A stretch of DNA of 64,000 nucleotides from Squalus acanthias. Taxonomy: Eukaryota. Below the pieces are notes generated by a model, which did not search any database, was not told the DNA's origin, and was given only the letters and a program-made list of their open reading frames with translations. A program made the translations under genes and the position numbers. The stretch spans positions 72,852,001 through 72,916,000 of the forward strand of contig CM059432.1 in assembly GCA_030390025.1 (NCBI GenBank), read 5' to 3'. Shown in pieces: positions 1 to 64,000 of this stretch (positions within the stretch are counted from its first letter, which is position 1; every line of letters starts with the position of its first letter).

Positions 1-365
1 GATCCGTTGAATGTGGAGGCTGGTGGGGTGAAAGGTGAGGACAAGGGGAACTCTATCCTGGTTCCGGGAGGGAGGGGCAGGGGTGAGGGCAGAAGTGCGG
101 GGGATAGAACGGACACGGTTGAGGGCCGTGTCAACCACAGTAGAGGGGAATCCTCGGTTGAGGAAAAAGGAAGACATGTCGGAAGCACTGGTATGGAAGG
201 TGGCATCATCAGAGCAGATGCGGCGGAGACGGAGAAACTGGGAGAATGGAACAGAGTCCTTACAGGAGGCGGGGTGGGAGCAAGTGTAGTCCAGGTAGCT
301 GTGGGAGTCAGTGGGCTTGTAGTGAATGTTTGTCAATAACCTATCCCCAGAGATGGAGACAGAGA
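1..365 (-). mobile_element. Penelope-like element (PLE) ORF fragment: RT thumb/linker region, runs off the window edge
   Basis: Minus-strand translation ...TNIHYKPTDSHSYLDYTCSHPASCKDSVPFSQFLRLRRICSDD...FLNRGFP...RVPLVLTFHP matches the PLE RT C-terminal YxKPT..YL..SxHP / LRRICS motifs. Confidence 0.85.
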
Positions 366-770
366 AGTCACCTTTTGTTTGTGTCTTTTCTTCTCTCCCA
401 CTTGGCAGCTGTCTTTCATTCTGCCAGCGCAATTTACACTTCATCTAGAGCCAGCCTTTGTTTCTTAACCTGTTCCATCACCATCTCCTTTTGCCTTGAA
501 TATCTCTCAATGTCTCTTAACCTCTCCTGCCTTCTATCCCATCACAGACCTTCCCTTTTGTTCTTTCATCCCCTCCTCCCTTTCCCAACCCCTACACTTG
601 CTTAAAAATCTGTTCCATTTCCTGCTTTTTTCCAGTTCTGACGCAAGGTCATCGACCTGAAACGTTAACTCTGTTTCTCTCTTCACAGATGCTGCCTGAC
701 CTGCTGAGTATCTCCAGCATTTTCTGCTTTTATTTCAGATTTCCAGCATCTGCAATATTTTCTTTTTATT
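366..770 (+). mobile_element. Penelope pseudo-LTR/3' terminal segment, inverted relative to the adjacent ORF fragment
   Basis: Homologous to the reverse complement of 54640-54990, the 3' end of the GIY-YIG-bearing PLE. Shared block: ...gacctgaaacgttaactctgtttctctc..cacagatgctgcctgacctgctgagtat. Confidence 0.8.
634..670 (+). ncRNA. Minimal hammerhead ribozyme-like motif in PLE pseudo-LTR (one core substitution)
   Basis: AGTT-CTGACG(C)A-AGGTC atc GACCT-GAAAC-GTT-AACT: stem I AGTT/AACT, stem II AGGTC/GACCT, GAAA core, palindromic ACGT in place of stem III. Confidence 0.65.
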
Positions 771-1117
771 TATTTAGGTTATTGCTTAGTAGATATTAAG
801 AGGAACAGCCATAAGATTTATACACAATATATTTACACACTAGGTCACAGCAGCTTTTAAATAAAACATATACAAAATACTGCATTCAGGAACCATGTAG
901 CCTTAACATTACAGAACTAAAACGGCTGTCCCTCAGACACACAGGCATGTGCGCAATAGAATATATCATAATGCATACACAACAAAATATAAAATGAGAA
1001 AATTCTACCAACAAGCCAAGCATATATACAACATATAGCAATTTACTTCAGAAAACAAAGAATTGCACCAAAACATTAAGACTGACTATTTAAAAACTCT
1101 TCTGAAAGTAAAACATT

Positions 1118-1990
1118 GGCTCTAAATTTCCTGGGAAGGTTAACGTAAATACGGCACATGAGCGGAGTTATGCCGTTTCCCCCCACCGCCCGCAGAAATT
1201 TCCGCGCAAGTGACTTACTATATTCTTACACTGAAACATCGATACGTGCGAATTTTCTCAATCATTTGTGCTGTTCCCAAGTTACACCCACTGAAACCCA
1301 ACTTAGCTGATTAACATTGCTCCGCCCCCAAGCAAAAGACCAGAGAACATAAGTTTCCTGCATTCACGCCAGTTCTGAACAGCATAAAGTTACACCCAAT
1401 ATTTTAGGCGCATCAGGATCCAAAGACACTATTTCTGTTGTTTTAAAGCGATTTTTTGATTTTTCTTTAATGAGACCGGCAAAGTATTTTCTATACCCTT
1501 GAATGCTTTTTTATTGCATCAGCATCTGATGCATTAAAAAGAGAAAAGCTACACCTGTGTTTTTTTTTTAAAACATACTGTGCTTAATGTGCATGAATGA
1601 TGGTTTGATAGCTTCAAACTTTAATTTTCATATCACTAAGATTAAAAGGGACTTAAAGAAGGAAAATGGCATATATCCCACACTTTCCTTGAGCCCCAAT
1701 TGCTTGCGCTGATTTTCACTTGTTTTACATCAGTCTTTACATTCTGCTGTAAGCTAATACGAGTCACAGAATCATAGAAATTTAAGGCACAGAAGCAGGC
1801 CATTCGGCCCAACGTGTCCACACCGGTAGAAAAAGAGCTATCCAGCTTAATCCCACTTTCCAGCTCTTGGTCCGTAGCCTTGCAGCTTACGGCACCGCTC
1901 AAGAAATTTTTGTGCAAGTTGCTGTCAGCAAGATCGGCATAGAAACCAGGATAAATTTTGGTGCAAGTCGGATCGAGAAAATTACGGCTC
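1118..1990. mobile_element. Old putative Harbinger-type MITE with a nested CR1/SINE tail fragment (~1770-1900, minus)
   Basis: Degenerate ends ggctctaaatttcc / gaaaattacggctc resemble the GGc..aAATTt ends of other MITEs here. The AT-rich centre and the catagaa..ggccattcggccc tail motif also fit. Confidence 0.35.
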
Positions 1991-2145
1991 AACGTTTCCT
2001 TCCAGACAGAAGTTTGCCTTGTGGCTGATTATGCCATAAGCTTGTGGAAGGGCATCACCATTCCGGGCCATGTGGTATCTGAGCCGTTAGCAATTTTAAT
2101 ATTTTACCAACTCTAAATGTAAGTGGATTAAATAGCTGGATTAAC

Positions 2146-2186
2146 CCTTTTCCTTTCCTGTAGACCTCTCTTTAACAAGAACTTTC
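2146..2186 (-). CDS. Possible exon 5 of unidentified minus-strand gene ((E)KVLVKERSTGKEK)
   Basis: Acceptor ttactag, phase-compatible with the 4305-4348 exon. The donor (gttaat) is weak. Confidence 0.2.
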
Positions 2187-2221
2187 CTAGTAATGGTAAG
2201 CTGAAGCAGCAGTTAGGCTAG

Positions 2222-3885
2222 TCTGAAGCGTTTGCAACCATCTTCAGCCAGAAATGCGGAGTGGGTGATCCATCTCGGCCTCCTCCTGGAGGTCCCCACC
2301 ATCACAGAAGCCAGTCTTCAGCCAATTCGATTCACTCCACGTGATATCAAGAAATGGCTGAGCACACTGGATACAGCAAATGCGATGGGCCCCAAAACTA
2401 GCCGTGCCTCTAGCCAAGCTGTTCCAGTATAGGTACAACACTGGCATCTACCCGACAAGGTGGAAAACTGCCCAGGTATGTCCTGTCCACAAAAAGCAGG
2501 ACAAATCCAATCCGGCCAATTACCGCCCCATCAGTCTACTCTCAATCATCAGCAAGGTGATGGAAGGTGTCGTCGACAGTGCTATCAAGCGGCACTTACT
2601 CACCAATAACCTGCTCACCATTGCTCAGTTTGGGTTCTGCCAGGACCACTCGGCTCCAGACCTCATTACAGCCTTGATCCAAACATGGACAAAAGAGCTG
2701 AATTCCAGAGGTGAGGTGAGAGTGACTGCCCTTGACATCAAGGCAGCATTTGACCGAGTGTGGCATCAAGGAGCCCTCGTAAAACTGAAGTCAATGGGCA
2801 TCAGAGGGAAAACTCTCCACTGGCTAGAATCATACCTAGCACAAAGGCAGATGGTTGTAGTGATTGAAGGTCAATCATCTCAGCCCCAGGGCATTGCTGC
2901 AGGAGTTCCTCAGGGCAGTGTCCTAGGCCTAACCATCTTCACCTGCTTCACCAATGACCTTCCCTCCATCATAAGATCAGAACTGGGGATGTTCGCTAAT
3001 GATTGTACAGTATTTAGTTCCATTTGCAACTCCTCAGATAATGAAGCAGTCCATGCCCGCATGCAGCAAGACCTGAGCAACATTCAAGCTTGGGCTGATA
3101 AGTGGCAAATAACATTCGCGCCACACAAGTGCCAAGCAATGAATATCTCCAACAAGCGAAGGTCTAACCACTGCCCCATGACATTCAACGGCATTACCAT
3201 CGCCAAATCCCCCACAATCAATATCCTCGGGATCACCATTGACCAGAAACTTAACTGAACAAATCACATAAATACTGTGGCTACTAGAGCAGGTCAGATG
3301 CTAGGTATTCTGCGGCGAGTGTCTCACCTCCTGACTCCCCAAAGCCTTTCCACCATCTACAAGGCACAAGTCAGGAGTGTGATGGAATACTCTACACTTG
3401 CCTGGATGAGTGCAGCTCCAACAACACTCAATTAGCTCGACACCATCCAGGACAAATCAGCCCTCTTGATTGGCACCCCATTCACCACCTTAAACATTCA
3501 CTCCTTCCACCACCAGCGTACCATGGCTGCAATGTGTACCATCTACAAGATGCACTGCAGCAACTCGCCAAGACTTCAACAGCACCTCCCAAACCTGCGA
3601 CATCGATCACCTAGAAGGACAAGGGCAGCAGGCGCATGGGAACACCATCACCTCCAAGTTCCCCTCCAAGTCACACACCATCCTGACTTGGAAATATATC
3701 GCCATTCCTTCATTGTCGCTGGGTCAAAATCCTGGAACTCCCTACCTAACAGCACTGTGGGAGTACCTTCACCACTCGGACTGCAGCGGGTCAAGAAGGC
3801 GGCTCACCGCCACTTTCTCAAGGTCAATTAGGGATGGGTAATAAATGCTGACCTTGCCAGCGACGCCCATATCCCAGGGACGAAT
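2222..3885 (+). mobile_element. 5'-truncated LINE, here called family A (CR1/L2-group RT), decayed
   Basis: ORF 2380-3258 with [34 protein letters not shown] and FA(N)D. 3' tail ...aattagggatggg.aataaatgctg.ccttgccagcgacgccca. Confidence 0.92.
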
Positions 3886-4304
3886 ATTTACAAAATCAAT
3901 CTGCGTTATTTTAACCAATATCCATAAACTTGCATGAACAGTTCTTCAAATTTACAAAATTGTATTAAAGCAACAGGCAGTATACAAATATAACGTCAAG
4001 TCAAAATGCAGAACACTACACTAAAATTAGGAAGAGCTATTCCAGTCAGAACAAGGCACGGCAGCAAACAAAAAAAAATGTTTTCTAGCTTTAAGCAGGA
4101 ATCACAATTTATAGCAGATATATTCAAATTGCCAGCTTGTGGCAAACAGTAATTCATTTCCATAGCTATATTTCTGAAGCACAGTTTAAACTATAACTCA
4201 TAGTTAAGGTGTTGAATCTCTTGCTCACTTGTCTTTGTTCAAATAATTAGTAAACAGGGCCACTCAGAGCTGTCACTAAACATCCAACAGGATCAGGAAC
4301 TTAC

Positions 4305-4348
4305 TCTGCAAATATTTGGTCACTGCAATCTTCCTCACACACAGTAAA
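4305..4348 (-). CDS. Candidate exon 4 of unidentified minus-strand gene (FTVCEEDCSDQIFA)
   Basis: Acceptor tatgcag, donor GTAAGT, open in the phase inherited from the upstream candidate exons. Confidence 0.4.
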
Positions 4349-4475
4349 CTGCATAGATACTGCCCTACCTTTTTTTAAATATACAAGGATCACTACTAAT
4401 AATACACAAGAAATTAGGGCATCCTCACAGCCTTGCTTGTAGATAAAAAGGTGAACGGTTTGGTATTTAGGAATA

Positions 4476-4540
4476 ACAACAGAAAACGCTGGAAAAACTC
4501 AGCAGGCCAGGCAGCATCCGTGGAGAGAGAAACAGAGTTT
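4476..4540 (-). mobile_element. Short PLE pseudo-LTR terminal fragment
   Basis: aacagaaaacgctggaaaaactcagcaggccaggcagcatccgtggagagagaaacagag matches 54646-54705. Confidence 0.7.
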
Positions 4541-5334
4541 TTAGGAACTTCTTCTGCATTTCTTCAACCACCCACCTGCCCCACCCTCACTTCCTCTTGG
4601 CCACATGCTGCAGTGACCCCAATCCCTCCCAGCCCTCACACCCCTGCTTCTTCTCAGGGAGATCCTATTCTTTTTTTAATCCTAAGATTCATTCTTCTAT
4701 GTTGTCCTCTTTAATTCAACTTCCTGTCGATCCAAGTCCTCTGAGTTCTCTCTCACGAGCACATGTTGGTTTCTCCTTTCTGAGCCTAGCCTATGACTTC
4801 TCCCTACCCAGTCCCAGTAATCACCTCTGGCATATTGACTCCCATTCTTCTGTGGGACTTTTTTTTTAAAAAGTTGCACAGAAAGAGTGGAATGTATAAA
4901 GGAGAGGAGTTCGAAGGAATGAGCGACACTTACAGAAAGAGTGAGAAAAAGAGTAATTGAAGAGAGTCAGAGAGAATCAGAGACGTACAGAGGAAATAGG
5001 AAAACATCCAATCTGTACAGAGAGAGTGGAAGACCAACAGAAAGACGGATCAATAACAAGCCTAGCTACCTGCTCGTAATTGAGTGGGGGCACAAAGTTA
5101 GATCCCAGCCCAGAGTGCTGGGTGCGTACTCTCATCAGTGGGGAAAGCCTGGCACTCTTCATTAGTGGTCAACTTGGTAGTATGGCAATGAAAACCACGC
5201 CCATGCTCCAAAATAACAGCCACCCAGAGCCACGCTGCCTGTCATTGTTAAATAAGGGAGAGAGCGAGAAAGAGAGAGACAGATGGACTGAGACAGAAGT
5301 CTGAAAAAACTGAGACAAAAGAGCAGCTATAACT

Positions 5335-5420
5335 GTGGAATTAATTGGACAGCTCGTTCAAGGAGCCAGCATAGGCACGATGGGCCGAATGGCCTCCTTC
5401 TGTGCTGTATGATTCTATCT
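5335..5420 (+). mobile_element. CR1-type 3' tail fragment
   Basis: gatgggccgaatggcctccttctgtgctgtatgattctat matches the CR1 tails at 12290-12344 and 39170-39215. Confidence 0.7.
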
Positions 5421-5753
5421 GTTAAAAAAAAGTCAAGTCCCCACCCCCATGGGTTACATGGATGTGGACCAATCAGACCTTGACAACTACAATCTTATGC
5501 TACATATTTCCCAGGAATAAAATCAGTAGATCAAGATGTGGCTCTATCACATGGTATGCACATACTAGAAGGTGACAGTTTCAAAACTCAACTATGTAGT
5601 GGGATGCAATTTGTTTAGAAAGGATTCTAGATAATTGCCCATAGAACTTAAATTATGTAAAGTATATTTCTTATTCCTTCACAATTTACAAGTATTTTCA
5701 TGACATTCCATAAATTAGGCTCCACAAAAAGAGGTTATTAAGAGACATTTTAC

Positions 5754-5795
5754 CTGACAGTATATTAATAATGTATATTCTGCAATACACACCTC
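5754..5795 (-). CDS. Candidate exon 3 of unidentified minus-strand gene (EVCIAEYTLLIYCQ)
   Basis: Acceptor ttttgggcag, donor CAG|gtaaaa, 42 nt, phase 0-0. An alternative upstream acceptor exists. Confidence 0.4.
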
Positions 5796-6043
5796 CTGCC
5801 CAAAACAATAACTAATGCGCAGAAAGCAACTTTGTGGGTCAGTGTCTCATTACTGGTGCACTGTGAAGTAATATGGACATGATAGTACATTTCACTGTAC
5901 TGTGTATTTTTCAAGATACAATTTATCTCAAGTACCCTATAGCTTTGCTTCCCAACTGCAAAATAATATCCTTACGATACTATCCTGTGAATCACAAGCA
6001 ATGTATGAGCCTCTCACAGCATTCAATATAATTACAGCGTTAC

Positions 6044-6097
6044 CTTTAATATAGTTTCTGTTTTGCAATCACATTTTACACAACCGTGGAGTGAATA
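6044..6097 (-). CDS. Candidate exon 2 of unidentified minus-strand gene (YSLHGCVKCDCKTETILK)
   Basis: Strong acceptor tttcactttccctttag, donor AAG|gtaacg, 54 nt. Only the phase-0 frame is open. Confidence 0.55.
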
Positions 6098-6292
6098 CTA
6101 AAGGGAAAGTGAAATCATAATGCAGTAAACTGAAACCCCCAATGGGCACTGTGCTCACTTTTATTTTTAATACATTTTAATACATTCTGGTAGATGCTGA
6201 TTGAAAGGAAATAAACTACTCACAAATAAACAGTGGACTTGCACAGATAAAACTCTCACTAGGCCAAACATCATTCAATGCCTTATATTCCA

Positions 6293-6395
6293 TAACAATA
6301 TAGCGCCTTTAATGTAGGAAAACATCCCTAGGTGCTTCACAGGAGCGTAATCAGACAAAAGTTAACACTGAGCCAAAGAAGGAGATATTAAGAGG
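6293..6395 (-). mobile_element. L2 3' tail fragment
   Basis: Reverse complement matches the L2 tail at 12580-12670 (ctgtgtcaa...ctcctgtgaagcgccttgggacgtttt). Confidence 0.7.
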
Positions 6396-9300
6396 AGCGG
6401 AAGAAAAAGGCAGTAAAGATGCGTAATCTTCCCCGCTATGAAATTATCTCCCCACTGGCTGTTTCTCTGCTGAGCTGGGTGACTCATTCGACTAGTTTTT
6501 CTGCTTTGTTGGTTTCTGCTAGTTGCTGTTGTTCCTCTGATGAGCTGGGTGACTCGTTCTACTGGTTTTTCTGCTTTGTTGGTCGCTGGCTTGTGGTTTT
6601 ACATTTTCTCCGCTGCTTCTGATCTACGGTGACCCCCAACTTCGCGTCAACTTCGCCATCATCTCCCTGCACCGCAACTGATTCTCATTACCACGGCAAT
6701 AAACTCCATCCTTCAATGCCCTACCCTTCAAATAGCTTCTGGACTTCACTCGTCTGCTACACCTCTCTCCGAACTTGGACAACAGTTCGTCGATGCTCCA
6801 TGCCGACTCCATTCTACCTATGTCAACGTTTTCCCTCCACGGGACCTCCGACTTTAACTCTGGACTCCCTACTATTGTCACCAACCTATTCTCTGCCACT
6901 ACCAGGAAATATGTAACCCTATAATTGCTACATAACCAGGCCTATGTAACGAGTTTTTCCGTGTCCATTCCCGTGCACATTTTGGCTGCCGCTCTGGACC
7001 CGAGCCGTTCATTTCTATTTCCACTTTTTTCTCCCCCCCCTTTTCTTTTCTTTCTATCCCTCCCTGACCAGTCTCCTGTCGTCATGCCACCCTTCATCTC
7101 TTCTCTCGGATACAATGCCCTCCCAAATCCCTACCCTAACCCTTCCTTACTCTTCAACCTTCCTACTCTCCTGCCGCCATCCCAGGCTTGACGTCCTCTT
7201 AAGCCTACAGCCTCCCTCTGTGTCTCTCTTGGCATCCTCCGAAGGGCTCACCGTGGCACTCGTCGCTGTCTCCTCACAAGTAGCAACCCCAACTTTCCCA
7301 TCAAACTCTCTCACCGACCTTCCCGTCCAGCCTGCGGGGAGGCTAATCTTGCCAATCTCCTCCCCGTCCAACTCACCCCTCCAAGCGCTGACCCTGTGGA
7401 TGTTGGCAGTGAGTCAGTCATCACCGACCCTCTCCACATCTCCCTCCAGAATGTCCGTTCACTTGCGAACAAGGCCCTGACAGAAACTTGGTTGAGGGGT
7501 GATGACGCCTTACCCTCAAATGAAGTCTCCCCGCCTGGCTATACCTTCCACCACTTGCCCCGCTCAGACCGCCGTGGTGGCGGTGTGGCTCTCATCACCA
7601 AATCACACCTTGGTCTGTCCCCCTACTCCTCCGGCACTTTCTCCTCCTTTGAGCATCGCACCTTGTTCCACCCCTCTCACCTCTCATTTAAAATTCTCGT
7701 TCTCTACCGCCCACCCAAGTACGATAAAAATTTATCACCAAGATATCCTCGCTGCTTTCCTCCCTCGGTGATTTCAAACTCCATGTCAATTCACCATGCT
7801 CTTTCTCCTCTGAGTTCACGATCCTCCCTTAATCTCTCCCTCCATGTGAACTCCCCAACCCATATTCACGGCCATCCCCTTGACCTTGCTATCTCTCGTG
7901 GCCTCGCTACTCCCATCGTGTCAATCACAGATAAGGCCATCTCTGACCACTTCCTTGTATCGCTCTCCACCCACATCCCCCTTCCCCCACCCAACCCTAC
8001 TTCCTTCTGTGTCCACCCCTGGAAAAAACTCTCTCCCAATTCTGTTACAACTGCACTTACGAAATCCCAACTGTCCAGCCTTTGGCCCTCCATTCACAAC
8101 ATTTCTGCAGCTACCGAAGTGCTCAACCACACCCTCACCACCATCTTTGATGCCCTAGTCCCGATTAAAACCATTACTCTCTCTTACCCTGGCTGTTCCC
8201 CCTGGTATGGCCCACATCTGCGTTCCCTCAAGTCCAAGGGATGCACACTTGGTTTAGCCATTCACCGCCAGATCTGGCTGGACCACATAAAGCATTATCA
8301 GGTCTCACTCTTGTCTGCCAAAACTGCTCACTATTCCAGGATCATTCTGGAATGCAAAGATAACCCCCGGCTACTATTTTCTACTGCTAACCGTCTTCTT
8401 AAACCCCTCTCCCCTGTCTCCTCCACCTTCACCTCCAACAACAATTGCGAGGAGCTCATGGACTTCTTTGTCTCGAAGATTGAGACCATCCGATCAGCTG
8501 CCTCTGCCACTTCCCTTCCTTCCCCTAGACCACCGGTCCAAATTTCCTCCAAAGATCCCCCCTGCCCTAGCCCTGAACTTGCATCTTTCTCCAGTTTCTC
8601 TCTGATCTCCCCTCTTGATCTCTCCACGCTCATCTTGTCCATGAGACCCACTTCCTGCTCCCTCAACCCTATTCCCACTAAACTGCTGACCACCCAACTT
8701 CCTTTCTGGCTCCCATGCTAGCTGACATTGTTAACGGTTCGCTCTCCTCGGGTACTGTCCCCCTCTCCCTCAAATCGGCCGTCATCACCCCTCTCCTCAA
8801 AAAACCAACCCATAACCCCTCTGTCCTTGCAAACTACCGCCCCATCTCCAACCTCCCTTTCCTCTCCAAAGTCCTTGAACGTGTTGTCGCCTCCCAAATC
8901 CGTTCCCATCTTTCCTGGAACTCCATGTATGAATCCCTCCAATCCGGTTTCCGCCGCTGCCACAGTACCATAACGGCTCTCATCAAGGTCACAAATGACA
9001 TCCTTTGTGACTGTGACAAAGGTAAACTATCCCTCCTTGTCCTTCTCGACCTGTCTGCAGCCTTTGACACTCCATCCTCCTCCAATGCCTCTCCACCATT
9101 GTCCAGCTGGGTGAGACTGCACTCACCTGGTTCCATTCTTATCTATCAAATTGTAGCCAGAAAATCACCTGCAATGGCTTCTCTTCCCACTCCCGAATCG
9201 TTACCTCTGGGGTCCCCCAAGGATCTATCCTTGGCCCCTCCTATTTCTCATCTATATGCTGCCCCTTTGTGACATCATCCGAAAACACAGCGTCAGTTTC

Positions 9301-12300
9301 CACATGTATGCTGATGATACCCAGCTCTACCTCACCACCCCTTCTCTCCACCCCATCCACAGTTTCTAAATTGACACACTGCTTGTCCGATGAGCAGAAA
9401 TTTTCTCCAATTAAATATTGAGAAGACCGAAGCCATTGTTTTCAGGCCCCGCCACAAACTCCGTTCCCTAGCCACCGACTCCATCCTTCTCCCTAGCATC
9501 TGTCTGAGGCTGAACCACACTGTTCGCAACCTTGGTGTCATATTTGACCCTAAAATGAGCTTCCGACAACATATCCATGGCATAACTAAGACCGCCTATT
9601 TCCACCTCCGTAACATTGCCCGTCTCCACCCCTGCCTCAGCTCATCTGCTGCTGAAACCCTCATCCATGCCTTTGTTACCTCTAGACTTGACTATTCCAA
9701 CACACTCTTGGCTGGCCTCCCACATTCTACCCTATGTAAACTTGAGGTCACCCAAAACTCGGCTGCCCATGTCCTATCTCGCACCAAGTCCCATTCACCC
9801 ATCACCCCTGTGCTTGCTGACAATGGTTAAGCAACGCCTCGATATCAAAATTCTCATCCTTGTTTTCAAATCCCTCAATGGCCTCACCCCTCCCTACATC
9901 TGTAATCTCCTTCAGATTTAGTAACAATACTGTGGAAGAGGAATTCCTAAAGTGTATACGGGATGGTTTCCTGGACCAATATGTCGAGGAACCAACTAGA
10001 GATCTTAGACTGGGTATTATCTAATGAAAAGGATTAATTAGCAATCTTGTTGTGCGAGGCCCCTTGGGGAGGAGCGATCATAAGATGATAGAATTCTTCA
10101 TCAAGATGGAGAGTGAAGTAGTAGTTGACTCAGAGATTAGGGTCCTGAATTTAAATAAAGGAAACTACGATGGTATGAGGCGCAAGTTGGCTAGGATGGA
10201 TTGGGGAATGTTACTTAAAGGGTTGACGGTGGATAGGCAATGGCAAACATTTAAAGATCGCATGGATGAACTACAGAATTTGTTCATCCCTGTTTGGCAT
10301 AAAAATAAAACAAAAAAGGTGACTCAACCGTGGCTAACAAGGGAAATTAGGGATAGCATAAGATCCAAGGAGAGGACATATAAATTGGCCAGAAAAAAGC
10401 AGCAAACCTGAGGATTGGGAGCAGTTTAGGATTCAGCAAAGGAGGACAAAGGGATTAATTAAGAGGGGGAAAATAGAGTATGAGAGTAAGCTTGCAGGGA
10501 ACATAAAAACTGACTGTAAAAGCTTCTATAGATATGTGAAGAGAAAAAGATTGGTGAAGTCAAGCGTAGGTCCCTTGCAGTCAGAATCAGGGGAATTTAT
10601 AATGGGGAACAAAGAAACGGCAGACCAATTAAATACATACTTTGGTTCTGTCTTCACAAAGGAGGACACAAATAAACTCCCAGAGATGTCGGGGAACATA
10701 GGGCCTAATGAGAGGGAGGAACTGAATGAAATCAGTATTTGTAGGGAAATGGTGTTAGGGAAATTGACGGGATTGAAGGCCGATAAATCCCCAGGGCCTG
10801 ATAATCTACATCCTAGGGTACTTAAGGAAGTGGCCCTAGAAATAGTAGATGCATTGCTGGTCATCTTCCAAAATTCTATAAACTCTGGAACAGTTCCCAT
10901 GGATTGGAGGGTAGCTAATGTAACCCCACTATTTAAAAAAGGTGGTAGAGAGAAAACGGGGAATTATAGACCGGTAAGCCTGACATCGGTAGTGGGAAAA
11001 ATGCTAGAGTCCATTATAAAAGATGTAATAGCAGAGCACTTGGAAAACAGTGACAGGATCGGACAAAGTCAACATGGATTTACGAAAGGTAAATCATGCT
11101 TGACTAATAAACTGGAATTTTTTGATGATGTAACTGGTAGAATAGATAAGGGAGAACCAGTGGATGTGGTGTATTTGGACTTTCAGAAGGCTTTCGATAA
11201 GGTCCCGCATAAGAGATTAGTGTGCAAAGTTAAAGCACATGGGATTGGGGGTAAGGTATTGACTTGGATAGAAAACTGGTTGGCAGACAGGAAGCAAAGA
11301 GTTGGAATAAACAGGTCTTTTTCAGAGTGGCAGGCAGTGACTAGTGGGGTACCGCAGGGATCGGTGCTAGGACCCCAGTTATTCACAATATATATTAATG
11401 ATCTAGACGAGGGAACTAGATGTAATATCTCCAAGTTTGCAGACGACACAAAGCTGGGTGGGCGTGTGTGCTGTGAGGAGGATGCAGAGAAACTCCAGTA
11501 TGATTTGGACAGGTTGGGTGATTGGGCAGATGCATGATAATGTGGATAAATGCGAGGTTATCCACTTTGGTGGCAAAAACAGGAAGATAGATTATTATCT
11601 GAACGGCAATAGATTGGGAAAAGGGGAAGTGCAACGAGACCTGGGTGTCCTTGTGCACCAGTCGCTGAAGGTAAGCATGCAGGTGCAGCAGGCGGTTAAG
11701 AAGGCAAATGGTATGTTGGCCTTCATAACGAGAGGATTCGAGTACAGGAGCAAGGATGTCTTGCTGCAGTTGTACAGGGCCTTGGTGAGACCACACCTTG
11801 AGTATTGTGTGCAGTTTTGGTCGCCTTATCTGAGGAAGGATGTTCTTGCCATGGAGGGAGTGCAGCGAAGATTCACCAGACTGATACCTGGGATGGCAGG
11901 AAGGACGTATGAAGAGAGATTGGGTCGATTAGGCTTATATTCGCTAGAGTTTAGAAGAATGAGAGGGGATCTCATTGAAACTTATAAAATTCTAACAGGA
12001 CTAGACAGACTAGATGCAGGAAGGCTGTTCCCGATGGCGGGGGAGTCCAGAACCAGGGGTCACAGTCTAAGGATAAGGGTTAAGCCATTTAGGACTGAGA
12101 TGAGGAGGTATTTCTTCACCCAGAGAGTGGTGAACCTGTGGAATTCTCTACCACAGAAGGCAGTTGAGGCCAATTCATTAAATATATTCAAGAAGGAGTT
12201 AGATATATTTCTTAAGGCTAAGTGGATCAAGGGATATGGGGAGAAAGCAGGGACAGGGTACTGAATTTGGATGATCAGCCATGGCGGAGCAGGCTCGAGG

Positions 12301-12680
12301 GGCCGAATGGCCTACTCCTGCTCCTATCTTCTATGTTTCTATGTTTCAGCCCCACAACCACCACCCCCCGAGATATCTGCGCTCCTCAAATTCTGTCTGT
12401 TTGAGCATCCTTGATTATAATCACTCCACCATTGGTGGCTGTGCCTTCAGATGCCTAGGCCCTAAGCTCTGGAACTCCCTCCCTAAACCTCTCCGCCTCT
12501 CTACCTCTCTTTCCTCCTTTAAGACGTTCCTTAAAACCTACCTCTTTGACTAAGCTTTTGGTCATCTGCTGTAACTTCTTATGTGGCTCTGTGTCAATTT
12601 TTTGTCTTATAACACTCCTGTGAAGCGCCTTGGGACGTTTTACTATGTTAAAGGTATTAAATAAATACAAGTTGTTGTTG
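6396..12680 (+). mobile_element. Long L2 LINE (APE + RT, frameshifted), split by a CR1 insertion at 9916-12344
   Basis: APE motifs LQNVRSL, LTETWL, RRGGGVAL, LYRPP, GHPLDL and SDHF. RT motifs NYRPISNLPFLSKVLE, QSGFR, LLDLSAAFDT, YADD and SRLDYSN. Tail ends in (TTG)n. Confidence 0.92.
9916..12344 (+). mobile_element. CR1 LINE, 5'-truncated, nested in L2, apparent 5-bp TSD TTCAG
   Basis: ORFs 10052-12264 with [36 protein letters not shown] and RPHLEYCVQFWSP. Tail (ctatgttt)n. TTCAG at 9911-9915 and 12345-12349. Confidence 0.95.
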
Positions 12681-12984
12681 TTGTACTGGGCTCGGGTCCA
12701 GAGTGGCTGCCAAAATGGCCACGCGAACGGACTAAGGAAATTAAGGCTACATAGGCATGGTAAAGATTCGGACAGATATGTCTCAATTAAGGAGCAGCCA
12801 GCCCAGGAGCCACATAAGCCACTCTGCACGCTTTACTCAAATAAAGGACAGTAAATAAAAGCTGCAACTCAATACTCCGATTCACATTACAAATAACACT
12901 AGGCTGCATATCAATCAGAAGGCTATTAAATTACAACCTTATGGCTTGCACTTAATTTTTTTCTAAATGTTCGCATCAATTTTC

Positions 12985-13320
12985 TCCCTTCCTGACAGTA
13001 TTCAGTTCCACAAGCACTGGATTGCAGCAGATACCTCGTCCAACTGGCCATGCCCATTATTCATCTTTGAGCTTCGACAATGAGCGTCAGCAAATTATTT
13101 AACTGCAGAAGCAATAACAATCTTATCCTCACCCTATGTCTACATTCTGCACTTCTAACATAATTTACTGCATAGCGATCAAGAGCATAAGCTCAGCTGA
13201 TTTTCTGCTCCCTAACCCCCGTCACCACTCTGGCTGACACCATCCAAGAGGGGTTATTAAACTTCCTGGTCTCTGTGGCTCGGCACCGGATAAAATCCCT
13301 GAGCCATCTGGGAAGTGCAC
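12985..13320 (-). mobile_element. Highly decayed old SINE-like repeat (related fragment at ~54060-54160)
   Basis: Shares gta/gatacctc..ccaa.tggcc..attcat.t.tgagc..gacag/atgag with 54110-54157. The family is not securely identified. Confidence 0.35.
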
Positions 13321-13949
13321 TTAATTCTATACACTATCTAACAAATACATTGCACAACAGAGCATGAGTTTGTCTATGATCCTTCACATCACTGAGTTTT
13401 GATTTTGGTCAAATTAATGTGGGACGCACTGAGCAGAGACCAGGGAAAATATAACAGCCAGTTCAAAACAGCCAAGTGGAAGCCAAGGAGGTTTCTTGCC
13501 CTCTCTACCACATGAGACATGGCTTGGAATGGATAATAGTTGTGACTATTATTTTTTTTTAAACTGATAAATAAAGCAAGTTTTATTTTGTAATTTACAA
13601 CACAGTGAAGCAAATCAGAGAACAAGAACCCCTGTGAAATCATTTAAAACTGCAATCCTGTAGACAAGGAAGTCAACCCCTACAATAACAAAGGAAGAAA
13701 GCTGCAGCAAATACTGAACAGGGTGAGATTTAAAAAAATAAAACTTAGTGATTTGATATAATGTATATTCAACATCACAGGAAATTATCAGATTATTCTG
13801 ACAAAATCCAAGTTTGAATACAGCAGCTACCTGAAAATAGAAGGCTCTTTAAGGTGCAACATATTGTGATTAAAACCTAAACACAAAATAAGGCTTCCCG
13901 TGAAGAGCTGCAGCTACAGCCCGAAAGGTCACAACACGTTACAGACACT

Positions 13950-14910
13950 GTCCCCCAGGATCCCCCTCACCGCCCACCAGGATCCCCCTCACCGATCCCG
14001 GGACCCCGCTCACCGACCCTGGGACCTCCCTCACAGCCCACCCCGGGATTCACCGACCCCGGGGCTCACCCCTCACCGCTCACCCCCGCGATCCCCCTCA
14101 CCACCCACCAGGATCCCCCTCACCGCCCACCCCCGGGATCCCCCTCACCGCCCACCCCCGGGATCCCCCTCACCGCCCACCCCCGCGATCCCCCTCACCG
14201 TCCCCAGGATCCCCCTCACCGCCCACCCCCGCGATCCCCCTCACCGTCCCCCAGGATCCCCCTCACCGCCCACCCCCGCGATCCCCCTCACCGCCCACCG
14301 GGATCCCCCTCACCGCCCACCCCCGCGATCCCCCTCACCGCCCACCCCCGCGATCCCCCTCACCGTCCACCCCCGCGATCCCCCTCACCGTCCACCCCCG
14401 CGATCCCCCTCACCGTCCACCCCCGCGATCCCCCTCACCGTCCACCCCCGGGATCCCCCTCACCGCCCACCCCCGCGATCCCCCTCACCGCCCACCCCCG
14501 GGATCCCCCTCACCGCCCACCCCCGCGATCCCCCTCACCGCCCACCCCCGGGATCCCCCTCACCGCCCACCCCCGGGACCCCGCTCACCGATCCTGGGAC
14601 CTCCCTCACAGCCCACCCCGGGGTTCACCGACCCCGGGGCTCACCCCTCACCGCCCACCCCCCACCCCCGGGACCCCTTCACCACAGCCGCACCTGACCC
14701 AGCTCACTCCCCCCCCCACCCCCAGGATCCTCCTCACCACCCCTCTCCAGGTCACTAGGTCACCCCCTCACCGTCCACCCCCAGGAAGCCGCCTCACCGC
14801 CCACCAGGACCCCCCTCACCTCGCCCGCGCCGGACCCTCACCCAGTTCACCCCCACCCCCAGGATCTTCCTCACCACCCCTCTCCGGGTCACTAGGTCAC
14901 CCCCTCACCC
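13950..14910. repeat. GC-rich 25-bp minisatellite (CCCCGGGATCCCCCTCACCGCCCAC)n
   Basis: Period-25 repeats are directly visible, most homogeneous at 14100-14580. Confidence 0.97.
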
Positions 14911-15210
14911 CCCGGGACCGACCGCCAGCCAGCCCCGGGACCCTCCGCTCCTGCCCGGCTCCACAGGTTTTTTGGCCCAGTTCTCGGGCCTGGTTTTCTA
15001 TCCTAAAGCCGGGGGTTGGCGTGAAGCCGGAGCAATGCCCGCCCGCCGGCTGAGCCGGTACCGACCTCTCCCTGCAGCGCTGCTGCTTCTTCACAAATGC
15101 CATCCGGAGAAAGTGACATCCGCAGGGCACCGGGACCGGAGAGAAACCAGCACGACTCAGGCACACGGCGGCACAACAGGAAGTCAGGCAGACGGACCGC
15201 CCCACGGAAC
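14910..15210. promoter_or_regulatory. CpG-island-like promoter region with ETS-type site (ACAGGAAGT, 15176-15184)
   Basis: Non-repetitive CpG-rich segment between two minisatellites, with the ETS core just upstream of the candidate minus-strand first exon. Confidence 0.55.
15066..15119 (-). CDS. Candidate first coding exon of unidentified gene (MSLSPDGICEEAAALQGE)
   Basis: ATG at 15119 in the CpG island and donor GAG|gtcggt. 54 nt, phase 0, compatible with the 6044-6097 exon. An out-of-frame ATG (MAFVKK) also exists. Confidence 0.5.
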
Positions 15211-15492
15211 CAGCAGAGACACTCCCACAGGAGCCAGCAGGAATACAGACCAGAGACACTCCCACAGGAGCCAGCAGGAATACAGACCAGAGACACTCCC
15301 ACAAGAACCAGCAGGAATACAGACCAGAGACACTCCCACAAGAACCAGCAGAAATACAGACCAGAGACTCTCCCACAAAAACCAGCAGGAATACAGACCA
15401 GAGACACTCCCACAAGAACCAGCAGGAATACAGACCAGAGACAATCCCACAGAAAGGGCACAGACCAGAGGCACTCCTATAGGAACCAGCAG
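15207..15492. repeat. 37-bp minisatellite (ACTCCCACAGGAGCCAGCAGGAATACAGACCAGAGAC)n, homogeneous block
   Basis: Unit starts at 15221, 15258, 15295 and so on (period 37). Confidence 0.97.
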
Positions 15493-15501
15493 GAAAGGGA
15501 A

Positions 15502-15939
15502 AGGATTTGCATTTATACAGCGCCTTTCACAACCTCAGGACGTCCCAAAGTGCTTTACTTTTGAAGTGTCACTGTTGTAATGTAGGAAACGTGACAGCCA
15601 ATTTATTCACAAGCTCCCACAAATAACAATGTGATAATGACCAGATAATCTGTTTTAGTGATGTTGATTGAGGGATAAATATTGGCCAGGAGACCGTGGA
15701 TAACTCCCCTGCTCTTCTTTGATATAGTGCCGTGGGATCTTTTACATCCACCTGAGAGAGGAGGTGGGGCCTCGGTTTAATGTCTCATCTGAAAGATGGC
15801 ACCTCTGACAGTACAGCACTCCCCCAGTACTGTACTGGAGTGTCAGCCTAGATTTTTGTGCTGAAGTCTCTGGAGTGAGACTTGAACACACAACCTTCTG
15901 ACTCAGAGGCGAGAGTGCTACCAACTGAGCCATGGCTGA
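15502..15939 (-). mobile_element. Deu-domain tRNA-derived SINE (SacSINE1-like) with L2-type tail
   Basis: Minus strand: tcagccatggctcagttggtagcactct (A box), gttcaagtc (B box), central ...tttcagatgagacattaaaccgaggcccc...caggtggatgtaaaagatccca..., tail gtgaaaggcgctgtataaatgcaa. Confidence 0.85.
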
Positions 15940-16392
15940 ACCAAGACTGAGAGCGACATTCCCACAGGAACCAGCAGGGACATAGACTACAGCAACACTC
16001 CTACAGGAACCAGCAGGGGTACAGACCCAGAAAGACACTCCGACAGGAACCAGCATAGACACAGACTGAGAATTACACCCACAGAAACCAAAGGCACTCC
16101 CACAGAAACCTGCAGGGCACAGACCTAGGAACAAGAGTAGGCTATTCGGCCCCTCAAGCCTGTTCTGCCATTCAGTTAGGTCATGGCTAACCTGTATCTC
16201 AACTCCATTTACCCAGACCCATTTATAGATACTCCCATAGGATCCAGCTGCAAACCAAAGACACACAGGACCCAGCAGGTACTGAAATGAGAGACACACC
16301 CACAGGAACCAGCAGGGACAGACCAACAGACACTCCCATAGGAACCAGCAAAGATAGAGAGTGAGACACTCACACAGGAACCAGCAGAGGCA
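15940..16392. repeat. Degenerate continuation of the 37-bp array, with a CR1 tail fragment at ~16126-16215
   Basis: Recurring cactcccacaggaaccagcag cores. Confidence 0.85.
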
Positions 16393-17400
16393 CAAGTTCA
16401 GCGATTTTTTTTTTTTATTCGTTCATGGGATGTGGGCTTCACTGGGGAGGCCAGCATTTATTGCCCTTGATAAGGTGGTGGTGAGCCGCCTTCTTGAACC
16501 GCTGTAGTCCATGTGGTGAAAGTACTCCCATAGTGCTGTTAGGGAAGGAGTTCCAGGATTTTGATCCAGCAACGATGAAGGAACGGCGATATACTTCCAA
16601 GTCAGGATAGTGTGTGACTTGGCGGGGAACTTGGAGCTGATGGTGTTCCCTAGCGCCTGCTGCCCTTGTCCTTCTAGATGGAAGAGGTCACGGGTTTGGG
16701 AGATGCTGCCGAAGAAGCCTTGGCGAGTTGCTGTAGTGCATCTTGTAGATGATACACACTGCAGCCACGGTACGCCGGTGGTGGAGGGAGTGAATGTTTA
16801 AGGTGCTGGATGGGGTGCCAATCAAGCGGGCTGCTTTGTCTTGGATGGTGTCGATCTTCTTGAGTGTTGTTGGAGCTGCACTCATCCAGGCAAGTGGAGA
16901 GTGTTCCATCACACTCCTGACTTGTGCCTTGTAGATGGTGGAAAGGCTTTGGGGAGTCAGGAGGTGAGACACTCGCCGCAGAGTACCCAGCCTCTGACCT
17001 GCTCTTGTTGCCACAGTATTTATGTGGCTGGTCCAGTTAAGTTTCTGGTCAATGGTGACCCCCAGGATATTGATGGTGGGGGATTCGGCGATGGTAATGC
17101 CGTTGAATGTCAAGGGACGGTGGTTAGACACTCGCTTGTTGGCGATTGTCATTGCTTGGCACTTGTGTGGCGCAAATGTTACCTGCCACTTATAAGCCCA
17201 AGCCTGAACGTCGTCCAGGTCTTGCTGCATGCAGGCATGGACTGCTTCATTATCTGAGGAGTTGCGAATGGTACTGAACACTGTGCAGTCATCAGCGAAC
17301 ATCCCCACTTCTGACCTTATGATGGAGGGAAGATCATTTATGAAGCAGCTGAACATGGTTGGGCCTAGGACACTGCCCTGAGGAACTCCTGCAGCGATGT

Positions 17401-19204
17401 CATAGAGTTACACAGCACAGAAAGAGGCCCTTCGGCCCATCGTGTCCACGCCGGCCATCAAGCCCTGTCTATTCTAATCCCATTTTCCAGCACTTGGTCC
17501 GTAGCCGTGTATGCTATGGCGTTTCAAGTGCTCATCTAAATGCTTCTTGAATGTTGTGAGGGTTCCTGCCTCTACCACCCTTTCAGGCAGTGCGTTGCAG
17601 ATTCCAACCACCCTCTGGGTGAAAAAGTGTTTCCTCAAATCCCCTCTAAACCTCCTGCCCCTTACCTTGAAACTATGCCCCCTGGTTATTGACCCCTCTA
17701 CTAAGGGATAGTTCCTTTCTATCTACCCTATCTATGCCCCTCATAATTTTGTACACCTCAATCAGGTCCCCCCTCAGCCTTCTCTGTTCTAAGGAAAACA
17801 ACCCCAGCCTGTCCAGTCTCTCTTCATAGCTGAAGCGCTCCAGCCCAGGTAACATCCTGGTGAATCTCCTCTGCACCCTCTCCAATGCAATCACATCCTT
17901 CCTATAGTGTGGCGACCAGAACTGCACACAGTATTCCAGCTGTGGCCTAACTAGCGTTTTGTGCAGCTCCATCATAACCTCCCTGCTCTTATATTCTATG
18001 CCTCGGCTAATGAAGGCAAGTATCCCATATGCCTTTTTAGCCACCTTATCTACCTGTCCTGCTGCCTTCAGGGATCTATGTACATGCACACCAAGGTCCC
18101 TCTGATCCTCTGTCCTTCCTAGGGTCCTACCATTCATTGTGTATTCCCTTGCCTTGTTAGTCCTCCCAAAATGCATCACCTCACACTTTTCAGGGTTAAA
18201 TTCCATTTGCCACTGTTCTGCCCATCTAACCAACCCGTCTATATTGTCCTGTAGCCTGAGGCTTCCCTCCTCACTATTTATCACTCCACCAATTTTCGTG
18301 TCATCTGCGAACTTACTGATCATACCTCCTACATTCATATCTAAATCATTAATGTACACTACAAACAGCAAAGGACCCAGCACCGATCCCTGCGGTACAC
18401 CACTGGACACAGGCTTCCAGTCACAAAACAACCTTCGACCATCACCCTCTGCCTCCTGCCACTAAGCCAATTTTGGATCCAATGTGCCAAATTGCCCTGG
18501 ATCCCATGGACTCTTACCTTCTTGACCAGTCTCCCATGCGGGACTTTGTCAAAAGCCTTACTGAAGTCCATGTAGACTACATCAACTGCACTACCCTCAT
18601 CCACACACTTAGTCACCCCCTCGAAAAATTCAATCAAATTGGTTAGACATGATCTCCCCCTGACAAAGCCATGCTGACTATCCTTGATTAATCCTTGCCT
18701 CTCCAAGTGGAGACTAATTCTGTCCCTCAGAATTTTTTCCAATAATTTCCCTACCACTGATGTTAGGCTCACTGGCCTGTAATTCCCTGGTTTATCCCTA
18801 CTACCCTTCTTGAATAATGGTACTATGTTAGCTGTTCTCCAGTCCTCTGGCACCTCCCCTGTGGCCAGAGAGGTTCTGAAAATTTGTGTCAGAGCCCCTG
18901 CAATCTCCTCCCTTGCCTCACACAGCAGCCTGGGATATATCTCGTCTGGGCCTGGGGATTTATCCACTTTTAAGCCTGCTAAAACCGCAATACCTCCTCC
19001 CTCTCAATACTAATTTGTTCAAGTATATCACAATCCCCCTGCCTGATTTCTATGACTACATCGTCCTTCTCCATAGTGAACACAGATGCAAAATATTCAT
19101 TTAAAACCTCACCTACATCTTCCGGCTCTACACACAGATTGCCACTTTGGTCCCTAATGGGCCCTACTCTTTCCCTGGTTATCCTCTTGCCCTTAATATA
19201 CTTA
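17401..19204 (-). mobile_element. CR1 LINE, 5'-truncated, nested in LINE A
   Basis: ORFs 17673-18431 and 18359-18967 with [27 protein letters not shown] and RPQLEYCVQFWSP. Confidence 0.95.
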
Positions 19205-19933
19205 TCCTGGGCCTGTGATGATTGACCTCCAACCACCACTACCATCTTCCTTTATGCTAGGTATGACTCCAGCCAATGGAGAGTTTTCCCTCCAATTCCC
19301 ATTACTTCAGTTTTACTAGGGCTCCTTGATGCCACACTCGGTCAAATGCTGCCTTGATGTCAAAGGCAGTTACTCTCACCTCACCTCTGGAATTCAGCTC
19401 TTTTGTCCATGTTTGGACCAAGGCTGTAATGAGGTCAGGAGCTGAGTGGTCCTGGCAGAACCCAAACTTGGCATCAGTGAGCAGGTTATTGGTGAGTAAG
19501 TACTGCTTGATAGCATTGTCGATGACATCTTCCATCACTTTGCTGATGATTGAGAGCAGACTGATGGGGCGGGAAATGGCCGGATTGGATTTGTCCTGCT
19601 TTTTGTGGACAGGACATACCTGGGCAGTTTTCCACATTGTCGGATAGATGCCAGTATTATAGCTGTACTGGAACAGCTTGGCTAGAGGCGCGGCTAGTTC
19701 TGGAGCACAAGTCTTCAGCACGATAGCCTTTGCTGTCTCCAGTGCACTCAGCCATTTCTTGATATCACGCAGAGTGAATCGAATTGGCTGAAGACTGGCT
19801 TCTGTGGCCCTCAGGTGTAGGCCGATATGGATCATCCACTCGGCCTTCTGGCTAAAGATGGTTGCAAACGCTTCAGCTTTGTCTTTTGCACTCACGTGCT
19901 GGGCTCCACCATCATTGAGGATGGGGATATTCA

Positions 19934-22229
19934 CAATCTGGCCTCACAACCAGCCTGACAACTCCCAGTGATTCAGAGACACAGAGTGTCCACAGCGCCT
20001 GGTCTGCACTCAAGGCCTCCACAATCAGCACCTGTGAAGAGACGCTCGGTCACTCGACCAGGAAACACCAAGACTGATTCGATGAGAATGACCAGGAGAT
20101 CCAGGAGCTAATAAGCCGCAAGCGCAAGGCAATCCTGATCTGGAAACAGCAACACAACTCAAGAACAAGAAAGCAGCTCTACAGACGCCTGAAGGCCAAG
20201 GTCCAACAAAAAACTCGTGACCTAAAGAACAGATGGTGGGTGGAGAACGCGCAGGAGATCCAGCAGCTAGCTGACAAACACAACATGCATGGATTCTTTA
20301 GCGCAGTCAAGACCACCTATGGCCCAAGCACCCAAGGTCCTACCCCACTGCGGGCCAAGAACGGAGAGGTACTCATCAAAGACAGAGAGGCAGTCAGTGC
20401 CCGCTGGAAGGAGCACTTCGAAGATTTCCTTAACCGAGACTCTGTCTTCGACGCGAGTGTCCTCAACTCCATCCCATAGCATGCTACCCGCCAGCACCTC
20501 AGCACAACCCCAGCCCGGCATGAGGTAGAAAAAGCCATCCCACAACTGAAGAACAACAAGGCCTCAGGAGCAGACGGAATCCCCGCCGAGGCACTAAAGC
20601 ATGGTGGAGAAGCACTATTGGCGTGAATACATGAACTCATTTCTCTTATTTGGAAGAGCATGCCAGGAGATCTCAGAGACGCCGTAATCGTGACCATCTT
20701 CAAGAAAGGTGACAAGTCCGATTGCGGTAATTACAGAGGAGTTTCCCTGCTGTCTGCCACAGGGAAAGTCATCGCAAGAATTCTCCTCAATCGCCTTCTC
20801 CCAGTGGCTGAAGAGCTCCTCCCAGAGTCGCAATGTGGATTCCGCCCACTAAGGGGCACAATGGACATGATCTTCACCGCGCATCAACTACAAGAAAAAT
20901 GCAGGGAACAGCACCAACCGCTGTACATGGCCTTCTTTGACCTCACAAAGGCCTTCGACACTGTCAACCATGAGGGATTATGGAGTGTCCTCCTCAAATT
21001 CGGCTGCCCTCAAAAGTTTGTCACCATCCTCCGCCTGCTTCATGACGACATGCAAGCCGTGATCCTGACCAACGGATCCACCACAGACCCAATTCACATA
21101 CGGACCAGGGTCAAGCAAGGCTGTGTCATCGCACCAACGCTCTTCTCGATCTTCCTTGCTGCAATGCTCCATCTCACCCTCGGTAAGCTCCCCGCTGGAG
21201 TGGAGCTAATCTACAGAACAAACGGGAAACTGTTCAACCTCCGTCGCCTCCAGTCCAGATCCAAGGTCATCGAATTACAGTATGCAGATGACACTTGCGT
21301 CTGCGCACACTCGGAGGTCGAACTCCAAACCATCGTCAACACCTTCACCGAAGCGTACGAGAGCATGGGCCTTACACTAAATATTCGTAAGACAAAGGTC
21401 CTCTACCAACCTGCCCCCGCCACACAGTACTGCCCCCCCAATTATCAAAATCCACAACGAGGCCTTGGACAACGTGGACCACTTTCCATACCTCGGGAGC
21501 CTACTGTCAACAAGGGCAGACATCGATGACGATGTCCAACACCGCCTTCAGTGTGCCAGTGCAGCCTTCGGTCGCCTGAGGAAGAGAGTGTTTGAAGACC
21601 AGGACCTCAAACCCGGCACTAGGCTCATGGTCTGCAGAGCAGTAGTAATACAGCCCTCCTGTATGCCTCAGAGACATGGACCATGTACAGCAGGCACCTC
21701 AAAACACTGGAGAGGTACCATCAACGCTGCCTCCGCAAGATCCTGCAAATCCATTGGCAGGATAGGTGCACCAACGTCAGTGCTCTCGCTCAGGCCAACA
21801 TTCCCAGCATCGAAGCTCTGACCACGCTCGATCAGCTCCGATGGATGGGCCACATCGTCTGCATGCCTGATACGAGACTCCCAAAACAAGCGCTCTACTC
21901 GGAGCTCCGACACGGCATGAGAGCCCCAGGTGGGCAGAGGAAATGCTTCAAGGACACCCTCAAAGCCTCCTTGAAAAAATGCAACATCCCCACCGACACC
22001 TGGGAATCCCTGGCCCAAGACCGCACAAACATCCGGGAAGGCGTCGAACACCTCGAGTTTCTTCGCCGGGAGCCAAGCGCAAACAGTGGAAGGAGCGCAC
22101 ATCAACCCAAGCATTCCCACCGTCTGCCCCACCTGTGAAGTCCCGCATTGGTCTCATTGCTCACCTGAGAACTCATTTTTAGTGTGGAAGCAAGTCATCC
22201 TTGGTTCCGAGGGACTGCCTAAGAGAGAG
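19934..22229 (+). mobile_element. RTE-clade LINE, 5'-truncated, nested in LINE A, apparent TSD ATTCA
   Basis: Motifs NYRGVSLL, ESQCGFR, AFFDLTKAFDTV, KQGCVIAPTLF, YADD, FPYLGS and LRWMGH..M...RLPKQ. ATTCA at 19929-19933 and 22230-22234. (GA)n end. Confidence 0.93.
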
Positions 22230-23896
22230 ATTCATTGAGCCTCCTCCTCCCATTAGTTGTTTATTGGTCCACTACCATTCACGACTGGATGTGGCAGGAC
22301 TTTGATCTGATCCGTTGATTGTGGAATTGCTTCGCTCTGTCTGTAGTATGCATGTAGTCCTGTGTTGCAGCTTTCCCAGGTTGGCACCGCATTTTTAGGT
22401 ACACCTGGTATGCTCTTCTACACTCCTCATTGAACCAGGAGTTGTTCCCCTGGCTTGATGGTAATGGTAGAGTGAGGGATATGCCAGGCCATGAGGTTAC
22501 AGATTGTGGTGGAATACAATTCTGCTGCTGCTAATGGCCCACAGCACCTCGTTTTGAGCTGCTAGATCTGTTCTGAATTTATCCCATTTATAGTGCCACA
22601 CAACACGATGGCAGGTGTCCTCGGTGTGAAGATGGGACTTCATCTCCACAATGACTGTGCAGTGGTCACTGTCACCAATGCTGTCATGGACAGATGCATC
22701 TGCAACAGGTAGATTGTTCTCTCAACACCTGCTGCAGGCCTAGTCTGGCAGTTATGTCCTTCAGGACTCGGCCACTAGTGGTGCTACCAAGCCACTCTTG
22801 ATGATAGACAATGAAGTCCCCACCCAGAGTACATTCTGTGCCCTTGCTACTCTCGGTGCTTCTTCCAAGTGGTGTTCAACATGGCGGAGTACTGATTCAT
22901 CAGCTGAGGGAGGGCAGTAGGTGGTAATCAGCAAGTGGTTTCCTTGCCATGCCTGATCTGAAGCCATGAGACTTCATGGGGTCTGGAGTCAATGTTGATG
23001 ACTCCCAGGGCCACTCCTTCCTGTATACCACTGTGCTGCCATGATGATGATGGAGGAGGAGTTTGGGACATTGGCTGAAAGGTATGATTCTGTGATATGA
23101 CTTTGTCAGGCTGTTGTTGGTGAGGAGGACTTTGCAGGGTCTGGGCTGGGTGTGCCATTGTTGTGTTCGTAGCTGGTGCCAAGGTCAGTGCCAGGTGGTC
23201 CAGTTTTATTCTTATTGTTTTTCATAGCGGGTTTTTACAACTGAGTGGCTTGTGAGGGCAGTTAAGAGTCAACCACATTGCTGGTCTGGAGTCACATATA
23301 GGCCAGACCAGGTAATGACAGCAGATTTCCTTCTCTAAAGGACATTAGTGAACCAGATGGGTTTTTAACAACAATCTGATAGTTTCATGGTCACCATTAC
23401 CAATACTAGCTTTTTATTCCAGATTTATTTAATTAACTGAATTTAAATTCCCCAGCTGCCGTGGTGGGATTTGAACTCACATCTCCGGATCATTAGTCCA
23501 GGCCTCTAGGATTACTAGTCCAGTAACATAACCACTATGCTACCGTTCCCTATAAACACTAGATACACAAGAATCAGCTGCAAAACAGAGAGGCACTCTG
23601 GTAGAAAGCAGCAGACATTGCTATAGGAACCAGCTGCAAATCTGACACTCCAACAGGAGATACAGACCCACAGACACTCCCACAAAAAGCAGCAGATACA
23701 CAGCTAAGAACTCACAGGGGCACACTGTCCCACAGAAACCAGTAGAGACACAATCCCTGAGACATCCCCCAGGAATTAGCAGGTGACAGACCGAGACACT
23801 CCACAGGATCCAGCAGAGACACTGACTGAGAGAGACATTCCCACAGAAACTGACAGAGCAAAGACCCAGAAGACACAGCCACCGGAACCAAGAGAG

Positions 23897-25704
23897 TGTA
23901 GGTGGTTTGCTCTGGTGGTTCGAATCACCCCTCCTACTTAGTTCTATACGACAGGAATTACAGTGAACAGGATTGGGACACAGACAAGCTTTTCGGACTC
24001 AACCGTATGGTGTTTAATAAAGTTAATACGTACACCCGCCTCCAGTACGTAAAATGCCTGGTGGCGTAAAACAAACAGTACAACAATACAACTTGGCCCA
24101 TCGAACAGGCCCCTGTCTCGTATTAAGATGCCTAAAATCACACTGTGTTGCAATACAGAGTATAACACGGACTTGTCCCACAAACCCCGGAACATACACT
24201 ATATAATACACACACAACCTCCCCACTAAACCCCTCTGGATTGGTTGGGACACACAACACCCCTTCACATAGTACCGGTGGTCTTAAGGATGCGTGGGCT
24301 TGGACAATGTTCACCCTGATTATCCGTTTTCTTGCTCGCTGCTTCCCTGTGTAGAATGTGTCTCCTGGTTCCGTATTGCCGATGCAGTATCCAAGTCCTA
24401 GTTTCGAGGTTTGTTCCTACAGTCGAAGAGCAAGGCAAGGCTCTTGTCGCTCGTGGTGGTTTAGAGCAAGCGAGAGAGAGCGAAATGGCAAAGCTGCCTT
24501 CTCTATATCCTAAAAGTTCACTCTGCCCTGTGTAGTTGCAATTATGTCTTTTTAATCACCCTTCTTTGTCTTCTTTGTCTGGTTTCCCGCCTTTCGGGGC
24601 TATCCCATCTAGGTGCTGGTGATAATGGCAGATGATGGGCCGCACTTCTCACCTGATCCTGGGTTAAGTGGCTTCCCATTGATTTACAATGGCCCTCTTT
24701 TGTCTGGTTCCCGCCTTTCGGGGCTATCTCATCTAGATGCTTGTGACCGTATGAATCATCTCCCCAGACCCATTGGCCCAAAAATTTGTCTTGATACGCG
24801 AGAGTACGCACTGTGTACTCTCGCGTATTCTGTCTCCAATTGCCGGTTTTCTGCATGCACTGTGCATGCGCTGAAAACCGGCACTTGGTGAATGGAAAAG
24901 GGGGCGGTTCCTAAGTGAACCGCGTGCGCGCTACAGGCTGTGCGCACGCAGTGCACTTAGTGGTTTCAACGCGCAGGTAAGTACGGAAGATTTTACACAT
25001 AAAAAAAGGAGGAGTAAGACCCACTTTTAACAAGGTAAGTAGTGAATTAAGTATTATTTTGAATTTTTTTTAACAGGTATATCTTTTTTAGAGACTTTAA
25101 AGACAGGTAAGTTTATTTTTATAACTTTTTAAAAGATTTAAAATTTTTTCAAAAATTTAATTTTTTATTTAAAATGGTTAATTTATTTAACTATACTTAT
25201 TTTATTAATGTGATGGGTTTTTTTTAAATGTAATTGAGGTTTAGCTGTTCTTTTGGGGGCTATAGTATTCATAGCTTTCACAGCACTTATGTGAAAGTTA
25301 TGAATGGAAGATGGTGTGCTGCCATTGGCTCTAACTGAGTCACGTGATCCCACAGCTCGCACGAATTAACTGCGCCTGTGGGATACGCAAGCCCAGCACA
25401 GCAGCTGTCCAGAACATCAAGTTCGTGCGAGCTGGAACTGAAAAAGCCAACGCGCAGTGAGAGATCGCGGGGAAGCCTTACCCTCGCACGAAGGCTTCCT
25501 CACGAATTTTTGGGCCATGGTCTTCCCAGAGAATTCTGTCTGCCCAGACATTCTCCCATAATTAGTTTGTAGGCCTGGCTGGAATCTCCTGTCCACGAAC
25601 ACCTGGGCCCCTCCCATCTTCTCCAAACAGGCTGTTGGTCAAACAGCAGTAACAATCATTCAAAAAGTCTGAAATAAACTTGGGGCCTGCGTTCGATGCT
25701 TACA
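23897..25704 (-). mobile_element. Solo LTR (TGTA...TACA, 4-bp TSD AGAG) containing a nested MITE
   Basis: TG..CA termini, AGAG at 23893-23896 and 25705-25708, minus-strand ATTAAA about 120 bp from the end, internal ~44-bp direct repeat near 24573 and 24698. Orientation is inferred. Confidence 0.75.
24775..25516. mobile_element. Harbinger-type MITE nested in the solo LTR
   Basis: Perfect 12-bp terminal inverted repeat (TIR) GGCCCAAAAATT, CpG-rich arms, AT-rich core. Flanks att/atg. Confidence 0.75.
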
Positions 25705-26527
25705 AGAGACACAGACCAATATACAGCTCTACAAGAACCAGCAGAAATACAGACCTAGAGACATTCCCACAGAAACCAGTAGAGACTGAGCATCCTACAG
25801 AAACTAGCACAGATATGAACTGAGAGAGGCACTTTCATAGGAACCAGAAGAGACTAAAACTGCAACACACCTCTACAAGAACTAGCAGAGACAGACCATC
25901 CCGTAGGAAGCAGCAGAGATACGGACCCAGAAATACACCCACTAGAATAAAGGGAGACAGTTGAAAGACACTTCAACAGGAACAGCAGAGACAGACTGAA
26001 AGATAGCCTCACAGGAACCAGCAGAGATACAGACCAAAAAACACTCCTATAGGAACTAGCAGCTAGCCTGTCCCACGTGAACTAGGTGCAATCCAGAGAG
26101 ATACACCCACTCGCAGCAAAGACACAAACTAACGGTTTATAGTACATTTTCACAGCAAGAAGACTATCTGCTGTTCGGTCAGGTTTCAGAATACATGGTA
26201 TTTTTATATCAATTCTATCTCTAACCAAAGATAAATATTCAACTTTATACATATTACATACCATTTCACAGCGCTCAGCAACAACCCAAAAAACATTCTT
26301 ACAGGAACCAGCAGAAACACAGACCACCCCACCAGAACCAGCAGTGAACCAGAGAGACGTTTCCACAGGAACCAACAGCAAACCATAGATACAAGAATCA
26401 GCAGAGAGATGGACCACCCCACAGGAGCCAGCAGACACTGTCCCATAGGAACCAACAGTAAACCACAGAGATACTTGTACAGGAATCGGCAGCAAATTAC
26501 AGACATACTCCTACAAGAACTAGAAGT

Positions 26528-26790
26528 CATAGAACCATCAAAGTTTACAACACAGAAGGAGGCCATTCATCCCATTGTGTTTGTGCTGGCTCTTTGCTAA
26601 AGCAGTCCAAAACTAATCTCACTGCTCAGCTCGCTCCCCATAATCCTGCATCTTCCTCTACTTCAAATATTTATCCAATTTTCCCTTAAAAGATGGAACA
26701 GTCCCTGCCTCAAGTAATCCATGTGGCAAAGCATTTCATGCTCTAACAACCCTCTGCATAAAAACATTTCTCCTAACTTCTCACCTTACT
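26528..26790 (-). mobile_element. Decayed CR1 3' end, followed by a LINE A RT fragment (~26830-26925)
   Basis: catagaa...cacagaaggaggccattc tail. atcctttttt gtgtggataggacatacctgg matches LINE A 19590-19680. Confidence 0.65.
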
Positions 26791-27389
26791 CTCTGCCACA
26801 TTTCAAGATTGCATTCGTGTGGATCTTTCAGGCCATCCTTTTTTGTGTGGATAGGACATACCTGGACAATCTTCCATATTGTTGGGTAGATGCCAGTGTT
26901 ATAGTTATACTGGAACAGCTTAGCTAGAATGTCGTAAAAAAATAACTAACGGAGGACTTGAAAGAATTATTAGAGTTATAGTAGACTTGGCACTAAAATA
27001 TCAAATCACCGTGGAGTTGCAATAAACAAAACAAACAATACTAAGCTGTATTTCTAAATAAGTGTGAATATGTGTTACAAATTTCAGGTATGCAATAGAT
27101 ATTCCCTGAGGTTCAGCATCACCAGTCACACCCATAAGTGGACCTTGCGTCCCCTACAACCTGGAAATTACCATTATCACCTAGTATCTAGTTACACAAT
27201 AGTGTGACATTACAGTTGTAACAATAAGACATTTCATTGTATGTACTGTGCCTGCCCTCTGTGCATTTCTCCTATCTCTGGAAGAGGAACTGATACGTAG
27301 TCTAGTGAGACAAGGTCAATGGTAAACAAAGAGGTAGTTTATTTTATATGAAATACATGACTGAATAGAATACAATTTTCAGTTAAATT

Positions 27390-27744
27390 CAAACGCAGCA
27401 GCCAATTTGTGCACAGCAAAGCCCCAAATCAACAGTGAGATAAACGACCAGATAATCTGTTTTAATGATGTTGGTTGAGGGATATATGTTAGCCAGGACA
27501 CCAGGAGAACTCCCCTGCTCTTCTTCAAATAATGCCATGGAATCTCTTACATCCACCTGAGAGAGGAGACGGGGCTTCATTTTAACATCTCATCCAAAAG
27601 ACAGCACCCTGACAGTGAAGCATTCCCTCAGTACTGCACTGAAGTGTCAGCCTGGATTATGTGCTCAAGTCTTGAGAGTGGAGCTTGAACCCATGACCTT
27701 CTGACTCAAAGGTGAGAGTGCTATCACTGAGCCAAGGCTGACAC
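27390..27744 (-). mobile_element. Deu-domain SINE (SacSINE1-like), tail truncated
   Basis: Homologous to 15590-15939. Confidence 0.85.
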
Positions 27745-28123
27745 CTTAGTTAGAACATAAGACATAGGAGCAGGAGTAGGTCATTTGGCCCCTCGAGCCT
27801 GCTCTGCCACTCAATAAGATCATGGCTGATCTGATCTTGGCCTCAACTCCACTTCCCTGCCCGCTCCCCATAACCCTTGACTCCCTTACCATTCAAAAAT
27901 CTGTCTATCTCCACATTAAATATATTCAATGACCCAGCCTCCACAGCTCTCTGGGGAAGAGAATTCCCAAGATTTACGACCCTCTGAGAGAAGAAATTCC
28001 TCCTCATTTCCATTTTAAATGGGTGCCCCCTTATTCTGAAATTATGCCCCCTAGTTCTAGATTCCCCCACGAGGGGAAACATCCTCTCTGCATCTACCCT
28101 GTCAAGCGCCTTCAGAATCTTAT

Positions 28124-29016
28124 TGGGGCAAAATTCAGTATCGCCCCATTTGGGGCACAATTATCGGCCGGGCGCAAAGATTAGCGCCTGGCGCTAATTA
28201 TCGCCTCCGACTGCAAACTTGGCTCTTATCGCCCCTGGAGGTGATTGGAGCGCTAAATCAGGTGCTTCACACCTGTCTTAAGGCGCAAAATCCGAGGAGC
28301 GAGGCGCTACCTCAGAGCACTGGCGAAGCTCATGTGATGTCAGTCAGCAATAGAACAGAGACACAATGGCGCCGGCCAGTTCTTAAAGGGAAGGGTTGAT
28401 CTTGCTCTCCATCCACATCCTGCTTATTGCAGCCTTGAATCTCGGCCTGGAGAGACCTGTACATCAAATCTGCTGGAAAGAACAATGGAGAGAACCAGGG
28501 AAAGAGCTCAGAGTGCAGCCCCCACAGTCTCTTCTAAATAGATGCAAGGAAGGGCAAATCAAAATGAACCTGCAAAGTGCAGCTCAGTACCCAAAACTCC
28601 TTCACACAGCGTTGAATCTCTCCAGAAGTCTCTCTCTCTCTCTCTCAGAATGCGTGGTGCAAAAATGTCACCAACAAAAAAAGGCAGGAAGCGTTCGCCT
28701 TTAAATAGCACTCCCCCAGTCCCTTCCTGACTGCAAAACGCTCCCCTCAACCTGTCGTTGCTAGCGGCAGGCGGTAAGGCAGGGGGCGCCACTCAATATC
28801 CGCTCCGGGGCGCTACCGGGGCGTTGCGCACTCCACTGACGTCACGATCTGCCGCCGCAGGAGATCGTGGCGGTAGTGTTTAGCGCCGCCGCAAAATATC
28901 TAGTTAATTTCGCGAGCGGCACAAACATCGCCGCGCCCGGGCGCTAGATGCTTTGCGCCCCATTAGCGCCCTCTTAAGGTGCTAACGGGAGGCGCAACCA
29001 ACTGAATTTTTCCCCC
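28124..29016. mobile_element. Non-autonomous Harbinger-type element (~0.89 kb), TSD TAT
   Basis: TIR (G)GGGG(C/A)AAAATTCAGT. TAT at 28121-28123 and 29017-29019. The CR1 sequence resumes exactly across it. Confidence 0.92.
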
Positions 29017-31955
29017 TATATGTTTCAATAAGATCCCCTCTCATTCTTCTAAACTCCAATGAGTATAGGCCCAACCTGCTCAACCTTTCTTCATAAGACA
29101 ACCCTTTCACCTCCGGAATCAACCTTGTGAACCTTCTCTGAACTGCCTCCAATGCAAGTATATCCTTCCCTAAATAAGGAGACCAAAACTGCACGCAGTA
29201 CTCCAGGTGTGGTCTCACCAACACCCTGTACAGTTGTAACAGGACTTCCCTACTTTTATACTCCATTCCCTTTGCAATAAAGGCCAACACTCCATTTGCC
29301 TTCCTAATTAATTGCTGCACCTGCATGCTAACTTTTTGTGATTCATGTACAAGGACCCCCAGATCCCTCTGTACCTCAGCATTTTGTAATCTCTCCCCAT
29401 TTAAATAATAATTTGCTTTTTTATTTTTCCGACCAAAGTGGATAACCTCGCATTTTCCCACATTAAACTCCATCTGCCAGATTTTTGCCCACTCACTTAG
29501 CCTATCTATATCTCTTTGGAGATTCTTTGCGTCCTCCACACAATTTGTTTTCCCACCTATCTTTGTATCATCAGCAAATTTGGCTACATTACACTCGGTC
29601 CCTTCATCCAAGTCATTAATATAGATTGTAAATAGTTGAGGCCCCAGCACTGATCCCTACGGCACCCCACTAGTTACAGTTTGCCAACCTGAAAATGACC
29701 CATTTATCCCGACTCTCTGCTTTCTGTTAGTTAGCCAATCCTCTATCCATGCTAATATATTACCCCCAACCCCGTGAGCTCTTATCTTGTGTATTAACCT
29801 TTTATGTGGCACCTTATTGAATGCCCCTTTATCCACCCTGCTCGTTACATCCTCAAAGAGCTCCAGCAAATTTGTCAAACATGGTTTCCCTTTCATAAAA
29901 CCATGCTGACTCTGCTTGACTATATTATGATTTTCTAAATGTCCTGCTACCACTTCCTTAATGATGGACTCCAGCATTTTCCCAATGACAGATGTTAGGC
30001 TAACTGGTCGATAGTTGCCTGGTTTCTGTCTCCTTCCTTTCTTAAATAGGGGCGTTACATTTGTGGTTTTCCAGTCCGCTGGGACCTCTCCAGAATCTAG
30101 GGAATTTTGGTAGATTACAACCAATGCATCCACTATCTCGGCAGCCACCTCTTTTAAGACTCTAGGATGCAGGCCATCGGGTCCAGGGGACTTGTCTACC
30201 TTTAGTCCCATTAGTTTGCCTAGTACTTTCTCTCTAGTGATAGTGATTGCTTTAAGTTTTCCCCCCCCCCCACCACCCCAATTGCCCCTTGATTATCCAT
30301 TATTGGGATGCTTTTAGTGTCTTCTACCGTGAAGACAGATACAAAATATTTGTTCAAAGTCTCCGCCATTTCCGTTTCCCATTATTAATTCCCCAGACTC
30401 TTCCTCTAGGGGATCAATGTTTACTTTAGCTACTCTCTTTCTTTTTATATACCTGTAGAAGCTCTTACTGTCTGTTTTTATATTTCTTGCTAGCTTACTC
30501 TCATAAGCTATCTTCTCTGTATCATTTTTTTAGTCGTCCTTTGCTGGTTTAAAAAAAATTCCCAATCCTCTGGCCTTCCACTATTCTTCACAACATTGTA
30601 TGCTTTTGTTTTCAATTTGATACCATCCTTTACTTCCTTAGTTAGCCACGGATGGTTCATCCTTCTCTTAGAGTTTTTTTTTTCTCTGGAATATATCTTT
30701 GCTGAGAGTTATGAAATATCTCCTTAAATGTTTGCCACTGCTTTTCTACAGTCTTACCTTGTAATATATTTTCCCAGTCCACTTTAACCAAGTCTGCCTT
30801 CATACCTTTGTAATTACCTTTATTTAAATTCAGGACACTAGTTTGAGACCTAGCTTTCTCACCCTCAAACTGAATTTGAAATTCTACCATGCTATGATCA
30901 CTCTTCCCAAGAGGATCCTTCACTTCGAGATCATTAATTAATCCAGCCTCATTACACATTACCAGATCTAAAATAGTCTTCTCCCTGGTTGGTCCCACAA
31001 CGTATTGTTCCAAGAAACCATCCCTTATACATCTAAGAACTCTTCCTCAAGTCTACCTTTGCCAATTTGCTTTGCCCAATCAATATGAAGATTAAAATCT
31101 CCCATGATTATAGCCGTACCTTTCTTACAAGCCTCTATTATTTCTTGATTTATACTCTGTCCTACAGTGTGGTTACTGTTTGGGGGCCTGTAGACCACTC
31201 CCACCAGTAACTTCTTACCCTTATTATTTCTTATCTCCACCCAAACTGATTCTATGTCTTGATCTTCTAAGCCAATATCATTTCTCATTACTGCGCTGAT
31301 CTCATCCCTTATTAACAGAGCTACACCACCTCCTTTTCCTTTCTGCCTATCCTTACGAAATGGCAAATACCCCTCAATATTCAGTTCCCAGCCTTGGTCA
31401 CCTTGCAACCACGTCTCTGTAATGGTTATCAGATCATACCCATTTATTTCTATTTGTGCTGTCAACTCATCTATCTTGTTACGAATGCTGCGTGCGTTCA
31501 GATATAGAGCTTTTAATTTTTGTCATTTTACCATTTTACCCTACTCTGACCCCTCTTTCTGATGCACTCTTATGTGTATACGCTCTGTCCCTTCCTGTCA
31601 CACTCTGGTTATCATTACCCCTATCGCTACCCTGCACTTTTGCCTTCTCATTTTTCTTTGACATTTTTAATTTCCGCTCAGCGTATCCCTCCCCCCCCCC
31701 CCCCCCCACTATTTAGTTTAAAGCTCTATCTACAGCCCTAGTTATTTGATGCGCCAGGACACTGGTCCCAGCCTGGTTCAAATGAAGCCTGTCCCGATGA
31801 AACAGCTCCCTCTTATCCCAGTACTGGTGCCAGTGCCCCAAGAATCGAAACCCATTTCTCCCACACCAATCTTTGAGCCAATCGTTCATCTCTCTGATCT
31901 TATTGACCCTATGCCAATTTGCACGTGGCTCAGGCAGTAATCCAGAGATTATTAC

Positions 31956-33455
31956 TGACGTAAGAAAACTACTAGGCACTTGGTCTAAGCGTTAAACAAA
32001 GCTTTAATTGTAAGGTTTCCAAAATTTACAGATCCCCAAAACCTAAGGAAAAAGGACTTTGGAACTACCTCAGAGTGATAAAAATGCATTTGGGCCTAAC
32101 ATTAGGAATTTAAGACCAAAAACCAAGTTTTGGCATTTTAAAAACATGTCTGGGCCTGTAAAGGGAGAAAAGGCTGTGAAGGAAGTTGGGCTCAACCTCT
32201 GTAAAAGCAGTTTTGGTTATTGCAGTTAATTGCAATGTCTGGGGAACCGGGATGACCTCACTCAAAGCCCCAGCAAGCATTAACATTTTGACAATAGACC
32301 CTAGGAGAAGACAGTCCCACCCAAAACAACAGGTCCCATCAAACCGATTACAGGGCCCATCAGAAGACATGCATAAAACAAATATTCTATAGAAGTCCTA
32401 GGCCCAGTCAAGAAACCCAAAAACATGAGGACAATTCAAACTCCGATTAAACAACAGATCGACAGGATGGAGCTATCCTGAAACCACTTCACACATTTAC
32501 AAAACCAGTTAACACGCTAGTAAAGTCATTACTGTTAACGAGGCCTCAAATCAAGAGTTCTCCAGTAAAACAGTTCAAGTTCAACAGAAGGCAGTTCTGC
32601 AGTTTGGAGTTCAATTGAAAGCCTGTTTTCAGCAGAAGTCAGTGCTGGAGTTACAGAGTTCAGGAGAAGCAAGTTGGGCAGTTAAAGAAGACAGTTCAGT
32701 AAGAAGGGAGTTCTCCAGTTCTCCAGCACAACAGTTACAGTTCTGCAAGAAGGCAGTTCCACAGCTCGGAAGAAGACAGTTTAAACAGAGGCAGAGTTCA
32801 ACAGAAAGAAGTTCAACAAAGAAAGCCAACAGCTCCAGAAGTAGGCCGACATGCAAGAAGAGACCAGAGCGACCGCCTCAGTGACCATCGGACACCTCGC
32901 GGCAACAAGGGCCTAACGAAACTTTTTACTCAAAAGACTCTAAACCCTAACTCTCGACTGTCAAGGATTCGTTTGGTGAGCATTATCCCTGGTTCTCTGG
33001 AGTCCAACCTAGTTAGTGAAGTGGGATTGGGAGAGGTGAAGTATTCTCTAAATGTTATTTCCCTCGCTTGTACCGAAGTGTTCCCCACTTTTAGAGTGTT
33101 AAGACTGTTTGTGTTGTGTTTTTACTTTCTTGAATAAAGATCAAAGTTCTTGCATCAAACTCAGTTATCTGCTGCACCTTTCATCACAACCCCCAAATAA
33201 GTCCAAGGTCTAGAACCAAGGGAGTGGGAGCGATTCGAACAGCTCAGAAGTCAGAGGCGAAGCTGACACAAAACACCACCCCCTACAAATCAACTGTTTT
33301 TCAACATGGAGATCTAGTTGTGTCCTTCACTAGTTCCTGTTGAGGAATTTCCTAAGCAAGCTGGGCCCATGCCCGAGTATTTACACTCTCCCTGGACAGC
33401 GCCACCAGCAGGCCGCCCAGTATTACTTCATACATGAATGACAAGATTCATGTCA
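31956..33455 (+). mobile_element. Solo LTR (1.5 kb; TGAC...GTCA; 5-bp TSD ATTAC) inserted in CR1 ORF1
   Basis: ATTAC at 31951-31955 and 33456-33460, TG..CA ends, AATAAA at ~33133, internal short cagttc/agaag repeats at 32570-32830. Confidence 0.82.
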
Positions 33456-34329
33456 ATTACCTTTGTGGTTCTGCTTTTTAATTTAGCCCCTAGCTGCTCA
33501 TACTCCCTCAGCAGAACCTCATTCTTAGTCTGAACCTATGTCATTGGTGCCTACATGGACCATGACAACTGGATCCTCCCCTTCCACTCCAAGTTCCTCT
33601 CCAGCCCGGAGGAGATGTCCTTTACCACAACACAGCCTTCGGGACTCACGCTCTTGGCTGCAGAGAACAGTGTCTATCCCCCTAACTATGCTGTCCCCTA
33701 CCACTAGCACATTTCTTTTTGCTCCCCCCACTTGAATGGCTCCCTGTACCATGGTGCTGTGGTCAGTTTGCTCATCCTCACTGCAGTCCCTGCTCTCGCC
33801 CACACAGAGAGTAAGAACCTCATAACTGTTGGACAAGAGCAAGTGCTGAGGCCCCTCCACCACTACCCCCTGGTTCTCCATACCTGCCTCACTCGTAGTC
33901 ACACCCACCTGTTCCTGACCACAGACCAAATTTGAATTAATTAATCTAAGGGGTGTGACCGCCTCCTGGAACACAGCGTCCAGGTAACTCTCCCCCTCCC
34001 TGATTTGTCGCAGTGTTTGAAGCTCGGACTCCAGCTCATCAACACGGAGCCGAAGTTCCTCGAGCAACCAACACTTACTGGAAATGTAGTTGCCATGGAC
34101 CTTATTGGTGTCCACCAGCTCCCACATGTTGCAGCAGTAACACACCGCCTGCCCTGCCATCTGTAATGTATTTAATTAATTAAGTGTTTAAGTTTTGAAC
34201 GTTTAGTTTTTAATCCCGGCTGTTAATTTAAACCAATGCCCAAGAAAAAGAGGGGAATACTGACCATTCAATCGCTTCCCTGCTTTCCTGTGACGTCACT
34301 CCTTGTTTTTTGTTGTTCTTTAAATCGCT

Positions 34330-34562
34330 TGTTCCCTCACAGGTCGGTCCGCTCCCGCTGCTGCTCCCAATAGCTCGGTCTGGGCCTTGAGCCTCGGGCT
34401 TTATTTACTCGCTCCACTTTATCCTGTTCCCTCACAGGTCGGACCGCTCCCACTGCTGCTCCCAATAGCTCGGTCTGGGCCTCGAGCCTCAGGCTTTATT
34501 TACTCGCTCCGCTTTCGCCTGTTCCCTCACAGATCGGTCCGCTCCCGCTGCTGCTCCCAATG
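34330..34562. repeat. ~95-bp tandem repeat (about 2.4 units) in the CR1 5' region
   Basis: gttccctcacag(g/a)tcgg.ccgctccc.ctgctgctcccaat recurs at ~34331, 34425 and 34521. Confidence 0.9.
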
Positions 34563-34825
34563 AGCTTATTTGAATTACCTCAGATAATGCTGTCGCCTCC
34601 ATCTCAGACTGTATTGTAGCTACTCAGGTCCAATGTAGCCTGGTTCACAGATATCTCCAGTAGGACACTGTCTTCATTGTGTTAATCAAGGATTGGTTCT
34701 CATGTCAAACATGTGCCTCAAGCTCTCATTGCTAATAAGGACCTACTACATGCTACGACGTACTGTTATAAGGGCTAAAATATATAAACATTTATTTTCC
34801 AGTTCCATTACTGACATCTTCAGTC

Positions 34826-34971
34826 ATGTTTGTTTCAAGAAAGGATACAGGGAATAGGGCTGATATTTGTGATTCTGAAAAGAAGGCTCCTGTCGAGATG
34901 ATAGAAACCCAGAATGCACAGACAGTGGAACCAAGTACTACATCCACAAACATCCAAAAATCTAAATTGAA
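34826..34971 (+). CDS. Candidate coding exon of an unidentified plus-strand gene (MFVSRKDTGNRADICDSEKKAPVEMIETQNAQTVEPSTTSTNIQKSKL)
   Basis: Acceptor tttattttccag at 34802, gtcATG at 34826, 48 open codons, donor AA|gtaagc. Lies in a non-repeat island. Confidence 0.45.
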
Positions 34972-35289
34972 GTAAGCCCCAACATGAAATATTTAAATAT
35001 CTCTATCTTAGCCACCAGCAGAAAATCTGTATTACATATAAATTAGCAATCTTGTGCTGCCACGTGTTCAAAATTAAAACTAAAATCTAGGATATTTCAA
35101 AATTAAGAGATTTTATTCACCAGAACAAAATTTAACAGTAAAAAGTGACACAATTTTAGAAATGTGCTGCAACTGATAGTTTACTACAAATGTGAAGTCC
35201 CAAGTAATAGACTATTTTCAGTTGAGTACTTTGTAACCCGTAAATAACTTTGGTAACATTGCATGAGCTTAGCTGATGGGACAAATTTT

Positions 35290-38200
35290 AAATTCTATCA
35301 GAGTCCTAGCGGAAAGGATACATAGGGCTGTGGATAGGACTTTAAACTCGTCAGAAGTGGGGAGGGATCTGTCAGAAATAACAAAAGCCTGAAGATAAAA
35401 GAAATAGGAGATGAGAGGAAAGGTGAGATCAAGGTAAAGAATAAGGATGACATAAACAGTCAGGGAACAGATACAGTTACAGACAAAAGTATAAAATGAC
35501 GGTTAAAAATAAAGTGAGAGGAACGGTTAATATAAACAAATTAAATTGCACACAGCATCTGTAACAAAACAGGGGAACTGGAGGCAATAATTTGTAGTGA
35601 GGAGCCAGATGTAGTGGGGATAACAGAAACATGGCTACATAAAGAACAAGTCTGCAGGATATAACTTATTTAGAAAAGATAGGGAAGGAAGAAGGAGGGG
35701 ATAGGAGAGCTGTACTAATTAGAGATAACATAATGGCAGTTAAAAAAGGGACATAACTAAAATTAAGATAGAAATAGAATCCATATGGATTGAGATAAAG
35801 GATAAAAAGGGATCAATCATGCTAATAGGGATATTCTACAGATCACCTAATAGTGGAAGGAAGTGGAGGAAGAAATATGTAAGCAAATCTATGAAATGAG
35901 TAAAAGACATAGGGGGAAAAATTCAGTTGGTTGCGCCTCCCATTAGCGCCTTAAGAGGGCGCTAATGGGGCGCAAAGCATCTAGCGCCCAGGCGCGGCGA
36001 TGTTTGCGCCGCTCGTGAAATTAACTAGACATTTTGCGGCGGCGCTAAACACTACCGCCACGATCTCCTGCGCCGGCAGATCGTGACGTCAGTAGAGTGC
36101 GCAATGCCCCGGTATCGTCCCAGAGCAGATATTGAGTGGCGCCCCCTGCCTTACCGCCTGACGCTAGCAACGACAGGTTGAGGGGAGCGTTTTGCAGTCA
36201 TGAAGGGACTGGGGGAGTGCTATTTAAAGGCGACCGCTTCCTGCCTTTTATTGTTGGTGCCATTTTGAACCACGCATTCTGAGAGAGAGAGAGAGAGACT
36301 TCTGGAGAGATTCAACGCTGTGTGAAGGAGTTTTGGGTACTGAGCAGCACTTTGCAGGTTCATTTTGATTTGCCATTCCTTGTATCGATTTAGAAGAGAC
36401 TGTGGGGGCTGCACTCTAAGCTCTTTCCCTGGTACTCTCCATTGTTCTTTCCAGCAGATTTGATGTGCAGGTCTCTCCAGGCCGAGATTCAAGGCTGCAA
36501 TGAGCAGGATGTGGATGGAAAGCAAGATCAACCATCCCCTTTAAGAACTGGCCAGCGCCATTGTGTGTGTGTTCCATTGCTGACTGACATCACATGAGCT
36601 TCGCCAGCGCTCTGAGGTAGCGCCTCGCTCCTCGGCCTTTGCGCCTTAAGACAGGTGTGTAGTGCCTGATTTAGCGCTCCAATCACCTCCAGGGGCGATA
36701 AAAGTCAAGTTTGCAGTCGGTGGCGATAATTAGCGCCAGGCGCTAATCTTTGCGCCCGGCCGATAATTGCGCCCCAAATGGGGCGATACTGAATTTCTCC
36801 CCCATAGAATAATAATCATGAGAGACTTCAATTAACCCCAAATAAACTGAAAAGAAGAGGTAGGGAAAGGGGAAAAGGGAATGGAGTTTTTAAGAGTATG
36901 TAAGAAGCCCAACCAGAGAGGAATCACTGCTGTATCTAGTAATGGAAAATGAACAAGAGCAGATAAGATAAGGGAAGTAAATGCAGGGGAACATCTAGCT
37001 AATAGTGGTCATAGCATAATAAGGTTTAAAATAATGACTGAGAAAGACATAAGTAAGACAAAGACCAAAGTAATAGATTGGAGAAAAAAAGGCTAATTTT
37101 GATGGAATGAGATTGGAACTAGGGAAGGTAAACTGAGGAAAAAATCTGACAGACGAAGAGATAGAACAGCAGTGGAAAATATTTTAAAAGGTGATCAATA
37201 GAGTTCAGGAGAAATATATTCTGCTAAAAAACAAGAACAAACTAGTGAAACATCATGGATGAATAAAGAGATAAGGGTAAAATTGAAACTAAAGAAAAAG
37301 ACATACACTAAGTATATAAAGAATAAAGGAGAGGATAACAAAAGGGAGTGTGAAGAGGTTAGGAAATAAGTTAAAAAAAACAATAAGGAAAGCAAAGAGC
37401 AACTACAAAGTTAAATTATCAAGAAATATAAAAATAAATAGTAAAGTATTCTACAGACACATAAATAACAAAAGAGAAATCAGGACAGGGACAGGGCCAC
37501 GATGGAATGTAGAAGATAAACTCACAGGTAGTGACAGCGAAATGGCAGAAATATTGAATAGTTACTTTGCCTCAGTATTTACCAGGGAGACTAACAACGT
37601 GGACAAAACATTAGAAGAAGAGATTATAAAAGATATAAAGACATTTAAGATAGAAAGGGGGGAGATAATTGATAAACTTATCAAACTTAGGGAGGATAAA
37701 ACCCCTGGTCCGGATGGAACGCATCCCGCATATTAATAGAAGTTAGGGAGCAGATAGCAGAGGCACTATTATATTTATATAAAAATTCATTCGAAAAGGG
37801 AATAATGCTAGAGGGACAGCTAATGTTATTCGTATATTTAAAATGGGAGATAGAACAAATCCAGGGAATTATAGACCAATTAGCTTAATGTCAGTGTTAG
37901 GAAAGATAATGGAATCTGTACTCAAAGATGTAATAAAAAAACAACTAGAAACCAAAAATATAATAAAGAATAGTCAGCGCGGATTTCAAAGGGTAAGGTC
38001 ATGCTTGACCAACCTTATTGAATTCTTCGAAGAAGTAACAGAAAGAGTAGATAAAGGTAATGCAGTATATGTAATATATTTGGATTTTCAAAAGGCTTTT
38101 GATAAGGTACTGCATAGTAGACTCATGACTAAGGTCAGAGCATGTAGAGTCAGGGGGAAAGTAGCAGAATGGATAGCAAGCTGGCTATAAAACAGAGAGT

Positions 38201-39215
38201 AGAGGTTAAGGGTAGCTACTCAGACTGGCGAAAGGTGGGAAGTGGTGTTCCACAGGGATCGGTGCTGGGACCACAATTGTTCACAATTTACATAAACGAT
38301 TTGGACTCGGGAATCGGAAGTACAATTTCAAAATTTGTGGACAACGCCAAATTAGGGGTATAGTTAATACTGAGGAAGAATGTGACAAAATACAAGAAGA
38401 CATTAATAAACTTGCAGTATGGGTGTATAATTGGCAAATGAATTTCAATATAGATAAGTGTGAGGTAGGTAGGTAAATAAGGAGGCCACATACTGCTTGG
38501 ATAATAAGTCTATTATGGGGTAGAGGAACAAAGGTACAGATACACAAGGGTGATGCAGGTTAAAAAGGCCATTAAAAAAGCAAACCAAGCACAGGGGTTC
38601 ATTTCTAGACGGATAGAATTGAAAAGCAAAGAAGTTATGTTAAACTTGTATAGAACATTGTTTGGACCACACTTGTGGAGCACTGTGCACATTTCTGCTC
38701 TCCATATTATAAAAAGGATATAGAGTCACTGGAGAAGGTGCAAAAAAGTTTCACAAGGGTGATACTAGAACTGAGAGGATATACTTATCAGGAAAAGCTG
38801 AACAGGTAGGGGCTCCTTTCTCTATAAAAGAGAAGGCTGAGGGGTGACTTGATAGAGGTCTTTAAGGTTATGAAAGGGTTTGATAGGGTAAATGTAGAGA
38901 AAATGTTTCCACTTGTGGGTGAGTCCGAAACTAGAGTTCATAAATATAAGATAGTCATTAATAAATCCAATAGGAAATTCAGGAGAAACTTCTTTACGCA
39001 AAGAGTGGTTAGAATGTGGAACGCGCTACCACAAGGAGTAGCTGAGGAAAATAGCATAAATGCTTTTAAGGGGAAGCTACATTAGCACATGAGGAAGAAA
39101 GGAATATATGCTGATAGGGTTAGACGAATAGGGGTGAGTGGAGGCTCGTGTGGAGCATAAATGCCGGCATAGACCAATTGGACCAAGTGGCCTGTTTCTG
39201 TGTTATGGACACGAT
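35290..39215 (+). mobile_element. Older A-rich CR1 LINE (end of ORF1, APE, RT), interrupted by a MITE; its tail is split by Harbinger 1
   Basis: AERIHRAVDRTLN ORF1 end, [42 protein letters not shown] and RRNFFTQRVV. The tail resumes at 43428 (tatgtaattc). Confidence 0.9.
35912..36803. mobile_element. Second copy of the 0.89-kb Harbinger-type element, inverted relative to 28124-29016, TSD ATA
   Basis: Near-identical reverse complement of 28124-29016. TIR GGGGGA(A/G)AAATTCAGT. ATA at 35909-35911 and 36804-36806. Confidence 0.93.
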
Positions 39216-39739
39216 GGCCGGAATTTTCTGAGGTCTGTGCAGGTGCGATCGGAGGCGGGTCGGGTGGGAAATTTGAAATAAGTTGGAGCGGGTCGGGAAC
39301 CCACATCATCCCGCTGCCATGCGCCTTTCCCTTTGGCGCGTTTGCCGGTGTGGCAGCGATCTAATCCAAATCATTACCACCTTGTCAGACATTTAAGCGC
39401 CTTTTTTTAGCCTACCTTTCAGATTTCACTGGATGACCACGGGATTCACTCAGCTCAGGAACCACATCTGTCAACCTGAGGCGGGAGTTGAATGGCCATT
39501 GATCCAGCTGATTAGTTGACAGCGTGAAATGTACTATAAAAGCTCCCACCTCGCAGCTGATCACTTTCCTCAGGCAGAAGCTATTGCTGACTGCATTCCC
39601 CGCACAGATTTAGCTTTCTACAGGCTGCAAGTGTTTCCAGCAAAGTTGCCATCCAGTCTCACCTCATTGGTAGAACCTATCACACCATTGACAAATTGCT
39701 TCTCTCATCTCTACTTGACCATCCATCTGTTCCATCAGC

Positions 39740-40985
39740 ATGGGTGCCGTTTATATTGTCTCACCTTGGTCCTCAGAATTGGACCACGATGAGCCCCAAC
39801 ACCAGCAGCACCAGGCACACCAGCAGCACCAACAACAACACCACCAACCTTCTCCTCAACCACCTGATGCTGCACAGGACAGAGGGCATCAGCGCAGGGC
39901 TATACCGCACCAGAGGCAATACCCCCAAGACAGGGTATACAGGCAGAGGATGAGCCTCCTCAACATGACTGAGCAGCAGTGCCAAAAGAGGCTCAGGCTA
40001 TCGCGCCGGGTCATCGCAGACATTTGCACATTGCTGGAGCAAGACCTGCAGCCCAGAGGAGCGGGTGGATATGCCTTACCAGTGGCTGTCAAAGTCACCA
40101 GTGCTCTCAACTTCTTCACCTCAGGCTCCTTCCAGGGATCTGCAGCAGACATTTGCGGCATCTCGCAGTTGGCCGCACACAGATGCATCACACAGGTCAC
40201 CGATGCCCTCTTTGACAAGTCAGCCAATTATATCAACTCTGCCACTGATGAAGCCAGTGTTACTGAGCAGGCATTTGGCTTTGCCGCTCTGGCTGGCTTC
40301 CCACGGGTGCAGGGCATCATCGACTGAACACATGTGGCCATCAGGGCACCCCATCATAACCCAGGAGTCTTTGTCAACCGCAAGGGCTTCCACTCCCTCA
40401 ATGTGCAGCTCATCTGTAACCATAGAAAGATCATCATGTGTGCGCCAAATTCCCTGGCAGCTGCCATGACTCGTCCTTTGCCAGTCCACCCTCCCTCAGC
40501 TCTTCACTCCTCCAAACAGACTTTCCGGCTGGCTGCTTGGAGACAAGGGCTATCCATTGAAGACGTGGCTCATGACACCCTTGTGGAGGTCAAGTACTGA
40601 GGCCCAGGAGAGATATAATGAAAGCCCATTTCCACCAGATGAGTCATAGAGCAGACAATAGACATGCTGAAAATGCGCTTCAGATGCCTTGACAGATCTG
40701 GAGGAGCCCTTCAGTACGCACCAGCTGGGGTCTCCAGAATTGACGTGGTCTGCTGCGCCCTGCACAATATAGCACAGCAGCGAGGATTAGCGCTGCATGA
40801 GGAGCAAGGCACTGAGCGCACAGCCTCTTCAGAGGAGGAGGAGCAGCAGGAGGAGGAGGAGCATCAGCTGGAAGATGAGGAGGAGCAGGAGCTGGAGGAA
40901 CCTGCGGGCCAGATCCCACCAGCACCCGAGCACATTGCAGCCCGGGAGGCCAGGGAAGGCTTCATCATGGCCAGATTTACTAAAC
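39740..40985 (+). pseudogene. Harbinger (HARBI1-like DDE) transposase, disrupted
   Basis: Motifs [36 protein letters not shown] and LKMRFRCLD...CCALHN. Stop at 40325-40327 and frameshifts. Confidence 0.92.
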
Positions 40986-41274
40986 TTTACGCAGGACACC
41001 CATATAGCGGCACCAGGTTGGCACCACCCCACAGCAACACCATAAAGGATCACTACAATGACCAAGCCATTTCTTTCACACTGACCACCATTGCTGGAGG
41101 TACCGTTATGTCTCACCATTCACTGCAACTCACCATGCCACTTCCAAAGGTGCACACAAATTTGTCCAACACCAGAAAATGCTGAAAATAAAGATTTTTA
41201 TGGCTGAGATCACATTAACGGAAACTTGACATTAACATTGAATAAAACACTCAAGTGGCTACCCTTGTGAATCT

Positions 41275-43133
41275 ACTTGTGTATCATCTTTCTCTTACGT
41301 GTGCTTCTACGAGGTGCTACCCCGGTGACTTCAACAGAGGTAGAGGCAGCCTGCTCACTTCCCTGCTGCGACTGCTTAGACACTCTTAGCGGGCGTCCTC
41401 TGGGTTTTGGAGCCTGTGATGGCCCTGCAAAAGTCTACTCCTCCTGTGACTGTGCAGGGGCAGACTTGGCCATCGCTGTCCGAGGAGACGTCTGGGGCTC
41501 TGACTGAAGGGGTGGCAATGGGGAAGAAGTGTAAGTGCTTTGAGAGGAGCCCACACTTGCATGTCCCCCCTCACCGTCATCCCTCTCTCATGGGCCACCT
41601 GCACTTCCCTGCTAGCAAGGAGCTGGAGAGCACCTTGCTGCACATCAATGGGGCCATGAGGACCTACGTCTACGCTGACATCCCTCCTAGAGAGGAGGTC
41701 TATGTGCCTCTGCCATCTATTCTCCATAGATAGCATGTGCTCATGTGAGTGGCGCATTAGCAGCTCCCTTCAGGTGGCCACCTTTCCATGGAAGAGCCTA
41801 CAGTTGCCATCACCTGTGACACGGTGGTGCTGATGTTGGAGATGGACTCCTCCATTCTCTGAACATTTGCAGACATCACGCTCGCAAAACCTGTCAAAGC
41901 CTCCTGCACTTCTTCCTGCACCTCCAGGATCGCCCTCTTTCTGGATGGTCCCCGAGGCTCAGCGTCTGCATACAGCTGAGCAGAGCTGGGAGCGTCCGGC
42001 GCCCTCAGGCGAGGAGTCTCCACTGCTGTCCCTGTCTCCAACATCTGCTCTTGCTCACTTGTGACAAAAAGACTCTATCTCACGTGGGACCCACCAAGGT
42101 GTGCGACTGTGCACTGGTGCTGGGTGCGCTTAGGTCTGGTGACGGTGCACCCTCAGAAGCTGAAGGCTCCTCTGAGGAGTTGTCTTGCTCTTCCTCCTGG
42201 ACAGTGGGGGGGGGGGGGGGGGGCTCTTGATGGACTTGTGGGGGAGTAAAGAGATGAGTTAGATATGCCATATGAAGAATGGGTGCACATACCATTATGC
42301 ACATGATGACCATTCAGTGCCTGATGACATCAGTCACCATTTGAGTAACTGATGTATGCCATGTAGCTGTATGATATGTAATCTGTCACCAGGTTGCTGA
42401 GATGTCCACCTCTCTCCGTCTCCCACCTTCAGCTGCTTGGCAACTCCTGATACTTCCAAGGCAGCCTCCTCTGCTGATGTTAGGGTGGCCAATGATGGAG
42501 TGCCACCTCCAGTTCTCTCCCTCTCCCTCTTGTTGTGGGCTCTCTTTTCCTGCAAGGATGAAAAGAAAAGAAGTTTGAGTGAGAGTGATGGAATGAGTGT
42601 AAGGAATGGATGGGTTACATCTTTAGAGGGTGACTATAATGGAGTGGGGTGGCAATGCCAAGTGGCCTCCTTGTGTGTTGTTAGTTGGTATGATTGCTTT
42701 AGGATGAGGCTGAGTGTGAGGGGTGGCTAGTAAGATGGGGATGTGATAATGTAGATGGAGAGAGAGAGATGGGTGGATGTGCAAGGGATGTTGGTGTGAG
42801 TAAGGATGGGCAGCAGCAGGGTTGGGAAGGTAGAGTGATGAGGATGTGATGAGAGGCACAGCAGGATGAAGTTAAGTGTGGCTTTGCACTCACCTTTCCT
42901 GATCTAATGAGATAATTGAAGCGTTTCCGGCACTGAACCCAGGTCCTCTTCACCATATCCCTGCTGTTCATCTCCTCTGCAATTTGGGGCCAGGCTCTTT
43001 TTGTCTCCTGGGGAGGTCCCTTCCGCCCATTGGAAGGGAAGAGGGCCTCCATGCATGCTCTGACTCCCTCCACAAGCATATGGAGGGAGTCATCGGAGAA
43101 CCTGGGTGCAGCCCTCTGTCTCTGTGTTGTCAT
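41275..43133 (-). pseudogene. Harbinger Myb/SANT-like DNA-binding protein gene, spliced (exon 1 43133-42894, exon 2 ~42548-42389, exon 3 from ~42234), disrupted
   Basis: RAAPRFSDDSL...AWPQIAEE...RTWVQCRKRFN|gtgagt, then EKRAHNKRERERTGGG. Same layout as copy 2. Confidence 0.85.
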
Positions 43134-44229
43134 GTTTCCAAGTGTTTGGAACAATCAAAACCTCTAGTGCAGTGACTGCACACTCCTAGATGAACCTTCA
43201 AATGCAATTTGGCCACAGTTCCTTTAAATATCCCGGCTGAAAACACATCATGGATGACGTCATCAGACCTGCACCATTTAATTGGGCCAGGTAACGTGCA
43301 GGGCGGGCTTAATAGGCCTCATTAGCGCAAAGTCCATTTCTGCACCGAGATGGAAGCAAGAATGGGGTCGCGACCCACCACGAGGACTGCCCGCACCAGA
43401 CCCGCCCAGGTAAAGGAAATTCCGGCCTATGTAATTCCACGTAATTGTGGGTCATACCTTACACGGAACCATGGTACAGGGAAAACACAAACCTATCTGG
43501 TATTACTTATTTTCAGTCTTGCTGCACCTGATAATTAACTTTATCCAATGTCCTATGAATTGTCATTCTATCGGCCTGACATTTCTAATTAATTTTACCA
43601 TAATGCTACCTAATTGGAGAAACTCCTTGCAACCTGCTGTATTTTTGATATCCTGACACAATCAATATATGCACATCTCAATGTGACAAAGACAGGCCAG
43701 GTTTATTAATAATATATACTATGCTAATCGTAGACTCATGACTGCAGATTTCTATTGAGCTAAGAAAGCTCTCATGCTGCTGAATAAGCTGCAGAATTAT
43801 TAGCACGTTATGAGAAAATTTACAATCTATGTTTATGCTTTCCAATGTGATCTGGTGGAATTGTTTCTGTTTCTTTCACTGCCCCACTAATGGTTGCATA
43901 TTTCTGTGTAACATGAAACAACAGGCACAAGACCACCCTACATTTCAGCAAAATGTGTTACTTACTCCACTTTACCGAGGCACCAGTTCAGAGATATCTA
44001 TCCAGGATACTTAGAACGTGACGGCTAAGAGGGAACACTGGGCAATGCAGAAAACATAAGTGAGGAGGAGAAAGTTGAAGTGACAGCTGAGGAAACAGAA
44101 TCAGCTAGCCACAGGGGCAGATCTAGATGTTCCTCTAGGCACAGCCCATGTATGTATCCTCACGGGGCTTGTATGTTTAAAGTTGCTGCAAATCAGCAGA
44201 AACAGTTCTTCCAGTCCTTGGGGAATGTT

Positions 44230-44730
44230 CAGCAACAACAATAGCAACTTGCATTTATATAGCACCTTTAACATAGTAAAACGTCCCAGGGCGCTTCACA
44301 GGATTGTTATCAAACAAAATTTGACGCTGAGCCACATAAGAGATATTAGGGCAGATTGTTCAAAGGGGTAGTTTTTAAGGAGCATCTTAAAGAAGGAAAG
44401 AGAGGTGGAGAGGTTTAAGGAGGGAATTCCAGAGCTTAGGGCCTAGGCAGCTGAAGGCATGGCCACCAATGGTGGAGCGATTAACATCAGGGATGCGTAA
44501 GAGGCCAGAATTGGAGGAGCGCAGATATCTCGGTGGGTTGTAGGGTCGGAAGAGATTACAGAGACAGGGAGGGGTGAGGCCATGGAGGGATTTGAAAACA
44601 AGGATGAGAATTTTAAAATTGAGGCGTTGCTCAAATGGGTACCAATGCAGGTCAGCGAGCACAGGTGTGATGGGTGAGCGAGACTTGGTGCGAGTTAGGA
44701 TACGGGCAGCGGAGTTTTGGATGAGTTCAC
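44230..44730 (-). mobile_element. L2 3' end
   Basis: QNSAARIL...PITPVLADLHW...FKILILVFKSLHGL...YLRSS, plus the L2 tail. Confidence 0.92.
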
Positions 44731-45578
44731 AGCAGCCTGTAAGGACTGTTGAAGAGTGTTGAGAGTGCGGGTTCATAAATGCAGCATAAAGGAATATTTC
44801 AAAAACCTGCAGCACATCATGGAGCATATGAAAAATCAATGACCATCATCAGGGGAGAACCTAAGGAACAAAAGTCCTAAGCCCAGAGGCAGTTTCCCAT
44901 ATGTGCACTGTAGAGACCCGAGGCTCTGATTTACAGGAGACTGTCTATTTCAGATTCAATAAGCTAGGGAATCGGATTGAATGAACTTTGATGGTTGGCT
45001 TCAGATTCCTTAGCGATGTCCAAGGGCCTATGCCCATGAACCCAGCAGAGGTACAGGTGAGGCAGCTTCCACATCCATCACACCCAACCTGACCCCTATA
45101 AAGACTGATGTATTGGCGGGTAATAGGCAACAGCAGGTTGTCAGCACACTTTTAAAAGTGCTGCCGGTAGTTGCAGGGCCATGTAATAACCCAGCATTAG
45201 GAAGTACAGGGCCACAAGGATCCCATCAGACCTCTCTTATGAACAGCAGCATGCCACCATACTTAACCCTCTCATTGGGTCAGCAAGGAACACAAGTTTA
45301 GGGATTAGAAACACACCCTATATACTGTCATTAAGGGCACTGGGGTGCCAAACATTACACACATATACACAATTCACTGTTAGACAAATAATGTGCTGGC
45401 ACATTATTTGAATGTATTCCTAAGCTTTAATTTGAGAAGGGCCATATTAGGGCTGCAGCAGATGGTGGATTGAGATTCTCAAAAAGAATTCTCATGCTGA
45501 GCTATTTGATTTACTGAAAATTAAGTAGCAGTTGACAGCAAGATCGCTATGTAAAAAGCAGATGTAAATAATGAAGTA

Positions 45579-47630
45579 TTGAATGTACAGGACGTACAAG
45601 TTCTGAATATGGCACAGAAAGTGACCACAGCTCTCAATGTTTATGCCACAGGTTCACCCCAGGAAACCACAGGGGACTTTTGCCAGATCAGCCAATTTGC
45701 TCTGCACTCCTCTATGAAGCAAGTCATCAAGGCCCTATTTGCCAGGACAGCTCAGTATAAACAATTTGACAGTGCCCCCAAACAGATGACTGAGAGGGCC
45801 ACTACATTTTTCAGAATTGAAAGTTTTCCTAGGGTTGTCAGGAATATTATTTGCGCCCATGTGACATTGCTTTCCCCGAATGAAAGCACCTATTTTTATA
45901 CGAACCACAACGGCTTCCATTTCCTAAATGTGCAGCTCAGTTGTGATGACAGACACAGCTTCTTGCATGTGAATTTATAACATACTGGGAGTTGTTGTGA
46001 GGCTTTTATACTTCATCAGTCCAGTGTCTCAGTTCTATTTCAACAGTTGAGGAAAGGGCCAGGTGGCTGCTGGGTGACAAAGCTTACTCACAAGGTTCAT
46101 GAGGCATTTTTGTAGGACAAGTGCTGCAGAGGAGAGCTATAATGAAGCACATATGAAGATAAAGATATGAATTGAGCAAGCCATTAGGATGCTCAAAGGA
46201 TGGTTCCAGTGTCTGTATCAGTCTGAGAATGCCTTGCAGTATGTACCCAGCATTGCCTCGCGAGCTGTGGTAGCATGTTGTGTGCTTCATAACTTTGCAA
46301 TCATGAAAGATCTGATGCTGAAGACCAGGCCCATGAATAGCATGGAAATTGGTGCAGTGGCAAGTGCTGCCAGACAGCTGAGAGCCAGACTTATTCAAGA
46401 CACCTTCATTAATGAGTTGTGTACTATTATTTGGAAGTCTCAGCTCATCAAAGATCTGTCAAATCTCACCAACCTCCCTATGGTCCAAATTAAATCCTTG
46501 CTGGTCACAACTAGTCATCACATCCTCTGTGCTGCTGCCATGAGAGGAAGCAGTCTCTGAGGTACACGCACCAGCTTCTCCACTGGTACTGGAACAAGAG
46601 TTTGGTTACTAGTAATCAGTGAGAGAACGGACCTCATGTAATCAGATTGATCCATGTTGTAATTTCTATGTATCTATGTTCCCTTAAATCCCTGTGAGAG
46701 AGTCAACTTAATACCCTTTAGCCCCTCTGAAACGCTGTCCTCTATACTTTGCAATCCAGTTGACATTGACCTCTCTAGATGGTCCCCAAGACCTGCAATC
46801 TTTCATTCAGTGCTTCCGCATTGAGTTGATTGACTTGCCTGGATCTCCCATGAAGTGTGGGAAGGTTTGCAGTTGCTCCTGCAGCTTCCACTTCTTGCAG
46901 GCTACTCTGCAATGAGTTGAACCCCTCTCAGATGTTGGCACACAGTAAGGGATTGGACTCCACCACTATCCCAGCCATTTGCCGCACATCTTGGAAGAGG
47001 CCATGCAGAACCTCTATATGTGTTTGATGCTCTGCTAGCTTCCTTCTCTTGATTACAGGTCCCCTGCGATCATCAGCCATTTGTTTTAAAGCCAAGGGCT
47101 GACATGTTTTATGACTCTGCTCAACTACACCAGGCTCCATTTCCATACCTGCATCTTCTAGTTTCTTTGTGCTCTGTGTTTCACCACGTGTCAGTTCTTC
47201 ATCTACACTATCTGTATCCCATTTAGTTGGTATCTCTGGACTACATAGTGCAAAGGAACCAATGAATGAGGGGGTGGATGTGGTCACCAGTTGCTGACAG
47301 AGGTAGAGGGGACTGCAAGGACTTGCTCTCCAGCAATTTTTACTGCTATATTCTGGCTTTCAGACTCGAGAGAACAAAGCTACTGTTAACTTTGGTCTGC
47401 TCGAGCAGCATTCTATCTTAATCAGTTACTTTGAGGAACGTGATAGCTGATGAAGAGATTGAAGAACACATAGAAAAATTAAATAAAACCCACTGAATGC
47501 ACAGAGACTCCCAAATCTACACCGCCAGGTGCCAAGTCAGGGTTGAAGCCAATAATTGCCATTGCTTCATCTTCATGTGCTGTAAAGTGGCCTGGCTGCC
47601 CCTGGAATAATGTGCTGTCTTCTCCTGCAA
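45579..47630. mobile_element. Old, divergent Harbinger remnant (plus-strand transposase 45579-46420; minus-strand partner-gene remnants ~46600-47630)
   Basis: KVTTALNVYATGSPQ, FPRV, NHNGFHFLNVQ, GWLLGD and LKGWFQCL...CCVLHNFA. No TIRs recognised. Confidence 0.8.
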
Positions 47631-48467
47631 GAGAAATACATTTTATTAATTGATTGCTGAAGATCAGCCAATATTCATGTAATGAATAGTAGTTATAAGG
47701 GAGCAAAGATTGTGAGACTTCAATATGCTAGCATGCATTACAGAATATGAGACACTTGACTTGAGTGCTGCTGAGGGACTTTGCCTCTGGGACAAGGAAC
47801 GTGATGCCATGTGATACCCTCAAAGGTAATGCTTGACTTATTTTTTATATACTTTTTCTTAGGATGGAGGCAGTATTTATTGCCCATCCCTAATTGCCCT
47901 GAGGGCATTAAAAGTCAACCACACAGTGTGGTAGACTGGGTAGGGAGGGCTACAGGCTCCTTTCCCTGAATGACATTGGTGAACTCACAACATCCGGGTT
48001 ACTTGTCCCATACCATAACCAGGCTACTGTACCTGCATTGTTCCAGGGAATATCCAGTGCTGGCCTGAATGCTAGCCAAGCCCTCCTGTAAACTGTCATG
48101 GGCTGTTTATCAGAGGAGCTGTGAATGGAGCTGAACACTGTAGAAATTGTCTGCAAACAGCCCCAGTCCTGACCATATGATGGAGGGAAAGTCATTGACA
48201 AAGCAGTTGAAGCTGGTTGGGCCAAGAACGCTGCCATGAACAACTCCTGCAGTGATGTCCTGAGGGCTGTAATGACTGGCCTCTGACAACTACATCGGGT
48301 ATGATTCCAGCCATTGTAGGGTTTTCCCTTTGACCCCATTGACTTCAGTTTTGCTCGGGCGAATGCTGCCTTAATGACAAGAGCAGCTACTCTCACCTCC
48401 TCTCTGACATTTAGCTCTTGCATCCATGTCTGGATCAAGGCTGAGATCAGGAGCTGAGTGGTTCTGA

Positions 48468-48783
48468 ATCTTTTTTTTATCACAGGCTGTTGGCTGTTTA
48501 AAGTTAAGCATGTGCCCCTACAACAAATAAAGACTGTAAATTAACAACAAAGGTTAAAGGAAACTTAACAAATTAAATTAAAATATTGTTCCTTGCGGTG
48601 ATGATGCACTTCAGTCCCTGCGGTGCCCAGCGGTCACGGAAGGCCTCAAGCGTGCCGATGGACACCGCGTGCTCCATCTCCAGGGCCACCCGGGCGCGAA
48701 TGTAGCCACGGAAGAGAGGCAGGCAGTCGGGCCGAACGACCCCCTTGACCGCCCGCTGCCTGGACCTGTTGATGGCCATCTTG
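48468..48783 (-). mobile_element. 3' end of an L1/Tx1-like LINE (ORF2 C-terminus, 3'UTR, A-tail)
   Basis: KMAINRSRQ...FRGYIRARVALEMEHA....FRDRWA resembles L1/Tx1 ORF2 C-termini. The long TSD and A-tail fit the L1 clade. Clade assignment is from memory. Confidence 0.65.
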
Positions 48784-48797
48784 AAAATAGGCCCTAA

Positions 48798-48880
48798 TGT
48801 CAGGAGTGGGATTCAAACTCCGTCTCCAGGGTAGATTGAGACCTGAACGCAGTGCCTGGGGCCCGCTCGGCCATCCTGCC
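48798..48880 (-). pseudogene. tRNA-Leu(CAG) pseudogene
   Basis: ggcaggatggccgagcgg.....ggcactgcgttCAGgtc.ca.tct.ccctggag.cg...tt.gaatcccactcctgaca follows the vertebrate tRNA-Leu-CAG sequence, with a long variable arm. Confidence 0.9.
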
Positions 48881-48942
48881 TCCCAGAGCTGTTATAAAGG
48901 CCCCAGAAACCGGCCAAGTTGCAAGGGCAGGAATCTGTCAAA

Positions 48943-49015
48943 TATTTCTGCCTGGTTTCAAACCAGGGACATTTTGCATGTTAATCACATGTGATAACCA
49001 CTACACTACAGGAAC
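48943..49015 (-). pseudogene. tRNA-Val(AAC) pseudogene
   Basis: gtt.c.gtagtgtagtggttatcac.......tAACa.gc.aaa.gtccc.ggtt.gaaacc.ggc.gaaa.a, 73 nt. Many differences are CpG-type transitions. Confidence 0.9.
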
Positions 49016-49536
49016 AGGCCCGCTGAGTGGTTCTGACTGAAACTGATCTGAGCGTTAATGAGCAGGTTATTGGTGAGCAGGATTTGTTTGATGCTACTAT
49101 GGATGACTCCTCCCATAATTTTACTGATGATTGGGAGGAGCCTTTAGAGTGGTAATTGGCCCGGTTAGATTTATCCTGTTTTTGTGAATAGGACATATGT
49201 GAACAATCTTGTTTATAGTCAAATAAATGCCAGTGTCATAGCTGTACTGAAACAATCTGGCTAGGGGAGCAGTTAGCTCTGATGCATATGTCTTCAGCAC
49301 TACAGTCAGGATGTTGTCAGGGCCTTTGGCCTTTGCAGTGTCCGGTGCATTTAACCACTCCTTAATGTCACCTGGAGTGAACTGAATTGGCTGGACACTG
49401 TTACCAATGATAGTGGGGACCTCAGGTGGATCTGAGTAAGATCTTCGACTTAGTGTTTTTTGCTGATGTCTCTTGCAAACAATGGTAGTGCCATATAACA
49501 CGATAAAGGATGTCCTCGCAGTGAACATGAGATTTA

Positions 49537-50223
49537 GGGGGCAAAATTGGGTCGCGCCCCCATTGGAGCGCTAAATTCTTTTCGCGCCCCGAATAAGTTA
49601 ACACCCCCGCGCCCGAAATTCACTGGTAGTGCACCAAGAGGGAGACGGGGCGCTACTGGAAGCACCCCACCTCCCTCTTGGGGCGCTGCGAGTGAATAGC
49701 ACGGCGCTACATGCAGCAGCGCCATGCGCTGCGGCACATCGCGCCGCAGTACTGCAGGCCTTCCTCCCCTTATTAAAGGGAGGGGCCTAGCGCAGCACGA
49801 CCCAGGGCCCAGCTGGGCCACCAGGGATCGGAGTGCCGGCAAAAGAGCCCGGCACTCAGGAGGAGTGCCGGGCTCACGGAGCGCAGCCGACACTCCACGG
49901 GGGGTCTTCACAGGAGGCCAGGGACAGCAACAAAAATAGCCGCCCGGCACCTCCCTTTAATTTGTACCGCCCCGGCCGCAGGTAGGCCCACTTGACCCTG
50001 TCGGACATAGTGTCCGGCGGTAAGTCAGGGGGCACTACTGAGGATTGTGGCCAGGGCGCGAGCGGGGCGCTGCGCACGGCAATGATGTCATCGCCGGAGG
50101 TGCAGCACCGCAGGGCGCTAACCGTTACCGCCGCCGCTAACCTCCCGCTGAATTTCACCGCCGCTAACCTCCCGCCCTCTCAGGGCGCTAATGGGAGGCG
50201 CAAATCAACCAAATTTTTCCCCC
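49537..50223. mobile_element. Harbinger-type MITE, TSD TTA
   Basis: TIR GGGGG(C/A)AAAATT(G/T)G. TTA at 49534-49536 and 50224-50226. Confidence 0.9.
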
Positions 50224-50644
50224 TTAGTCTTCACAAGGACTGTGAGTGGCCACTTCTGCCAACGCTATCCTGCGCAAACATGTTGGTGACAGACAGGTTT
50301 GTGAGGATGAAATCAAGGCAGTTACCTCCTCATGTTGGTTCCCTCACTACCTGGCACAGGTGCAGACTGGCAGACATGTCTCTCAGGACTTATTCAGCTT
50401 GGTCAATAGTGGAACTATTGAGCCACTCTTGATGGTGGATATTGAAGTACCCTACCCAGAGCACATTTTATGCACTTGTCTCCCTCAGTGCCTCCTCGAA
50501 GTGATGTTCAGCATAGAGGAGTACTGATTCATCAGCTGGCAGGGCGGGGGGTGGGGTGGTTGGTGGTTGGTGGTGATCAGCTGGAGATTTCCTTGACCTT
50601 GCATGACTTGGAGTTAATGCAGAAGACTCTCAGGGATACTCCCA

Positions 50645-51676
50645 CCTGTTTAGTGGCCGGGAAACCTGGAAGTATGGGTTTCCTGGAGGTCCTGCCAGAC
50701 TTAACGGCAAGGCCTGATTAACATTTTTGGACTCCGCTTCCCAGTCACAACCAGCCAGATTGAGAGACTGGCTGGCTGTCGGGCGGGTAGGCCTGCAGCA
50801 CTAGGCCGCAGCCAGGGAGTGGAGAGGAAAGAGGGAGGGATAGATTGTGGGTTTTTCCAGAAATTACGGAAAATTTTAAAACTGCAGATGTTAAAACGTT
50901 ATTTCTGTTGAGATCTTGAACAGGAGCCTGAGTGAAAGGATCCAGAAGATGATCCATTGTGTCTTTCTGCAGACCTGGATCTTGAGTCAGAACGTCTAGT
51001 TTTTTTGCAGCCACTATGGTGGACATCAGGGGAGGGCATCCGGGAGAGGTTGATCAAGGGGGATGGGGGAGAGGGGGTTTGCCAGAGAGATCGGTCGGGG
51101 GGGGGGAATATCGGAGAGGGCCCTGGAGAGATCGTCGGGGACTGGAGAGGTGGGTCGGGGGTCAGAGAGATGGGGAGCGGTGATCGCGGTGGTCCGATCG
51201 CAGAGTGGATGAGGGATCTGATTGTGGGCGGGTTGAGGGGTCTGATCGTAGGGGGATTCAGATCGCGGGGGGCGGTGGCAATTGCAGGGGGTGGGACCAC
51301 GGGGAGGTTAACAGGTTAGCTTGGTGGGCCGGGGGAAGCACTCCTGCTCCTCCTGGCCCACAAGCAGTGCTGGAAAGGCACTTACGTGTTGGATCCAGCC
51401 GTTCACGCCTCCCTTCAGCTGCCGGGTTTCCCAAGGCCTGGTAGGCCCAGTCAGCATGCGTTAAATGTGAAACAGAGGTAAAATTGGAGGCACGCAGCCG
51501 CATTCAAATATTTAAGTTAGTTTCCCGCCCCCACCCCAACCCGCTTCCGTTAAAACGGGAAGTGGTCACGTTGGAGGCAGGTTTGGGTCGAGTTTGCCAT
51601 TTTTGAAATTTTAACTCCTCACTCCCCCCCCCCTCACCTCTCCCCCACCCGTCCTGGGGGGGTTAAAATTATACCC
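50645..51676. mobile_element. Partial Harbinger-type non-autonomous element (left end missing) with G-rich internal repeats
   Basis: Right end ttaaaattataccc with cccgcc/acccg subterminal motifs like other MITEs. gatc.ggggg repeats at 51030-51300. Confidence 0.55.
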
Positions 51677-51945
51677 AAAGTGTCATAGATGGATTCCTAT
51701 AGGGTATAATACGTGAGAGTATCCTGGTGTAAGTGTGCAACTTGGACTTCGGACAATTAGAGATCAACCTCATGGCATCTAAGGTTCCATGCACAAGCTG
51801 ACCTGATGTAAGTTACTGTGGATGCGAGGGACTTGCAGGTTTACTATGATTGCTATATCAATATAAGATAAGGCACAAGCTAAATCATGTATTTCTTAAT
51901 ACAATAGTAAAGTTGCTGCAACTGGACTTGTGGACCTGTTAATTA

Positions 51946-52246
51946 GTGTCAGCCGTGGCTCTGTGGTAGCACTCTCGCCTCTGTGTAGAAAGGTTGTGGG
52001 TTCAAGTCCCAAACAGATACTTGAGCGCAAAATCTAGGCTGACCCTCCAGTGCAGTACTGAGGGTGTGCTGAACTGTCGGAAGTGCTGTCTTTCAGATGA
52101 GACATTAAACCAAGGCCCCATCTGCCCTCTCAGGTGGATGTAAAAATCCCATGGCACTATTTTAAAGAAGAGCAGAGTTTTCCCTGGTGTCCTGGCCAAT
52201 ATTTATCCTTCAACCAACATTACTAAAAAACAGATTATCTGGTTAT
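51946..52246 (+). mobile_element. Deu-domain SINE (SacSINE1-like), tail truncated
   Basis: gtgtcagccgtggctc..tggtagcactctcgcctct...gggttcaagtccc, then the Deu-like core. Confidence 0.85.
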
Positions 52247-52501
52247 TTAAGGCCCATCCCCAACTAATCTTGCAAGCTTTAATGATCCTCCCACAATACA
52301 AAATCTGTGCCAATTCTGTCTGACATTTACCAACTCAATTGTTTATAGGGGAGGAGTATGGTTTGCGAACAGGAGTCTGTCAGGATTCAAGTGCATACAG
52401 GGCGGCACGGTGTGCTATGATAGTCAGGCACCAAGGTTGAAAATGTTTTTAAAAAGTACAAAGTATCACTCTAGAATAGTGCAATGACAAAATTATATTA
52501 T

Positions 52502-53274
52502 GGGGGCGAAATTCTGTTACGCCCTCTTTGGGGCAGTAATCGAATTAGCGCCTCACATATAGCGCCCGGGATGGGAGTACCATACTGGTCGCTAAATTGA
52601 GCTTACCACACTGGTGAGGAAGCGGAGCACTATCTCGGGCGCTCCACTGCCTCCCGGGGTGGTGGGTGGGGCGCAAAGCGCGGTAGCGCCAGAGCGCCAC
52701 GCGGCCGCTCCGGGTAATGCTGATGCGTTTCACCACCCCTCCCCTTCCGTTAAAGGGGAGAGCCGCTGCGCACTCTGCAGGTCGTTTGATAGCCTCCACT
52801 AGCCCACCATGGTGGCGTGGTGCCGTGGCCACAGCCCGGCACCGAGACGTGGTACTGAACGGCGCAATGGCAGCCACGGACCACGCCAAGGGCCGCCAAG
52901 AGGGGCCAACCTGGAGGTCGGCCAAAATAAAAAATATCAGCATGGGGCGCAGCTGGACTGCCCCTTTAATTAGCGCCCCACCAGCGGTGTGCGGTCCGGC
53001 TCACGACCCGCGAGGCTGTCGCTGACACCGCCCGCGGCAGCCTCACAGGGCACAGCTGAATTTTGGCCATGGGGTGCTAAGGGGTCGCGCCGCTCGGCGA
53101 TGACGTCATCGCTGGCGGCTCAGCAGCCCAGGCGCTACTGGTGGTGACGTAGCACTATCGGCTGGCGCCTCAGTAGTGCCCCACCGAATTTCTCTGCAGG
53201 CGATGAGCCCTTTGCGCCCCATTAGCACCCCCAGAGGCGCTAACGGCGAGCGCAAAGGAGGCGAATTTTGCCCC
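52502..53274. mobile_element. Harbinger-type MITE, TSD TAT
   Basis: TIR GGGGC(G/A)AAATTC. TAT at 52499-52501 and 53275-53277. Subterminal tagcgcc repeats are shared with 28124 and 49537. Confidence 0.88.
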
Positions 53275-53675
53275 TATATCTTTAATTAGTCCATATGTTC
53301 AATATGAGGCCTAGCCCCAGCTCATTTCTCCAAAGCCCAAGTATCAACAATCTGCTTCTTGCCTTCCCAATGCAACTGACATCCCACAACCTGCCTCAAA
53401 CCAACCTGACATTGCTACTAGCCCACTGCACTGTTCTATGAATATTAAAGGCCTGACATGTAACCTTTAAGTGACCTGCCTCCAATCTACCCAACACAGT
53501 ATATCTCTTCCACGTTCCAAGATAAACTGCTCTCCCAAATCTGAGATCCCAGCAATACAAACCATTAAGATGCTGTAAATCCCTCCCATACAAATTCAGG
53601 CCCATTAATGCTATGTGCACCACTCTTATGAGCATTTTATGAAGCCAATCTTCTCACAGACTCTATATACATCTA

Positions 53676-53922
53676 CCTCATACAAATCCCATTAAAGGTA
53701 GTTCCAAAGAGCCATAGATCCCCTGTGTAGGTTCCATAAAGTATACTATGCAACACACACAATGCCACTCCTCTCACTGACTATAAAAATCCTCCCATGG
53801 CCACTGTATAATCTGTAAAATGCATGAATTTATGTTGGCACTATGAATGGACTTTATAAAATCTATTTGTAGAAGTCTTTACAGGTTTCTATAGAAGCAG
53901 CTGTTATGGGGTTTGTATAAGG
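53676..53922. repeat. Old imperfect inverted repeat (probable ancient MITE)
   Basis: cctcatacaaatcccat at the left end pairs with atggggtttgtataagg at the right, with weaker pairing continuing ~70 bp inward. Confidence 0.55.
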
Positions 53923-54637
53923 AATACCTTCATGTGTTTGCAGTGTAATATAATGATGTTTGTATGCGCAATGGCTTTATAGTGAGAATGTGTCTTTTTC
54001 TTTGTCTCCCATGACCCACTGTCTATAATGCGGAGATGCCAGTGTTGGACTGTCTATAAGGCATTGCGGCCTTTCTGAGGTATGGTTCCACAGGCATTTG
54101 TCACCCCCTGGTGCCTCACCCAAGTAGCCTTTATTCATGTGTTAGTCTTAACAGTGAAACAATGGCTGTAAGGAGTACAGGAGGCCTGTGAGCACCTGTT
54201 TACAGCTCAGACAATAGAAATTTTCCTGGCATTAGGGGGGCAAGGCAGAGGGACCCTCTTCAGTAGTGAGTAGCGCATGGACCCAAGAAGAGCAGCGAAA
54301 TTTGTAAAATTCACTATGGGGCCCTTTTCAGTTGGATTTTAATAACTAAATGAAGCTGTACAAGAATGTAGCTCATGATTTGTGCCCAAATTGCACACTG
54401 GAAAATGGGTACTCCAAAAATCAAGCACAGAATTTTACAAACCAGGCCCATTACATAAAATTTTATTACATTAAATTACTTTACAAAATTTAGGCTGTAG
54501 TATCCTTTACGCTCAGTGTGCTAGATTACAATGTAAGAGCCTGAAATTCTGTGTGAGCTCTCCTGGTCTTTTTTTAAAATTCATTCTGTAGGCGATGCGG
54601 GCAAGGCCAGCATTTATTGCCCATCCTTAGTTGTCCA

Positions 54638-55481
54638 TAAATAAAAACAGAAAATGCTGGAAATACTCAGCAGTTCAGGCAGCATCTGTGGAGAGAGAAG
54701 CAGAGTTAATGTTTCAGGTCGATGACCCTTCGTCAGAACTGGAAAAAGTTGGAGATAGAACAGGTTTTAAACAAGTTTAGGAGCAGGGAAAGAGGGGAGG
54801 GGAGGAAAGAACAAAAGGGAAAGTCTGTGATAGGATGGAAGGCAGGAGAGATTACGAGACGAAAGGGATGATGGTGAATGCAAAAGGAGATGGTAATGGG
54901 ACAAGTTAAGAAACAAAAGATGACTCTAGATTAAGTGTAAATGGCAGAATGATCGACAGCTGCCATGTGAGAGAGAGAGAAAAACAAGATAGGGGCCGAG
55001 GTTATGGTCTGAAATTGTTGAACTCAATGTTGAGTCCAGAAGGCTGTAAAGTGCCTGATCGAAAGATGAGGTGCTGTTCCTCTTGCTTATGTTGAGCTTC
55101 ATTGGAACAGTGTAAGAGGCCGAGGACGGTGAGGTCAGAGTGGGAGCGGAGTGGAGAATTAAAGTGACAGGCGACCGGAAGCTCGGGGTCACCCTTACGG
55201 ACTGAACGGAGGTGTTCCACAAAGTGGTCACCCAATCTGCGTTTGGTCTCCCCAATGTAGATGAGACTGCATCGTGAGCAGCGAATATAGTATACTAAAT
55301 TGCAAGAAGTACAAGTAAATTGCTGTTTCACCTGGAAGGAGTGTTTGGGGCCCTGGACAGTGAGAAGGGAGGAGGTAAAAGGGCAGGTGTTGCATCTCCT
55401 GTGCTTGCACGGGAAGGTGCCGGGCGAAGGGGAAGGGGTGTTGGGGGTGATAGAGGAGTGGACCAGGGTGTCGCGGAGGGA
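54638..55481 (-). mobile_element. Penelope-like element 3' part with GIY-YIG endonuclease and pseudo-LTR
   Basis: ORF 55002-55331: FTCTSCNLVYYIRCSRCSLIYIGETKRRLGDHFVEH...PVACHF...EQHLIF..GTLQPSGLN. Confidence 0.93.
54704..54740 (-). ncRNA. Minimal hammerhead ribozyme-like motif in PLE pseudo-LTR
   Basis: AGTT-CTGACGA-AGGGTC atc GACCT-GAAAC-ATT-AACT: intact CUGANGA and GAAA, stem I AGTT/AACT. Confidence 0.7.
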
Positions 55482-55755
55482 GTCCGTAGTTGTTTGGTAT
55501 AACTGAGTGGTTTGCTAGGCCACTTCAGAGGGCAGTTAAGAGTGAACCACATTGGTGTGGGACTGGAGCCACATAGAGGCCAATTTGGGTAGAGATGGCA
55601 GGTTTCCATCCCCAAAGCACATTACTGAACCAACTGGGATTTTACGACAATCCGGCAGCTTCATGGTCACTTTTACTGATACCAGCTTTTTATTTCCAGA
55701 TTTAAAAAAAACTGAATTGAAATTCTCAAACTGCTATAGTGGGATTAGAACACAT

Positions 55756-55932
55756 GGCCCAGAATTTACGGTCGGGATGACAGCGAACTGGCAGCGTTCG
55801 CCGTCATTTGAAACTGACCGCAACTTCAGGATTTGGCGCGTGCGCAGGCGGAAATCCTGAAGTTGTGTTCAGTCATTGACAGCTCCGAAACAGGCTGCGC
55901 TCTGCTTTGCCGCTGACCGCAAATTCCGCGCC
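55756..55932. mobile_element. 177-bp Harbinger-type MITE
   Basis: Imperfect 18-bp TIR ggcccagaatttacggtc / gaccgcaaattccgcgcc. Flanks cat/cac. Confidence 0.8.
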
Positions 55933-57054
55933 CACGTCTTTAGGATTATTAGTCCAGGCCTCTAGTGTAAGACCAGTGCTACCCCAGAGAAACAGTGTAA
56001 ACAGCCGTTTACTCTTATTTCTCTGGGGATTTCGTTGGTCTCCTGCCAAAGTTAATTTGTGAGACCAACTGAGGCCCCATGGAATTTCAGGGACTCAAGT
56101 TTGTGGTACAAGCAGGCCACCGTACTCAGATGGAGGGAATTGTAAAATCGTGGTCACCCGGCCCCTGCTGATGATTTTGCAATCCCCATCAGCTGAATGC
56201 AAGGCCCTGTTGCTGTGCAGTCTTGCAAAACTTACTCCTCTAAGAAAATTAAAAACTGTTTGAAGTGCAAGGTTTTATCGAAACCAAAGGGTTACTTTGC
56301 AGATTGTTGTTAATATTGGAATAGTTGCCAGTATACCGGAACAAATTGAAATTCTATCAGATTAAGGTGCGTATAGTTTTAATACAAATTTATCATTCTG
56401 TAGGGTCAGATTGCTCTAATATGTTTTCTGGTGGAGTTTTAGTGAACTGTGAAGGAAGAGTTTATATTGTATGTAAATTAAAATGTCTAATTCAGACTCA
56501 AAGTAATTCACTCTATGTCCTTTATTGAACTACAACACTATTTAAAATATTAAAATTCATAGCAAAGGAACCAAAAGACATTTTACATAAATTATGCAAA
56601 CTACTATATTCATATTAATGGCCATGTTAGAGAATTAAGAGCATAAAGTGGTAAGTGAAGATTTCTGTTTCAGTCCTGCATAAGCCGTCTCCCACCTATA
56701 GCAGCTGAAGAGCTGCAAATTCGCATCAAAATAATTGAAATTCCTGGCATTTTGAATGAGAAGTGCTAAAGAGGTAAAATGCCATAATCCATCTGGTGCA
56801 TTAAAACATCAAACTTGAGACATCTGTTCAAAAATAACTTCAGGCTGTGATTTGGAGCCAATGACCGGTCAGTGTCAAGTTTCATTTTAATAGTTTTTTA
56901 ATTGTATAGAAATTGAGAGCTCTATTAAAAAATTTTAGTTACTTGGGGATATTTCATCTGGCTGTGTACTGTTTGATGTATTTGTTTTCCTTTGTGCACT
57001 GTTTTAATTAGTTGTTAACTGTTTAAAATAAATGAATTAACAACTGTGTTAAAG

Positions 57055-57148
57055 GAAGGAATTCTATGCAAGCACATTAACCAGTACACAACCAGAAGAA
57101 ATTAAAATCCCTGAAGTAGAATTGCTCCAACCTGAAATTGAATTAAAG
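57055..57148 (+). CDS. Weak candidate exon (KEFYASTLTSTQPEEIKIPEVELLQPEIELK)
   Basis: Protein-like open frame in non-repeat DNA. Both acceptor (gttaaag) and donor (gtggaa) are weak. Confidence 0.25.
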
Positions 57149-57751
57149 GTGGAATACTATTAGGAGTTTCTTGCACAAAGCCAAAAATTTATGTCAGCAA
57201 AACAGCAACCAGCTCAGAGTGTTAAAAGCATGTGAAACATCGGAGTCAATGGTGCAGTCCTCACATTATTAGCACAAACCCAGTGCCATTGCCCCATAGG
57301 ACATCATCATCTTGTCCACACCTGCTCTCCTACTGATCCAGACAGAATGTACTTGTCATTGGAGAGATGAGGCAGGCTCGTGCTTACTGAAGGCATATTG
57401 GCAAAAGAAAACCCTATAGGGAGCTGAGGGCAAGCTGGAAGTGCAAATTGCCTCTTTTGATGAAACGCAGCACTATGAACATCCCTGAAAGTCTTTGGGC
57501 TGGATTTTGAATGACCCGTGGAGTCGGGTTTGGAGGCGTGTGGGGGGTTAAAGTAGCAGATTCGGGGGTCCCGACCCCATCCCGACTCCAACACGCCTCC
57601 ACGCAATTTTGACAAAATCGGTTGCGGGGTTCCCGACTCCGTCCCGCTCTGCAAGTTTGGAGCCTGACACCCATCTGCAGTGTGACCTCCTGGGAACCCC
57701 CTCTCGCCACCCTCATTGAGGGCTTCCTCAACTGAGACATATACCAGAGGC

Positions 57752-58972
57752 ATGGGAGCCATTTATTTCTTTCCCTCCTGGGCATCCGATGAGGACAAAC
57801 AACAGCCGCGGCACCAGCAGAACCATGAACAACAGCAGCACCAACAACAACAGGAGCGCCAAGCTGCGGCTCACCCACCTGAAGCTGCACAGGACAGAAG
57901 GGGCCAGCGCATGGAAGGCCGTCGGCGCAGGAGATACCCCCCAAACAGGGTCTACAGACAGAGGGTCAGCTACCTCAACATGTCTGAGCAGCAGTGCCAA
58001 AGGTGGCTCCGACTTTCACGAGAGGTAGTGGGTGACATCTGCGCAATGCTGCAACAAGACCTGGAGCCCAGAGGACCAGGTGGACTCCCCTTACCAGTGG
58101 CCGTCAAAGTCACCACCGCACTCAACTTTTTTGCCTCAGGCTCATTCCAGGGATCAGCAGCAGACATCAGCGGCATCTCCCAGGCGGCCGCACACACCTG
58201 TATCATGCAGGTAACCGATGCCCTCTTTGCCATCGCGCACAATCACATCCATTTCACCAAGGATCGAGCAAGTGTCACGGCGCGTGCGGTTGGATTAGCT
58301 AATCTGGCAGGCTTTCCAAGGGTGCAGAGCGTCGTTGACTGCACACATGTGGCCCTTAAGGTACCCCATCACAATCCAGGTATTTTTGTCAACCGCAAGG
58401 GCTTCCACTCCCTCAACGTTCAGCTGGTGTGTGACCACAACAAGGAAGTTCTGCATGTTTGTGCCAAGTACCCTGGCAGTTGCCATGACTCCTTCATACT
58501 GCGCCAGTCTAGTGTGCCTCCGCTATTCAGTCCGCCAGACCAACTTCACGGATGGCTACTTGGAGACAAGGGCTATCCCCTGAAGACGTGGCTAACGACG
58601 CCGTTGAAGTGCCCATCCAACGCAGCTGAGGAGAGCTACAACTCCAGCCACATTTCCACCAGAGCCATAATTGAGCAAACCATTGGTATGCTGAAGATGC
58701 GCTTCAGATGCCTGGATAGATCAGGTGGAGCCCTGCAATACTCAGCAGCCAGGGTCTCCAGAATCATCGTGGTTTGCTGTGCACTTCACAACATGGTACA
58801 GCGTCGTGGCTTACAGATGAGGGAGGACCAAGTGGCTCCTCACATAGCCTCCTCAGATGAGGAGGAGGAGGAGGAGGAGGAGGAGGAGGAGGAGGAGGAG
58901 GAGGAGGAGGAGGAGAGAACGAACAACTTGCAGAGGCCCCTCAACCAGCGGCAGCATTACGTGAGACCATAG
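57752..58972 (+). CDS. Harbinger (HARBI1-like) DDE transposase, catalytic domain open, frameshift only after the poly-Glu tract
   Basis: [51 protein letters not shown] and CCALHN. The ancestral C-terminus [16 protein letters not shown] is in another frame ending at 59019. Confidence 0.93.
58859..58914 (+). repeat. (GAG)n microsatellite encoding poly-Glu
   Basis: Directly visible pure GAG run of about 18 units. Confidence 0.97.
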
Positions 58973-59276
58973 CTGCCCGGAATGCAAGGAACGCACTCAT
59001 CTTGGCCAGATTTGCTTAGCCTAGACAAGAAAGCACTTTTGCCTCGCAGCTTCTTACCAGAGCTATGACAATGGCCCAGACCCAGCGGATCCCTAACAAT
59101 GTGACCACCATACTGACAATTGCAAGTTATCATAAGGCCTCATTGTGGAAGTCCCATTAGCAAAATGACAGATGCCACAACTGCAGCTGTAGCCATCAGA
59201 GTTTTTATTTAAACTTTACACCTGATGGCTTTTTCACAATACACATCAAAATTCACCCAAGTGACTACCCTTGTGA

Positions 59277-61200
59277 CTATTTGTGCAGTTTCTTTCTCTT
59301 ACGCGTGCTCCTACGTGGTGCTTCCCCTGTGGCTTCAGCAGAAGTGGAGGCCCCCTGCTCACTTTGTTGCTGCTTCTGTCTCGACTCCTTTGGCGGGCGT
59401 CCTCTGGATTTGCGAACCTGAGAGGGCTCGGCAACAGTCTGCTGCTCCTACGGCTGGGCAGGGGTTGAGACGCCGATCTCACTTGGGTGCGGACTCTGGT
59501 GGGGCTCTGACTGAGGACCTGTCAGTGGCATGGAAGTGTGAGTGCTTGGAGAGGAGCCCCCACCTCCTTGTTGTGTGCCACCAACATCCCTCTCATGGGT
59601 CAGGTCCACCTCAGCGCTTGCAAGTGGCTTGAGAGCACCTTGCTGCACATCAGGGGGGCCATGGGGACCCGTATCTGCACTGGAAGTCCTACTCAGAAGG
59701 ACTTCCATGAAGGTCTGGTTTCTCTGTTCAATAGATGACCATGGCTCCTCCAGAGATGTCATTCTATTCAGAACACTCACCATGTTTTCTGCACTCTGGC
59801 GACTTATCACCTCCATGGAGGTTGCCATCCTTTCCATGGTGATGCATTCATATGCCAATGACTCCACAAAGGCTCTGCTCATGTTCGCTATGGACTCCTC
59901 CATTCACTCCACACTCGCAGCGACCCTGGAGACAAAACCTGTCAGAGACTCCTGCATCTGTTCCTGGAGTCCCAGCACTGCTGATCTTATGGATGGACCC
60001 AGAGGCAGAGGGTCGGCATGCAGCTGAGCCGAGCTAGGAGGGTCCTGCGCCCTCCGACTAGGACTCTCCACTGCTGTCCCTGTCTCCACCATCTGCTGAT
60101 GCTCACTTGTGAGCTGCGATACACCAGGTGACAACACTACTCTATGTCCCGAGGGTCCCACCGAGGTGTGAGTCTCTGCGCTGGTGCTGGGTGCGCTGAG
60201 TTCTGCTGACGCTGCGCCCTCAGAGGTTGCAGCTTTCTCTGAGGAGTCTGTCTGCTCAGGCTCTTCCTCCTGGCTAGTGGAGACGGGTGCTTGCGATGGT
60301 CCTGTGGGGGAGTAAAGGAAAGAGTCAGAGATGTGATGCCAAGGTTACATGCACATTGCATATTGCAGATGATCATAAATCCATCTGTTAGAGCTTCAGA
60401 TTCATTATCAGCGACTCATGCAATGTCAATGAGAGAGATGAAACACTATTCAGTCACCAGCTTGCTCTGATGCACCCATCTGTCCGTCCCCCACTTGCGT
60501 TTCCTCCTCTACGCCCACGATCTCCAGGACCGCATCCTCCCAGGGGGTGAGCTGGGCTAATGAGGGTGGCCCTCCTCCTGTCCTGGCTCTTTCCCTTTTA
60601 TTGTGAGCTTTCTTTTCCTGCAATGAGGGAGACAAGTGGAGTTTGAGTGAGATTGAAGGAGTGAGTGTAGAGAATCCATAGCATAGATGCTTAGAAGGAG
60701 ACAAAGATGGATTGAGCTGGCGAGACTAAGGGCCCTCCCTGTGTGTTGTAAGTTGTTTTCAAAGCATGACAGTGATAGGGAGTGTGAGGGCTGCATAGTT
60801 GAATAGTAAGGTGAATGTGACCATAGAGGGAGAGGGAATGGGTAAGGGTGCATGGATGTCAGTGTCAAGTGGGATATGGAGGAAGAGGTTGCTAAAGCTG
60901 AGTGCTGGTGAGGAGAGGCAATGGGGATCAGATTGAGGGTGAAGGGAAAGTCATACTCACTTTAGCAGTACGTAGAAGGTCATGAAACCTCTTCCTGCAC
61001 TGGATCCAGGTTCTGCATGTCAATGATAAAGAGGTGACCTCCTGGGCGATCTGGACCCACACAGCCTTTGTCTGCTGGGGAGGCTTCTTCCTCCCTGAGG
61101 AGGGGAAGAGCACCTCCCTGTTGGCTCTTGCTCCATCCACCAAAGCCTGAAGGGCAACGTCATGGAACCTGGGAGCAGCCCTGGGCCGTTGGCTGGCCAT
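59277..61200 (-). pseudogene. Harbinger Myb/SANT-like partner gene: exons 61200-60961, 60617-60458, 60301-59277; two in-frame stops
   Basis: RAAPRF...W.QIAQEV.....RTWIQCRKRFHDL. GT-AG introns with phases 0 and 1 give one continuous frame. Stops at 59904-59906 and 59448-59450. Confidence 0.88.
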
Positions 61201-61727
61201 TCCTGCTGCAGGTTTTTAGATTAGAGGTCCAAAAGCTTAGCAGCCTGCAGAGGAAGCAAGGCTTGTTGCAGACCTTAAATGCAGCAGCAATGATGACGTC
61301 ATCGGAGGCGACTTTCAGACTGGAATAACTCATTGGCCATGGGTTCCCACATGTTGGAACTCAATTGGCCAATTAAGTTAAAATTGCATCATTCATCCAC
61401 ATTAATCTGGAGTCGGGGGGGCAACACGAAATGCGGGTAACACGACCCCAACCCGACCCCAAGACAAAATCCAGCCCTTTACCTCTGGAACATGACTGTT
61501 AGCCCAGTATTTCCATGGCCATTTTCCCCCTAGTGATTGTTGTCAAAATTTTCTAAGGACATATAATTTATTTGAATGGCTTTAGACTGTTTTTCATAAA
61601 TATTATTCCAGTTCACAATTTGGAAATCTGATATCAGTTTATTGTGATAACGGGACAGGTCTGCTGGAGAGAAATATCTGCATAAATGTCAACTCCTCAG
61701 CAGTGTCCTTCACAGCACAAGGTCCAT

Positions 61728-63474
61728 GGGCTGGATTTTGCGGGGGGTCAGCGGGCACGATCGGTGGCGGGTCGGGTGGGAAAGTGTTTTTTTCCGCTAG
61801 CGGGTCGGGACACTGCTGTGAACCCGCCGCCACACGCCTTAACCAAATGTCGGGTCGTCAGCGGTGAGCAGACCCGACATGCAGCGGCGGGGGAGGCAAT
61901 TAAAGTAATTAGTGGCTTGTTTACAGCCACTCATCAATGGTTTTTTTCTCAGCTTTTTGGATTTGACAGGTCGCCCACCAGTTTCTCGCTGTGCCGAGAC
62001 CTCGTCTGTGAAGCTGAGGCAGGAGGTCAGTGGCCATTGAATCAGCTGATGAGTTGACAGCTTCAAATGTCAAGTCAAAGCTCCCAGCTGATTGAGAAAT
62101 GTTCCCTTAACTACTTGCTTCTCTAAACTGCATTTCCACTACAGATTCAGAATGCTGCAAGTCTTTACACAAGTCTCCATCCAGTCTGACCTCATTACCT
62201 CTCTCACCATTGACACATCGCTTCTGTCATCTATACTTCACCTGCCATCTATTCCATCAGCATAGGTGCCCTTGAAACTCTCTCACCTTGGTCCTCAGAA
62301 TCCCACCACGATCAGCCCAACACCAGCATCACCAGGCACACTAGCAGCACCAACAACAACACCAACCTTCTCTGCAATCAAGTGATGCTGCACAGGACAC
62401 AAGGCATCAGCACCCAAGCACATTGCTTCACGGGAGGCCAGGGCCAGATTTACTTCAATTGACGCTGTACACCCTGGCTGCCACACGGTTGGCACTACCC
62501 CACACCAACACCATAAAGCATCCCTACAATGTCCAAGCCATTCCTTTCACACTCATCACCATTGCAGGGGGTACCGTTATGTCTCACCATTCACTGCAAC
62601 TCACTAAGCCACGCCCAAAGGTGCACACAAATCTGTCCAAGATCGCAAAGTGTTGAAAATAAAGGTTTCAATGTTTGACACCACATTAACAGAAACTTTA
62701 CATGAACATTGCATAAAACACCCAAATGCCTACCCTTGTGTGTTGTTTGTTGGCATGATTGCACTAGGATGAAGGTGAGTGTGAGGGGAGGCTAGTGAGA
62801 TGGGGATGTGATAATGTAGATAGAGAGGGATGGGTGGAGGTGCAAGGTAAGTTGGTGTGAGTAAGGATGTGCAGGAGTAGGGTAGGGAAGGCAGAGTGAT
62901 GGGGATGTGATGAGAGGCACAGCAAGATGAGGTTGAATATGGCTTTGTACTAACGTTTCGTGATCTACTGAGATCATTGAAACATTCGCGGCACTGCACC
63001 CAGGTCCTCCTGACCACATCCCTGCTTGTGCCCTCCTCTGCAATGTGCAACTAGGCTGTGTTGATCTCCTAGGGAGGTCTCTTCTGCCCATTGGAAGGGA
63101 AGAGGACCTCCCTGTGTGCTGTGACTCCCTCCATTAGCACATGGAAGGAGTCATGGGAGAGCCTGGGTGCAGCCCTGCACCTCTGTGCAGTGATTGTCAG
63201 TGTTTGCAGTACCTCAATGCTGTAGAACACTGACAGCACAAATGTCAAAAGAAAGTTGGCCATGATCCCTTTAAGGAAACCAGCTGATGACGCGTCATCA
63301 ATTGACGTCACCAGACCCGCTTCCTCTAATTGGCCGGGAAACGCGCTGGGTCGGCTTAACAAGCCCAATCACGGTAAATTTATTTCAGAGGCCGGGATGG
63401 AGACAGCAGCGGGGTCGCGACCCGCCACCGACATCGCTCACCACAAACCCGCCGAGGTTCGTAAAATCCAGCCC
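61728..63474. mobile_element. Internally deleted non-autonomous Harbinger (copy 3), TSD CAT
   Basis: TIR GGGCTGGATTTT. CAT at 61725-61727 and 63475-63477. Collinear with copy 1 except for two large deletions. Confidence 0.95.
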
Positions 63475-63677
63475 CATGTTTCACCAGCAAACAGCAGAAC
63501 CTTAAGGCCAACCAATTAACATATCTGCAGCTTAAGTTATGATAAGCCCCATGCCCACTACATTTTTGGTGTAACCACAAGTCATATGAATATATTTACG
63601 TTTATGCGACTGTTGAAGCTTTTTTGATGATGTTGTCAGCTTTTACTGGTTTTCTGGGTTGGCATGCCTGACAAGGT

Positions 63678-64000
63678 ACGGTAGCATAGTGTTACTAGAC
63701 TAGTAATCCAGGAGGCCTGAACTAATTATCCAGAGACATGAGTTCAAATCCACTACGGCAGCTGAGGAGTTTAAATTTAATTAATTAAATAAATCTGGAA
63801 TAAAAAGCTAGTATCGGTTATGGTGACCATGAAACTACCTCCCAAACCCGCGAACTCTTCCACCTAGAAGGACAAGGGCAGCAGGCGCATGGGAACACCA
63901 CCACCTCCAAGTTCCCCTCCAAGTCACACACCATCCTGACTTAGAAGTATATCGCCAATCCTTCATCGTCACTGGGTCAAAATCCTGGAACTCCCTCCCT
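63678..64000 (+). mobile_element. SINE-like derivative of LINE A: tRNA-like head fused to LINE A 3' region, runs off the window
   Basis: 63678-63839 matches the reverse complement of 23381-23546. 63837-64000 matches 3584-3745. Confidence 0.88.

Follow-up and report, generated by a model that had tools for sequence, protein, structure and literature searches.

The window analysed here, a 64,000-nucleotide stretch from the genome of Squalus acanthias, the spiny dogfish, carries on its minus strand a decayed member of CR1-Zenon, a family of elasmobranch LINEs. This copy, referred to below as LINE A, spans 23550-16405 and has a net length of 3,050 bp once two nested elements, a CR1 and an RTE, are subtracted. 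The sequence-only reading had begun the element at 23546; its overall extent stands, with the start moved four bases further out to 23550. From 5' to 3' LINE A consists of a tRNA-like head (23460..23550), which abuts 652 mutually unlike flanks in one public run, has the same start as the SquAca_Zenon-1 consensus (by eye) and weakly matches the Rfam tRNA model; a 5' UTR body common to the short derivatives (23226..23459), which is neither a Meta nor a Deu domain; a short frame opened by a conserved AUG (23106..23225); a degenerate APE domain and ORF2 linker with frameshifts and deletions, located by tblastn (22227..23133); more ORF2 linker with the 5' part of the RT (19205..19933; RVT_1 positions 5-91; 88% to the copy at 2223-2890); the 3' part of the RT with the ORF2 C-terminal region (16439..17401; RVT_1 positions 117-205); and a 3' tail with a small stem-loop (16405..16470) that contains AATAAA at 16462-16457 and 16419-16414 and ends in a poly(A) of 12 bases (16416-16405). 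The match of PF14529 to the APE region was weak (E=0.003, below cutoff), the RT 3'/C-terminal region was 44-50% to the best 16 full-length or partial relatives, and the fold of the 3' tail was no better than that of shuffles (z=-0.97).

Two other elements interrupt LINE A. One is a LINE fragment in the opposite orientation (19934..22226, plus strand; RVT_1 E=9e-40), which we take, following the earlier reading, to be of RTE type; TGAAT is duplicated at its ends and it falls far outside the CR1 rows in the RT tree. The other is a 5'-truncated canonical CR1 (17402..19204, minus strand; RVT_1), which belongs to a separate clade. That LINE A is collinear across both, as had been proposed, is borne out by three agreeing lines of evidence. 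With full-length relatives as queries, tblastn recovered APE pieces (22827-22411), the RT 5' part (19934-19210) and the RT 3' part (17404-16466) in order. A second, 5'-truncated copy of the family on the plus strand (2223..3886, 88%) runs uninterrupted across the CR1 site, and each of the four public runs has contigs that pass directly from 17399 to 19205, leaving out the CR1, and from 19928 to 22230, leaving out the RTE. The continuity of the second copy at the CR1 site and the skipping of both segments by contigs identify the CR1 and the RTE as real insertions. No target site duplication (TSD) was found around the whole of LINE A. Both of its flanks are the same 36-40 bp minisatellite, as would be expected for a single insertion into an array.

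The assignment to Zenon rests on several features. LINE A has a single APE+RT frame without ORF1, as CR1-Zenon elements do, and a poly(A) tail, a property unique to Zenon among CR1-group elements; its close protein matches, at 73-78%, bear shark labels (Cetorhinus, Pristiophorus), and its 5' 400 nt match the SquAca_Zenon-1, -2 and -3 consensuses (by eye, over the first 400 nt only). In an RT tree of 29 rows that held no named Zenon reference, LINE A was separated from the window's canonical CR1s and lay among single-ORF relatives, two proteins with crustacean labels being among these (fork support 91/90, not starred). The sequence-only reading had singled out LINE A as a LINE without ORF1, and ORF1 is indeed absent; this is not special to the copy, as the published account of the family describes all Zenon elements as lacking ORF1 and possessing poly(A) (PMC13343379).

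The head contains an A box, TAGCATAGTGG, at 23542-23532 and a B box, (G)AGTTCAAATCC, at 23478/23477-23467, both as originally described. It is the sole A+B pair in the 64 kb window on either strand, and 100 local shuffles gave 0.02 such pairs each. Between the boxes lie an anticodon-like arm (23507..23523) with the loop CTAGTAA (anticodon AGT, Thr), the 3' strand of which is mutated in LINE A, and an extra hairpin between the anticodon and T arms (23485..23501), which in the subtype of LINE A is a near-duplicate of the anticodon arm. Inspection of the published Zenon consensuses by eye found the AGT anticodon in four of five species, with ATT in the whale shark, and a hairpin stem that differs in sequence but retains its pairing in three other sharks. 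By the same inspection the spacer between the boxes has indels and the boxes change only at degenerate positions, for the A box across five species. The B-box 10-mer is present in six of the seven elasmobranch consensuses, the stingray consensus missing one B-box C; the six 10-mers hit 6 of ~1,000 consensus rows, all of them elasmobranch Zenon. The whole 5' UTR is conserved, and the conservation of the boxes is modest evidence only, since the body is about as conserved as they are. The Rfam tRNA model gave a weak match at 23543-23463 (20.7 bits, E=0.22, against a gathering score of 29) and ARAGORN called no tRNA in the head, weak or absent matches to tRNA models being expected of a derived head. 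Minimum-energy folding of the head produced neither a cloverleaf nor excess stability (z=-1.06).

The head has the internal A and B boxes of a tRNA-related SINE2 head, with a sub-threshold Rfam score, and the term Pol III head, as applied to LINE A, is a putative label taken from sequence. SINE2 elements are short, non-coding and non-autonomous (100-700 bp), a description that does not fit LINE A with its 3,050 bp net and its APE-RT; the short derivatives would fit it. Membership of two SINE groups was considered and rejected. The Thr anticodon suggested a MetaSINE, in which a 66-bp Meta domain directly follows the head (consensus from the supplement of PMC7245038), but the 19-nt Meta start had no match in the window at three mismatches. 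For a DeuSINE of the SacSINE1 kind, the matches to the Deu 16-mer all lay outside LINE A (15727-15742, 52142-52157 and, weakly, 27532-27547), and self-BLAST of the head gave no match to these places. Motif scans of viral and prokaryote collections with the body returned no matches.

The sequence-only reading inferred that in this family the 5' UTR may itself be a SINE-type head, and the consensuses of five species together with public contigs uphold the inference. The head and body stand at the start of all seven published elasmobranch Zenon consensuses (first 400 nt, PMC13343379): CarCar, RhiTyp, ScyCan and HypSab Zenon-1 from white shark, whale shark, catshark and stingray, and SquAca_Zenon-1, -2 and -3 from spiny dogfish, with lengths of 2,886-3,314 characters. 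Over that stretch all seven agree in the A box, in a Thr(AGT)-like arm, in the B-box region and in the body. The first bases of SquAca_Zenon-1 are those of LINE A at 23550, and the two share a 78-nt identical run (by eye). The same source gives Zenon elements of the five elasmobranchs as >84% alike, and the denominators of its intact-ORF2 table, which we take as numbers of long copies, range from 59 to 2,313 (PMC13343379). Headless full-length copies elsewhere would have spoken for a chance neighbour; the opposite was found, with seven of seven elasmobranch consensuses headed. In one of the four public runs, 652 contigs were listed with loose ends behind 23550 at an agreement of 0.33, and such low agreement indicates many different flanks at one sharp 5' boundary. 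Within LINE A no TSD and no A-tail separate the head from the APE, and the interval of ~420 bp from 23550 to KVLLTN (23133) leaves no room for an ORF1, again as proposed; the longest ATG-started frame beginning upstream of 23200 has 39 codons.

The consensuses and the many flanks at 23550 make the head the 5' end of the family and exclude a chance adjacency. That a SINE landed by chance beside LINE A, or that the LINE inserts site-specifically into a SINE, is therefore extremely improbable, even though no TSD delimits the whole of LINE A: the headed family consensuses already refute it. Further points against it are the lack of a SINE remainder after the poly(A), the one minisatellite on both flanks and the unrelated flanks of the truncated copy at 2223-3886; site-specific insertion into a SINE is rejected. 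Another explanation is that the coding unit is a headless Zenon and that headed copies are recurrent template-switch chimeras with an abundant SINE RNA. Chimeras between LINEs and small RNAs are well known, 21 tRNA/L1 cases being given for human (PMC13174262), and short head-bearing forms do exist. However, the tRNA/L1 chimeras described there are rare, half-length and mostly antisense, the head-body-APE junction is identical in seven of seven consensuses within the first 400 nt, and the head sequence differs by species in step with the LINE; we regard this explanation as very improbable. In five species a single retrotransposing unit comprises the head, the body, one APE-RT frame and the poly(A) tail, and LINE A is best read as a LINE whose 5' UTR is a captured head of tRNA type. 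The head is absent from the first 400 nt of the two hagfish and one coelacanth Zenon consensuses (0/3), and butterfly Zenon, judged from the description of Persaeus in PMC6740152, is without it as well; its absence from these other lineages suggests that it was gained in the elasmobranch line. Template switching in an ancestor of the elasmobranch family may have supplied the 5' end, either tRNA-Thr-like or that of a SINE; a SINE and a tRNA itself are both compatible as the source.

The last AUG before the APE (23225) is conserved in the consensuses of five species, and by eye it lies one base off the APE frame both in LINE A and in the stingray consensus, so that its short frame is +1 to that of the APE. 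Up to 23225 the leader holds nine ATGs, none of which runs into the APE frame in LINE A. The APE frame itself has an Arg-rich leader like that of its relatives with no AUG in view, so that translation of ORF2 probably relies on initiation at a non-AUG codon, on a frameshift or on re-initiation, as far as a degenerate copy and a by-eye reading indicate. The short frame at 23106..23225 overlaps this Arg-rich leader.

In vertebrates, sense-strand runs of at least four T terminate transcription by Pol III. LINE A has no sense-strand run of T4 or longer in 3,034 bp, against 5.0 expected from base shuffles (P=0.005), 2.3 when dinucleotides are kept (P=0.086) and, over 530 codons, 2.6 from synonymous codon shuffles (P=0.036), whereas its A4+ runs are normal (14 against 15.2 expected). 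The second copy (2223-3886) likewise has none (1.9 expected, P=0.11), as does an older related copy over 1,054 bp (3.2 expected), these copies not being independent of one another. TTT was observed at 0.40 of expectation in LINE A, 0.44 in the second copy and 0.73 in the older related copy, compared with 0.75-1.54 in six other LINEs of the window. Among 34 distant ORFs of at least 500 aa, drawn from the best 80 of 409 metagenome loci in a scan of one of 64 parts, none was free of T4 runs (682 seen, 523 expected), although these ORFs are mostly T-richer than LINE A. The metagenome loci are at most 43% identical to LINE A and therefore serve as background only; the best 80 of the 409 had no sense-strand A+B pair and no BLAST match to the head. 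T4 runs are scarce in the nested RTE too (one in 2,266 bp), and the family of LINE A favours C-ending codons. The T4 deficit is suggestive only, and points toward Pol III without settling the matter.

We lean slightly towards the view that the family-wide head recruits Pol III to make a 3.3-kb RNA. TFIIIC would bind the boxes and transcription would start at the first base of the head; avoidance of T runs on the coding strand would permit Pol III to read through. Pol III RNA is uncapped and rarely translated. The uncapped product would accordingly depend on a cap-independent, probably non-AUG start of translation, and ORF2 would recognize the 3' tail and carry out target-primed reverse transcription. 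Several features weigh against Pol III: the element has AATAAA signals and a poly(A), it is long, and its RNA would have to be translated without a cap. SINEs measure 100-700 bp, and the processivity of Pol III has been argued to cap their length (PMC10886601). More tentatively, as a proposal that could well be right and may equally fail, the family could be a vertebrate autonomous coding retrotransposon whose 3.3-kb mRNA is a Pol III product of an internal tRNA-type promoter, has lost its terminators and is translated cap-independently from a codon other than AUG; it would have been kept in this state since the shark-ray split and would generate its SINE partners by single deletions, a direct path from LINE to SINE.

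An alternative, which we find less probable but a serious contender, accepts the head as the 5' end of the family and has Pol II make the coding RNA, from the body or from upstream genes. The boxes would then be kept because TFIIIC bound to them blocks silencing, because a tRNA-like fold aids translation or processing, or through constant exchange with Pol III-driven short forms. LINEs are generally described as Pol II transcribed (PMC5786205 and PMC10886601, in the sections concerned), LINE A has two AATAAA and a poly(A), its T4 deficit is not significant with dinucleotides kept, and the stingray B box is degenerate. Transcription by Pol II would leave the strand-specific TTT/T4 deficit to be accounted for along the coding region, which the short forms do not contain; the element also begins at the tRNA +1 position, and the nine out-of-frame or stopped ATGs of the leader are poor for cap scanning.

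As a working rule, Pol II is assigned to LINEs and Pol III to SINEs, Pol III being held to limit length and to exclude protein coding. This rule is put to a direct test by a high-copy autonomous family in which a tRNA-type promoter has been retained in five orders of sharks and rays. Were Pol III the polymerase, the family would be a naturally occurring case of a Pol III mRNA several kilobases long, and could serve as a model of how RNA is translated without a cap and how silencing directed by Pol II is evaded.

In comparison with known systems, LINE A agrees with the published elasmobranch CR1-Zenon elements in its first bases, head, body, lack of ORF1, poly(A) and ~3.3 kb size, as far as the available consensus sequence extends, and departs from them in being degenerate and twice interrupted. 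ORF1 loss, poly(A) and SIDE formation are already known for Zenon; what is new here, apparently, is the family-wide tRNA-type head on a Zenon LINE, real and unremarked. The main text of PMC13343379 has no match for tRNA, promoter or polymerase III, and the head sits undescribed in its supplement. The available text of the shark papers PMC1513397, PMC2746220, PMC5499810, PMC10468316 and bioRxiv 10.1101/443036, and of the SINE papers PMC4824008, PMC11481361, PMC7245038 and PMC3747384, holds no description of it; Repbase or Dfam may hold one. With SINE2 elements, such as the shark Deu element SacSINE1, the V element HE1 and the MetaSINEs with a tRNA-Thr-like head, the family shares the A box, anticodon-like arm, B box, body and LINE-type tail, but LINE A encodes an APE-RT, its family is 3.3 kb long and its body is neither a Meta nor a Deu domain. 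RTE-1_DAn is a partial precedent: it and its relatives carry a tRNA-like sequence matching many SINE2 elements, although they belong to the RTE clade and the relevant section of PMC5786205 sets the sequence aside as an accidental match. Small-RNA heads are joined to LINE parts in the bipartite SINEs Bov-tA, CoeSINE4 and SINE2_Gav (PMC5786205) and to LTR-element parts in the TRIMp3 elements Cassandra and Helenus (PMC10886601). In the accounts given there the head belongs to a non-coding short element and the autonomous partner is taken as Pol II transcribed, whereas here the autonomous element is itself headed.

Short forms that join head, body and tail do exist, with several different junctions. 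In the four public runs, among the joints listed, the body at 23254 is joined to the tail at 16498 by 1, 4, 4 and 1 contigs. At the edge of the window, which cuts the copy, a second copy of the head (63675..64000, plus strand; 170 bp, 86%) is joined directly to the LINE 3' coding end at 63837/63839 with 2-3 bp of microhomology. A third junction, from body to tail at ~47900, lies in an old short form (47850..48045, minus strand) with a partial head, body, tail and A-rich end; an old body copy from the B box on (55495..55754, minus strand) is 77%. The short forms with these three junctions lack the middle of their partner LINE and link its two ends, as SIDEs (short internally deleted elements) do. 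Lepidopteran Zenon likewise produces short elements, its SIDE Persaeus, which have lost internal sequence and retain both ends of the LINE and poly(A); Persaeus as described in PMC6740152 lacks a Pol III promoter and any homology to tRNA, whereas here the LINE and the short form share the tRNA-like head. The three distinct junctions are consistent with a headed LINE having undergone internal deletion repeatedly, and the best reading is that such a LINE sheds SINE-like derivatives; deletions that keep both ends would yield ready-made SINE-like elements. In a run that is possibly RNA the head and tail exceeded the APE in contig depth, and in the other three the head and APE bins were of similar depth. 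Contig depth is no basis for ranking parts, so neither expression nor the SINE:LINE ratio is deduced from it. Whichever polymerase is used, deleting the middle of a headed LINE offers a one-step route to a SINE, which differs from the proposed addition of a head to a bipartite LINE.

The longest ORF2 of elasmobranch Zenon, the CR1-group family to which LINE A belongs, spans 324-747 aa in table 3 of the supplement to PMC13343379, whereas in relatives it reaches about 950 aa. The shortness of these frames is accounted for by decay, although the absence of an AUG upstream of the APE domain would also give shortened ORF2 calls. A piece of the LINE A RT was also found by protein match within a basking shark gene model, an isoform of 3'-5' exoribonuclease 1, with 78% identity across 38% of the query; this is either an exonisation or a gene-model artefact.

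An older Zenon-like copy lies at 48100-50560 on the minus strand, with piecewise identity of 69-80% to LINE A, and had no recognisable 5' end. Several insertions interrupt it. Within it, a full-length tRNA-like sequence (48943-49015, minus strand) scored 41.3 bits with the Rfam tRNA model, over the threshold of 29 bits, and is followed by further, unrelated sequence. It looks like a Val-like tRNA retrocopy.

Immediately beyond the 3' flank of LINE A is a minus-strand SINE with a tRNA head and a Deu-domain motif (about 15600-15945), which we take to be SacSINE1-like; a motif scan gave a second Deu match at 52142-52157 on the plus strand. A tandem minisatellite array with a 36-40 bp unit (15214-15495, 15944-16389 and about 23560-23880) is interrupted by a SINE and LINE A. 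Further LINE copies occur at 8700-9800, 9970-12165, 29000-31600 and 37721-38900, two of which cluster with canonical CR1 in the RT tree, and a C-rich tandem array with a 21-25 bp unit occupies 13953-14820.

Follow-up and report, generated by a model that had tools for sequence, protein, structure and literature searches.

The closest described systems are the U6/L1, U6atac/L1 and 5S/L1 chimeric retrogenes; in the accessible parts of the two reports, U6 is also joined to L2, RTE and possibly CR1-like LINEs (PMC4476161; PMC6789731). The insert analyzed here resembles them as they are described there: a full-length sense Pol III RNA is joined by its U-tract to a variably 5'-truncated LINE, one target-site duplication (TSD) surrounds the product, and several LINE clades are involved. 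However, it carries two serial pre-tRNA heads with leader and trailer on a Tx1 element without poly(A), and the ligation chemistry given for human U6/L1 fits it poorly. Tripartite chimeras are represented by WEIRD-MgSINE-MGL from Magnaporthe and B2-U6-L1 from mouse, which the accessible text attributes to double template switching (PMC2104539). They likewise contain three RNAs head to tail in one TSD (14-16 bp in that paper). In the present case, by contrast, the added parts are two pre-tRNAs (the word 'tRNA' is absent from that paper's text), and, as opposed to the cases described in its accessible part, a Pol III concatemer of four parts is present in the same genome. Human tRNA/LINE-1 chimeras, known from 21 loci in the part of the preprint available, mostly contain antisense tRNA halves (bioRxiv 10.1101/2025.02.02.635956); as in those, a tRNA stands on a LINE 3' end with a TSD, but the heads are here full-length, sense and unprocessed. 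Finally, the crocodilian SINEU and the U1/U2-headed Tx1-Mar show repeated 5' small-RNA addition, attributed to template jump in the accessible part of the report (PMC4494074). Tx1 machinery, target preference and 5' addition of a small RNA are common to both systems; SINEU, as described there, forms amplified families with snRNA heads and poly(A), in contrast to a single copy with tRNA heads.

The window is the whole stretch of 64,000 nt of Squalus acanthias DNA (contig CM059432.1) that was analyzed; it comes from a vertebrate-type assembly of 3.7 Gb. On its minus strand, a 554-bp insert (48468-49021) lies between exact 15-bp direct repeats (48453-48467 and 49022-49036). Along this strand, the order is leader, Val(AAC)-like part, 62-nt spacer, Leu(CAG)-like part, 14-nt trailer with T4 and LINE; CCA is absent from both tRNA parts. 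The insert interrupts the RT-coding region of an older LINE on the same strand (left part 48100..48452, right part 49037..49400), which we take, by its motifs, to be of the CR1 group. Two paralogues of this host LINE are found within the window. The first matches left and right flanks contiguously (19260-19454 and 19441-19797), and the second also matches both (3041-2641 and 2654-2407); in each, the two flank alignments overlap by 14 nt, and the repeat motif is present once. Hence, the 15-bp repeat is a true TSD, with its 5' copy in element orientation at 49022..49036 and its 3' copy at 48453..48467. The first four bases of the latter in element sense (48467-48464) are identical to the terminal TCAG of the tail family. 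A single-copy empty site and one TSD enclosing the entire insert are as expected for a chimeric retrogene; the 15-bp TSD of the initial annotation is confirmed, and the single retroposition event proposed there is supported. Elsewhere in the window, a young CR1-type LINE copy (17427-19205) shows 96.5% identity over 1784 nt to the copy that L082 carries within its Tx1 element, and it seems to split another host-LINE copy (matches at 17250-17401 and 19260-19797). The name CR1 is an assumption of ours, based on motifs of the reference copy in L082.

Unlike full Tx1 elements, the tail keeps only the last 69 codons and stop of a Tx1-clade ORF2 (48573..48783, minus strand; stop at 48575-48573) and the 3' UTR (48468..48572, minus strand), which ends in the A-rich motif of its family (48481-48468) rather than in poly(A). 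The family is abundant (4601 first-look genome candidates, of which the best 40 were scored), and its full-length copies of ~6.9 kb align along Tx1 ORF2. The RT stretch of a long copy is 69% identical to Xenopus Tx1 ORF2 (P0015; E 2.5e-30), compared with an E value of about 1e-6 for human L1 ORF2p in a smaller library. The C-terminal 182 aa of the family are 47% identical to Tx1 ORF2; the window peptide itself reaches E 3e-9 against the Xenopus protein and 78% identity to the long family copy. By this pairwise protein similarity, the tail donor appears to belong to the Tx1 clade rather than to L1 proper, as had been suggested initially. Homology over the APE-RT length, a C-terminus in register, long TSDs and a preferred target motif are shared with the Xenopus element. 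An initial protein search returned only unnamed turtle proteins, and Pfam matched two of eight frameshifted Tx1 pieces (zf-RVT, below cut-off, and RVT_1).

Copies of the family end in an A-rich motif that is followed by TCAGC; poly(A) was found in 0 of 16 copies with a recognizable end. The A8 of the window is this A-rich motif with one G-to-A change, and the TCAG behind it overlaps the first four TSD bases. The proposed A-tail of L1 type has thus to be read as the family's own 3' end. TSDs of several family copies, as read by eye, begin with TCAGC or CAGC and overlap the element end, many other copies having no readable end or TSD; the family shows the target preference of Tx1 elements together with long TSDs. 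Downstream of at least five Tx1 copies (L015, L020, L092/L158, L101, L124), the same sequence recurs, which suggests a repeated preferred target beyond the TCAGC motif. Four full-length Tx1 copies begin with GA/CTG-rich sequence and have no tRNA head, and on these four copies the possibility that complete Tx1 elements natively start with the Val variant was rejected; the tRNA called by relaxed ARAGORN upstream of L158 is spurious.

The head, of which all parts lie on the minus strand, starts with a 6-nt 5' leader of the Val precursor (49016..49021), the same as or similar to the leader before other retrocopies of this Val variant. The C that forms the last TSD base may be a seventh leader base, since in L057 and L025, too, a C stands before this leader. 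The following decayed tRNA-Val(AAC) variant (48943..49015) is identified by Rfam (RF00005, 41.3 bits) and alignment, and is the sole gathering-level Rfam match within the window. Next comes the Val 3' trailer (48904..48942), which agrees in 35 of 38 aligned bases with the trailer of L022, a well-folding (z -3.1) and gene-like Val(TAC) locus; the match covers the first 39 nt of the spacer, and the T4 of L022 falls exactly where the similarity stops. Its TAC anticodon makes L022 a paralogue of the Val part and not its source. L022 (1501-1573, on C1439) is an isolated variant that has T6:A67, T:A pairs in the T-stem and a trailer of 41 nt; no other tRNA was found in the 20 kb examined around it (11 kb downstream, 6.5 kb upstream).

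Eighteen nucleotides separate the Val trailer from the Leu leader (48886..48903). They could belong to a long Leu leader, a third short template or extra nucleotides, and a pattern scan of the genome gave no match above control. The Leu leader (48881..48885) is common to an independent Leu-CR1 chimera, L053, and the decayed tRNA-Leu(CAG) variant (48798..48880) shares diagnostic changes with it. This part is 83% identical to intact Leu genes and is called by neither ARAGORN nor Rfam, ARAGORN reporting no tRNA anywhere in the window. The 14-nt Leu 3' trailer (48784..48797) ends in T4 (48787-48784), and LINE sequence begins at the next base, 48783. Hence, the join sits directly at a Pol III U-tail, and leader, U-tract and missing CCA corroborate the pre-tRNA origin, both as initially annotated. 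In L053, the same Leu variant with the same leader stands on a CR1 3' end through a similar T4 trailer and the same type of join, with no Val upstream. The GGGCCT before T4 resembles Tx1 just upstream of the junction; a Tx1 origin was nevertheless rejected and the motif assigned to the Leu precursor, because the similar trailer in L053 stands on CR1. The 62-nt spacer as a whole (48942-48881) contains no T run longer than 3, and the Val-Leu join has no U-tract, unlike most other joins. Its last 30 nt show borderline likeness to the sequence upstream of the L053 Leu (p 0.004-0.14 by scoring scheme, in a region chosen after inspection), which fits a longer common precursor and a microhomology-guided jump equally. 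A hidden decayed Val in L053 was rejected (Val-only alignment, p 0.13-0.55).

Among the best-scored genome candidates, both tRNAs are covered only by the window itself (one of 42 whole-insert matches and one of 43 head matches), and this also applies to the two matches of the spacer search. A second Val-Leu head, or a second copy of the same junction, was found neither in these DNA searches, which score best candidates only and could let a very diverged copy escape, nor in exact and near-exact scans with four patterns, for spacer, Leu leader and Leu trailer. Four 3-mismatch matches in one pattern scan (control 2) and three other pattern matches turned out to be SINE-like repeats or sequence without relation to the head. 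The genes from which the Val and Leu variants came are absent among the 15 T-arm, four leader and two Leu pattern matches, although collapsed tRNA arrays may hide them. No genomic Val-Leu gene pair with the 62-nt spacer was found, and the assembly may lack such a pair. Dewa is a Tx1-clade family that targets tRNA arrays. The genome contains large tandem tRNA arrays (L037-L050, on C21, C26, C460, C1989 and C3403) in which Val(CAC) is followed, ~700 nt downstream, by a Leu(CAG) in the same orientation. This order is seen in six of the eight array loci scanned, the genes having their own T runs and unrelated flanks. No array copy has the spacer or the trailer of the window, so the earlier suggestion of a read-through from a tRNA array with a Tx1 insertion is not borne out.

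Other chimeras are present in the same genome. A Val T-arm pattern gave 15 matches. Besides the window, one stands on Tx1 (L066, the same as L029), three stand directly on CR1 by BLAST (L069, L072, L073) and one has a short CR1-type end by motif only (L063). One more each precedes what we take to be a SINE-like repeat (L062) and a Ser-like tRNA (L068), and L067 precedes an unclassified LINE-like frame. For L070, no partner was found; L064, L065, L074 and L075 are gene-like, and L071 is a chance match. Beyond this set, L057 is a Val on Tx1, and L026 consists of a Val(TAC), then the Val variant, then CR1. The Val variant heads Tx1 tails that begin 329 (window), 321 (L029) and 267 nt (L057) from the reference 3' end, and CR1 fragments begin 0-25 nt after the Val head in L069, L072, L073 and L026. 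Other copies of the Val variant have a T run directly after the tRNA. The insert of L029 is flanked by a 20-bp repeat.

Further Pol III RNAs have been captured. A near-intact U6atac lies directly on a 5'-truncated CR1-type LINE (L147:1500-2570, reverse strand; C19, 17.26 Mb), one of eight U6atac genome matches. Another locus (L146; C28, 15.79 Mb), with a TATA-like upstream element and a T4 end, is probably a functional U6atac gene. In L023, L025 and L028, the order Val-U6atac-Val-5S-A-tract is enclosed by near-identical repeats of about 12 bp. Herein, U6atac and 5S are complete by Rfam (1-126/126 and 1-120/120), and the join to U6atac falls on its first base, so that the flank preceding the gene in L146 is missing. 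Four segmentally duplicated copies of this concatemer exist on C26 (L023, L024, L025, L028), one of them internally deleted; that at L025:1490-1912 (C26, about 6.29 Mb) is located inside an old repeat and has no LINE part. U6atac, 5S and tRNA genes have different promoter types. Hence, separate Pol III transcripts get joined in this genome, and the concatemer is cleaner evidence of serial joining than the window insert.

The frequency of tRNA heads was estimated from 55 Tx1 copies with an exact match to an internal Tx1 23-mer. The search for heads used Rfam on 53 of the 55 loci (with separate scans of window and L029), ARAGORN and a seven-entry local library, and five long copies were re-fetched. 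Three of the 55 (window, L029, Glu unit) are headed by a full-length tRNA in sense orientation that terminates in a T run. Two of the three heads were known beforehand and the anchor was taken from the window, so that 2/54 is the fairer figure; it is a lower bound, since Rfam missed the decayed head of L029. Relaxed ARAGORN on the 55 junction regions gave 19 calls, most of them off-junction or on the opposite strand, and these are noise. The third head belongs to three tRNA-Glu(TTC)-Tx1 units in tandem on C6 (about 97.86 Mb; L144:8945-10000, L143:440-6020). They share one junction, 1180 nt from the reference 3' end, have between them a minisatellite of 33-34 bp in which the Tx1 target motif occurs, and lie upstream of an intact-looking Glu gene. 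The junction pattern has two exact matches, both at this C6 locus, and no TSD is readable, which leaves the case ambiguous. The Glu heads still score as tRNAs and, judged from this, could be transcribed. Window, L029, L057 and Glu unit represent independent events with different LINE junctions.

The insert is an old, inactive pseudogene. Both tRNA parts carry a C56-to-T change in the T-loop, both B-boxes are mutated, and the parts fold no better than shuffles (z -0.11 and -0.32). Of 205 sites compared in the Tx1 coding part, 15 deviate from the majority of the family, seven of them of CpG type (median of other copies 6.8%, n=68). In organism A, one contig (X1 record 6, 48753-49022) spans the Tx1 join with three differences, and two others (X1 record 7, X5 record 24) span the 5' boundary with two, run X1 possibly being the assembly's own sample. 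In organism B, a contig (X6 record 31, 48754-49070; 16 differences in 317 letters, ~95% identity) bridges Leu, spacer, Val and the 5' boundary into the flank; it extends 30 letters into Tx1, one under the bridging rule. Hence, the insertion predates the A/B split. No listed contig of organism C (run X10) spans the insert, and contigs cannot show absence. The substitution pattern typical of L022 is present in X1, X5 and X10, so the L022 Val locus is also old.

The insert was formed by a single target-primed reverse transcription (TPRT) event, with its parts in sense, head to tail, and joined at or near Pol III 3' ends; Val- and Leu-type heads recur on differing junctions and different LINE clades, in searches biased toward these Val and Leu variants. 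It is very probably a one-off chimeric retrogene, whichever chemistry applied. With somewhat more doubt, it is taken as a tripartite chimeric retrogene made from separate transcripts by serial template jumping of the Tx1 RT, and this is the preferred reading. What we infer is that the RT jumped and that the two tRNAs came from separate transcripts, the latter being favored by L022, L053 and the U6atac concatemer; template switching, named as an option in the initial annotation, gains support. The Tx1 ORF2 protein nicked the old LINE where a TCAG allows pairing with the 3' end of the element itself, and TPRT started there, as TSD, 3' overlap and family behavior show. After ~320 nt, the RT would leave the Tx1 RNA, jump to an unprocessed pre-tRNA-Leu at its oligo-U 3' end and copy it to its leader. 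A further jump to an unprocessed pre-tRNA-Val, near its terminator, would be followed by copying to the leader and by completion of the integration. The Val and Leu sources may have had stem mismatches, and such precursors might be poorly processed and linger with leader and U-tail. Template jumping by LINE ORF2p gives concatemers in vitro, according to the accessible part of that report (PMC10830420).

A dicistronic or read-through Val-Leu precursor, i.e., one Pol III transcript for the whole head with a single switch at its U-tail, is improbable, though the most serious rival; it would stem from a gene pair that is now lost or missing in the assembly, or from an older, still transcribed Val-Leu chimera. 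The dicistronic pre-tRNA had been the initial interpretation, and its observation of a spacer without T4 stands; the Val-Leu join has no U-tract. The TTTG after Val is, moreover, also present in the organism B orthologue (run X6, no difference at 48939), the likeness to L053 extends into the spacer, at a borderline level, and Val(CAC)-then-Leu(CAG) order does exist in six of the eight tRNA array loci scanned. However, the array pairs are ~700 nt apart, have CAC anticodons, own T runs and unrelated flanks; other copies of the Val variant have their T run right behind the tRNA; the terminator of L022 lies exactly where the shared sequence ends; and the genome holds concatemers of RNAs that cannot be co-transcribed. 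The spacer T4 that the initial annotation had named as contradicting the dicistronic model is present in L022, the sole relative available; as L022 is a TAC paralogue, this weakens the model without refuting it. A still less probable form of it involves at least two captures of a Val-spacer-Leu precursor in a vertebrate germ line, one of the complete precursor by Tx1 and one, with 5' truncation, by CR1 in L053; if true, the insert would be a fossil of polycistronic tRNA transcription and a dimeric proto-SINE. The oligo-U ends of pre-tRNAs carry a 3'-OH, which speaks against RtcB-type ligation of a pre-tRNA 3' end to cleaved Tx1 RNA before retrotransposition, as shown for human U6/L1, and this route is decidedly unlikely here. 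In the accessible part of the source, RtcB requires a 2',3'-cyclic phosphate together with a 5'-OH, and a 5' triphosphate blocks the reaction (PMC6789731), so native 5' ends suit it poorly. In the Val-Leu and Val-U6atac-Val-5S joins, the RNAs on the downstream side begin with such ends and would be poor substrates if triphosphorylated; in addition, a 5'-headless RNA of 320 nt would be unable to make ORF2 in cis. On the other side, the Tx1 fragment could have had a 5'-OH, and the join exactly at T4 without microhomology resembles the U6/L1 products described in that part of the source (PMC6789731).

An origin at the DNA level, in which Tx1 was inserted downstream of a tRNA gene or pair and read-through of the unit later led to its retroposition, or in which insertions accumulated stepwise at one site, is very improbable. 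Three Glu-Tx1 units in tandem beside an intact-looking Glu gene show that tRNA-Tx1 units exist in a tRNA locus; their junction pattern is, however, confined to the C6 locus, while the Leu-Tx1 join has no TSD remnant, one TSD surrounds the whole insert, and no donor locus was found. Least credible is a two-tRNA-headed SINE family mobilized by Tx1, as had also been considered initially. The layout of head and LINE tail is SINE2-like, and Tx1 mobilizes the crocodilian SINEU in the accessible part of that report (PMC4494074). Nevertheless, neither the head nor the junction was found twice among the best candidates scored and in the pattern scans, junctions vary among Val-headed copies, both B-boxes are mutated, and Pol III would terminate at the T4 of the head-tail join without reaching the tail, so that this explanation is largely refuted.

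Bipartite and tripartite chimeras are already known; sense full-length pre-tRNA heads on 3/55 Tx1 copies were not found in print. In a literature search that covered few subscription papers, no report was found of a Pol III concatemer with four parts, or of Tx1 or CR1 elements headed by full-length pre-tRNAs in tandem; supplements on human chimeras could hold full-length cases. The accessible parts of PMC13343379 and PMC7245038 describe no such chimeras in this group. The insert is a marker of the repeated capture, by Tx1 and CR1-type LINEs in this genome, of Pol III transcripts that were full-length, unprocessed and joined by their U-tails, in some cases serially, with a tally of three of 55 Tx1 copies (2/54 without the query), at least five CR1 cases and one four-part concatemer. 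Joins in which U6atac, 5S and pre-tRNA begin at their native 5' ends are difficult to reconcile with RtcB ligation and point to end-to-end template jumping in vivo; hence, they bear on the question of switch versus ligation. Units of tRNA head and LINE tail are the postulated first step of SINE birth, and they are preserved here as unamplified singletons with readable junctions, leaders and trailers. Such chimeras can leave the raw material from which SINE repeats arise.
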